From: Somniosus microcephalus
Lineage: Eukaryota
Length of the DNA stretch: 64,000 nucleotides
Direction of reading: 5' to 3'
Assembly (NCBI GenBank): GCA_052327205.1
Contig: CM126222.1
Location: 54,498,001 to 54,562,000 of the forward strand
Below the pieces are notes generated by a model. The model saw only the letters and a list, made by a program, of their open reading frames with translations, did not search any database and was not told the origin of the DNA. Positions 1-64,000 of this stretch are shown here, one piece after another. Made by a program: the position numbers and the translations under genes. Every line of letters begins with the position of its first letter. The stretch's first letter is position 1.

Positions 1-599
1 TGTTCAGTTATCATGACCTAAGCCTTTCACTGATACTGTAGGAGCCAGGGAGTAGTGACTTGTTTGGATGTGACTTGACCCTTTTTCCAAGTAAGTGTTT
101 TAATGTACTGGCTCTATTTCATGATCTTTGTATACAGGGCTTTTCAACCTCGAGCATTGCCGTTTTTGTGAAAATAGCTCACATTGCTGTACTATCCTCG
201 GACTGTATTTTGTGAAGAATTGAAAAATCTGAAGAAAATAGTGTGTAAATCAGTGCCATTGTGGTTAAAAAAAAATGGTGTCAGGAACAATTAAAAATAA
301 CTGGGGGAAACTATTTTCATGGTGGTATAAAACTGTAGGTTTACTCTGGTAAACTTTTGTACAGTCAATCAAGCCTTTTGTCTCCGTGGTGTTTTGTAAA
401 CAAAGTATGTATAAATCAGATGTACATCAACTGAGACTTCAATTAGCAAAATGTGACTAATCACATGTACCAAAAATTAGGTGGACAATAATCCTTAAAC
501 TTAACTTCAACATAGCCAAAAGGCAGCACTTTACCAAGAAGTGAATGGATGTAAAGCTGCAGCATCCATGTTGGACCAAGCTTTTGGTCACCTGTATAT

Positions 600-1050
600 G
601 ATCATAAAATCATACAGCACAGAAAGAGGCCTTTCGACCCATCGTGCCCGTGCCGGCTCTTTGAAAGAGCTGTCCAATCAGTGCCGCTCCCCTGCTCTTT
701 CCCCATAGCCCTGCAATTTTTTCCTCTTCAAGTATTCATCCAATTCCCTTTTGAAAGTTGCTATTGAATCTGCTTCCAGCACCTTTTCAGGCAGTGCATT
801 CCAGATCATAACAACTTGCTGTGTAAAAAAAAAAAACCTCCTCTGGTTCTTTTGACAATGACCTTAAATCTATGTCCTTTGGTCACCAACCCTCCTGCCA
901 GTGGAAACAGTTTCTCCCTCTTTTACTCAATCAAATCCCCTCATAATTTTGAACACCTCTATTAAATCTCCCCTTAATCGTCTCTGCTCTAAGAAGAACA
1001 ATCCCAGATACTCTAGTCTCTCCACATAACTGAAGTCCCTCATTCCTTTT
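600..1050 (-). mobile_element. CR1 LINE 3' fragment
   Basis: Reverse complement of CR1 ORF2 end, 3' UTR and tail; clearly similar to the + strand copy at 52410-52982. Confidence 0.85.
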
Positions 1051-2164
1051 CCTTGGGCTGCTGAAAAGTAAAGGTGCCAGAATTACTTTTCATCCCCAGT
1101 GAACTTCTGATGGGAGGTAAAATGGCAAGTTCCATATGACCCTCAAAATACCACTGAAAGTGAAACTCTAGGATGTTGCACTGACCTCTAACAATCTTAT
1201 AAATTCAAATGAACTGATTATCATCTCTAGCTCGGGTTGATCTAGAAGTGACTCTCATGCTGCACACTCTGTCATCGAAAGATGCTAAGTACACAACCCG
1301 CGGAGTTACTTGTAAGATTTTGTTTCCGTATTGGTTACCTGTAAGCACCTGTGACGATCTGACTAATGCTTGGGTAAGTCAACTGTAGGTTCCATTAGAG
1401 CAGAGTTTATGGGCTGTCTTTGCTAATGATCCACCAACTTATAAAGTCCATGTTCTACACATAGCAGATCAGAATTGTGTAATTATTTCTTGCATTGTAA
1501 AATATGTTTAGATTGAATTTGGCCTGAAACATTTTGCTCTGAAGATATGCAGAGTTCATGTAGGTTTCTGAAGATTCACTGAGTGTACAATGAATTCAGT
1601 GCCATTCATTTTAATATTTAAGGTACTAATCGCAACAGTACCTGTGCTAAATGAACTTAAAATCATATAATAATGAATAAGAAAGCTACAATAAATAATG
1701 ATGTGAAGCTTAAGGAAGTAAGTAATTGGTCAAATTGAGAAATTACGAATACCTTGATTACCATCTTGCTGTAGAAACTGATTTTAACAATGTCTATCCT
1801 ATACAAATGACATTTGGGATGATGGTAGCTTATAAAAGTAATGTGGGGTTAAATATGAATCAGTTTCCACATTAGGAGTGTAAAAAAAAAAGAAAACATT
1901 AGCATTGGAAGACAGCCACCATACTCAACATCAATACTCCTTTTAGAAGGTTTAGAAATAATTTAGATTGTTTTTTTTTCCTGTATCAGCTTGTTGACAT
2001 TTTGCCCTCAAGGAGTGAATGCTGTTGACCTACCAAAAGAACTAGTTGAAAGGAGTTACTAAACTGGACTATATGAGAAAATCAAAGGTATAGCAGTAGA
2101 TAATTTATTAGTCCATGGTGTACTCGTGATCTTAGCATTCCATTTATGCATTGATTCAGCTTCT

Positions 2165-2458
2165 GGCCTTGATTGGTAGCACTCACATCTGTGGGTCAGA
2201 GGATATAGGTTCAAGCCCCACTATAGATTTGAGCATATATTCTAGGCTGCAGTACTGAGGAAGTGTTGCACTGTTGGAGGTGTTTTTATTTGGAAGAGAT
2301 GTTGACCCAAGGCCCTGTCGACTTGCTCAGGTAAACTTAAAGATGCCATACACTAATTGAAGGAAGAACAGGGAATTCTGCTGGTGCCATGGCCAGATTA
2401 TTTGGTCATTCATTTCTTTGCTTTTTGTGGCCTTGCTGTGTACAAATTGGCTGCTGGG
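2165..2458 (+). mobile_element. tRNA-derived Deu-domain SINE (SacSINE1/AmnSINE-like), degenerate
   Basis: ggtagcactc..gtcaga..ggttcaagcccc head; tgcagtactgagg..tgcactgttggaggtg core; aaattggctgc end. Confidence 0.7.
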
Positions 2459-5400
2459 CACAGGCTATTCGCCAAAGCTTCAGCAGTTACTATGAGCAGC
2501 TATGGCTGTAACATAGATTTCACATTGGTCTGGTGACAATGCATCTTTTTTATTTCAATTTTACATATTGCTACATTTTATAATACAAATGCTGTGATAG
2601 TCCCACAAATCAGATCCCATGGTCACTTCTTGCCCAGCTGTGTGGTACAATATCACTTTTAGTTTAAGTACCTGCCACACAAGCAAAAGCTGACTGTCCT
2701 CCATGACTACTGGCATGAGTAAAGGTGGAACTGGAAAAGATAATGAATCAAGACGTTTCTATGGAGCACACAGAGGAACACAATCTGGAATATGTTCCAA
2801 AGCATTAAAATATCTTGAGGTTGAGGTGGGTTTCATAACCCAGACGAGCTTCCCCGTCTCAACCCCTCGATGTACGACTGCCTTGTAATCCACTCCAGAC
2901 TGTGTTATCCCTTAAATACTGCTGTTTCTCTCTCTGTGGACTCTCTCTTTCCCATAAACAGTCTCTGAGCAGTCGCGAGTGGGGGCAGAGGGCAAGACAA
3001 CTGAGCTGGACACGGTACAGCTGATGGGAGCTCATTTTCATTTGATTATTTTTATTAATATATTTAATATACATAGGCAAGAAATGCAAGAGAATATTTT
3101 ACACGTGACCTGCCATATTAATGTCAACATCTGTCAACAATAGTAGTTCCACTCTTTTGCATAAGACGATTAAGAGTTCACAGTGTGTATTTGAATATCA
3201 GACTGCTGTGACTCAATCCACTCACAGCCCTGGGGGAATCACGTGACTCATCTCCTTGGTAACCAGACACATTCTGTTCCCTTTAAAAATCCCCCACCTC
3301 TGCTCCCCATTGTTTTATTAGCTTGCCTCCAGGTGGGATCTGAGCCTGGAAGGGCACATGACACGTGTTGCCAATGCAGAAAATTTGTCAAAACACTTCT
3401 CTTTACGCACTCTGGACAGGTGTCTTAAGTTTGTGAACTTCTAAAAAAAATTTAATTAATGTTTGTAACTGTAAATTGTCCTGCATGTTAAATGCAATCA
3501 CTAAGTAGCCTTATTTACCTGATAATAATCTGACAGCCAGTTATACCTGTTCAGCCTTGTACTCAACAGAGAGCGGCCGCTTGTTTACAAACCATTTACA
3601 AAAGGTTTCAAGCACAAATCAGTCCTAAATCGTTCATTAAAAGAGATTTTCATCAGGGTACAGATCCACGCTGAGTACATTAAAATGCACTAACTCGTGA
3701 TTTACAGCTGCACATCAAGTTAATGCATCTTTAACAATCTCAAGTCTAACAGACAGACATCATGTAAACATTCTATGTACACTTTTTTTTGCCCAGCAAG
3801 ATTTTACTGGCCAGGTTAACATGAAGTGAAAAATCTATAGATCTGTCTGCCGCAGATGTAAATAAGTTGATCCACTACAGATGGAGTGTAGAAAGTTCAC
3901 ATATCTTTATGCTGATCTGTTTAAAGGACATGCACGTCAGTCAGCTATACTGACTGAGCAAGTCATCCCAATCAGCAGTGAAAACAGGGCGCCTAGAAAT
4001 AAAATTGTTATATTTCATTGCAGGTAAATTAGGTTGTTGTTATAGGCAACCTGTAGGTAAACTGTAAAACAGTGACTTCATTCTTTGGGGAGGGGTAAGG
4101 AAGGTAATTTATCTTCCCTTTTTCTATTCTCTAAGTCGCCTCATGCTCCAACCAAAGAGTATGCCTCCCGCAAGGCAGGTACACAGATATGGACCAGGGT
4201 AATTCCCCTCCTCCAATTTTGCACCACTCCCTGTGAGGGCACATCTGGCCTCCACGTAGCACTTTAATGTGGTGGTGGCGGCGCTGAGATTAAGAATTCA
4301 TCCTGTGGGGAATCCTAAACACGAACCCACATATTACTCAGCGTCACAAATCCCAGTGCACAGTGACATCAAGCGTACAGCACCATCACTCCACCCAGCC
4401 ATATCCCGACGGGTGGCTTTTCAAACAGGTAATCTGGGAGTTAGAGTAACTGAAAGACAAGAATTTCAGCTGGTTTGTAATGAACTTAACTTTCCGACAC
4501 ACTGTTGGGTGTGGGTCTGCTCTTCAAGAGAGTATACTGAAAAATTGAATGAGCCTGTCTCGACTCCCATCTTTAGCAAAGCATTTATCTTACCATGCCC
4601 CTCCCTGATCCAAGTGTAATCTTTAATCATTTGTTTTCAGTATTCTGGCATCTGCTGAAGTGAATCTAGGGCCCACAATCTTAAGCAATTAAATATCTGA
4701 TTTCATTTGGTAGTGACACCGTGATAACATCTCCATTTGACTGTTGGCACAGCTTTGCTTTATGTAATCCAAAAGCATGGAGTGTGATGCCAAATAATGA
4801 AAGTTAAGATCATTTGCAGCTATATACTGTAGAAGCCATAAGCAATGTGAACAGAAGATGAACGCTGTTAGTTGTACAGTAATCTGAAAGGTTTACTGAC
4901 CATTTTGTACACATGCCAGTAACCTGAAATAAGGAGCATCCCTATTCTTGTCAAATGGCTGGATTGTCATTTCTTAAGGTTTCCAAACAAGATCTGAAGA
5001 GGCAGAATTAGTGAAATCATGTCATTTTAATTTCTGGACTGAAAAAAATTGAAGTTTCTAAAATATTGATTGCATGTGTGAAGCCTCATGGCAACCGTTC
5101 CACTGTAGCAAGAACGTTCCCGTCAGCTACTAATGGCAGACATGGAAATTGAGTTTTTGGAGCAGATTCTGGTTGTCCCAGAATTGAGCCTCTTCAAAAG
5201 GGCGATGATATCACTTTAATGTAAAACAAAATTCACGGTTGTTTCAGCATGTTATAAGAAATGTTGTAGCTGTTGGTTTTAGTGCAGTAAAAGCAGTGAA
5301 ATTGATGAAAACTGTGAGGAAGAGCTGAAATCCCTTTAAATTTAATCTACGCCATATATTTGTACACCTGGCTAGTGGGATCCACATTCAAATCCACAGG

Positions 5401-8400
5401 ATTTTTGCCCAAGCCATTTCTGGACAGTCTGCTCCATTTAAGCACGGAGTGCAGCTTTTCACTTGTGAGTAATGTTTTTTGAGTCCATAAAACACTTAGA
5501 CAACTGATAACTGGTCCCCATTCTCACTGCTGCACAAATCAGTTAACAATCCATCTAATTAGGTCAACTCAACATCCCATTACTCATGGCATAGACCAGA
5601 TAGCCAATATAAATGATGTGCATCTCCAGTTTATAATTGCCATATTGTAAATATAACACAGAAATTTGAAATAAATTAGGGTTTATTCTACAGCATCATT
5701 TGTGCATGGTTCAGATAAGAGTCTGAAGTTGAGCAGTTAGCAATACGCCTTGGAGGATGGCACAGTTTAGAGCTGTTTATTTTCAAAGAGTGAGACTGGA
5801 AAGAAACTATTCTTAAACGAAATTGTCACTCAGAATAAATAAAACTTGACAAGATACAAGGGTTACGCTGCAGCTTCTTGCCCCTTAAACTTTCTATTTT
5901 TGTTGTGCTAACCGTATGCAGTTTATTCCGTAGCGTTAGTGCTCCCGTAGTTGAACAGGGGTCTCTTTCCCTCCGCCACCACCCCCCCCCCCACCCCCGA
6001 TATATGCATGAGCAACTTAGGACATTGGTGACACTTGGCTCCGAGGTCAGGAAAGGGCAGCAGGTCTTAAGGTCAGCGCAAAAGCAGTCATGTGAGATTT
6101 GCTAACAGAACCAATGCTGACTCTGCAATTTTATCCCAGGATCATGACCTAGTTCGTTCAGAATCAGATTACAGGCCGCTCATGCACTAAATTAAATAAA
6201 TAAAAGTTAAAATTGTAGAGACAGTTTCTCTTTTGTTGGTCTGAGCTGGGATTTAATTAAGCAATAATTTGCCCTAAAGAGTAGTAGGTTACGTCTGATT
6301 GAGCGAAGGGCTCAGAAAATTGAACCTCCAGTCAAGGAGAGAGTTTACCAGTTCTGTTGATAACGCAACTGCGAGTTTAAAATAACGGAGCATATTGTTA
6401 TTTAACCGTCCTTTGCAGCATATTCGATCCTTTCCACGCCATATAATTATGAACTCCGATGTTACCCCTGCACTTGAAAAACTGCCACTTACAAAACTGC
6501 TTCCATTGACTGGAGGAGGTGAGCCGCTTCTGATCCAGCTCAGTACCTGTATATATTTGATCTATTTCTCAAATGTCTGCGCAGTGTAATTACCACAGTT
6601 ACGATGCTATGGGTGGTACCTGCTTATGGGGCTGGCAGCCCAAGTTATACTGACTACTCTAAACCATCCTCTGGTCACGGAAAATGAAGCACAGAGCTCC
6701 ATTACCCAGCATCCAAATGCCAATTACATTTTGCTACTAAACAGCAGCAACTTAGTTGGCTGTTTGTTACCAACAAGAAGATTAACAATTTTTGACAGCG
6801 TTTTAAAGCTCACTTGATACCGGATTTGTAGCAGACTTACATTCTTAGGGTGGTCTCACACTCTCTGCCTAACTTTGATTGGAGCTATACTGTACACATC
6901 GCATCGCCACAAAGCCAACGCAGTTGTGCATCAGCACAAAACATGTGGTAGAATTGTCTTTACAACCCCTTCCGAAAGCATTAAATACTTTTTTTTTGAA
7001 AAGACAAGCTAAATTTATATATGATATTTAAAGCTATCGCCTGAAATAGGAGCTCCTTGTTCACTGTTAACTGAATTAGGAAAACAAAAACTTTTATTTA
7101 TATGATTTACCTGGAACCAATGGACATTTTTGGAGCACAGGAGGATCTGCATTCCGTAGGCCTGCAGGGTAAAGCAAGAGCCTGTAAACAAGGGATTTAA
7201 AATGTGGGTCGTGCACAAGGCCTTTTTTTCCACAGTATTCCCAGCATAGATAGCTTTCCCCACAGCAATGATATCTGGGTGTTGTGGGGCCCAGGTGAAA
7301 CGCCCACCGATTGCAGCACCTGAAGAAAGGCCATTCCCTCCCCATTACCCAATGATTTAGCTTTGCTTTACTGTTTTCTTACTCCTGTGTGATCACTGAC
7401 ATTTCCAATCTGTGTATTAACCTTGCTACAAAAATGCACAAAAAACAGATGCAACTGAACAGGAGTTTTAACAAAATTATGAGGCAAATAGCAAACAGAT
7501 GGAAAGTTGAAACGCAACATCAAAATAACAAGAGGTCACGTTTCAGTTCCTTGACCTTACCTACCCAAATCTTGAAAAAGTCGATTTTTTTTTTTGGTGT
7601 GTTGGCTGCTATCCTATATGAGATTGTTCTGATAGATTCCAGATGAGATCATGCAGCTATGGTTTCACTGCAAAGCAACAAATCTCAGATTCCACCAGCA
7701 AAGCTGAGGATCCTTCACAGGCTGTCAGTGTGAGGAAACCGTTACCGAGGATGAACCACCAGCTCAGATTTGACTTTCCTGATTATGTACTCTGACCGCA
7801 CCACCTCCGAACATAAGATTAAAATTGTTCACATTCTCCAAAAGTCCAGGCTTTACAACGGATTCACAGCAAAAATGTTAGTGCAAGTCACCATAGTTAT
7901 TTCCTCTGATCTTGCAAACCTATTGTCACTTTCTGCTTCAAAGAAAACTGCAACACATGCATCAGGATGGTAATTTAATACTGCTTGGTGCATGAACTGA
8001 CTCAAGAGCAGAGGTGAGTGCAAATGCTGAGCGAGCATTTTTGGCCATCATAATTAATCTGACCCTGAATTGAATATGTTCTTTCAGTGTAAAGGGGACT
8101 GAAATGTGTGGAAAGTGAAGATCTTACCATCTGTTCTGCACATTTTGCTCATTGTCTTCTAATATCCATCACCGTACTTTTGTGAACTAGAGGTTTGGGG
8201 GGTGGGGGCAGAAAAAAAATCAATGAAAAATATACCTGATTCTCGGAAAGTAGCAAATTCCTCAGAGTTAATGTCCCAGTGGTCAATTAGAAACTTAATG
8301 CTAAATGGCTCGGTGTAGAAATCTATCTATTGAACTGTTCAAAAGCAGCAGTGAATGGTCGAATGGTAATCTAGTCTAATTAGTGATTCAGAGATGACCA

Positions 8401-8519
8401 CATCAAGCTGGGTCCTCGCTCAACAAGACCAAGCTGGCCCTGTCAGGATGTGATTGTTACAGTAATCGCCTTAGACAATGCAGTGCACTGAAGGCAGCCT
8501 TTGCTTTGTTTATTTCTAG

Positions 8520-8655
8520 ATCCATCAGGACAGGCCTGAGCCTTCTCTGTGAGGAACTGAGGAATGAAGGGGAGCCCAAGAAGAAGAAGCAGTGTAAACT
8601 TTCTGGGAGGGAAAGCAAAGGACAGGAATATGATGGCAATAAGACGGGGTCAGAG
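8520..8655 (+). CDS. BAHCC1: BAHCC1-like coding exon A (first found in window)
   Basis: tttctag|A...GAG|gtcagt; 136 nt, phase 2->0; SIRTGLSLLCEELRNEGEPKKKK resembles recalled BAHCC1 VRTSLGLLCAELRG..EPAKKR. Confidence 0.8.
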
Positions 8656-8739
8656 GTCAGTAAATGTTTTTTTTATTGTGTTTTTAAAAAATGCGTGTCT
8701 AGTGTGTGGACTAGGCTCTTATGACAGCTCAGTTTATAA

Positions 8740-9208
8740 AGAAACTTGTGTGGATCTGAACCATACTGACCAGAAGTTCTCCTCCAGCTTCACTCCCAAG
8801 TCTGTGCTAAGTTAGCTGATCTCAGCTCGTAGCTGGTGATCGAGGTGCGGCAGTGAGGCTCCGCACCCTCCGCTAGGGAGGGAGAAATCAGCCAGCGAAC
8901 CCAATCATGATCAATATCCCGTGACTCCTACTGGGAAGTCCGTGCTTGTGGACATCAGGCGAAGACTGGATTGGGCTTGGCATTGATGTTCCCCCCCCCT
9001 CCCACCAAGACGATTGTCATGTCTACCAATCGTCCCTGTCCAGGTGGATACATAATCACTTGGGCAAGATACTGGAGGGCGGACAACACCCATGGTACTT
9101 CCTACATTACGACAGTGACTACACTTCAAAAGTACTTCATTGTCTGTAAAGCGCTTTGGGACGCCCGGAGGTCATGAAAGGCGCTATATAAATGCAAGTC
9201 TTTCTTTC
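8740..9208 (+). mobile_element. LF-SINE-like element with L2/Deu-type tail
   Basis: gttagctgatctcagc..gggagggagaaatcagccag core; tail gactacacttcaaaagtacttc..ggcgctatataaatgcaagtctttcttt. Confidence 0.7.
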
Positions 9209-9364
9209 AAGAGTCGACGCTTTCAGGGGAAGAGGGGAGAATATTAGAGGAAAAACTATTTTACTGTAAATCCTTCTGTTGAGATTTTAAGAAAATTTAC
9301 AATACCAAGACAGGGATCTCTTTTTAAAGTTAAAGCAATAAAGTTTGCTGACAAAGCTTGGTGC

Positions 9365-10072
9365 AGGGAGAAATTGGGTTGAGCTGCAAACGGGGCGCCA
9401 AGCTCGCCTGGGCGCCAGATTTTACGCTGCGATCGGAGCAGCAGCGATCGCCGGAAATTCAGCTTGAGCGCCCCAAGAGGGACACGGGGCGAGGCTCGAG
9501 GCGCTCCACGTCCCTCTTAGGGCGCTGAAACTGAATATCGCAGTGCAACGTGCCACAGCGCCACACGCTGTGGCACGGCGCGCTGCGGTACTGCAGGCCT
9601 TCCTCCCATTCTTAAGGGGGAGGGGCCTGCACCAGCGCGATGAGCGATCGCGAGTGCCGGCAAAAGAGCCCGGCACCGAGGAGAAGTGCCGGGCTCTCGG
9701 GACACAGCCGGCAATGCCGCGGGGGGAGAACAGGAGGCCGGGGATGGAGGTGCTGGCAGGCGGCCGCCGGAAAAAACGGCCACCCCGCACCTCCACCTTA
9801 ATTTGCGCCACTGCCGCCACAGGTAGGCCCCGTGAACCGGGCGCGATTAGCGAGCGGTGCTACAGAGGCGGTCGCTGCCAAATATCGCGATCAGGGTGGT
9901 AGAGCGGCGCTGCGCACACCGATGACGTCATCGGTGGCGGCGCAGTGCAACAGGCTAACGCCGCCATTAGCGCCCCAGCTAAATATCGCGGGAGGCGTGG
10001 CCAGTGGCGCTAAAGCCACTGAGTGCCCTCTTTAGGCGCTAACTGGTGGCACAGCCCACCGAATTTCTCCCC
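9365..10072. mobile_element. CpG-rich non-autonomous DNA transposon (PIF/Harbinger-like MITE)
   Basis: TIRs GGGAGAAATTGGGT / ACCGAATTTCTCCC; GC-rich interior with no credible ORF; TSD unclear. Confidence 0.65.
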
Positions 10073-10871
10073 CACGTGTTTTTAATTTTTTTTTTATTAA
10101 TGAAGCTGCAGATTTAAAGACCTGATTTACCAAATATGAGCGCTGCAAGCCATACTGAGCAGAGTGCACCGGGCAGGGTTCACGGGCAGGATACACCATA
10201 GCTGTATTAAATGTAAATTGACAAAGCTTGTCGAGGCAACAACACGGTGCAGCAAGTGTGAATGCATCAAGTGGGGAAACCGGATGAAGGACGGGGGCAG
10301 AACGATGACATTTTGGGTTGTCGGATTCCATTTCAGTCTATCGGTTTAACTGAAAATAAGAGTTTTAAAAGACCAGACCCAAAATAAAAAAAGTAAAAAC
10401 CTCCTGTTGTTCCTTCAGGAATATACAAGCATGAGTCGCCAAAAGATTCCCAGACTCTGCTGTACCACTTGCATCGATCCTCAACTTTACAGCTGAGGAT
10501 CAATTCCAGTGTTTTATATGGTATTAAAGTCGAACTAATCGGTAAATGAATTACATGTGTCTATTTTGTCACCTTTTTTTGGAAAGTGGACACCTTGCTA
10601 TCCTGTTTCCAAATACACTGGTCCCACCCCAGTGTCCAGTAATTTCATTATAATCACCGTAAGTGCCTCACAAATCTCTTCCCTAGTCTCAGTACTCAGG
10701 GATGGATGCCATCTGTCGCTGGGGATTTATTTCTTTTGAGCGCATTTAGTCTGTCTCGGGACTTCCATCTCATTTATATCAGGAAGTTATTACGAATGTA
10801 TAAAATTGACGGGCGGGAAAAGTCCAGCTGGACCATCAAGCCAGATGGCCAGAGCATCATGACTAAACAGT

Positions 10872-11416
10872 TCTTCCCTCCACCTCTCCTCTCTTCCTCT
10901 CTCCTCTCCCCTCTCCCCCTCTCCTCTCTCTCCCCCTCTCCTCTCTCTCCCCCTCTCCTCTCTCTCCCCTCTCCTCTCTNNNNNNNNNNNNNNNNNNNNN
11001 NNNNNNNNNNNNNNNNNNNNNNNNNNNNNNNNNNNNNNNNNNNNNNNNNNNNNNNNNNNNNNNNNNNNNNNNNNNNNNNNNNNNNNNNNNNNNNNNNNNN
11101 NNNNNNNNNNNNNNNNNNNNNNNNNNNNNNNNNNNNNNNNNNNNNNNNNNNNNNNNNNNNNNNNNNNNNNNNNNNNNNNNNNNNNNNNNNNNNNNNNNNN
11201 NNNNNNNNNNNNNNNNNNNNNNNNNNNNNNNNNNNNNNNNNNNNNNNNNNNNNNNNNNNNNNNNNNNNNNNNNNNNNNNCCCTTTCCTCTCCCCTCTCTC
11301 CCCTTTCCTCTCCCCCCTCCCCTCTCCTCTCTCTCCTCTCTCTCCTCTCTCTCCTCTCTCTCCCCTCTCTCCCCTCTCTCCCCTCTCTCTCCTCACTCCC
11401 CTCTCCCCCCTCTCCC

Positions 11417-11467
<51 letters not shown>

Positions 11468-11490
11468 TCCTCTCCCCTCCCCTCCCCCCA
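10872..11490. repeat. CT-rich simple repeat containing a 300-N assembly gap (10980-11279)
   Basis: (CT)n/(CCCTCT)n on both sides of the N run. Confidence 0.97.
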
Positions 11491-12013
11491 TGTAATCTCC
11501 TGGGGGAGGCAAAAAAAAACAGAGATTAATTCTGCTCAGGTCATCTTTGCTTGTAGCGGGCATGTTGCTCATGCCTCCCCTTGTGGATACTTGTTCCTGA
11601 CTCATGTTCCTCTTTTTTCAGTGCAGACGAGGGGAGGAATGTGCACAGGCCATTCTCATCCTGTATTCTACATATTAAAACACGTATTTTCTTTATGAAA
11701 TATCTCAGATGCCTCATGGTCCATCCGGAAATGATGTCATGGGTCAGTAGCCCAGTGGAGCAATTCATTTGACAGCAGGGGTCAGGCAGCATAGATGGGG
11801 AGTATAATTTAACAGATAAATTCAACATTTCAAACTGTTCAACATTATGGTTTTAAGTAGGAGCTGGTTAGCTCTCAAAAGTACTTTTGTCAAATATGAG
11901 ATAGACATTGGCGTGGCAGTAATGAAATAGTTCTCAAAATAACTGGCAATATACACCAATATAAATAAATGGCTGCATCTTTTAATCGTACATATAATAT
12001 GGATTTCTTTTAG

Positions 12014-12284
12014 ATTAAACCAAGAGCAAAAAAGGACATCCTTCAAACCAACCTCACGTCTCAGTTGGGAAAGTACAGCTCAAGGCCAAAGCAGAAGGTA
12101 CTGAGTAAAGCTGCAAATAAATCGCACACGGCAGCCATCCTGAAATCTGCCAACACCAGCCCCTTCAGGGGGAAAGCATCAGTCCTGCCTGGCAAGATTC
12201 AGAAACAACTGGGAAAAGCAAAGACTTCCTCAATACCACACAGCCAAGATAGAACAAAGCATATTACAGCAACTTCGGAAACAG
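12014..12284 (+). CDS. BAHCC1: BAHCC1-like coding exon B
   Basis: ttcttttag|ATT...ACAG|gtaagt; 271 nt, phase 0->1; open Lys-rich frame IKPRAKKDILQ...ATSET matching the 12065 ORF frame. Confidence 0.75.
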
Positions 12285-12399
12285 GTAAGTGACTGTTAGA
12301 AGATCTGGAGCTCGGTCAAGAGTTTCACAAAAGTAATGACGTACACAAGGTCGTAAAACCACATGCACTCGCAGCTTGATTTTTAAAAAAACCCCACAA

Positions 12400-12860
12400 A
12401 AACTGGAAATCTGAAACAGATACACTAAAGGCTAGAAATACACAGCCGGTTAGTCAGCACCGGAGAGCACAGACAAGTTAATGATACAGGAAACTTTGTG
12501 CTATCCGGCACCGACGGGACCGAGCTGTTGCCGTTCCCTCAAAACTGCCGGACACACCAGCGTTAATGTTGAAGCATACGGAGATTTTCATCTCCGTATC
12601 TGGCAACAAACGCCGTTGCTTAGCAACAGCTTCTAAACAGTCGGCCGTACCTTGGAAGTGTCTCTGTCGCTTAGCAACAGCTTCAGAGAGACTTTGCAGA
12701 GCCTGACTGTTGGGAAAAAAAAGCCACAAGAAGAATAAAAACCTAACAAAACGGCTCCTGATTTTTGCCGGTGGCTCGAGCTTGCCGGATATTTAGCCTC
12801 CGGATAACACACAGTTTCCTGTAACTAGTATAAACCTTCATCAGGACTGGAGAAATGAAC
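12400..12860 (-). mobile_element. Penelope 3'-end remnant interrupted by a MITE
   Basis: Minus strand reads ccagtcCTGATGAaggttt..[MITE]..cattaacttgtctgtgctctc..gctgtgtatttctagc..tttcagatttccag, similar to the Penelope end at 49220-49320. Confidence 0.55.
12487..12821. mobile_element. Tc1/mariner (Tigger-like) MITE family A, copy 1
   Basis: TA|CAGGAAACT...AGTTTCCTG|TA; related copies at 14439 and 19883. Confidence 0.88.
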
Positions 12861-13859
12861 AGCGTTTACTGTATATAGAAACAGAACCAAGGGAAGAGGT
12901 GAAACAAAGCACACACTTCCTCTCTTGCACATATATTTTTAAATTAAGCTAAGCTTATTGGGATAAGTTCTCTTCCTCTTCCCCCACCCACCACTATAAA
13001 CACCAGAGCGTGTCGTACTTAGTACATGTGTAACAAGTAATTGTTCATCAGTGCCAATATTGTGCCCTGATTGGTACTTTTAAATTTCTCCGACCGCAGA
13101 CTTTGCCCCATATCCACATGTTTGGATTAATTGTATGACTTTGAAATACTTGTTCTAGAACAAACTTTCAGGTGGCAGGAGCTTAATTTTAAATCCAGGT
13201 CATCTATACACACACGCACACACTTCTTTTTCAGATGCTGAAGAACTTAGGCTACCTGTAATTGTTCATAGGAAACATGGAAAAATGAGGCTATTTTGCG
13301 AGAATTTTCCTGTCCCACACCCCTGACATCGGCTGATAGGTTTCTTTAAGATCAGTTTCTTAAAGTGCACATTTGTAAATTATTCGGTTTAACTAGTCAA
13401 TCTCCTGTGGCATTGCATATGGGGAGTCAAGTAGTCTTTAGGTGAAGCAGGGTTAGAGGGCAGGAGTAATTGGACCAGAGCATGCAGATATAATTCAGTT
13501 TATTACATCGTGCCCCTAATTTGATACATAATACTTTGATTTTGTGTTATTATTGATAGTTACATAGAAAAATTTACAAGCACTTAGAGAAGTAGAGTTG
13601 ATTGGCACAAAGGAGTATCACTGCAGTACAGGCTGGGGAGAGGGAGAGAGACGCAAAACTAAGACACAACTAGTGGGAGGACTTAACTACAGTGTGACAG
13701 GATTACCTAGGCAGTTTCCATTATGAACGTGGACATAGGAATTTATATGCAAAAGCTGACACAAAAGTCTGACAAAAACGTGACAACAGGAAGTAGAGTT
13801 TTGTGGACAGGAATGATTGGAATAATAATTGAAGATGCCAACTTTGTTTTAACTTACAG

Positions 13860-14105
13860 CCTTGAAAATGGAATCGGGAGAAGAAGATGGTTTATCGAGT
13901 AGTAAAACTACTTTTGCAAAAAACAAAGTGGCTCAGAAGGCTAACTCTGTCATTAAAAAGAAGCCTGGTCTTCAACAGAAGAGAAGGGCTGCTGGGGTCA
14001 AAGTGCAGAAACCCATCAGTAAGAAGCAGAAGCAGGAAGTTCAGGCCACGGTGAATGAAAAGGAATGGATGTCCACAGAGAGTGATGGTTTCTCTTCAGA
14101 CGCTG
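13860..14105 (+). CDS. BAHCC1: BAHCC1-like coding exon C
   Basis: ttacag|CC...GCTG|gtatgc; 246 nt, phase 1->1; LKMESGEEDG...ESDGFSSDA. Confidence 0.78.
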
Positions 14106-14144
14106 GTATGCAACTTCCTGGTACAATGACTCATTGAATCACTT

Positions 14145-14880
14145 AGAAATTACATGGAAACACGCCATGCAGCCCAACCAAATCTGTGTTAGTGCCTACC
14201 CTTTACATAAGCAGTTGTCCTAATCCCATGTGCCCACCTTGTTTGCATATTTCCTTATCCCCCCCTTCGTTCAACCACCCATGTTGATGTGGTCTCTGCT
14301 TCAGTCATTAATTCTGGTATTGCATTGCACAGCCTCACACTCCTGTGTAAAAAAATTTGCCTGCTTTCTACCCTAAATCTCATATCTAATTTTATATCTC
14401 TGTCCCCTCATTCTCTGTGAACAGTCTGTTTCTATCTACAGGAAACTTTGTGCTATCTGGCACCGACTGGACCGAGCTGCTGCCGTACACTCCAAACTGC
14501 TGTACACTCCAGAGCTAATGTTGAAACATACGGAGATTTTTATCTCCATATGAATCAACAAACCCTGTTGCTTAGCAACAGCCTCTAAACAGTCGGCAAG
14601 CATCTCTGTAGCGTCTGTAGCTGAAGCTGTTGCTTAGCTACAGACCTTGCACAGCTTGACTGTTCAAAAAAAGCCAAGAAAGGAATAAAAAACGGCTCCT
14701 GATTTTTGCCGGTGGCTCCAGCTTGCCTGACGGTTCGCCTCTGCATAACTCAAAGTTTCCTGTACGTCGGCCCCATCCCTTCATAATTGTAAACTCCTCT
14801 ACCAAATCGCCCCGTAATCTCGCCTGTTCTAATGAAAACAGACCCCAAATTTTCAAGTCTTTCCTCTTATTCAAAGAAAA
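14145..14880 (-). mobile_element. Degenerate CR1 3' fragment hosting a MITE
   Basis: Minus ORF LFSLEQARLRGDLVEEFTIMKG is the CR1 ORF2 C-terminus; interrupted at 14439-14762. Confidence 0.7.
14439..14762. mobile_element. Tc1/mariner MITE family A, copy 2
   Basis: TA|CAGGAAACTTTG...CAAAGTTTCCTG|TA; same orientation as the 12487 copy. Confidence 0.88.
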
Positions 14881-14994
14881 TGTGCTTTTGAAATTTAACA
14901 AAAGGCCTGTCCCGAACAGTACCATTGCGACATCGATGGATTAATTTAGGCCCCTTGCACAGTGCCTCAGTGGCGCAACACTGATTTGTCAATA

Positions 14995-15560
14995 CAGGTA
15001 GACTATCCTTTATCTGAAAACCTCGGGACCAGCCGTGTTTCGGTTTTCGGAAAATTTCGAATTTCGGAAGGTATTTTATAAGACTGGGAAATTTGTCGGG
15101 GGTGGGCCGGCGGGGGTCATGGTCGGCGGTGGGGGGGGTCGGGGTCGGGGGGGGTCGGCGGGAGTCGGGGTCAGCGGGGGGGTCGGCGGGAGTCGGGGTC
15201 GGCGGGGGGGTCGGCGGGAGTCGGGGTCGGCGGGGGGGTCGGCGGGAGTCGGCGTCGGCAGGGGGGTCGGCGGGGGGGTCGGCAGGGGTCCACGGGGGGG
15301 TCGGCGGGGGGTTGGCGGGGGTCGGGGTCGGCGGGGGGGGTCCGCGGGGGGTCGTCGGCGGGTGGTCGGCGGGGGTCGGGGTCGGCGGGGGGTCGTCGGC
15401 GGGGGTCGGGGGTCGTGCGCACGACTTACGCTGACCCTCTGCTCAGCGTAAGTCGTGCGCCACTCTGGTCATGTGCGCACGACTTACGCTGAACGAAAAA
15501 AACCTTCGGTTTTTAGAGGGTTTCGGTTTTCGGAAGTTCGGATAAAAGGTAGTCTACCTG
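14995..15560. mobile_element. Tc1/mariner MITE with internal G-rich minisatellite
   Basis: TA|CAGGTAGACTATCCTTTATC...GATAAAAGGTAGTCTACCTG|TA; (GGGGTC/GGCGGG)n at about 15095-15415. Confidence 0.85.
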
Positions 15561-16258
15561 TACTTAGTATAATGACATTGTTGGATGCGCATGAATTTAC
15601 AATTCTTCATAAGGTGAGTTGCAGATATCAACTTGGCTCTAACAAGGGATTGCTGAAAAAAGGTGAGGAGCCTCAACACAGCGAGAGAAACTATTAGAGG
15701 GCGAGTTTATCTGGCCTCTGTCACATGCCTCTTTGTTGCTGGGGTACTTGGCAACAATGCAGAGACCTGGAAGCTGGCTGACTGGCTACTACCTTTTTGG
15801 CCAGGAAGTTAGAGTACAGGTTTCCCATCAACTGAAACCCATTATAACTGGAATGCTTGCCTTGCTTCCCAAATGGAAAATGGAGAATTTTTTTTTAGAA
15901 ATAGCATATCCAAGGCAACCCAATAGCGCAAGAGACAGCACACTTACCTCTAATCCAGAGAGTTACAAGCCTGAAGCCCTGCTACATGAGGTCTGTATTA
16001 GTCAATAGGAGAACCGCTACAAAATGAGATGATCCATTTTGGAGATGGGAACAACTGACATCTTTGAATTGTGCATCTTATTGACAGTTTGCGGCATGAC
16101 GTGCAAGGTTCTGAAACCTAAGATAGGCTGAAGTACAATGCAGGGCGGTGAATTTTTGCCCAGCAGTTTGTCTTCGCATTGGCCCATTGTCGGAACAAAC
16201 ACTGCTGTACCAAAACCCCCTTAAACGCTGTATTTGGTCCAAATGATTAAAGTATTAA

Positions 16259-16540
<282 letters not shown>

Positions 16541-17324
16541 TAACCACAGATGCCTGATCTCGCTTGACCATTACGGGTTAGGTAACACAATTGGTGAAGA
16601 CTCAAAGCAGGATGAGTAAGCACATTAAAAGGGTGCCCTTGGGTTTGACACTACATTTTTTGTCACTTACACAATCAGACATTACATATGAAGTAAATTA
16701 TAATACAGCCTTCATCATAACCCCGTGCTGTAGGCACCATTGAGTATTGTGCTGGGGCAGTAGAGCTAGAAACACTGAGGTAAGTAAGATTATTCATTTC
16801 TCTCCCCTCCCCCTTTCCCAAATGTTACTTTGTATTATAAGGATGTGTTCCCTGTTTTTCTCCACCTCCCCCTGTGTATACCTCCTAAAGCTGAGGGAGA
16901 GATTACCTGCAAAATCTGGTCTCTCACTGGCCATGATATTTGGCTGCAACATTGATCTGTGCTTCTGTTGCTGTTCATGACTGGGAGAGTGGGTGAGCTG
17001 GAATAGCAATAACATAAAGTAAATTACTTTGTCTGGTAACAGTGTGATCATTCACACTTTGATTTTTATCATTTTATTTGATGGGAATATTGGGGGGCGG
17101 TTGCATTTATATCCCCTTTTCCTTTGTCTGCCTGGCCTGAAAGGGGAGGCACAGAGCCCCACTCTTGGCCCCGGCAAATACTCCTTGTAACCACTGGCAT
17201 CAGGAACCACCAAGATGTATCATAGATGGCAGTCATTGCCAACCAACCCAGATCAGCACAATCACAAACTGAGTGGAGTGCACACTTTGACTTATAAAAG
17301 CTTAGCTGATGGTGAGTCTCCCCC

Positions 17325-17678
17325 GCAGCACGGTGGCATAGTGGTTAGCACTGTTGCCTCACAGCGCCAGGGACCCGGGTTCGAATCCGGCCTCGGGTGA
17401 CTGTCTGTGTGGAGTTTGCACATTCTCCCCGTGTTTGCGTGGGTTTTCTCCGGGTGCTCCGGTTTCCTCCCACAGTCCAAAGATGTGCGGGTTAGGTTGA
17501 TTGGCTATGATAAATTGACCCTTAGTGTTAGGGGGATTAAAATATGTGGGGTTACGGGGATAGGGTGGGATATGTGTTGGTGTAGGGGTTACGGGGATTG
17601 GGTGGGATATGTGTCGGTGCAGGCTCGATGGGCCGAAATGGCCTCTATCTGCACTGTGGGGTTTCTGTGATTTCTGTG
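17325..17678 (+). mobile_element. HE1-like V-SINE
   Basis: A box tggcatagtgg, B box ggttcgaatcc, V domain tgtggagtttgcacattctccccgtg..ctccggtttcctcccacagtccaaag, CR1-like tail. Confidence 0.9.
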
Positions 17679-18059
17679 AAATTGACTTTTTGCAGCCCAT
17701 TCAAATAAGTATTACGTCTACCCAAGAATGAGAGCCAACTGTCAAAAACACCCATAAAAGCTCCAAACAAAAGCCTCATAAATGTACTTTGCAATAAAAT
17801 CTGTTAATGGGGACCACCTGCCACATGTAACCACAACTACATATTTCTGATCCCAGTTATGATTTTATAATTAGATTTTTTTTTTAAACACACGTCCATC
17901 GGAAACTTGCATGATCAGCACGTGGCTGAGGACTGCTTCCAAATGGCTATTGCAAAGCACTCAAAGAGCGGCGGCTGCTGTTGATAAACAATGGTAGAGG
18001 GATTTAGTTTGTTCAAATCTCATTTTACTTCACAGCTGTGCAGAGGGACCACCTACAAC

Positions 18060-19413
18060 TAAGAACTGATTCTGCAGCAGCCGTGAATGGTCAGTGTTGA
18101 CTGACGTCACTGTATGAAAACAACCCCCCCCCCCCCCCGCCGCCGCCCTCCCAACCCCATGTTGCAAAACTGCTTCAGGGAAGTTCACAAAGTTGAGATA
18201 AATATCCCCAATGATCTAACTACCTCGAGTTTCTGCTGTACCGCCTTTGTAAGTGTCTGGTGATTCTCCTCGCATTTGTGCTCATGGGTGGCGGGATGGA
18301 TTAAAGAGCACAGGAGACATTCCTTGTGTTTGATGAATAGGGTGGGCTGGATTCAGATGAGGGGAAAATGGGCATGGTCCTGCTGTACTTCTTGGATTGG
18401 CCAATGTGTGGATTGTAAATTCTTACTTCTTGTATTTCCAGGAACGCTTGGATTTTCCAGCGCAGATGGAGATGTGAAGATTAAAAAGCGCCCTGCCAAG
18501 CACGGCCTGGTATCTAGCAGTGCAGTGAAAAAGATTGAGAAGCTCCCAGCAATTAAGAAAAAAGGACTGAAAGCAGGAGAAAAGACTAAAAAGCTGAAGA
18601 ACACCAAGGGGGGAGCAGAGGTGACAATTTGGCGCCGTTTTGAATCTGATCTGCGGCCCCTGCTGCATGGTGAGAGATTATTTCCCAGTGACTCTTCTGT
18701 ACCTGCACAAATGGCATCTAGAAGTCAGGCCAAGAAGGGCCCAGCTAACAGGTGTAAAAATGTCACCAGAAAAAGCAAAGTACTGCAGGCTACTTTCAAG
18801 GTAGGTTTAGAATAAGCAATGCAGGGGCACTTCAAATCCAAACTAAATGTTCTGCATCGTTCTGTGACTTTTGTGCATTAGCAAACGTTCTGTGACTCCA
18901 GGCATTTTACTGATTAGTTGTTTCACCTTAAAGGTTTCAATAATTTTCAGTTTTATTTCAAAGCGGTACTCTCCCTTAACCAGTTCCATTATCACTACTC
19001 GGTTTTACCCTTTCCCCATACAAAATATATATCTTCAATTTTTTTTTTTTTTTAAGTCCCCTATAATATTTCCAGTTTCAGTCTCTCGACCACTTTACTG
19101 CCCTTGTTCAACCGACAGACTGGAACAGTATTAACTACAGTCACGTCTCCAGCTGCCGTCATTGTTTCTTCATGGCAGGTGACATCCTGCCACCCATGAG
19201 CACAAATGTGAGGAGAATCACCAGACACTTACAAAGGCGGTACAGCAGAAACTCGAGGTAGTTAGATCATTGGGGATATTTATCTCAACTTTGTGAACTT
19301 CCCTGAGGCGGTTTTGTATCATGGGGTTGGGAGGGCGGTGGGGGGGGGATTGTTTTCATACAGTGACGTCAGTCAACACTGACCATTCACGGCTGCTGCA
19401 GAATCAGTTCTTA
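18060..19413. repeat. Long inverted repeat (arms 18060-18298 and 19183-19413) flanking exon E
   Basis: Arms are reverse complements with 8 substitutions plus a length difference in a C/G tract. Confidence 0.97.
18442..18800 (+). CDS. BAHCC1: BAHCC1-like coding exon E
   Basis: tttccag|GA...AAG|gtaggt; 359 nt, phase 1->0; SSADGDVKIKKR...NVTRKSKVLQATFK resembles recalled SSPESEVKIKRR...RATRKGTVLQPVLR. Confidence 0.88.
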
Positions 19414-19882
19414 TTTGCAAAGCATGATGGGTTTCCTTGAGGATTGATTCTTTCCCGAGACACAGTGCTGTCACCGCACACACCTCAATCACTGACCAGC
19501 AACACTCATCCATTGAGGGAAGCCAAATCTGAATGTTAGTTAATGTGTCACTAAAAATTCAATTTAGAATTGTACTTTTTACCTCAGCCCTGTAGTCTCT
19601 CCCCTCCCCCCACTTTAAGTCCTATGTCACATGTGACAATAGCAGGACAGATTTCCCTCTGAATTTTCCCGACTCCCAACTGTTCGAGCAGCAGTCCTCA
19701 ATTCTGTGTTTTGCTGCGATAGCTCAGCCATGACCGGAGGCTAGCAGTGCAGGGACTCTCTGGCATAAACCCAAGGCCTGCTACTGTGCGATACAGTGTA
19801 TTACTACAGCAGTCTGCTGTGCTTATACGATTGCCAGAATCTTAAAGCTAAACTGCCTGCAATGCAACAAAAAAATGAAATA

Positions 19883-20215
19883 CAGGAAACTTTGGTTTAT
19901 CCGGAGGTTATATGTCCGGAATACTTGATCTAACGGCAAAAATCAGGAGCCGTTTTCTATAAGTTTTTTTAGTTCTGGTTGCTTTTTTTTCCCAGTCAAG
20001 CACTGCAAGGCCTGTAGCTATAGCAACAGCTTCAGCTAGAGACGCTTGCAGCTGCAGCCGAGTGTTTTGAAGCTGTTGCTAAGCAACAGGGTTTGTTGAT
20101 TCATACGGAGCTTTTCAGTTCCGTATGTTTCAACATTAACGCTGGTATATCCGGCACTTTTGATGGTACGGCACCAGCTCGGTCCCGTCCGTGCCGGATA
20201 TCAGAAAGTTTCCTG
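19883..20215. mobile_element. Tc1/mariner MITE family A, copy 3 (inverted relative to copies 1-2)
   Basis: TA|CAGGAAACTTT...AAAGTTTCCTG|TA; interior is the reverse complement of the 12487 copy. Confidence 0.88.
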
Positions 20216-20286
20216 TAATAGCATTTTAAAAGTTTCACCAACATTTTTTTGTAAACAATTGCACGTCTGCATGCTGTAGGTATATA

Positions 20287-20977
20287 AGGGCTGATTTCAG
20301 CATGGGGCAGGAATTGGTGGTGCGGGGGCCGAAGCAGGCAGAGAAACCCCCTCCCCACCCCCGACCCCCAGATTTTAACTCCATTTACAAACCACGACTC
20401 TTGACACTGCCTGAAGCTGGCGGGAATGACATCACCATTGGCAGGTAGGCGGGATCAAAATTGGCGGGGAGCAGAGGGGGAGGGTCAGGCCGTTGCCCGG
20501 GAACCATGGAAACAATCCCCAGCAAGGTAAGCAATGATTGGTGGGAGGGAGGGGGGGGGCGGGGGTTGACAAATCCGCGATCGGGGAGATGGGTTGAATT
20601 CCAGGGCAGGGAAGGCCCAAGGTGTACTTGTGGCCAGGAGGAACATTCCTGCTGCTCCTGGCACACTAGGAAACTTCAAAAATAAAATCACTTACCTGGG
20701 CCACCCGTGGCCAAATCCTTGCTGCCTCCAGCTTTCACTCGCAGGTCAGAGACCGTGCGAGCCTCGGGTCAGGCCTGTGGTTAAAATAGCGTGTGTGTCC
20801 CAATGACGTCATCGCACATGGCACTGCTGTTGAAATTAGGCCACCGGTGGCCTTCCCGTGCCTGAATTTAGACAAGTAAAAATTTCTGGGGAACACAGTG
20901 CGAATCCCATCCCCTGCCATCCTGACCCCTACCCACATTGTTCCCACTGATGGGGGGGGGGGGTTAAAATCGGCCCT
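20287..20977. mobile_element. PIF/Harbinger-like MITE
   Basis: ATA|AGGGCTGATTT...AAATCGGCCCT|ATA; 3-bp TSD. Confidence 0.75.
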
Positions 20978-20994
20978 ATAGATTTGATGTACAT

Positions 20995-21395
20995 TAAAAT
21001 ATCCCTCAAATTTAAAATTCTTGCCCTTACCTTTAAATGGGCTGCTCCCCATCCCCATTTCTATAACCTACTGCAACCCCCCGGAACTCCCTGTTACTCT
21101 GACTCCAGCCACTTGGGTATTTCTTTCCCTTCACCCCCACCATTGGTGGCCATGCTTTCAGCCACCTCAGTCCCACTCTCTGGAATTCCCTCCCTAAACT
21201 ACTCTGCCTTACCACCTCCCTTTCCTCCTTCAAAAGCCTCCTTAAAATTCACTTCTTTGACCAAGCTTTTGGTCCTTCCTCCATATATCTCCATTTTTAG
21301 TTCAGCGTTCATTTTTCCTCAAATCCATGTGAAATGCTTTGAGATGTTTTTCTACGTTAAAAGTGCAATATAAATGCAAGTTATTGTTGCTGTTG
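20995..21395 (+). mobile_element. L2-type LINE 3' fragment
   Basis: FKILALTFK-like coding remnant; tail gtgcaatataaatgcaagttattgttg. Confidence 0.75.
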
Positions 21396-22567
21396 TGCTT
21401 GATAATAATTGTGTCCTTTGCTCCAGTCTACAGCAAGGAGGCTGGCTTCCATGTCTGTCTGTCTTGTCCGTGACTGTGGACGTATTCATTTTTGGTTGCA
21501 GTTTATTTGACGGCAAATTCTTAAAATATTTATTTGTTTAAAAGTCTCACTGCTTCGAACTGAGCACAGAGTGCTGAGGTGTAATGGTGAACTGAATCAT
21601 GTGATGGCATATTTGTGGTAGACTTTACTCCGTGCGCACCAGCAACATTTTCATCTTAAAAATAAATACGTTTTAAAAACCACCTTCAAATAATTAGCAG
21701 CCAAAATTGAGCCGGCTGTCTGTATAGCAGAGGGAGAGCGAAGGCGTAGAAGTGAGATCAGATCCTCTTGCAGATAAACAAAATATGTGGCTACTATTGA
21801 GTATATTTCTAACTGCACTAACTTTAGAGGTGAAATACCTCAATATAGTGTTTCCGTGCGAGTACAAACCAGAATTTCCCATTTTGTACTTCAGCTGAGT
21901 ATTTCAATGGGCAAAGTTCTGACATATGGTAATATTTTAAAGTTGTGTTCATTTTAAAACTTGCATAATTTTATGTCGCTCTGTGGCTTTAAATCACTGA
22001 ATGTATGCAAAATAATTAGTGCAGATGTTAGATGACAGAAACCAGCCTGTTTCGTATACTCCAAGTAATACCGACCCTTGCCAGGAGTTTTACATTAGGA
22101 GGTTCTTCACAGACTTGTCACGGGCTTTGTAACATTTGCTCTTCATTTTGATATAATTAGTATATTTCATGGATTAGTTGTTGCACTAGTGCCGGGCCCT
22201 CACCTTACATCACTGTGGTCAAAACATTAAGTTCCAGCAATCCGTCAGAAATAGGAGTAGCTTAAAGACTTATCAGCTAGGCTTTCAAGACGGATCATAC
22301 CATCATCAGAAAAACTGACTCCATCATTTGCTTCAGTAGACACACAACTTGCAATGTGGCAAACCTCCTAATCCCATTAGCTCACAATCCTCCTTTCAAT
22401 GATGGGAGAGGTAACAGTGGGAGTCATGAGGAATAACGAACCATCATTAGTCAAATAACTCCAGTGTGTATGTAACCCTTTGAGTACTAAGAGAAAATTT
22501 GAATGCCATTGTGGAAATTGAGCAAAATTACAGTTCATGTTGTTCTGAAAATATTGCAACAGAAGGA

Positions 22568-22790
22568 ATAAGAACATAGGAATTGCTAGATGAAAAAAGA
22601 CGACGGTCCATCGAGTTCGTCTTCCACCATCCTAGTGGTTACACACTATAATGGGAGTTGTTGACTAATCATAGCAATCAGACTCTGTATCAATTAGTCT
22701 ACAACAGACCCAGAAATGACACAAGAAAAACCTTAGTGGTAGAGACCTTTGGGAACCACAGGTCCAAAGTCACCTTTTCCTCCCAAGCAG
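22568..22790 (-). mobile_element. CR1-like 3' UTR fragment
   Basis: aagaacataggaa tail followed by a UTR-like stem. Confidence 0.45.
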
Positions 22791-23414
22791 GCTATCAAGA
22801 ATGTTCTTTGCTTCTGTCCATTCCTGTAACTCTTTATTAGAATTTGTGGACAATTGGTTTTGCTGATTTAGTATAATAGAGCATGTACATGTAATTAGAC
22901 ATTTGTAAATATTCAATACTCACATGGTTAAAGAAGGCACAGCTATGGAACAGTTGACTGCTATGGTGTGACTGAATGTGCTCCCAAGTCAAATGAGGTG
23001 CACTGGACTGCAATTTTCTATTTTACATTAGTAGCCGCAAAGCCCTTTTCACTCAATTTGTGAACCTGAAGAATGCAACATTTACATTGGTGCATGCCTT
23101 AAGAGAAGAACTTTAGCCAGCTAGCTCCTGCTGTGTCGCCGCATGACCACCTTGTTACCTTTAGTCAGGGGGCACAGATCAGATGGGCATCGTCCTCATT
23201 TTTGGTCTACATTTGCTTGTATAACTCATGGCTGGAGAGAGAGTTTTTTCCACTGGTATGAATGGCTGCTTGTGTCTCACTCGATGACTCCATCCTAGAT
23301 TCACTCTGGAACAATACCTTTCTGTAAATGAGGCTTCCAAGTGGGATTTGATTTTAACTTTGTAATTGAATCCAGGCCTTGTGGACTGACCCACTTTTGT
23401 TTTTCCCACATTAG

Positions 23415-23513
23415 AAATCAAGTGGACTGTGCCTTTCACAAAAAGGAGGAACCCCCACTGACTATCAACGGAATAGGCTGAACAAGCTAAAGAGCAAAGT
23501 GCCAGTGAAAGAG
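23415..23513 (+). CDS. BAHCC1: BAHCC1-like coding exon F (not in ORF track)
   Basis: ttttgtttttcccacattag|AAA...GAG|gtgagg; 99 nt, phase 0->0; KSSGLCLSQKGGTPTDYQRNRLNKLKSKVPVKE sits where the recalled RKNGALS..RKLSKVKHKAGKQ segment is expected. Confidence 0.72.
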
Positions 23514-24548
23514 GTGAGGAGCCTGAGCAGGCAGCACGATTGAACTGTTGCAAACTTCCTCTGTAAATGGATCACTAGCCCTGAGTACACTGAAGAAACA
23601 GGAGCAGGTTCATTTTCAGCTACTATTTATTTGAATAAAATGCTTAAAAATTATTTGAAAAATACTGGGGCAAATCGTTGATGACGACTAAATAAGAACT
23701 GGTTCTGAATCAAATGGTGGAACACAAAGTTTGAACTGCCCTTTTGAAATGCACAAAAACTATTAAAGGTTGACATATCATTCTGAGCACAACACCAAAA
23801 ATTTGGTAATCTATTAAAATAACATTTTTTAAAAATTAATTGCTTGTTCACCTGTATAGTTTTGAAACCATGCATCTAAAGAGAATAGTGTTTGAAAATA
23901 TTAGATAACTAGACAGTTTTCCTATTGTGGTCTCATTCCTGAAAATGTATTAATCTTTCATAAAATATGTGATAATTACTAAGCGTTAGCATTGAATTAG
24001 ATGCAGAACCTGCAAAGTGTAGAATGGGATTAATGTTTGCAAATAACTACATTTTGCCCAGCTCGGATCCTTTAGCACTCTGCTTGCCTAGTTTTCTTGT
24101 GACCCTTAGCATGTATTGTGCCATCACTCTACTTCTCTCAGCAGTCATTTCCCATAATTTGCTTGAAGATATTAGAAAAAAACAGGCAACTTTTTTTTGT
24201 GAATTTGAAACATTTTTCTAGCTCCTTAATCAATTTACAGTCTAGTCAACAGCACCCAGTTCATTAAGGTAGTCTAATAAGGAGCACGCAAACCCTTCAA
24301 TCTAATATGTGTTGTCTATATGTTTGTGTACCTGGAGGAAAGCATCCAATCCTTGATGTTCTGGTTGGTCTGTGTGTGGTAGAGTTGATGTTAGTTTTCC
24401 CTGGTTGAACGATCTAGGGTAAAGAGATGAGGGCTCTACTAATGATCTGTGACATTATAGAGATAATACAAATATTTGTCTCAACAATATAATGGGGAAA
24501 TTAGTCCTTACTCCATGACAAGGGAAACTATTGTATCAACTGCTAAAG

Positions 24549-25235
24549 TTACATAGGATATACGGCACAGAAACAGGCCATTTGGCCCAACCAGTCCATG
24601 CCGAAATTTATGCTCCACTCGAGCCTCCTCCCGTCTTTCCTCATCTAACTCTATCAGCAAAACCCTCTATTCCCATCTCCCTCATATGGTCATCCAGCCT
24701 CCCCTTAAATGCATCTATACTACTTGCCTCAAGCACTCCCTGTGGTAGCGAGTTCCATGTTCTCACCACTCTCTGGGTAAAGAAGTTTCTTCTGAATTCC
24801 CTATTTGATTTCTTGGTGACTATCTTATATTGATGGCCTCTAGATATGTTCTTCCCCACAAGTGGAAACATTTTCTCTGTATCTACTCTGTCAAAACCTT
24901 TCATGATTTTAAAGACCTTTATTAGGTCACCCCTCAGCCTTCTCTTTTCAGGAGAAAAGAGGCCCAGCCTGTTCATCCTTTCCTGGCCGGTATACCCTTG
25001 CATATCTGGTATCATCCTTGTAAATCTTCTCTGCACCTTCTCCAGTGCCTCTATATCCTTTTTATAATATGGCGACCAGAACTGTACGCAGTACTGTGGT
25101 CTAACCAAGGTTCTATACAGGTTTAGCGTAACTTCACTACTTTTCAATTCTATCCCTCTAGAAATAAACCCTAGTGCTTGGTTTGCTTTTTTATGGCCTT
25201 GTCAACCTTTGTCGATACTTTGTCATTTGTGTATT
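24549..25235 (-). mobile_element. CR1 LINE 3' fragment
   Basis: ORF LYRTLVRPQYCVQFWSP..LEKVQRRFTRMIP..FFTQRVVRTWNSLP. Confidence 0.93.
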
Positions 25236-25341
25236 TGAGCTCAGATCTTTAGTTTCACATACACCTGAGTATTGGAGCCCCCAAAACCAAACCAAAACAA
25301 TGAATTCTCACCCTTAATAATTGGAGATTAATTAGGAATAA

Positions 25342-25812
25342 ACAACACCGACAACAACTTGCATTTATATAGCACCTTTAACGTAGTAAAATGTCCCACG
25401 GCGCTTCACAGGAGCGTTATCAAACAAAATTTGACACTGAGGCACATGAGGTATTACTTGGTCAAAGAGGCAGGTTTTAAGGAGTGTCTTAAAAGAGGGT
25501 AGAGAGGCGGAAAAGTTTAGGAAAGGAATTCCAGAGCTTAGGGCCTAGACAGTAGAAGACACGGCTGCCAATGGTGGAATGATTAAAATTGGGGATGCGC
25601 AAGAGGCCAGAATTGGAAGAGCGCAGAGATCTCGGAGAGTTGTGGGGCTGAAGGAGATTACAGAGATAGGGAGGGATGAGGCCATGGAGGGATTTGAAAA
25701 CAAGGATGAGAATTTTAAAATTGAGGCTTTGCCGGACTGGGAGCCAATGTAGGTCAGCAAGCACAGGGGCGATGGATGAACGGGACTTAGTGCGAGTTAG
25801 GATACGGCCAGG
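25342..25812 (-). mobile_element. L2 LINE 3' fragment
   Basis: ORF SIAPVLADLHWLPVRQ..FKILILVFKSLHG..PKLWNS; caacaacttgcatttatatagc tail. Confidence 0.9.
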
Positions 25813-25858
25813 TGGGCCTTTAATGTAATACCTGTTAGACTGACATTGGGAGCAGTAA

Positions 25859-26125
<267 letters not shown>

Positions 26126-26910
26126 TAAACCTACAGTTCAATATAAAGCAGGTGCCCATCGGAGAGCTTAATCAAGCTGCTTTTTTTTAAACTTGCAGAA
26201 ATGGAACAATCCAAGCATTTTATAAGACTTATACTCTGATTCTTCTCTACATCAAGAAACAAAGTAACGTATTATTGGAAGACAGCGTGATTTTAGTTAA
26301 AGATCAAATTGATCATACATCAGAAATTCAGAGACTTGCCACTTAAAGGGACAGTTCCTTGCAAGTTTCATAAATTGTCCAGATGCTAACAATAAAATGT
26401 TTCAGTAAAATTATTATACCTGCTTCATACAACATGCTTATCAATGCTAGCCTCACCCCTATTCCTAGACAATGCCAGGCTTTTGTCATGTGTGCGGTAA
26501 CCTGTACCTTATTGCAACTGATTTCTAATCAATACCCCAGTGGGAGATGAAGATTTACTCTAAATTATGTTGTTTTAAGTTTTAAAAAAGTTGAAACATC
26601 AACAAAAAGATATTTACATCATAACAAATGCAATTAGCAAACATGTCATAAATATCTCATTTGACAAGGCAAGTCAAAACCAAACCTTGTCTCGGTCTTT
26701 GGTTTCTTCTGTTTGCTTTTGACATTAACTTTTCTTGAAACCAATGTTTGGAAATGGAATAAGGCAATTCTTTATCAGTCCACTTGAGTAAAATAAGGAC
26801 AAGATTGGAGCAAATTAATCCAGTAAGGACAATTCTGTGCCAAGCCATTCCAGTGAATTAAGGACCCTAACCACACCAGTTCCTAACTTAAGTTCGACAT
26901 TGAACCATAG

Positions 26911-27075
<165 letters not shown>

Positions 27076-27986
27076 TAAGATGCAGTTTTTCTTTTGTTCC
27101 ATTTCACAGTAATTAGAGACTCATTCCTTGATATCCCTAACATTTTTTTTTTTAAAGGTTTTGCCTTGTTATGCAGGACTCCCCATGCAATCTAGTCCAC
27201 CTCAACCAGCTCCTCTAATTAATGGAACAACACTATCAGAAATCTGAGGCATGAAGTGGAAGAAGAGGTTTTGCCTAAAGCACTGTTAAAAACCCAGTTT
27301 CTCCTCAAAACTGAATTATAGAATTCAGATATGTACAATCTCGATCTATAGAATGAATCTGACCTGTATTTGAATGGTCAGTGAAACTTGTTGAACAAAC
27401 ATTTGCTGTTGAAGGTGTGTTACTGATTGTTATGGAGCTGAGCTGAGCTTATCATTTCATTTACTTCAGATTGGATTTTTTGACCATAGAATACAGAAAA
27501 ATGCTTATCAGTTAGCAATCACCTTGCTTTTATCTGGGGACCACAGAATTTCAGGTGGTTCCAAAACCTTCAAGGTCATTTGAAAAACGCCAACAGCTGA
27601 CAAAACTCAAGATTACAGCAGAAATGACCTGAACTGCATTGCATTCAGGCTTCCCAGTTCCCTGTAACTTAGTAACTGTGGTTCATGTGGACTGAGCAAT
27701 AGCAGCGGAAGCAGGGCCAAGGGCAGATTTATTCAGAAGAAGAGAAACTAATATCTTGTGTATGGTATGAAACAGGTGCCAACACAGCTATAAAAGAGTG
27801 ATTTATCTTATGTTTGCAGATATAAATATAATGAATTTAGTCTATTTTGGGGGGCTCTGGACTGAAGTTCCTGTCACTGGTTGCTGTCAGGCTCCAGATA
27901 TCAAAATGATCACCATCAGTCTGCCTGCTTGTTCTTTAACTCTTAAAATGGGCACCAGAGAAAGCTGATTATAGATGAGAGTAGTC

Positions 27987-28275
27987 AGGGGAACTAGGTG
28001 GCAGAGTGTGTTGGAACACTGCCCCTCCATCTATGGGCGCCGGCTGCATCCAAGGCAGCCCAATTTTTCAAAGGGGGCCTCAAACAGGCTTTGGGTCCCT
28101 TTATTTGCATATGCAAAGGGCTGAACGCCTGTTTCAGGCAAGGGCCCTGGACGCCTCTTTTTTTTTTTTTACCTTTAACAAGATGGCGGGTGGCGCACTT
28201 CCGTTGCATCCAACGGATGCTTAGGCCCCCATCTGGCACCTGAAAAACAGGCGTGGCGCCATCGACTTTCTAGCC
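27987..28275. mobile_element. Harbinger-like MITE fragment, related to the 50907 element
   Basis: tttgcatatgcaaa palindrome, aaaacaggcg, terminal actttctagcc. Confidence 0.5.
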
Positions 28276-28735
28276 TGTTGTCCTTTTAGATTGCGGCTTG
28301 TTGCTTCTGGCCTAATAACTATATAAATAAAATACTACAGTGTTGGTAACATAAATACCAATAAAATTGCATAACTACAGTGTTCATGCCTGAAATGTGT
28401 ATTTACTGCCTTAGCTACTAGCCAGTACTTTCTGATAACAACATATGCCAGACTGAAATTAACTGTAGAGCCCCATGACTCCATTGTGCACTTGTTGGCA
28501 ACACAGGGAACCGGCATTGCTTCAGCATTAAGTACAGGTAATCAAAAAACACACACTAAGGACCCAGCAATTCCCCCAACCCACATATTGAACAAAAATA
28601 CCCATTTTTACATTCATATTAAAGTGCCTTCACATTGGTGCTCTGGTTTCAGACAGAACTGTTCTACCAGCCTTCCTGCTCCCCTGTTTGCTTTCCCACC
28701 CGGCACTGTTCTTCATCCAGAAGCAGGGCCGGTGA

Positions 28736-29350
<615 letters not shown>

Positions 29351-29509
29351 TGATAATTAAAGATGAGATTATGAATATTTTATTGCACCATAGGAATGGT
29401 AAAGAACCCTGTAGTTTCAGTATGTGATATCTATAGAGAAAATTCACGTGTGATGTCGGGATGCAATTGACAGTAAGCAGAGACAGCTAGTGACCTACAA
29501 CCTGATATA

Positions 29510-30180
29510 GGTCAGGAATTTGGGGAGCGGGCAGGAATTTGGACATGAGTCTAGGTTCGGATCGGTCATGGCCCTGTGGGTAGCGGAGCGGGCCCAGGGG
29601 CCGTGTAGCCTGATCCTGCTCCTATTTCGTGTGTCTAATTCTGTAGATTCAGGAGATGATTCTGTGATAGTAGATTGGCGGTTAGGATCAGATCAGCCAT
29701 GATCTTATTGAATGGCGGAGCAGGCTCGAGGGGCCGATTGGCCTACTCCTGCTCCTATTTCTTATGTTCTTATATAAGAATTAGGAGTAGGCAGGTACGG
29801 GCGCGGGGGAGGTGGGAGAGTGAGGGAGTGGCATCAAATATGTTGATCTGGTTTGAATTTGGAATACCCCACACTTTCTACCCTACCGTCATATTTCAGT
29901 CATGTAAGGTAATTGGCAAAACAACTAGAGGGCAGATGAGGAGCCATTTTGTTACGCAGCGAGTTATGATCCGGAATGCCCTGCCAGAAAGGGCAGTGGA
30001 AGCAGATTCAATAATAACTTTCAGAAGGGAATTGGATAAATACTTGAAGGGGAAAAATTTGCAGGGCTACAGGGAAAGGGCAGGGGAGTGGGACTAATTG
30101 GGGAGCTCTATCAAAGAGCCGGCACAGACATGATGGGCCGAATGACGGCCTCCTCTGCTGTATCATTCTATGATTCTATG
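29510..30180 (+). mobile_element. Cluster of three CR1 3' ends (about 29510-29635, 29670-29772, 29900-30180)
   Basis: Repeated gagcaggctcgaggggccg..gcctactcctgctcc UTR; last copy encodes FVTQRV..NALPERAVEADSI and ends attctatgattctatg. Confidence 0.8.
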
Positions 30181-30482
30181 CCTAATCCACAGGGTGAAGA
30201 CTAGCAAGAAAAGCTGTCTTTAAAGCACTTGCTGTTCCTCTAACATTACTCAACTGAGGTGGGGGAGTGAAAGAGTGAATGTGGGGGGAAGGGGGTGCGC
30301 ATTACCAAATCCAAGCATTCCTTTGAATTAAATGGGGATTTGAGTTTTACCACCTAGGATTGATAACTGCCTTGATTTGGTATTAAAGGCTTATTCCTAT
30401 CATTTATTTTTGAAGGTTTAGTTTCGTGAGGGTACTTCTGGAATATGATGTCTTAATAAATGTTACTTAACGACTTCTTTAA

Positions 30483-30650
<168 letters not shown>

Positions 30651-31835
30651 TAGTATGTGGAATAAGGGGCAGAAAGAGGCGTATTAGGAGAATAAAATGA
30701 TCTACAGTCACAACAGCCAGTTGGCTAGCGACGGAAATGTGAACGGCGTTAATATAATCAAGGTTTCGGTGGAGACTTTGAAACATGAAAAGGGTTATTA
30801 AAAGATGTCCGCTGCAAAGGCAGCAAACTTACTGGAACCCCCACCCCCGCCCCCCCAAACCAACCAATCAACCAAAATATGATCTTTCATTCCCACCAGT
30901 ATAAGATCATAGCTGGCCAGCTTCCTGCATCTGCCAGAGTCCAGTTCTGTTATGTACACCCTTTATCGAACTAATTAAATTCAATCCATTTTGTCACCAT
31001 GGTGAAAGCGCCATTAAAAGGCCCCAGCTGACAACAGTTCTGGAGATGGTTAAATGAGTACCTATTTACTATCGAATATTTCATGCACCGGTTAACAGAT
31101 TTCTCCCCAGTCAGCTGGGAGCCACTGGGACACTTTAATGTGACACACGCTATTGGTGAGTGAAGTAGTAATGTGAGATTGAAGGTTTCAAGATATCGGC
31201 ACAGAAACAAAGAGGTGTTTCTGGAAATTCTGTCTTGCTCAGTTCCCCCTCAACACACAATATAACCTTGTTACTTTCCTGTGCAGCTTAGTCCATCAGT
31301 TCCCTCCGTAACTTGAGCAAACAGTTCCGATCTAATGTGCCCGTGTTAATGATTATTAGTCAGCTTTGTGGTTTCAAATTTTGCTTTTAATTCTCCAAAA
31401 CCAAAAGTAACTTCCTAAAATAGAATGTCTTCGCCGGGTTTCCTCATCAGTTTTATTGAACCTAAACCTTGAGCTCATCTCCAGCCATGATGTCATTGCT
31501 TCCTGGTGCAGTATTGTGACTGCTTGTTGATTCCCTGTACAGTAATACCGTGTTACTATTTTTCTCCACCGATCTTTTCTTCTGTTTGTATTCTGGCGCA
31601 ATTGCTTTCCTGTGCAGCACTGTGAGCTCATTGTCTTCCTGGACATTATTGTGATGACTTTGATTCCCTTTGGAGTATTATGATATTACTGTTTCTCATT
31701 GTGCATTGTGACATTGCATCCCCCATGGCATTACGTCTTCGATTGTGCATCATTGTGCTGTTAACAGTTACAACGTTCTGGATAGTTCCCAGTTAGATTA
31801 CTGCGTATAAAGCAAAATGTTTTGCTTAAACAATG

Positions 31836-32380
31836 GACTGGATTTTCTGCCCCCACCCCACCCCCTCCCTTCCCCCCAATCATGTGGCGTAGTCAAGGGC
31901 AGAAGGTTGGTCGGGGACATGTCTTGTCAAGTCCTCACCTTGTTGTGTGTCCCCACCACTTCCTGCTCCCCAGGCTCTAGCAGACAATATGCCCGCCCGT
32001 AAGTGCAATTGAGAGAAATAACGTTCTCCAATTTATTTCCCACCGTGCGCGTCACTACCTGCACTGGAGGCAAGGGACGCCTCTTAGCCCCAAGGGTCCC
32101 GTGCACCAAAGGCAGTGGAGGAGGGCCCAAGGATTTGTATTGGTTTCAGGACCTGTGCAGTCATTCTGAGAGTGAAGGCAAAACTCGGTCCCATTTCAGC
32201 GATACTCCTTGGTAGAGGCCAGGGAGCCTGGTTCCATTATTAAAATGGCCCCGAGGCCGGAAGATCAGCTGGGTTAGGGGTGTACCTCTATGGTGAGCAG
32301 TTATCTCCTCCAACCCCACCCCACTTAGGAGATGCACCCCATGACAGAAAGGTGCAAAATCGAGGTCTATTTGTCCAGCC
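31836..32380. mobile_element. Degenerate Harbinger-like MITE
   Basis: GGACTGGATTTT start, aaaatcgagg end; interior resembles the 20287 and 62805 elements. Confidence 0.45.
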
Positions 32381-32425
32381 AAAGTTAAATGTATAGAAAG
32401 AAAGATATTTGATATTTTTACATGT

Positions 32426-34507
32426 CTCCTCTCTCTTAGGCAGTCCCTCGGAACCGAGGATGACTTGCTTCCACATTAAAAATGAGTTCTCAGGTGACTG
32501 ATGAGTCCAATGCGGGACCTACAGTCTCTGTCACAGGTGGGGCAGACGGTGGTTGAAGGGGCAGGTGGGTGGGGTGCTTGGGTTGACGTGCGCTGCTTGC
32601 ACTTGGCTTTCGCTTGCTCCCGGCGAAGAGACTCGAGGTGTTCAACGCCTTCCCGGATGCTTCTCCTCCACTTTGTGCGGTCTTGGGCCAGGGATTCCCA
32701 GGTGTCAGTGGGGATGTTGTACTTTTTCAAGGAGGCTTTGAGAGTGTCCTTGAAGCGTTTCCTCTGCCCACCTGGGGCTCTCTTGCCCTGCCGGAGCTCC
32801 GAGTAGAGCGCTAGTTTTGGGAGTCACGTATCAGGCATGCGGACGATGTGACCCATCCATCGGAGCTGATCGAGCGTGGTCAAAGCTTCGATGCTGGGGA
32901 TGTTGGCCTGAGCAAGAACACTGACGTTGGTGCACCTATCCTGCCAATGGATTTGCAGGATCTTGCGGAGGCAGCATTGGTGGTACCTCTCCAGTGCTTT
33001 GAGGTGCCTGCTGTACATGGTCCATGTCTCTGAGGCATACAGCGGGGCGGTTATCACTGCTGCTCTGCAGACCATAAGCTTAGTGCCGGGTTTGAGGTCC
33101 TGGTCTTCAAACACTCTCTTCCTCAGGCAACCAAAGGCTGCACTGGCACACTGAAGGCGGTGTTGGACTTTGTCATCGACGTCTGCTCTTGTTGACAGTA
33201 GGCTCCTGAGGTATGGAACGTGGTCTACATTGTCCAAGGCCTTGTCATGGATTTTGATAATCTGGGAGCAGTACTGTGTGGCGGGGGCAAGTTGGTAGCG
33301 GACCTTTGTTTTACGGATGTTTAGTGTAAAGCCCATGCTTACGTACGCTTCGGTGAAGGTGTTGACGATGGTTTGGAGTTCGACCTCCGAGTGAGCGCAG
33401 ACGCAAGCGTCATCTGCATACTGTAATTCGATGACTGAGGATGGGACGACCTTGGATCTGGACTGGAGGAGACGGAGGTTGAACAGTTTCCTGTTTGTTC
33501 TGTAAATTAGCTCCACTCCAGCAGGGAGCTTACTGAGGGTGAGATGGAGCATTGCAGCAAGGAAGATCGAGAAAAGCATTGGTGCAATGACACAGCCTTG
33601 CTTGACCCCGGTCTGTACGTGAATTGGGTCTGTGGTGGAACCGTTGGTCAGGATCACGGCTTGCATGTCGTCGTGAAGCAGGCGGAGGATGGTGACAAAC
33701 TTTTGCGGGCAGCCAAACTTGAGGAGGACACTCCATAATCCCTCACGGTTGACAGTGTCGAAGGCCTTTGTGAGATCAAAGAGGGCCTTGTACAGCGGTT
33801 GGTGATGTTCCCTCCATTTCTCTTGTAATTGACGCGCGGTGAAGATCATGTCCATTGTGCCCGAGTGGGCGGAATCTGCATTGCGACTTTGGGAGGAACT
33901 CTTCGGCCACTGGGAGAAGGCGATTGAGGAAGATTCTTGTGATGACTTTCCCTGTGGCAGACAGCAGGGAAACTCCTCATCATCCTTCTTGAAGATGGTC
34001 ACAATTACGGCGTCTCTACAGACGCCTGAAGGCTGAGGTCCAACAAAAAAACTCACGACCTAAAGAACAGATGGTGGGTGGAGAAAGCGCAGGAGATCCA
34101 GCAGCTTGCCAACAACCACAACGTGTGTGGATTCTTTAGCGTAGTCAAAACCATCTACGGCCCAAGCACCCAAGGTCCTACCCTCTGCGGGCCAAGAATG
34201 GAGAGGTACTCATCAAGGACAGAGAGGCAGTCTGTGCCCACTGGAAGGAGCACTTCGAAGATCTCCTTAACCGAGACTCTGTCTTCGACGCGAGTGTCCG
34301 CAACTCCATCCCGCAGCATGCTACCCGCCACCATCTCAGCACAACCCCAGCCCGGCATGAGGTTGAAAAGGCCATCCGACAACTGAAGAACATCAAGGCC
34401 TCGGGAGCAGATGGAATCCCTGCCAAGGCACTAAAGCATGGCGGAGAAGCACTACTGGCGCGAACTCATTTCTCTTATCTGGAAGGAGGAGAGCATGCCA
34501 GGGGATC
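32426..34507 (-). mobile_element. RTE LINE, 5'-truncated with 5' inversion
   Basis: RT motifs FDLTKAFD, GVKQG, YADD; C-terminal CPTC..HLRTH zinc finger; (GA)n tail; TSD TTTTACATGT at 32416-32425 and 34508-34517; about 34020-34507 inverted. Confidence 0.93.
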
Positions 34508-34777
34508 TTTTACATGTACAAGATAAATCACATACTGCTCATGTCATATATGCCGTCCTTCCATGTTTTGGGAAACCGGTCTGCAGGCCAGCTTTTGCTG
34601 ACCAATATCAATGCAACCCAGGCCCCTCAGCACCACTCTTCCCCAATTTTGGCTACTAATGGAAGATTTTCTAGCCACTACACACTGTACATGGGAATTC
34701 TTACAGGAATTTTCACCTGCAGTATGCAACATCCAGCAAATCTTCCATTATTAGGAGGACTCTGGCAGGAGTGCTGC

Positions 34778-35205
34778 TGAGAGGAGTGGAAAGGGAAGAA
34801 ACGGATGGCAATGAGTGGGGAGAAGGAAGGGGAAAAGGATGGGAAGTGGGAAGGGGAAACGGATGGCAGAGAAAGGGTGAAAGAAGGCAATGAAAAAAGA
34901 GGTTAAAGGGGATGAAGGAGAGAGGGAAGAGGGAATGGGTAATAATGAAATAGTGGGGAAATGGATGACAATGAAAGAGAGGGAAGGAGGGTGATGGTAA
35001 TGAAGGGAACAGGTGGGAATAGATGATGATGAAAGGAGAAGGATGGGGGGAATGGGGAGGAGGAAGGGACCATAAGTGGGGAATGGTGCTTTTGAGGAAG
35101 AGAGGAGAAGCTGGGAGCATTGCTTTGGGATGGTGGAGGAAGGAGCATGTTTGCATTAACTGAGCGGGAGAATACCAGCATGAACTGCGGGGGAGGGGAA
35201 AGAGA
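34778..35205. repeat. GA-rich polypurine low-complexity tract
   Basis: Strong purine bias, e.g. ggaaggggaaaaggatggg. Confidence 0.8.
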
Positions 35206-37118
35206 GCTTGCATGAACTTTTGATTTGCGTATTGAGTTGTTCTTGAGTTATCAGCCTTTTGGGGGCTTTATCAGCAATTTTGAAGTTGTTGGTCAGATTT
35301 TGCAATGTTACGTTGACAGCACGACACATCGACTTCTTTTTGCAACTTTTACTGTGCTTAATCAACGTGGAATCAAAGATTTACAACCACATCTGCAGTT
35401 CATGCAATCGCCAGTTTGCAGCTGAGCCCAATTGTGCTTTGAAAGTTACGCATCACCTGGCACATAGGGTCACTTTGAACATGCTTAAACTTTTCAAGCA
35501 CCAAAAACTGTTAGTTGCACTTTAACCCGACGAAATAAATCCTAACAAAAGGAGTGTGGGCGAGGACCCAGGGAAAAAATACAGCATAAGACAAAGGATC
35601 AGGTCTGGCAAGAAAGCAGGTATTGAAGTAAAATAATAGGAGATTCAGCGATTACGTCTGAATAATGTTCTCCGCTTCCTAAGTAACTGATTCCACGTGA
35701 GTTGTGGAGTTGACTTTTCCAGCTCCAATACACTGCATACATGCCTATAACTGCTGGAAGGGCCTCTTCTTACATCAGCTTAATGGTGACCTAAGGCAGG
35801 ACCTTGTAAATGACTATGCTGCAGACTAAACATATGGTAACTGTATAAATGTAGCAATTGATTCACAAACTTTGACATTCTGCCATTTTTTGGTGCACGA
35901 GGGGGAAAAGGCTGCGGCCTAGTGCTCTGCAGCTGCTTTGATTGCAGACAACTACTGCTCACTTTTAACAAAAATGTTATATTTTACCAGTAAAGTCAGT
36001 TTACTGTTACTGTATGGCCTTGCTACTTGTGCATATTGTATTAATTAGCTCTAAATTAACAGGCGAATAAGTCTGACAATTTTACAAACCAGCGCAGGCC
36101 TTTGTTTATTGCTTGATTACTAATACCCCTCGTTCATCAGCAGTGACTTTCGCTTGATAGTTAAGCAGTTCTCTGAATGTAACACTCAACCAGCTTAGTA
36201 ACGATCAGTGATCCAAGCTGGGGAAGCTTTCCCCTGCAGCACAGCAGCTCCACTACTGAGTTCCGTCCGCCACAGGGGAAAAAGGGCAAGGTACTTGGAA
36301 AAATCAGATTGGTGCGCTAAAGGGAAATTTAAAAAAAAGAGGCCCGGCACTTGCAAAAAAAAGGCATGTGCTACATCACTGAGAAAATTACATGGAATTT
36401 GGTAAAAGGGTACGGCATTTGGAAAGATGCCAGAGCACTTTGTAAAAATGGTAAGTCATTGCACCCTGCTGTGACACATTAGCAAAATCACTATAATTTG
36501 TTTGAGTGCTGAAAGGACTCTGCTAAATAATGTGGAAGGTGGAGATGCAACTTGATGCAGTGAAAAACGTTCTTTTGTGTTTGGGGCGGAGGTTGTATTG
36601 TTTGGTTAATACAATGGAGGCTTAGTTTTCTTAGATACTTAATATTATTTCCACATACACATTTAGCAGATTTGTCATTCATTTCATTTGGGCTTCTCCG
36701 AGGCCTGCAGTAGCATTTGCTCCAAAATAAAGAAGATCACACATTTTAGATCATTCATAAAACACAGAATATGAAGAAGCTATTGCTCTGGGGAGGAAGG
36801 GGCTATATGCAACAGGAATAAATTAACTGGGCCTGTGGTGCTTTTACTACAAGAGCATAACTGACTGAACCCACGCAAGACTCTCTCTTTCAATATCCGT
36901 AGTGTAAACAGTCCCAGGTTCCAGGAATCAGTGGCATCATAGAATATGGGTCAGTGATTCTGCTATCAGGTTAATGCTACCTCTTGGGAGTAAAGTAAGT
37001 GATGGAAGCCAGTTCGATGTGTTTGCTGCCTGGGTCTCTGTATTGCATATTAACGGCCTGGATTTTGCCAATGGGGAGCTTTTGGAGGCGGGACTCCCAC
37101 TTTTCGGGTTTTAGTCCC

Positions 37119-37352
37119 TGTTAAGTCTGTGTGTTCTAGTTGTAATTACTAACACAGACTACAAGATTAAAGTTCAACAGGTCTTTACTGGTTGGAGGTC
37201 AGGACTATACTAAATACAATATTACTACACAGTGCTTATATACCGGTGGTCACCACCGGTATTACGTATACAGCAGCCAGAGAAAGTAGTACATCTCTTA
37301 AGGTGGAACAGGCTTAAGTTCTCTTAAGGTGGAACAGGTTACATACACCACA
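37119..37352 (-). repeat. 3' LTR
   Basis: Preceded by the PPT on the minus strand. Confidence 0.96.
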
Positions 37353-37430
37353 ATCCTCCCTTTTTAGCTTAACAGTCATATCCCCATTTAACATAACATA
37401 ATAACATATATAACTTCAGGTATAAACAGT

Positions 37431-40400
37431 TCAAAGGTTCAGTCTCTCAGGAGGCCTTCTGATTCGGTTTGGATAACGCCTTTCAGTGGTCTCTGATTCC
37501 TGTTGCTGAGGTGACTCCTCTAGTTGGTCTCCCATGCATTGGGTGTTATCATCATCAGGTACATTCCCTGCCGAGGTAGATGCTTCAGGTTCATTAACGT
37601 CTTCCACAGTTGTCTCTGTCGCAACCATGGGTTCGACCCTTGCTCTCGATTCTACCAGTTGATCCGCATGACGCCTTATCACATTGTTACCAATATCTAC
37701 TGTGTACATCAGAGGTCCTTGTCTGGCCCGAATTGTTCCGGACTGCCATTTTACGTTTCCATAGCCCCATGCCAACACTGGTTGTCCTACGTCGAAACTT
37801 CGAGTGGTCTTGTTATTAATATGCCGGAACTGTTTGTTTTCCACTTCCCTCCGCACATTTGGTTTTAACAAGTCCAACCTGGACCGCAACCTCCTGTTAT
37901 AAAACATCATGGCAGGACTTTGGTTAGTCACTGCATGAGCGGCGTTTCGATATGCCATTAGGAAATTGTCCTTGTGCTGTAGCAGAATCTGATCATCGTT
38001 CATGGCCTTTATTGCCTTTTTGAATGTTTGGACAAATCTCTCGGCCAACCCGTTTGTCGCCGGATGATATGGGGCAGAGGTATAATGTTTCACCCCATTC
38101 TTCTTTAAGAATTTTTGGAATTCTTCCGACACGAACTGTGGTCCGTTGTCCGAACAGATCTGTTCTGGCAATCCGTTCCTTGCGAATATTGTTCTTAACA
38201 CCGCAATTGTCTTTTCTGAAGTAGTGGTATTCATCTTGATCACTTCTGGCCATTTGGAATGTGCGTCCACCGCAATTAGGAACATGGAGTCCATGAATGG
38301 ACCAGCAAAGTCAATATGTACGCGTTGCCATGGGGCTGAAGGCCATTCCCATGGGTGTAGTGGTGCGATCGGAGGTGCATTTTGCACTTTTTGGCACCCA
38401 GCGCAGCTTTTCGTCAACTCCTCTATCTGTTGGTCAATACCCGGCCACCATACATAAGCCCTAGCAAGACTTTTCATCTTAACTCCCCCCAGATGACCTT
38501 CATGCAGTTCTTTTAGAACTCTTTCCCTTAACTTGGGAGGAATAATCACTCTTGTCCCGTACATCAAAGTACCATGGCAGACGGACAGCTGGTCTCGCCT
38601 TGCCGAGAATGCCGGTAACAGAGGATCACCACGTGTTGGCCATCCTTTCACTGTCACCTCGTAGACTCTGGACAGTGTCGGGTCGTTCCTGGTTTCTCTT
38701 TCAATACTTGCATTGGTGACTGGTAAACACTCGATGATGGTCGAATGAAATAACTCAACAGGGTCAACTTTCGTCGTTTCTTCTTCTTCAGGTAGTGGCA
38801 GGCGCGACAGCCCATCAGCTGCTTCATATCTTTGAATTCTATTTGATATTGATGTGCCCCTAGGAAAAGGGACCATCTCTGGAGACGCTGTGCTGTCATC
38901 ACTGAAACACCCTTCTTAGGGTTAAAAATGGATACCAACGGCTGATGGTCTGTCAGAAGTGTGAATTTTTGGCCCTGCAGGTAATGATTAAACTTCTTCA
39001 CTCCCCATACAAGGCTGAGAGCCTCCCTATCGATCTGCGCATAGTTGCGCTCAGCGGAGGTCAATGATCTGGATGCAAACGCGACTGGCCTTTCCGTGCC
39101 ATTTGGCAACTTGTGTGAGAGTACTGCCCCAATACCATATGGAGAAGCATCACAAGCCAACCGAATAGGCAGTGTCGGGTTGAAGTGAGCCAACACTTCC
39201 TCTGAGGTGATCAATTCTTTGCTTTTGCGAAATGCCTTCTTACAGTTTTCGCTCCATTCCCATGGTACCCCCTTCTGTAAAAGAGCGTTTAGCGGGTGCA
39301 GTACCGTGGATAGATTTGGTAGAAATTTATGGTAATAGTTAATCAATCCTAGAAACGACCTCAACTGAGAGACATTATCCGGAGCGGGAGCCTTTACAAC
39401 TGCCTCTATCTTGTCAGGAGACTTATGAAGCCCCTCCCGGTCAATGACATGACCACAGTACGAGATCCGCTTCTGGAAGAACTCACATTTCTGCCGATTA
39501 ACTCTAAGTCCATACTCTTTCAGTCTGTTGAGCACCAGTTCCAAGTTTGCGAGGTGTTCTTCATCACCATCACCTGTAATCAGAATATCGTCCAGGTAAC
39601 ATTGTGTGCCTGGAATTCCCTGTAATACCTGCTCCATGGCCCTCTGCCAAATTGCTGGAGCCGATGCCACTCCAAAAACCAGCCTATTGTACCGGTACAA
39701 ACCTCGATGCGTGTTGATCGTGAGGTATTGGCGTGACTCTTCTTCAACCTCCATCTGCAAGTACGCTTGCGCCAGGTCTATCTTGGTGAAGTGTTTCCCG
39801 CCAGACAACGAAGCAAAAATATCCTCAATCCGCGGAAGCGGATACTGCACCGTGTGAAGCACCGGATTAACGGTGATTTTGAAATCTCCACAGATGCGAA
39901 CCTTCCCTGGCTCTCCTGGCTTGTTGCTCGAAGGACGTTTCATAACGGGAACAATGGGCGTAGCCCACTCACTCCAACAGTACACCTGAACGTTCTAGCG
40001 CTTCCAGTTCCGCTTCTGCCGTAGGTCGTATTGCATAGGGTACCGGTCTGGCTTTAAAAAATTTTGGGTGTGCATGTTCATCAATCTTGATGTTTGCCGT
40101 AATTCCTCTGTGTTCCCAGTCCCTGCTGGAACACCTCTTTAGCATCATCCGATATTTTGGACAATCGTTTAGGTTTGACATCTGTTTCCCCGGAATCTAC
40201 CGTTAGTGCCTTCAAGGAGTGCCAGTCCATATTCATTTTCCTAATCCACTCCCGTCCCAGTAGTGGTGGACCTCCTTCAGGTAGCACATATAAGTCCATT
40301 ACTTGGCTTTCTTCGCCCTTGTGGACCACTTTTACCTCTATCTTTCCGATGGGGTACACTCTTTGCCCCGTGTATGTTTTCAATATAATCTCCGTATCCC

Positions 40401-41361
40401 GTAGGGGAATATGTTGGAATAACCTTTTGTAATCTTTCTTATTCATGACCGTCAATGCCGATCCAGTGTCCAATTCCATCTTTACTTGGACTCCTGCTAT
40501 CTGAAGGGTGACCCAAATTGTCTGGAGATCTGCATCCTTACCAACGTTGTATACTCTTAAGCTACCCAGTTCATTACTGCTAGCGTCTGAATCTGACTTC
40601 TGTTCGGTCGAACTGTTCTTTGTCACCTTGTGTACCTTTATGTATTTTCCTTGCGGTGACTTTTTGTTGCTGGTCTTCTTTCCTGACCGGCATACTTTAG
40701 CTATGTGGCCAAGCCTGCCACACGTTCTGCATTCTTGGTTTTTAAACCAACACTGGTTCTGATCGTGCGTTGTCTTTCCACAACGATAACATTTTACAGT
40801 ACTCAAACCCAATTTATTTGTACTGAGTTCCGGTGACCGTAGCTGCATTACTGCCGTGCCTCTCGCTGCGGCTTCGTGTGCTGCTGCCATAGTGACCGCT
40901 TTCTCAAGCGTCAGCTCATTCTCCTCGAGCAGTCGCTTTTGTGTATCTTCTTTTAATAAACCACACACAAATTTATCTCGTAGCGCCTCTGTCAGTCTCC
41001 TTCCAAACTGACAGTACTTTGCTAGCTTACGCAATTCCATTAAATATTCAGCATTGCTTTCATCCTTCAGCTGCCTTCTGCTGTAAAATTTAAATCGTTC
41101 CGCTAGCATCAGCGGCGTGGGGTTTAGATGATTTTTCAGGACAGTAACAATCTCCTCGAACGTCTTATCCGCCGGTTCATCTGGTGATAAAAGGTGTTTC
41201 AATTGCCCGTATGTCTTTGCACCCATTAAGTTTAATAATGTTAGTGCTTTCTCTTCATCTGGGATTTTATTTGCTTTACAATAATTTTGTATGCGTTCTA
41301 CATACATGGCCCAATCTTCGATGTCGCTATCAAAGATATTAATGTTCCCATGTTTAGGCAT
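37431..41361 (-). pseudogene. Frameshifted gag-pol polyprotein
   Basis: Two CCHC knuckles; protease LDTGSA; RT YLDD; RNase H CDASPYGIGAVL; integrase HHCC plus IDFAG/SDNG/LAER; frameshifts near 40110, 39980 and 38820. Confidence 0.92.
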
Positions 41362-41941
41362 CGTTGCAATTTAATTTATTTTTATTCTTATCCAAGATGG
41401 CGGCTTCCCGCTCTTGTCTTCGTCCTCCGCCTACAAAATGGCGGTTTTCCCGCGCTTGGCGGTCTTCACCCGTCCCCCGACGCTGTCTCCGCTTCACCGC
41501 GGCTCTCGCGCCTTCAGTTGCCTCAGACGCTGCGCCTTTTTAGTCCGAATGCGGCCCGGCCCTTATCACCAGCCGCGATCGATGTCCCCGCGCTGCGCCT
41601 TTCGGCCCGAATGCAGCCCGGCCCTTATCTCCGGTCGCGATCGATCTCACCGCCCTTATTCCTCCGTCTTCCCTCCCCGTCTGTACAGCCAACGCGGCCG
41701 ACTTTCTGGTCGCGTCGCTGCCCGGCTTACCCACCACCGAGGTAGAAAGAAGATAGCTGACAGCTGCTGATGGAGGCTTCGAGTTCAGGATGTCTTCTGC
41801 ACTCTGGTTTCTCGATGTCTGCCGCGCGACGTGTCTTCCAGCAGGGTGATGAGGGTGGAAGCCTCTCTTCGACGTCCGTTCTGTGGACGAAGCCGCCGTG
41901 GATATAAACTGCCGCAGGGTAAGAATCGGACTCGTCGCCAC

Positions 41942-42175
41942 TGTTAAGTCTGTGTGTTCTAGTTGTAATTACTAACACAGACTACAAGATTAAAGTTCAA
42001 CAGGTCTTTACTGGTTGGAGGTCAGGACTATACTAAATACAATATTACTACACAGTGCTTATATACCGGTGGTCACCACCGGTATTACGTATACAGCAGC
42101 CAGAGAAAGTAGTACATCTCTTAAGGTGGAACAGGCTTAAGTTCTCTTAAGGTGGAACAGGTTACATACACCACA
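41942..42175 (-). repeat. 5' LTR
   Basis: Identical by eye to 37119-37352; followed by the PBS on the minus strand; TATATAAG on minus. Confidence 0.96.
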
Positions 42176-42854
42176 GTCCCGCCTCCATCGACTTCTGGCC
42201 AACCCACGCTATTTTCCCTTGATTGACCTCGTTAAGCCCGCCCAGTGGGTTTAGCTCTGTGAAGCTGTCAAACACTGACATTCTCTGTTGTTTGATGAGT
42301 CCTTGTATTCAAGATTCATCAAACCTATCTGCTGAGCAGAAATCAGATGGTTGTTGCATCGGAGAATGCAGCAACCATTCTGTCATCTCTGCCGGTGAGA
42401 TGGGGGAGTCTCCGGTTCCCCAACTGTTGAAGCCTGCAGGAAGAAACAAAGGTAAGTAAACATTTTCTATCACTTTTCACTCACCTCACATACTTACCTC
42501 TCCACACTTGCGCCCATCACTCACCTCCACAGCGCACTTTTGGACCCCCCCCTGACCCCCGCATATGTCGGGAAGCCCGCACTATCCCGACGTCGGGAAG
42601 CCCGCACTTGCAGGGGTAAAATGGAGTTAATCCTCTTAACTGCCTGTTAACTACCTGTTAACAGGCAGTTAAGTGGCTGTAATCCCTTCCTGCCTCGGGG
42701 AGGCGGCTCCCAGCGCGGGTCGGGTACCCGCCTCCTGGGAAGATGGCATGGAGGCGGGTTGGGGGCGGGACAGGCACCCGCCCCCAGATTCTGCCATTTT
42801 CCTGGCAGACCCGCCTCCCCAGGGCTGGGAAAATTGCCCCCAACGTATCAAAGA

Positions 42855-43910
42855 AGGGCGAGAGAAGACCATCAGGCCCATCAAGACCATCTCATCCAGA
42901 CAACAGTGCAACCCCTGATCCACCCTCTACGCATTTCCTGGAAAGGCAAAAACCAGAAATGAAGTATGGCCAATTCAGGAAAAGCTCTGGGAAATTCTTC
43001 TCCAACCCCCTAAGGCAAACAAGGAAGGCTCCAGGAGACTGCTAACAACTCTTTATAACCACAGCTATGTAGAAGCTTATCCTCTCTAACTAGGAATATC
43101 CTCTTAGGAATGTGTCACAGTCCTTTTTAACAGACTGTAGCAACTTGTTGCCTACTTCATCTTTCAATAGTCTGTTCCAGAGAGTGATAACTTTCTCTGA
43201 AAATATGTACTTCCCAGGATCTAACCTACTTCTTTGCCTAAGTATTTTACATACATGCCTTGTCGTCGTCCTATCTCTAACCATCTCAAATAATCTGTCC
43301 AACCAGACTGAATCAAAGCCCTTCATTGCTTTAAAAACCTCAATCATATCCTATCGAACCCTGTGTTTCTCGAAAGTAAATAGCACTAACTCTTAACTAA
43401 GCCTGATAACTAAGAGCGCTAAGGCTAGGTATCATTCTGTTAGCCCTTCTATGCAACTTATTCAGAACCTTATTATCCTGGGAAATGTGCGGGGCAAAGA
43501 TTGGACACAACACTCTCATGTGCAAATGTACCAGGGTCTTTATGGCCATTTTGTACTTAATGGTCCAGCCTAAAACCCTATTTGTTTTCCCTTTAGCCAC
43601 CTACACTGCTTGTGCACCTTTAATGAGCGATCAGCTATTTCCCCCCGGTATCTTTTTACTTGATCTGTAACATTTAATGGGTACCCCTGCCTGGAGTTTC
43701 CGAGCCACAAATGCATTACATTATATTTATCCATGTTAAAGGACATCTGCCACACATGGGCCCATTCCCCTAATTTGTCTGAATCAAGCTGCAACCTGTT
43801 GATTTGGTCTGAATTACCAACCCCTGTGCACATTTTCGTGTCATCAGCAAATTAAAAAATAGTTCTATTCATGTCCCCATGTAAATCATTAATGAAAATG
43901 ATGAACACTA
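42855..43910 (-). mobile_element. Old CR1 LINE fragment
   Basis: Minus ORF pieces LQLDSDKLGEWAHVWQMSFNMDK and IEVFKAMKGFD..FSEKVITLWNRL. Confidence 0.85.
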
Positions 43911-44250
43911 AACAACAACTTGCATTTATATAACACATGTAACGTAGTAAAATGTCCCAAGGTGCTTTGCAGGAGCATTATCAAGCAAAATTTGACACTG
44001 AGCCACATAAGGTGATATTAGGACAGATGACCAAAGAGGTCGGTTTTAAGGAGCGTCTTAAAGGAGGAAAGAGAGGTAGAGAGGCGGAGAGGTTTAGGGA
44101 GGGAATTCCAGAGCTTAGGGCCTAGGTGCAGCAATGGTGGAGCAATTAAAATTGGGGATGCACAAGAGACCAGAATTAGAGAAGCACAGATATCTCCGAG
44201 GGTTGTATGGCTGGAGGAGGTTACAGAGATAGGGAGGGGTGAGACCATAG
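43910..44250 (-). mobile_element. L2 LINE 3' fragment
   Basis: Same family as 25342-25812; LGPKLWNSLP..LSSFKTLLKT. Confidence 0.88.
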
Positions 44251-47200
44251 TCTTAACATGAAGCATTTCCAAGTCATTTCAGTGTCAAGAAGAATGGCAA
44301 TGGCATGTAGCACATGTTTCAGTTTCACCTCATAGTGCAGCTTAAAATAAGGTCCACTACGAACACTTTGTCTGAGGTGGTGCTAAGGAGTCATGTTCAA
44401 ATTGAAGCTGCCTCAGAGCTCCACACATAATTGCAAATGCTAAATGCATTGGCAGGGGTGCTGCATAAAGACCAGTGTTTGTCAAGTGCAAAAGTGACAG
44501 CAAGATTTAGTTTATGTGCAAAACCACACACGTTATTATAGTTACCCTCCTGAATGACCTTCACCATGTTCATCCTGTTGTCAGTTGCAATCACTCCCAA
44601 AGACAAATTAAATGGATAGGCCCACTCATCACTGGAACGTGGGGGAAACTTTGGAGCACTGGCTGCTGTGTGATTGCTCTCTAACTGTGCAACATTTAGA
44701 GGTGCAAGTCCACAATAGGTTTCCACAGAGCAGCCATAGGTATGTGGTGTGAAAGTAACCTAACATGTCATTAGTCTAGGATAGATGTTCATTGCAGAGT
44801 TGTTCCATGTGTGACTGGTGAGATGAATGACTCTCCTCTCTCTTTCTCTCGGCCTCCCTAACAAAAGACTTTTCTCAAATTGGCCAGAGTAAATTGAATG
44901 TGAAAACATAAAGCACAAAAAATATATTGATTACAAACAAATAAGTCATCTTTGGAATCTAATATATTAAATACAACTTTAGCTCAAGTGCAGCAATTTT
45001 ACTTATCAATTGTAAAACGTAAAGCCAATGGAAAGTAACTTAAAAATATAGACCTTTTGATTACCGTGGAGCATTAGTCACTTGGGAATGGATTGGCAAT
45101 CCCTTTTAAATGCTGTAGTGCTGTAATGTTGCTTTGTTGGACCTATTGGAATGAGAGGCAGGGATTTCCAGAGTTTAAGGCCTAGGAGCTGAAGGCACAG
45201 CCACCAATGGTGGAGCGATTCAAATTGGGGATGCACGAGACCATGAGGTAAATAAACTTCCAATTTCATGAAGTGGTCTTAGGGTGTCTGTTTGATTTTC
45301 GATTTCATAGGATATTGTCAGCGTCCTCACTGGCATTTTCTGCAGTTGCATTGCGCGTGTTATGCTAATGTTTCGAGGTGCTTTGAGCCGGATCCGACTA
45401 ATGCTGGTCATGAAGCAATTCCAAAACAGCTTTAAAAGCATCATTGCGATAAGTAGAAAAATGAGTCCACACACACCTGTCTCCTGCGTCAGTATTAATC
45501 TCGGTTTTTAAATGTTCCAAAAGCAAATTTTAACTCCTGGGTGGATGCACGGGTCACCCAGTGGGACAAGCGGTCCATTTTAACAGCCGGGCATCATTAA
45601 CATTCTGCTGGCCATTGAAAGTCCAACTATCTTCGCATGTACCGAAAGATCAGATTTCCCCAGCAGTGAGGAAGCAGTTTCTGATTTCCCCGTATGTCAT
45701 GCAAGCGAATCATCAGCAAAATCATATTCTGAGGTGAAGAAAGGAAAGCCAAATTGTCGGGACAGTTATTGTCACAAATCCTGAAGTTAGCAGCTGTAGT
45801 GAATGCTTGGTCACAAATTCTGTCGGATTTATTTTTCAGCACTTTCTGAAGAGAAAGGTTGAACTTTGGACCGCCGTAAGTTGCGTCATTTACACATGCT
45901 AACTTTTACTGTTTGGTGGCGTGTCTATCCAAGAACCCGTGGAACTGGAACCATCACTGCTAATCCTTTATTTGTCATCAAGAGTTACTGATCATGCACT
46001 GCTCCTAAGCAGCTGGATTCTGAAACCAGACTGAGGTTTTTCGGTCTGACAATGCTTCCTGCTCAGATCACTTTTATGGCAGAAGAAGATGGTGTTGACA
46101 TACCTCCATCGTTATGGTTACCGCTACTACCCATGTTTGCTGCAGATGCTCTCTTGTGAATAAAAATACAGCCTCGGGCAATGCAGCAAAGTAATGACAG
46201 CCACAACAGGACACATCTTTTTTGTTGCAGTTTGGGGGAAATCTTTAATTGGATGTGAGAGAGATGTTGAGACTCTTTATAATGTGTATATACTTCATGG
46301 AGCTATCCCGCCCCATGCTACAACAGGCACGGAGGAGTGGGAATCCATCCCGGCTCCATTTCGGGCCCAGAATTTGGCACAGGGCAGGCAGCCTCGCCCC
46401 ATCCGGGAGGCCCGAAGCCGGCCAGAAATTCGTCCTCGGTTCTCGGTCCTCCTTAGGCAGCCTCCACAGGCAGGCCGCGCAATAATAATTCACATTTTCT
46501 TTAGCTTAAAATGACTTTGAATTAACAGGGGTAGACTATAATATTTACCCAAAATAAATTACAATACTCTACGTAGCCTATTACAGTAAAACATGGCAAT
46601 GATTTTGATGCTTTGTACAGTAAAAATGATCTGATTTTTAAATTACTGTTTTGATACTTGATTTGTTGCAGAGTGAGCCACAGTTTACTGAATCAACAAA
46701 CAATAGCACGCAGACTTAACCCCATCCCTTCAAAGACAAGTTGCAGATCCAGCACCAAAGCAGGGTAAAAAAATTGTCAAATAAAATGCTCCAAGTGCAC
46801 AAACTTTAGGCTAACAACGTCACAGCTGAGTAAGGAGGCAGCAATGAATAGCTGCTATTATTCACTTTTAGTCCAAATGCATCATTTTTACTCCACCAGT
46901 GTTAGCGCCAGAATTAGGCGCTCTCGGTCGCAAAGGGTGTATGTCAGAAGTGCCATTTGAACAACTGCAGAACCTGCAGGAACCATTTTCAGCAGTTTTG
47001 CTTTGCTGGCTTCAGCTGAAACCGCGTGTATTTCTTGCTGAAGACAACAGGGAAAACCACAGCTTAGGAAAATCCAGGCTCCGTCCAAACTGTTCTGAGG
47101 GTAGCTTGGCGATAACTCAGCTCAATCAAACTGTCAAAATGAGAGTGAATTCAGATCTGTGAACTAGTTTGACAATCGTTGTTGGGTGCAAGCATAATAG

Positions 47201-47914
47201 CTACATTCCCACTGAAATCAAGGAGATCGTAATTGGCTCAGCATGGATCTCTGCATCTCACTTGTATGACCAACCACTTGAGTGAAGTCAAGCTGCAACT
47301 GGGCTGAAGTACCGTTCCTTTAAATGACTGGAAAGAGCCAAGCACAGTCCTATTTAATTAACAATAAGTGGAAACAGCACCTTAAGTGGTTCAAATTGGG
47401 CCAAGTCGATTTTCTTAATTAACGTATAAATGAGACAAACTCATCTCTCAGCCCAGTATAGAATGAGCGCGGGCTCAGGACACATTCCAGCAATAATATG
47501 AACACAACATAAAATACTGTAGAGCAGACATTCTTATTGGCAAAGCTCATGTATGAACACTTAACGCACTTAAACTACAATCCTGTGGGTGCCATTTTAA
47601 TGCAGGCATGAAAGCTTAACACTTAACGTAAAAATAGCCACACACACACAAACACATAGGTGAAATTCACTGATCAAAATTTCTACCCTCAGTTGTGATT
47701 TATTCTGGACGCATTAGTGCTGGTAACAATGGGTGACTGACAGTGGCTGAATAAGATCAATCCCAGTTTTGTTGCGTGGATTTCCAGGATTTTTACCGGT
47801 ATTTCGGGGATCATATTCCACAGTTCTGTTCATTTTTAATTAAATCGACTAGTTTATAGTGACTGATGATTAAGTCCGTCATCGTGCCCGCATTCTCCAC
47901 CAAACGAGAGTGCA

Positions 47915-50068
47915 CGGAATTGGAGGTAACTTTAGGATGTGGTCAGTAATTGGTTGAGAGGTAGGTGACGGCGAGTCTGGATAAAGGGAACGTTCTCTGA
48001 TTGGCAGGATATGATCAGTGGCATTCCCCAGCGATCTGTACTGCGGCCTTCACTTTTCTCCAAATAAATCAATAGCTTGGATGAAGGAATTGGAAGTTGT
48101 ATATCCAAGTTTGCAGATAACATTAAGTTGCGAGGCACAGTAAGTTGTGTAAGTGGGAGCAGGAAGTTACAAAGGGACGTGGACAGACTAAGTGAGTGGA
48201 CAAAAATGTAGGGAAGCATGAGGTCATCCACTTTGGATCCAAGAAAGACAAATTGGAATATTTTCTGGTTGACACGGCCCTCGACCGGGTCCGTTCTATC
48301 TCCCGCACTTCAGCCCTCACCCCTGCCCCTCCCTCCCGGAACCACGATAGGGTTCCCCTTGTCCTCACCTTTCACCCCACCAGCCTCCACATTCAACGGA
48401 TCATCCTCCACCATTTCCGCCACCTCCAACGTGATCCCACCACCAAACGCCTCTTCCCCTCCCCTTTCAGCATTCCGCAGGGACCGCTCCTTCCGAGACA
48501 CCCTAGTCCACTCCTCTATCACCCCTTCCCCTTTGCCTGGCACCTTCCCGTGCAAGCGCAGGAGATGCAACACCTGCCCACATACCTCCCCCCTTCCCAC
48601 TGTCCAGGGCCACAAACACCCCTTCCAGGTGAAACAGCGATTTACTTGTACTTCTTGCAATCTAGTATACTGTATTCGCTGCTCACGATGTGGTCTCCTC
48701 TACATTGGGGAGACCAAACGCAGATTGGGTGACTGCTTTGCGGAACACCTCCGTTCAGTCCATAAGGGTGACCCCGAGCTTCCGGTCGCCTGTCATTTCA
48801 ATTCACCGCTCCATTCCCACTCAGACCTCACCGTCTGCAGCCTCTTGCATTGTTCCACGGAAGCTCACCGCAAACTCGAGGAACAGCACCTCATCTTCCG
48901 ATTAGGCACTTTACAGCCTTTCAGACTCAATATCGAGTTCAACAACTTTAGATCATAACCTCGCCCCCTATTATAATTTTATATTTTTTATCCACACTTT
49001 TGCTTTGTGACTTTTCCTTTTTATTCCCTCTCTCCCACATGGCAGCTGTCTCTCACTCTGCCAGCGCATTTCACACTTCATCTAGAGCCATTGTCTGTTT
49101 CTTTACCTGTCCTATTACCATCTCGTCTCACCTTGAATATCTCTTAATGTCTCTTCTTTCATCCCCTCCCCCATTTCCCAGCCCCCAAACTGCCTTTTGT
49201 TTCATTTCCAGCCTTTTCTCTCAGTTCTGTAGAAGGGTTTCGACCCAAAACGTTGACTCTATTTCTCTCTCCACAGATGTTGCCTGGCCTGCTGAGTTTT
49301 TCCAGCATTTTCTGTTGTTATTTTGGAATATTTTCTTAATGGGGAGAGATTAGGAACTGTGGAGGTGCAAAGGAATTTGGATGTCCATGTACAAAAATCA
49401 TCAAACGCTAGTGCACAGGTACAAAAAGTAATCAAAAAGGCTGATGGACTGTTGGCCTGTAGCTCAAAAGGATGGGAATACTAAAGTGAGGAAGTGATAG
49501 TTCAGTTGTACAGAGCCTTGGTCAGACCCCATCTGAAGTACTATGTTCAGGTTTGGGCACCACATGCCAAGAAGGATATATTGGCCTCCGAGTAGAGCGC
49601 AGATTCACCAGAATGATACCACGGGTTAAATAATGAGAACAGGTTGCATAAACTTGGTTGGTATTCCCTTGAGTTTACAAGGTTGAAGGGTGATCTAATT
49701 GAGGTGTTTAAAATGATTAAGAGATTCAATAGGTTACAGAGAAGCTATTCCCTCTGGTGGAGGAATCCAGAAGACGAGAGCACAATCTTAAAATTAGAGC
49801 TGGACCATTTAGGAGCGAAATCAGGAAGCACTTTTCAGGCAAAGGGTAGTGGAAATCTGGAACACTCTCCCCCAAAATGCCGTGGTCCTGAGTCAAGTGA
49901 AATTTTCAAGACTGAGATTGCTAGATTTTTCTTAATTAAGGGGTATCAAGCGATAGGGAGCAAATGCGGGTAAGTGAAGTTGAGGTACAGATCAGTCATG
50001 ATCTTACTGGAATGGCAGAACAGGCTCGAGGGGCTGAATGGCCTACTCCTGTTCATATTTATTATGTG
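47915..50068 (+). mobile_element. CR1 LINE fragment interrupted by Penelope
   Basis: SGIPQ..KFAD RT remnant; resumes at 49323 with RLKGDLIEVFKMI and the CR1 3' UTR. Confidence 0.88.
48267..49322 (+). mobile_element. Penelope-like element (GIY-YIG endonuclease end plus 3' region)
   Basis: NLVYCIRCSRCGLLYIGETKRRL..EH..RKLEEQHLIFRLGTLQP; 14-bp TSD TTGGAATATTTTCT at 48253-48266 and 49323-49336. Confidence 0.92.
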
Positions 50069-50906
50069 ATTTTTTTTTTTTATAGGTGTTTTGGAGACTG
50101 TTCTGTGATATTGTCCATTTTTCCATGAAAACTGCAAATCAATGGCCTTGCCCAGGAGCCACTCTCTTACTGTGCTGGGTGGATTAATGTGGCGTGCATT
50201 CAAGCAACATTTGAGGAGTAAAAGGAAAACAAAAGATCTGGTTAACTTAAATATTTCACCAATAGATAAGGGCGCCGTGGGTCAGTTCTACAGCTTTGCT
50301 ACAATTGTCAGCAGAAAAAAAAACAATATCATATAATTATCTACCGAAGGCCACTTCCACAGCCGCTGCGCAAACATTTAAATTTGAATTAGTACTCCAT
50401 TAAGGTGATGGATTTGTGGAGCATGCTGAATATTGCAAGCTGTGTAAATGATGCTGCTACTCACATTGAGAGAGGGGTGATGGATGTTGATAATATTGGA
50501 GTGAAGTGGAGAGAAATGCCACTGGTATGAATGTTTGAGATGAGAACAGACTGGTCATATCCGTCACTGACTAGCTCCAAGGTCGAATGTGACTGGGGAG
50601 TACAAGATCCAGATGTCGTTTATCAAAACCTAGTGGGAAGTTTTGCTATTAACTCCCTCTGACTCAGGCCTTTTGCCTGAAATAAGAGTAGTAGTTCAGA
50701 CAAGGAGGTATGTGTAGGCCCTTTCGATCTCTTTTGCTTTTTTAAAATAATACCTCCATTCTTAGTCAAGATTTTCTTTTTTATTCTCATTAGGAATGAC
50801 CATAGGCCGCCAGCCTTCTGTAGACGTGATGGTATAGGTCACAGATGACTCCATGAGTGCCGCAATTGGCCATTGAGAGGATTAATTTACCTCTGGCAAA
50901 GATAAT

Positions 50907-51457
50907 GGGGTAGGAATTGGACCCCGTTGCGCCCGTTTTTCGTGCGTCAACGTCCTGCGCCCCAAGGACGCTTGGAAAAAAAAGTCTGACCTGAAATTGG
51001 GTCGGGTCATCTTTCAGGCATCCCTGGCAACCGCCTAAAAACAGGCTTCCCTTACATATGTAAATGAGGAGCAGAACGCCTGTTTTAGGCTTCCTCTCAC
51101 AAATTCAGCAGCGATGGGCGAGACTGGCGCTTCTTCTAAAGGTCAGGTTTTTCAAAGCTTCCTGTGGAGTCAGGAAGAGCAAGAGTGCATCCCCGACTCA
51201 GCAGTCCAAACCATTGCCCCGAACCATTGCCTGCTGCAACCCCTCTCCTGGGACTTACCTTTGGGCCGCTGTTGGAAAGGCAAGAACCCCAATATTCTTC
51301 TGAGTAAAATGAGCGAGCTGCCTATGGCGGCACGACAGGCAGCTCACAAAAAAAAATATTAATGAGGCTCGATGCCTTACTTTGGGCCGGCCTCGGGCCT
51401 CTCTGTTGGGGCCTCTGATTCGAGGCCTGAAAACAGGCCCGGACTAATTTCTATTCC
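50907..51457. mobile_element. Harbinger-like MITE
   Basis: AAT|GGGGTAGGAATT...AATTTCTATTCC|AAT. Confidence 0.72.
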
Positions 51458-52409
51458 AATATGTCAATTTTCTCCTCTCGTCTGAGCTGTGTCCCGCCAA
51501 AGTACATCGCTTCACCTCGTGCTTTATACATTCTCTCTGTCAAAAGGTTGTAACTGAGATTCTAGTCTGTAACCATCTGGTTGAGAGCCAGATGCTCCAG
51601 TGCTGGTGTGATTGGGCACAGATCAATTCTCTGACACGCATCAACACTGACAGTCAGTCTACCTTGTTAAAAAAAAATTAACTAAAATCTGGCTAGTCGC
51701 ATTATCTAATCAAGTGAAGTCTAGACTAGTAATTATTAGTGTTATTATGCTCATTTTATTAATTATTTAATTATAAGGTTCAGATTTTTTTTTAACATTT
51801 CAATGATTCTTACCCACAGATACAGTATATACCTGAGAAAAGATAGCTATGTTTGTACTCCCTCTGTCAGTGAAAGATGCTAGCTAATTGAATCAGAAAT
51901 ATGTTGCTACCTGTAACTTTCAGGACAGCTTCTTTTTTAAGTTTAATCTGTTAACAACGACTTGTCCAAGTGGTGAGATTGAATATTTATTATTTAGAAC
52001 ATGTGTCAGTATGCTTTTCAGCACAGGATAGTCCTCGAATAATTCTCAGCTTGACAGTGGTAATTTCATGCAGGCAAGGATCGCAGCAGGAGTTAACTTA
52101 ATGCACTGCAAAAAAACACAATGATCGATCACACACCACGAAAACACCAAAGTGCATCCGTACTTGGTGTCTGTGCCATAGCTGCAACAGGTTAAAAAAT
52201 AAACTCAAATCCACAGTCCATCCATTCATTACACCTGCAATAACTTGAAAATGTTGCTTATAATCAGACCTGCATATAATTAAGAGTCATGACGCCAATA
52301 CCCAACAAGAGATCAATCGAGTAGTTCTTAGGGATTTTGTGAAATTTATCACCAATCAGTAGCAACTGGTGCCTACTGTCAAAAAGTGCTATATCTATCT
52401 GTACTGACA

Positions 52410-52983
52410 TGAAACACTGGTTCGGCCTCAATTGGAGTATTGTGTCCAATTCTGGGCACCGCACTTTAGGAAGGATGTGAAGGCCTTAGAGAGGGTGCAG
52501 AAAAGATTTACAAGACTGGTTCCAGGGATGAGGGACTCCAGTTACGTGGATAGACTGGAGAAACTGGGGTGGTTCTCCTTAGAGCAGAGAAGGTTGAGAG
52601 GAGATTTGATAGAGGTGTTCAAAATCATGAGGGTTCTGGACAGAGTTGATAGAGAGAAACCGTTCCCATTGGCGGAAGGGGCGAGAACCAGAGGACACAG
52701 ATTTAAGGTGACTGGCAGAAGAACCAAAGGCGACATGAGGAAAAACTTTTTTACTCAGCGAGTGGTTAGGATCTGGAATGCAATGCCTGAAAGGGTGGTG
52801 GAGGCAGATTCAATCAGGGTTTTCAAAAGGGAGTTGGATAAGTACCTGAAGGAAAAAAATTTGCAGGGCTACGGGGAAAGGGCGGGGGAGTGGGACTAGC
52901 TGAGGTGCTCGTGCAGAGAGCTGGCACGGGCTCGACGGGCTGAATGGGCGCCTTCTGTGCTGTAACTATTCCATGATTCTATG
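52410..52983 (+). mobile_element. Young 5'-truncated CR1 LINE
   Basis: Uninterrupted ORF EYCVQFWAP..GYGERAGEWD; tail attccatgattctatga. Confidence 0.95.
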
Positions 52984-53175
52984 ACTGAATACTTAATTGC
53001 ACTACAAAAATGCATTAATTCCAGCTGAGCTAGAGGAAATGCCACCATCACTTCTAAATGTGTACAATACCAGCCTGGAACTAAATTCAGCATTCCCAAC
53101 TTGATATTTTCTCCATTTTATCAAATGCGTCATTCGTGATGCTGAACCAGCCATCTTATATAGTGTGATTTAGGG

Positions 53176-54555
53176 AAAGAAAGGAAGGCTTGTATTTATA
53201 TAGCGCCTTTCACGACTTCAGGACGTCCTGAAGCGTTTCACAGCCAATGAAGTACTTTTGAATTGCAGTCACCGTTGTAATTTAGGAAACGCAGCAGCCA
53301 GTTTTCACACACAAGGTCCCACAAACTCTCTCTTCTCTTAGGCAGTCCCTCTGAACCGAGGATGACTTGCTTCCACATTAAAAATGAGTTCGCAGGTGAC
53401 TGATGAGTCCAATGCGGGACCTACAGTCTCTGTCACAGGTGGGGCAGACGGTGGTTGAAGGGGCGGGCGCTTGGGTTGACGTGCGCTGCTTGCGCTTGGC
53501 TTCTGCTTGCTCCCGGCGAAGAGACTCTGGGTGTTCGGCGCCTTCCCAGATGCTTCTCCTCCACTTTGTGCGGTCTTGGGCCAGGGATTCCCAGGTGTCG
53601 GTGGGGATGTTGCACTTTTTCAAGGAGGCTTTGAGGGTGTCCTTGAAGCATTTCCTCTGCCCACCTGGGGCGCTCTTGCCATGCCAGAGCTCCGAGTAGA
53701 GCACTTGTTTTGGAAGTCTCGTATCGGGCATGCGGACAATGTGACCCGTCCATCGGAGCTGATTGAGCGTGGTCAAAGCTTCGATGCTGGGGATGTTGGC
53801 CTGAGCAAGAAAACTGACGGTGCGCCTATCCTGCCAATGGATTTGCAGGATCTTGCAGAGGCAGCGTTGGTGGTACCTCTCCAGTGCTGTGAGGTGCCTG
53901 CTGTACATGGTCCATGTCTCTGAGGCATACAGCAGGGCGGGTATCACTGCTGCTCTGTAGACCATGAGCTTAGTACCGGGTTTGAGGTCCTGGTCTTCAA
54001 ACACTCTCTTCCTCAGGCGACCGAAGGCTGCACTGGCACACTGAAGGCGGTGTTGGACTTCGTCGTCGACGTCTGCCCTTGTTGACAGTAGGCTCCCGAG
54101 GTATGGAAAGTGGTCCACGTTGTCCAAGGCCTTGTTGTAGATTTTGATAATCGGGGGGCAGTACTATGTGGCGGGGACAGGTTGGTAGAGGACCTTTGTC
54201 TTACGGATGTTTAGTGTAAGGCCCATGCTCTCGTACGCTTCAGTGAAGGTGTTGACGATGGTTTGGAGTTCGACCTCCGAGTGAGCGCAGACGCAAGCGT
54301 CGTCTGCATACTGTAATTCGCTGACAGAGGAAGGGACGACCTTGGATCTGGACTGGAGGTGACGGAGGTTGAACAGTTTCCCGTTTGTTCTGTAAATTAG
54401 CTCCACTCCAGTGGGGAGCTTACTGAGGGTGAGATGGAGCATTGCAGCATTGGTCCACAAGGTCCCACAAACAGCAATGTGATAATGACCAGATAATCTG
54501 TGTTTAGTGATGTTGGTTGATGGATAAATATTCGCCAAGGGGGTCTCCAAGAACA
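53176..54555 (-). mobile_element. Deu-type SINE split by an RTE insertion
   Basis: Tail at 53176-53326; continues acagcaatgtgataatgaccagataatctg after 54472. Confidence 0.82.
53327..54455 (-). mobile_element. RTE LINE, 5'-truncated (same family as 32426)
   Basis: ORFs QYADD..HLRTHF; 17-bp TSD CACAAGGTCCCACAAAC at 53310-53326 and 54456-54472. Confidence 0.94.
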
Positions 54556-54649
54556 GCAAAATGTTGCCATGACAAACAAGATTGTATTATAAACCCATTG
54601 TAGCAGATATATGAGAGGGAGATCTCTATATAATATATAAATATATAGC

Positions 54650-54966
54650 GGGGGAGTCCAGAACCAGGGGTCACAGTCTAAAGATAAGGGGTAAGCCATT
54701 TAGGACAGAGATGAGGAGGAATTTCTTCACCCAGAGAGTGGTGAACCTGTGGAATTCTCTACCACACAAGGCATATGAGGCCAATTCATCAGATATATTC
54801 AAGAAGGAGTTGGATATATTTCTTAAGGCTAAAGGGATCAAGGGATATGGGGAGAAGGCAGGGACAGGGTACTGAGTTTGGATGATCAGCCATGATCTCA
54901 TTGAATGGCGGAGCAGGCTCGAGGGGCCGAGTGGCCTACTGCTGCTCCTATCTTCTATGTTTCTAG
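54650..54966 (+). mobile_element. CR1 3' fragment
   Basis: aatttcttcacccagagagtggtgaacctgtggaattc plus UTR and ttctatgtttcta tail. Confidence 0.9.
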
Positions 54967-55584
54967 ATAGATAGAAAGAAAGGGAATCTATTAAACAAAC
55001 CGTGGAAAAAACTGCTACTTCCTCCACCATTTCAGTAACTGGGAGGGAGAGAGATTGCTTCTATGTACTATGTGCAATGAAATTGGAAAGTGTTTTTTAG
55101 AAACAGAATAACAAGTCTTTTAAATGTACAGTCCACAGAGGAAATCCCCCTCTCCCCCAGGTATTGCCCAGGATCAATGCAGTTTTGGTGTTACAACACA
55201 ACCTTGCAACCTGGAATTATAAATATTTATATGCATAGTAATTAAATATTATGTTACAGGAAAACTGCTGATGATTTATGAGCAGATTTTTACTTATACA
55301 CTTTCTCCCTGACTTAGTAAAGACTGGTTTTGAAAATGTTACTATAAATAACTTGTTTGTCCTGCATGTTACACATAGCCGGAGTCTGGATTTGAGTATG
55401 TACACTGTTAAAGAATTCATACGCTGAAATTTAAAATGATTGAAATGATTGTATCATGGCTCATTTGAAAAGTTGCACATTTAAGATAAATAATTGGTGG
55501 CTTAATGGTGGTGAATGTTGCGATTTGTGTTGAATGGCGCACATAACTTTATTTTACCAAAAAAGGAAACTACAGACGAGGTAA

Positions 55585-55803
<219 letters not shown>

Positions 55804-56109
55804 TAATCCTGGGAAACAAAATTACCAATTCTTTTTGCTGCAGTTTGGTCACAGAATGTTTACAAGCAAAGATATTTTTGAACTTGGGGAACCTCTCAAA
55901 TACCTAATGCCAGAGAATTGTTTCGTAAATTATAAATTTATATTATGTATTATCTAAATCTAGCCAAAGACCAACAAAATATTACTTAGGTGCTTCATAA
56001 AAGTCTTATTTTACACTGAAAATAAAATTACCTTTAGGGTTAAGACTAAATCAAAACATCCAAGAAGTATTTCTGTACAGGCTCTTTATACCATTTGTTT
56101 CTTTTACTC

Positions 56110-56495
56110 TCCAGTTTTCTTCCCTCCCTCCTGAAAGTGTTGACTCCCCCACTGCGGTGTGGTTCCGCGGGCAGCAGTCACGCTCTGACCCCTTGCCCAG
56201 TGACCAATACTCATGTGTAAGCCACAACAGTTACTGTTGGCAGGCTATCTGATCTTTGGGGGGGCGCCACAAACATCTCCTTGCCCATCTCCTCACCCAG
56301 AACCCAAACATGTGCAGCTCCAGCAGAGAGCACAGGACAGCGACTGAGAACAGGAACCCTGACCAATTTGTACCTCTCCTCCTAACTCAAGGGGGAGCAT
56401 TCATTGTAGTACAACTGTCACCATCCAGGCTGAAGCCAGTGACTCAGAACACACCAGGAATTGCACTTGGGACCTTCCCAGTCTGAGTGGCCCAG
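56110..56495 (-). mobile_element. LF-SINE-like element
   Basis: Reverse complement of LF-SINE-like core (caggaaccctgacc..ctcctcctaactcaagggg); a similar copy lies at 56985-57360. Confidence 0.6.
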
Positions 56496-57496
56496 AGACA
56501 GTGATTTAAAAAAAAATCTCTCCACCATAATGATAGCCTTTACGATATCTTTGAAAGACAAGCCCTGACTTTTACAGAACAAAACTGAAAAAAATCCATC
56601 CCCAAATACACATGTAGACGGTAATTTACATGCAAGAAGTGAATGGGAGAATCTTTTACAAGTATGAAGAGCTATAATTCATGAGTACTGCAAGTACGTG
56701 TGTGAGTTATGCGGCCCATTCAACCGAGTGAAAGATCACCTGTGTTTCCCACTCCCCAGTGAGTTAATTATTCTTGTTTGCTGAAATATTGAAAAAAAAA
56801 TCCATTATTTAGAGGATATAAAAATGTATCATGCACTTGTGAGCTGTTCAAGTCATGTTTGCTTAGTATGTTGTTTAATATACTGATGAGCAATGATATT
56901 AAAATATTATGATAATGCACGCTAGGAAATAAAGTTGAAAAATTAATCTTCTTTAATGATCCGAATCTGAATTTTTTTTCTAGTTTTCTCTGTCTCCTTT
57001 CCCCTTCCCCGCCAAGGCATTAACTCCTTGCTGGAGTAGGGTTCCATGGGTGCTGGCATCCATAGGTAATTCACCCAAATGGTCAGTCTCCGTGTCGAAG
57101 CCGAGGCTGTGCATATCAGCAGGCTATTTCACCTTGAAGTGCATCATTACAAAGCGCAGTGCTATCCTCATGCTCATGCTTTCCAGCAGGCCTCAGTAGA
57201 TAGTGATCAGGGGCAGGAAACCGGTCTGATTTCCCCCTCATGTACCGAGGGAACCTGAGGTCAATTGTCCTGTTTCTACTGCCACTCTGGCTGTGATCAG
57301 CTCATGGCAGCGTAGGCCCAGCAATTGATTCTGGGACCTGTTAATCTGTACACATCAGTTTGTGGTTATATGTTATTTCTGAAGTCTTGTCAGTCTAGAG
57401 AACTGAATTAGTTAGCATACTGGGTTAGATTGGGATGCTGAGTTAGTTTAGGTACTCGATTAGGCTGGGCTGCTAATTGGGTTAGTTTAGGTGCTG

Positions 57497-59012
57497 GGTT
57501 AGTTTAGGTACTGGGGTTTCAGGGGGTGCTGGGTTAGTTTGGGTACTGGGGTTTCAGGGGGTGCTGGGTTAGTTTGGGTACTGGGGTTTCAGGGGGTGCT
57601 GGGTTAGTTTGGGTACTGGGGTTTCAGGGGGTGTTGGGTTAGTTTGGGTACTGGGGTTTCAGGGGGTGCGGGGTTAGTTTGGGTACTGGGGTTTCAGGGG
57701 GTGCTGGGTTAGTTTGGGTACTGGGGTTTCAGGGGGTGCTGGGTTAGTTTGGGTACTGGGGTTTCAGGGGGTTCTGGGTTAGTTTGGGTACTGGGGTTTC
57801 AGGGGGTGCTGGGTTAGTTCAGGTACTGGGGTTTCAGGGGGTGCTGGGTTAGTTTGGGTACTGGGGTTTCAGGGGGTGCTGGGTTAGTTTGGGTACTGGG
57901 GTTTCAGGGGGTGCTGGGTTAGTTTAGGTACTGGGGTTTCAGGGGCTGCTGGGTTAGTTTGGGTACTGGGGTTTCAGGGGGTGCTGGGTTAGTTTGGGTA
58001 CTGGGGTTTCAGGGGGTGCTGGGTTAGTTTGGGTACTGGGGTTTCAGGGGGTGCTGGGTTAGTTTAGGTACTGGGGTTTCAGGGGGTGCTGGGTTAGTTT
58101 GGGTACTGGGGTTTCGGGGGTGCTGGGTTAGTTTGGGTACTGGGGTTTCGGGGGGTTCTGGGTTAGTTTGGGTACTGGGGTTTCAGGGGGTGCTGGGTTA
58201 GTTTAGGTACTGGGGTTTCAGGGGGTGCTGGGTTAGTTTGGGTACTGGGGTTTCAGGGGGTGCTGGGTTAGTTTGGGTACTGGGGTTTCAGGGGGTGCTG
58301 GGTTAGTTTAGGTACTGGGGTTTCAGGGGGTGCTGGGTTAGTTTAGGTACTGGGGTTTCGGGGGGGTGCTGGGTTAGTTTGGGTACTGGGGTTTCAGGGG
58401 GTGCTGGGTTAGTTTGGGTACTGGGGTTTCAGCGGGTGCTGGGTTAGTTTAGGTACTGGGGTTTCAGGGGGTGCTGGGTTAGTTTAGGTACTGGGGTTTC
58501 GGGGGGGTGCTGGGTTAGTTTGGGTACTGGGGTTGCAGGGGGTGCTGGGTTAGTTTAGGTACTGGGGTTTCAGGGGGTGCTGGGTTAGTTTAGGTACTGG
58601 GGTTTCGGGGGGGTGCTGGGTTAGTTTGGGTACTGGGGTTTCAGGGGGTGCTGGGTTAGTTTGGGTACTGGGGTTTCAGCGGGTGCTGGGTTAGTTTAGG
58701 TACTGGGGTTTCAGGGGGTGCTGGGTTAGTTTAGGTACTGGGGTTTCAGGGGGTGCTGGGTTAGTTTGGGTACTGGGTTTTCAGGGGGTGCTGGGTTAGT
58801 TTGGGTACTGGGGTTTCAGGGGGTGCTGGGTTAGTTTAGGTACTGGGGTTTCGGGGGGTGCTGGGTTAGTTTGGGTACTGGGGTTTCAGGGGGTGCTGGG
58901 TTAGTTTGGGTACTGGGGTTTCAGGGGGTGCTGGGTTAGTTTGGGTACTGGGTTTTCAGGGGGTGCTGGGTTAGTTTGGGTACTGGGGTTTCAGGGGGTG
59001 CTGGGTTAGTTT
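57497..59012 (+). repeat. 35-bp G-rich minisatellite, about 43 copies
   Basis: Unit GGGTTAGTTTGGGTACTGGGGTTTCAGGGGGTGCT. Confidence 0.97.
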
Positions 59013-59249
59013 GCGGTGATTTGTCAGTTTGTAAAGGAATCAATCAGACATTTTATTTAGAAGATAGAACAGGTGCACAGCTGGGGAGTTCTTTTTAGAT
59101 TGAAAAAGAAACCTACATTTCTTTAAGCTCCACTGAGCTTGAATTCGGGTTTCCGGGGATAGGCAGTAGAACAGTACAAACATCAAAAGCAATAAATTCT
59201 ACCATTTTTTTTAAATGAGCAAATTTCAATATAAATCTTTCTTTTATAG

Positions 59250-59423
59250 GTACAGAACCTTCCCCTGCACTGCTGGTGTCCAATGGGAGACTTCGAGTTC
59301 GGAGATTCCCCATTGAGAAGCGAGAAAGTGCAGAAAGCAGCCGGAATCTCACTCTGGATGGACAGAATTCCTCAGAATTGAGCAAAAACTCTGGCAAGAA
59401 GACTTCAGCTAAAGGGAAAGCCG
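59250..59423 (+). CDS. BAHCC1: BAHCC1-like coding exon L (last found in window)
   Basis: cttttatag|GT...GCCG|gtgggt; 174 nt, phase 1->1; CTEPSPALLVS...GKKTSAKGKAG resembles recalled CTEPSPALLVSS...GKKSISKDKAG. Confidence 0.9.
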
Positions 59424-59959
59424 GTGGGTTTACCTTTAAATATTGTAATTATTTGCTCAGTGTAACACTATATATAAATGCTACAGCGACAGTCCTGAAG
59501 GCTATATTTTTTTTTAAGTAAGTTTCGTCCCCTCTCCCCCCACCGCCTTGCTTTTGTAATTTCCTTTAACCATGGGCTGTTCGGAACTTGCATCATCAGC
59601 ACAAATTCTTAATTCTTTGGTGAGCTGTAGCAAACAAACACTATCTTCTTGACAAAAGATTCTAGCCATTGATTTGCTACGAAGGCATTTTAAGATTGAC
59701 CTACAAACCTCGGAGTTTGGGGACCATTTCTAAAACTTGTTGACGACCGGTCAATGGCTAGCATTTTGTTTTTTTGTCCAGGAAATTGTATCAGTAAGGA
59801 AGACCCATCGGAGGGATTCTCTGTACCAGAAATTCCAGTAGATACGAGTCCTATGCAACAGGCCGTCTGTTGGTAATACTGGTGCTTAAAGGAAACTGAA
59901 AGAGAAAATTCAATTATTTTCTGCACTAATCCAGATCAGAAATGCTAACATGAGGCAAT

Positions 59960-60277
59960 GGAACACTTTCCCATTTGAGGCACTAACTGTCAAAGTGAAG
60001 CACTCCCAGGTCAAGCATCGCCCAGTTAGAGGCTTCCTTTGCCTCATCTCCAACCTCAGAAGATCTCCATTCCCTACAGCTGTGTGAGATTGCCAATTTA
60101 GTGCCAGATTAGGAACAGAAGTGTGCTGCAGGCCGTTCACCTCTGAGAACTAGACTGAAACTATCCCAAAACTTCATATAAGACCCTTACAGCAGTCAGT
60201 CAGAGGAGATTTTCATCTCGTCATTCTAGCCGAGACTTGAACCCTGGTGTCTAATCTACTGCACCACCCGGTCCCCC
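59960..60277 (-). mobile_element. Old tRNA-derived SINE
   Basis: Minus strand head ggggaccgggtggtgcagt..gggttcaagtc. Confidence 0.5.
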
Positions 60278-60486
60278 GAAAGAGAAAGCTTTAATGGAGC
60301 TAAAATGTAACCAAGCCCTCTATTAGATACATTAGTTTGTTCAGAAAAGTTGGATTCATTTTAAAGTGCAACCACACTCTCCTGTTAGCATTTGAGTTCT
60401 TACTGTCAATTAAGGAAGTGACAATATTATGATAGACAATAATTCACAATCTATAAAACCTATAATATTGCTGTAATTCTGTTATA

Positions 60487-60805
60487 CAAATTGAGCGTCC
60501 CAAATCCGGAATGTTCCATATTCCGGACTCCGGGACAATTGGTGACAGGGGTCCGGAATCAGTAAAATGTTCCGGAATCCGGACACCCTGAGGGAGGCTT
60601 ACCAAAAAGCGGAAATAGCGCAACCTGGGCCCAGGCATTTCCGGACTCAGAACGTGTTTCTGATGTCCGAAGTCCAGAAATATCGCAACCTGGGCTCGGG
60701 CGTTTCCGGACTTCGGACATCAGAAACACGTTCCGAAGTCCGGCAAAGCCCGAAAACCGGCTCGGCCTCGGTCCCAAGGTTGCCAGATTCGGGACGCTCA
60801 ACCTG
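60487..60805. mobile_element. Tc1/mariner (Tigger-like) MITE
   Basis: TA|CAAATTGAGCGTCCC...GGGACGCTCAACCTG|TA; internal ~30-bp palindrome. Confidence 0.85.
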
Positions 60806-61910
60806 TACTAACTATTAGCAGACCAAAAGTAGATTAGTAAATAAGTCCACAGTGAAACCTTTAAGAAAAAAAGTATCGATTAAATGTGCATTGAGCGATA
60901 CTGGAATGTGGCTGTTTCTTGAATTTTGTAAAGTTATTACTGTGGCAGCACAAGTCAGTTTACAGCGGAACTAGTATAATGTAAACAAAGAGCTGGAAAT
61001 GTGCTGGAGTTTCTACAATGGCGTGGAATCAAATTGGACAACAGACTTGACAAAATCATTGTGGGGAAGGAAGTAACAAATCTTCTTCTGGCAGTGTGCA
61101 TGATTCACTTCATTGCATTGGCCAGGACAGCAGATAATGTTCAGTTTATACAGACAGCTCTGCAAAGCCTCACTGTGACTCTGTGTATACAGCAAGACTA
61201 TTTTAGCAGTCAAACAACTGCAATAAATGTAAATTAAGCCAAGGTTGTAAGAGGTAGTTGGCTTGAATGTACAACAGAAGGGAATAGCCACTCCTACACT
61301 CAATTCATCTGGCCAAGCTGGCTGAAAGCAACAAACAGGCAGTAGCAGTAGTGCCTGTAAAAGGCACATGAAAGGATGGCTCAATGTTAAATTCACTTCG
61401 TGTCCAAGCAGCTAAACAAATTCAACTGAACAGTTGAAGGGATCTTATAGTATCAGACGTTGCATTTAATTGACCGATGAGCTATTTTGAATGAAAAATA
61501 GTTCCCGCTCTTGTACACAATTGACACGAGCCAACAATAGTCTTCAGCGAATGATGGCGGGCAATAGGATAGAAACTCCTTTACAATGACATCACAAAAA
61601 GCAGATAGTTGTTGCGAGCCACAGCTGTGCTCGGTATGTGCACTGTAACAATATTAAAATCCCTTGATCATTATTTAGTATTTCCCTCCCATTGTGATTC
61701 GTGTGAAGCAGGTGAGTCATGCCCTGTTCCAGGATATGCCCCCATTAAATCTGTTTTTTTTTTTCTTTTTACCAAGTGGAATACAGAATAAAAATGAATG
61801 CAAAACAAATCTGGTTTATTTGAAATGCAGGCAAAACAGTTTATTCACTTTCTTTGCAATGCAGACGCATGCTGTACTGCCAGCTATTCAATGCCACACG
61901 CAGAGTCTTA

Positions 61911-62751
61911 GGGCTGGATTTTCATTCAGCAGTCGGGAAGGAGGCGGGACTACAACTTTCGGGTTTTAGTCCCGCCTCCATCGACGTCCGGCCAATCCAC
62001 GCGATTTTCCCTTGATTGACCTTGTTGAGCCCGCCCAGCGGGCTCAGCAGGCCAATTAAGGGCCACCCGGCAACAGGTGATGTTACAGACTGAAATTTCA
62101 TCTGTCAAGACGTGCTGACAGATGAAATATCAGTGTTTCACAGCTGTTTGAAGCTGTCAAACACTGACAGTCTGACTTCTAACCTGAGTCCTTCTACGCA
62201 GACTCAGTTAGAACTCTCACCGGCACTGAAAGCTGCAGGCTGTCATTTTTGACAGATCGCAGCCATCCAGCTTTCTGTGCTGGCTGAATGATGGACTCCC
62301 GACGCCTAGAGGAAGAAAGGCTGTTAAGGTAAGTACAGGTAATTTAAACTTCTTTACACACTTCAGACACACCAAACACACTTACCTTTGCACTCATGCA
62401 CCCATCACTCACCTGAACACCGACATCTCGACCCCTCCAAGTCCTTCAACCCGACGGCCCGCCTGCTCTAATCTGGCGTGGTTTGGAGCCGTCGGGAATC
62501 CCACACGACACCCCTCAAAATAGGGTTTAGGCTAAAAACTGCCTGTTAACTACCTGTTAACAGGCAGTTAATTGGCACTAATCCCTTCCCGCCTCGGGTC
62601 GGCGGGTCCCAGTGCGGGGCGGGTACCCGCCTCCTCTGAAACTTACGTGGAGGCGGGTTTTGGGCGGGATGGTGTCGGGACCCCCGAGTTCGGGATTTTT
62701 GCCCCCAGCACGCCTAAAAGCCCGCCTCACGGCACACTGAAAATCTAGGCC
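61911..62751. mobile_element. Intact Harbinger-like MITE (empty-site relative of the 37055 element)
   Basis: TTA|GGGCTGGATTTT...AAAATCTAGGCC|TTA; 3-bp TTA TSD. Confidence 0.88.
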
Positions 62752-62804
62752 TTAATGTTACATATTCACGCCACTGCCTCCTTAGGATCCAATACAGGCT
62801 AATC

Positions 62805-63420
62805 TGCCCCGATTTTAACTCCGGGCCAGATTTCTGCGGGTGAGCAGCAGTGCCAGTTAGAAACTCACCCAATGCTCCAGAATGGTCAACCCAGAGTATT
62901 CCGGGAAGGAAGACGATGGGAAGCAGCGGAAAATTGAGTGGCCCATAGAGCACGCTCCGTCAGTAGGTAAGTGGTGGGATCAGCTGCCGGGCCATCCCAC
63001 AATCAGGAGGGGGGAACGAGTTTGCAGCAGGGGAACCATAAAGTTTTCTATTGAGGCCCAGAAGAGCGATCCTGCTCGTCCAGGCCGTACAAGGAAAGTA
63101 ATTTTTAAAAATGTTAAAACTTAATTTTTTGGGCCTCTTCTAAGCCCGATCCTCTTCACCACCAGGATGGCCTGGTGGGAAACTCACTGCCTCTTCCCGC
63201 TCCGGCCCCCTCCCCCGAGTTAAAATTGCAGTCAGGTCCCAATGACATCATCGGAACCTGACATGGATATATTAAAAAGGACCCTGCCAGCTTTGGTCGG
63301 GTGTCTTTGCTGCCTGCTCAGGAGAACAGTTGAAAATCCAAACCTGTGTTAGCTTCAGGGTGGGCAAATAACCGTGGCGATTTTAACTGCCCACCCACCC
63401 AGTTTCCGCCGGAAGAATTG
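62805..63420. mobile_element. Harbinger-like MITE fragment related to the 20287 element
   Basis: Shared gattttaact / gttaaaat and cccaatgacatcatcg motifs. Confidence 0.55.
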
Positions 63421-64000
63421 CCTCCTCTGTCTGTAGCGTCCTATTCAGCCCCATCTATAATTGGTTATGTGTCGTTTTACCTTATATTTAAACAATTTGT
63501 CAAGTTGGAGGTGTTGTCACTTCTGTATTTGTGGAATATTGTGAGCAAGAATGTCAGTGCTCGGCAATGTCCTATTCATACCTGTTTACACGGGGCTGTG
63601 TGTGGTGTCAAACTATATTACAAGCAGGTAAATCACCACTTTGCTATTGCTTTAACATAATAAATAGCCTCTTTATGCATTACACACATCTTAGGACTAA
63701 AACCACCCGTGTACTCTGGCCTGAGACTCAGACCATAGTCCTTTGGCAGCAGAGAACTGACAAGTGTTTGGGTCTTGACCGGGGGGTAGTGTGCTCAAAG
63801 TTATATTGGCTCTCTGGGTGAATCATGGGGGGATATCTTCTCCATTGTCTGAACCGGGACAAGTATGGCTTCCCAGGCTCCGTGGACAATTTGCTGCTGG
63901 TAGCCATTGGGGCCCATTTATTTTTGCACCAACAACTGCCAGTTGGGAAGCCAATTGCCTTCAGACTTCAAGTGTTATGGGGACAGGCTCGCGATTTACA

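What the first reader, a model, noticed from the sequence alone, without database searches (positions are those of the whole stretch)
18060..19413. Near-perfect ~235-bp inverted repeat brackets one frame-shifting coding exon: candidate RNA-structure switch
Seen: arm 1 (18060-18298) and arm 2 (19183-19413) are reverse complements with 8 substitutions plus a C-tract length difference. They enclose an 884-nt loop holding exon E (18442-18800) and both its splice sites, 143 nt and 382 nt away. The arms have no TIR, TSD or tail and I saw no other copy in the window, so they look like a local inverted duplication. Six of the 7 transitions give G-U pairs on the sense RNA and one gives A-C (one-sided p about 0.06; four are CpG-type, so this is only suggestive). 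Exon E is 359 nt, phase 1->0. Skipping it shifts the frame to a TGA at 23459-23461, far upstream of later junctions and before the Tudor and BAH exons. Established: flanking intronic complementarity promotes back-splicing and skipping and makes ADAR substrates. Inference: a cis hairpin could tune the dose of this chromatin reader through NMD and/or produce a 359-nt circRNA.
Basis: partly seen in the sequence, partly recalled or inferred. Interest (0 to 1): 0.78.

Follow-up and report, generated by a model that had tools for sequence, protein, structure and literature searches.

The report
Inverted DNA scar around BAHCC1 exon
A 235-base piece of intron DNA sits in two backwards-matching copies on either side of one coding exon of the chromatin gene BAHCC1 in a fish that is likely a shark; it is likely an old, tolerated DNA-repair scar of a kind also found elsewhere in this genome, and although the RNA is predicted to fold into a long hairpin, any effect on splicing is untested.

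Summary
Arms 18060-18298 and 19183-19413 are reverse complements (8 substitutions, one 8-nt indel), occur only twice in the 6.45-Gb genome, and enclose a 359-nt frame-shifting BAHCC1 exon whose skipping would give a stop at 23459. The 'switch' reading has no direct support: no reads could be laid, so skipping, circles, editing and conservation are untested. Indirect tests point to an ordinary origin. A 1.97-Mb sample of the same genome holds one other two-copy inverted duplication of this size and three shorter local ones, so tens to hundreds of exons should be bracketed by chance. One breakpoint lies at the tip of a 7-bp hairpin, as repair by template switching would leave. The exon is intact, has near-consensus splice sites and is included in the whale-shark protein. 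The G-U excess is real but weak (p 0.02-0.06, post hoc, clustered changes) and is the one hint the other way. The scan noted the same kind of feature before on other DNA (UNC5, JAKMIP2, TBC1D9; PPP3CA in this genome). Verdict: likely a tolerated local inverted duplication, probably giving some by-product circRNA or editing.

The parts
18060..18298 (+). Arm 1, unique intronic DNA ending 143 nt upstream of the exon E acceptor
   Evidence: two copies genome-wide
19183..19413 (-). Arm 2, inverted copy of arm 1, starting 382 nt downstream of the exon E donor; likely the inserted copy
   Evidence: direction inferred from the hairpin at its inner end
19173..19192 (.). 7-bp DNA hairpin with 6-nt loop whose tip is the inner breakpoint of arm 2; possible snap-back scar or stall site
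   Evidence: sequence; stem of 7 or more at 0.4-0.8% of positions, P about 0.03 for one of four ends
18124..18142 (+). C tract where the arms differ by an 8-nt indel; two of the eight substitutions here depend on gap placement
18162..18174 (+). Cluster of 4 of the 8 arm differences in 13 nt
   Evidence: P = 0.024 by simulation
18442..18800 (+). BAHCC1 coding exon E, 359 nt, phase 1 to 0, intact, inside the loop with its branch region and both splice sites
   Evidence: 82% identical to whale-shark BAHCC1 residues 991-1110; splice sites
16329..16535 (+). Upstream coding exon D
   Evidence: tblastn 90% to P0001; ends
23415..23513 (+). Downstream coding exon F; holds TGA 23459-23461 in the frame reached if exon E were skipped
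19881..20221 (-). Interspersed repeat inverted against copies at 12485-12823 and 14432-14764 (78%): an ordinary second set of complementary intron sequence around exons D-E or C-E

Best explanation
A 231-239-bp stretch of BAHCC1 intron is present twice, in opposite orientation, on either side of exon E; it was likely copied once, locally, by a template switch during DNA replication or break repair in an ancestral germ line, and has likely drifted since as a tolerated scar. Shown: two-copy inverted duplication, no TSD, hairpin at one breakpoint, intact exon. Predicted: the pre-mRNA forms a duplex of about 230 bp with the exon in the loop. Inferred: strong splice sites keep exon E mostly included, so any circRNA, NMD-bound skipping or A-to-I editing is a by-product and not a selected dosage switch.
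For: Two copies only (control). No TSD. Inner end of arm 2 at the tip of a 7-bp hairpin, P about 0.03, fitting secondary-structure-primed repair (PMC5728401, abstract) and template switching (PMC7954356, abstract). In 1.968 Mb of sampled genome: one other two-copy inverted duplication of about 245 bp at 87%, three shorter local ones and 7 repeat-derived inverted pairs of 200 bp or more within 2 kb; extrapolated, about 70 exons (95% range 2-400) bracketed by the 200-bp class if the genome has about 200,000 exons (assumed). 4 of 8 differences at CpG (p 0.004), as in decaying methylated DNA; arm divergence 3.5% is near the 5.4% of repeat copies in the same introns (307 of 5670 sites). Exon E as conserved as exons B and C (82% versus 83 and 81%); donor AAG/GTAGGT, acceptor 82% pyrimidine.
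Against: G-U outnumbers A-C 6:1 (5:0 without the two alignment-dependent sites); local repeats show no strand bias to explain it (45% G-U, 80 of 187 transitions; p 0.038 and 0.019). The arms are longer and more alike than the other two-copy cases found. None of the 20 junction positions checked in background cases had a hairpin of 7 bp (best 6), so the scar is not a general mark of the class. The rate of the 200-bp class rests on one event. A duplex of this length close to both splice sites is the layout that drives circles and skipping in minigenes and worms (PMC4201285 passages, PMC8330042 abstract), so a sizeable effect is not excluded.
Confidence: 0.72

Rival explanations
1. Selected RNA-structure switch: the duplex loops out exon E to send part of BAHCC1 mRNA to NMD and/or makes a 359-nt circRNA, tuning the dose of the reader.
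For: Geometry as in known RCM loci; duplex -464.5 kcal/mol with perfect runs of 97 and 64 bp; skipping gives a stop before the Tudor and BAH exons; G-U skew not explained by local strand bias; the repeat has lasted long enough for 8 substitutions.
Against: No RNA evidence. Skew is post hoc, 4 of 8 changes are clustered (P 0.024), and 5 of 36 background inverted pairs with 5-12 transitions are skewed 5:1 or more in either direction. No compensatory change can be seen with two copies. Near-consensus splice sites. G-U can inhibit circularisation (PMC4201285). Such brackets are expected by chance.
Confidence: 0.12
2. Unselected but biochemically strong: the scar diverts a large share of transcripts into circles or skipped forms, tolerated because BAHCC1 dose is buffered.
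For: Inverted repeats of 30-40 nt suffice in minigenes (PMC4201285 passages); RCMs promote both skipping and back-splicing (PMC8330042 abstract).
Against: 21,271 of 49,891 Alu pairs within 1 kb flank constitutive human exons and duplex stability differed little between exon classes (PMC13019027 section 21); a frame-shifting loss in a conserved gene should be selected against (inference).
Confidence: 0.1
3. The arms are remains of a rare transposon (two insertions, or the terminal repeats of an element), not a local copy.
For: 29 of 31 inverted pairs of 100 bp or more in the first sample had arms that also match distant repeats; the genome search can miss diverged or very common words.
Against: Only two matches genome-wide, while 64- and 91-bp pieces of old repeats returned 35 and 111 candidates at 79-94% identity; no TSD; the enclosed DNA is the native exon in gene order.
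Confidence: 0.04
4. Assembly artefact (fold-back chimera).
For: Not checked on reads; word shares of the DNA runs (0.90, 0.84) cannot tell, as losing either arm still keeps 0.89-0.90 of words.
Against: Arms differ by 8 substitutions, 7 of them transitions and 4 at CpG, with 884 nt of unique DNA between, inside an 81-Mb contig and with the gene in correct exon order on both sides.
Confidence: 0.02

Closest known systems
Reverse-complementary matches / inverted Alu pairs flanking circularised or looped-out exons (PMC4201285 passages; PMC8330042 abstract; PMC13019027 abstract and section 21)
   Same: Complementary intronic arms on both sides of one exon, within 1 kb, with splice signals left in the loop.
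   Different: Arms are a two-copy local duplication, not SINEs; no circle, skipping or editing is shown; no conservation is shown (unlike the zip-2 RCM kept in five nematodes); both splice sites look strong.
Class 2 templated sequence insertions (PMC5110952, abstract and passages)
   Same: A copied patch with intact donor, no TSD, no poly(A) tail.
   Different: The donor lies under 1 kb away and inverted, not at a distant locus; empty site not seen; RNA-template origin untested.
Template switching / SD-MMEJ snap-back synthesis (PMC7954356 and PMC5728401, abstracts)
   Same: Local inverted copy, with a hairpin at a breakpoint and a cluster of substitutions.
   Different: The copied tract is about 230 bp; those models mostly concern shorter tracts (recalled). 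Which arm is the copy is inferred, not shown.

Membership tests
RCM-driven circRNA / loop-out exon | Complementary arms in both flanking introns, close to the exon | tested here: met
   143 and 382 nt away; 229 pairs in MFE fold
RCM-driven circRNA / loop-out exon | Back-splice or skip junction in RNA | not tested
   Two raw RNA runs of the same species were listed but no reads were laid
RCM-driven circRNA / loop-out exon | Product lost when one arm is deleted | not testable with these tools
   needs minigene or genome edit
RCM-driven circRNA / loop-out exon | Weak 3' acceptor (class most prone to loop-out, PMC13019027) | tested here: inconclusive
   Acceptor 82% pyrimidine with CAG, donor AAG/GTAGGT: looks strong, but no MaxEnt score was available
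Selected RNA structure | Conservation of both arms with compensatory changes across species | not tested
Selected RNA structure | Substitutions keep pairing more than expected | tested here: inconclusive
   6:1 or 5:0 G-U, p 0.02-0.06; clustered; 5 of 36 background pairs as skewed either way
Interspersed transposon pair | Many copies genome-wide | tested here: not met
   2 candidates, 1+1 for a 17-mer; control 7452
Interspersed transposon pair | Target-site duplication or tail | tested here: not met
   longest flanking direct repeats 3-4 nt; flanks
Class 2 templated sequence insertion | No TSD, no poly(A), donor intact | tested here: met
Class 2 templated sequence insertion | Donor at a distant locus | tested here: not met
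   donor 884 nt away
Class 2 templated sequence insertion | Microdeletion or microhomology relative to the empty site | tested here: inconclusive
   3 of 4 bases match beyond the outer end; empty site unknown
Template switch / SD-MMEJ | Hairpin or repeat at the junction able to prime synthesis | tested here: met
   7-bp stem at the inner end of arm 2, at 1 of 4 ends; P about 0.03

The most novel reading that the evidence does not exclude
A single repair-born, non-transposon inverted duplication was co-opted in one shark lineage as a poison-skipping and circRNA switch for the histone reader BAHCC1, kept paired by purging A-C but not G-U changes; with thousands of such duplications per genome, they would be an unrecognised source of splicing regulation in vertebrates that lack Alu.
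Probability: 0.1. Interest if true: 0.65.

Novelty: new member of a known kind. Interest (0 to 1): 0.2.

Why it matters
If it were a selected switch, it would show that a one-off repair scar can become a dosage control for a chromatin reader (its tandem Tudor reads H4K20me1: PMC12219854, search listing; BAH reading of H3K27me3 is recalled) without transposons. As it stands it is a clean natural test case: a two-copy, uniquely mappable duplex around one frame-shifting exon, for asking how much circRNA, skipping and editing such a scar gives in a cartilaginous fish. The background count (about 2 local inverted duplications of 60 bp or more per Mb) is useful for judging similar hits of this scan.

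Tried and rejected
Read evidence: none obtained, so splicing, editing, long-read support and presence in relatives stay open. Transcription-linked mutation bias as the cause of the G-U skew: my own idea, rejected, 80 of 187 transitions in 17 non-LTR repeat copies give G-U. High-copy transposon: rejected. Known RNA family: none over the arms. Coding circle: 359 nt is not a multiple of 3; ATG-started frames around the circle are 3-58 codons, nothing to suggest a product. Dating: 3.5% divergence with the epaulette-shark rate of 7e-10 per generation (PMC10587355 passages) gives over ten million generations, but the rate's range is tenfold and half the changes are CpG, so no age is claimed. Junction hairpins as a class mark: not seen in background cases. 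Literature: 'BAHCC1'+'circRNA' 7 papers, none on a BAHCC1 circle by title or abstract start; 'circBAHCC1' 0; shark with circRNA/editing 8, none on shark circles by listing; inverted duplication/template switch/shark listing showed no report of this locus. Subscription papers and supplements were not searched.

Full report
Observation. The repeat is as described. Self-BLAST finds 18056-18298 against 19417-19183 at 93% with an 884-nt gap. Global alignment of 18060-18298 with 19183-19413 gives 8 substitutions (6 G-U, 1 C-A, 1 U-U on the sense RNA) and one 8-nt indel at the C tract. Two of the eight lie beside the indel and depend on gap placement. The MFE fold of 18000-19470 pairs 229 bases of arm 1 with arm 2; the duplex scores -464.5 kcal/mol and has perfect runs of 97 and 64 bp.

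Gene. Exon E matches one protein in the search, whale-shark BAHCC1 (P0001, 82% identity, 1 of 330 candidates passing), which carries SH3, Tudor and BAH domains. tblastn places 12 exons in the window and the rest in the flanking loci, in order. Exon E is 359 nt, phase 1 to 0, open, and as conserved as exons B and C. Skipping would reach TGA at 23459-23461, upstream of the Tudor and BAH exons and many junctions, so NMD would be expected (established rule, not tested). The donor is AAG/GTAGGT and the acceptor has 82% pyrimidines before CAG. That the organism is a shark is inferred from this match.

Origin. The arm returns 2 candidates in the 6.45-Gb genome, the two arms; a 17-mer matches once on each strand; a control repeat gives 7452 candidates, and short pieces of old repeats give 35-111. 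There is no TSD. The inner end of arm 2 lies at the tip of a hairpin, 19173-19179 pairing with 19186-19192; stems of 7 bp or more occur at 0.4-0.8% of positions, P about 0.03 for one of four ends. This fits fold-back synthesis at a repair junction (PMC5728401, abstract) or template switching (PMC7954356, abstract), and suggests arm 2 is the copy; a pre-existing hairpin that ended the copying of arm 2 into arm 1 is the alternative. Four of eight differences are at CpG (p 0.004), so the arms are old genomic DNA rather than an assembly chimera, though no read confirms it.

How common. I took 197 tiles (1.968 Mb) at round coordinates of 24 contigs' blocks, 198 kb of it flanking the window, not randomised. 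Among 90 inverted pairs of 40 bp or more, 78% or more and gap up to 5 kb (window included), 10 rows had under half of the arm matched elsewhere in the sample; one is the finding. I searched 4 of the other cases genome-wide: a pair of about 245 bp at 87% on C23 and one of 68 bp at 85% on C27 are two-copy; pairs of 91 and 64 bp derive from old repeats but match their local partner far better than any other copy (129 versus at most 88 bits; 100 versus at most 67). Four shorter rows were not searched. Extrapolated: about 3,300 (83-18,000) two-copy events of 200 bp or more and 13,000 (3,600-34,000) local events of 60 bp or more; with an assumed 200,000 exons, about 70 (2-400) and 430 (116-1,090) exons bracketed by chance. 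Seven further repeat-derived pairs of 200 bp or more lie within 2 kb of each other in the sample, and this gene already has a 78% inverted repeat pair around exons D-E. Earlier notes of this scan describe like cases at UNC5, JAKMIP2, TBC1D9 and PPP3CA; these are unchecked and count only as leads.

The G-U skew. I first thought strand-biased mutation would explain it. It does not: in 17 non-LTR repeat copies in this gene's introns, 80 of 187 transitions give G-U, so 6:1 has p 0.038 and 5:0 p 0.019 (0.063 and 0.031 at even odds). Against reading this as selection: it was noticed after the fact, 4 of 8 changes fall in 13 nt (P 0.024) and may be one event, and 5 of 36 background pairs with 5-12 transitions are skewed 5:1 or more, three towards G-U and two towards A-C on the + strand. 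G-U pairs also limited circle production in minigenes (PMC4201285, four passages). It remains the only hint of selection.

What it would do. Known systems show that such arms can promote back-splicing and skipping (PMC8330042, abstract; PMC4201285, passages), so some circRNA and editing are likely. But many human exons flanked by Alu pairs are constitutive, and stability tracked skipping only for weak acceptors (PMC13019027, section 21). With strong-looking sites and an exon still under constraint, inclusion is likely dominant. None of this was measured: raw RNA runs of the species exist but no reads were laid, and word shares cannot tell whether relatives have both arms.

Verdict. Real, two-copy, locally made inverted duplication; likely a tolerated scar (0.72); selected switch 0.12; strong unselected effect 0.10; transposon 0.04; artefact 0.02. 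It works like an RCM pair in layout, is not shown to be one in function, and is a new member of a known kind. No report of a BAHCC1 circle or of this locus appeared.

Noticed in passing
window 37118-42179 (- strand): LTR retroelement in a BAHCC1 intron, 239-bp terminal repeats 99.6% identical, long ORF pieces with protease/RT/integrase-like motifs (labels recalled). Observed only.
   Followed up: no
window 57490-59013: 35-bp minisatellite, 43.5 copies, 96% matches, ending about 240 nt before a BAHCC1 acceptor.
   Followed up: no
window 60647-60736: 34-nt inverted repeat, 94%, 22-nt spacer, in an array of short palindromic units; MITE-like by look.
   Followed up: no
L116:9928 to L117:916 (G000 C23): Two-copy inverted duplication of about 245 bp, 87%, around a 493-nt loop that looks like a LINE fragment.
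   Followed up: partly
L010:3907-5902 (G000 C21): 64-bp local inverted duplication, 95%, 1.9 kb apart, about 2.4 kb upstream of the first BAHCC1 exon matched by P0001.
   Followed up: partly
L056:6812-9844 (G000 C9): Element with 347-bp inverted ends 99.4% identical and a 790-codon open frame on the - strand; ends resemble Penelope-like repeats (recalled).
   Followed up: no
L143:4693-5771 (G000 C27): Nested pair of short inverted matches (68 bp 85%, 66 bp 82%); the outer one is two-copy genome-wide, probably an older, decayed inverted duplication.
   Followed up: partly
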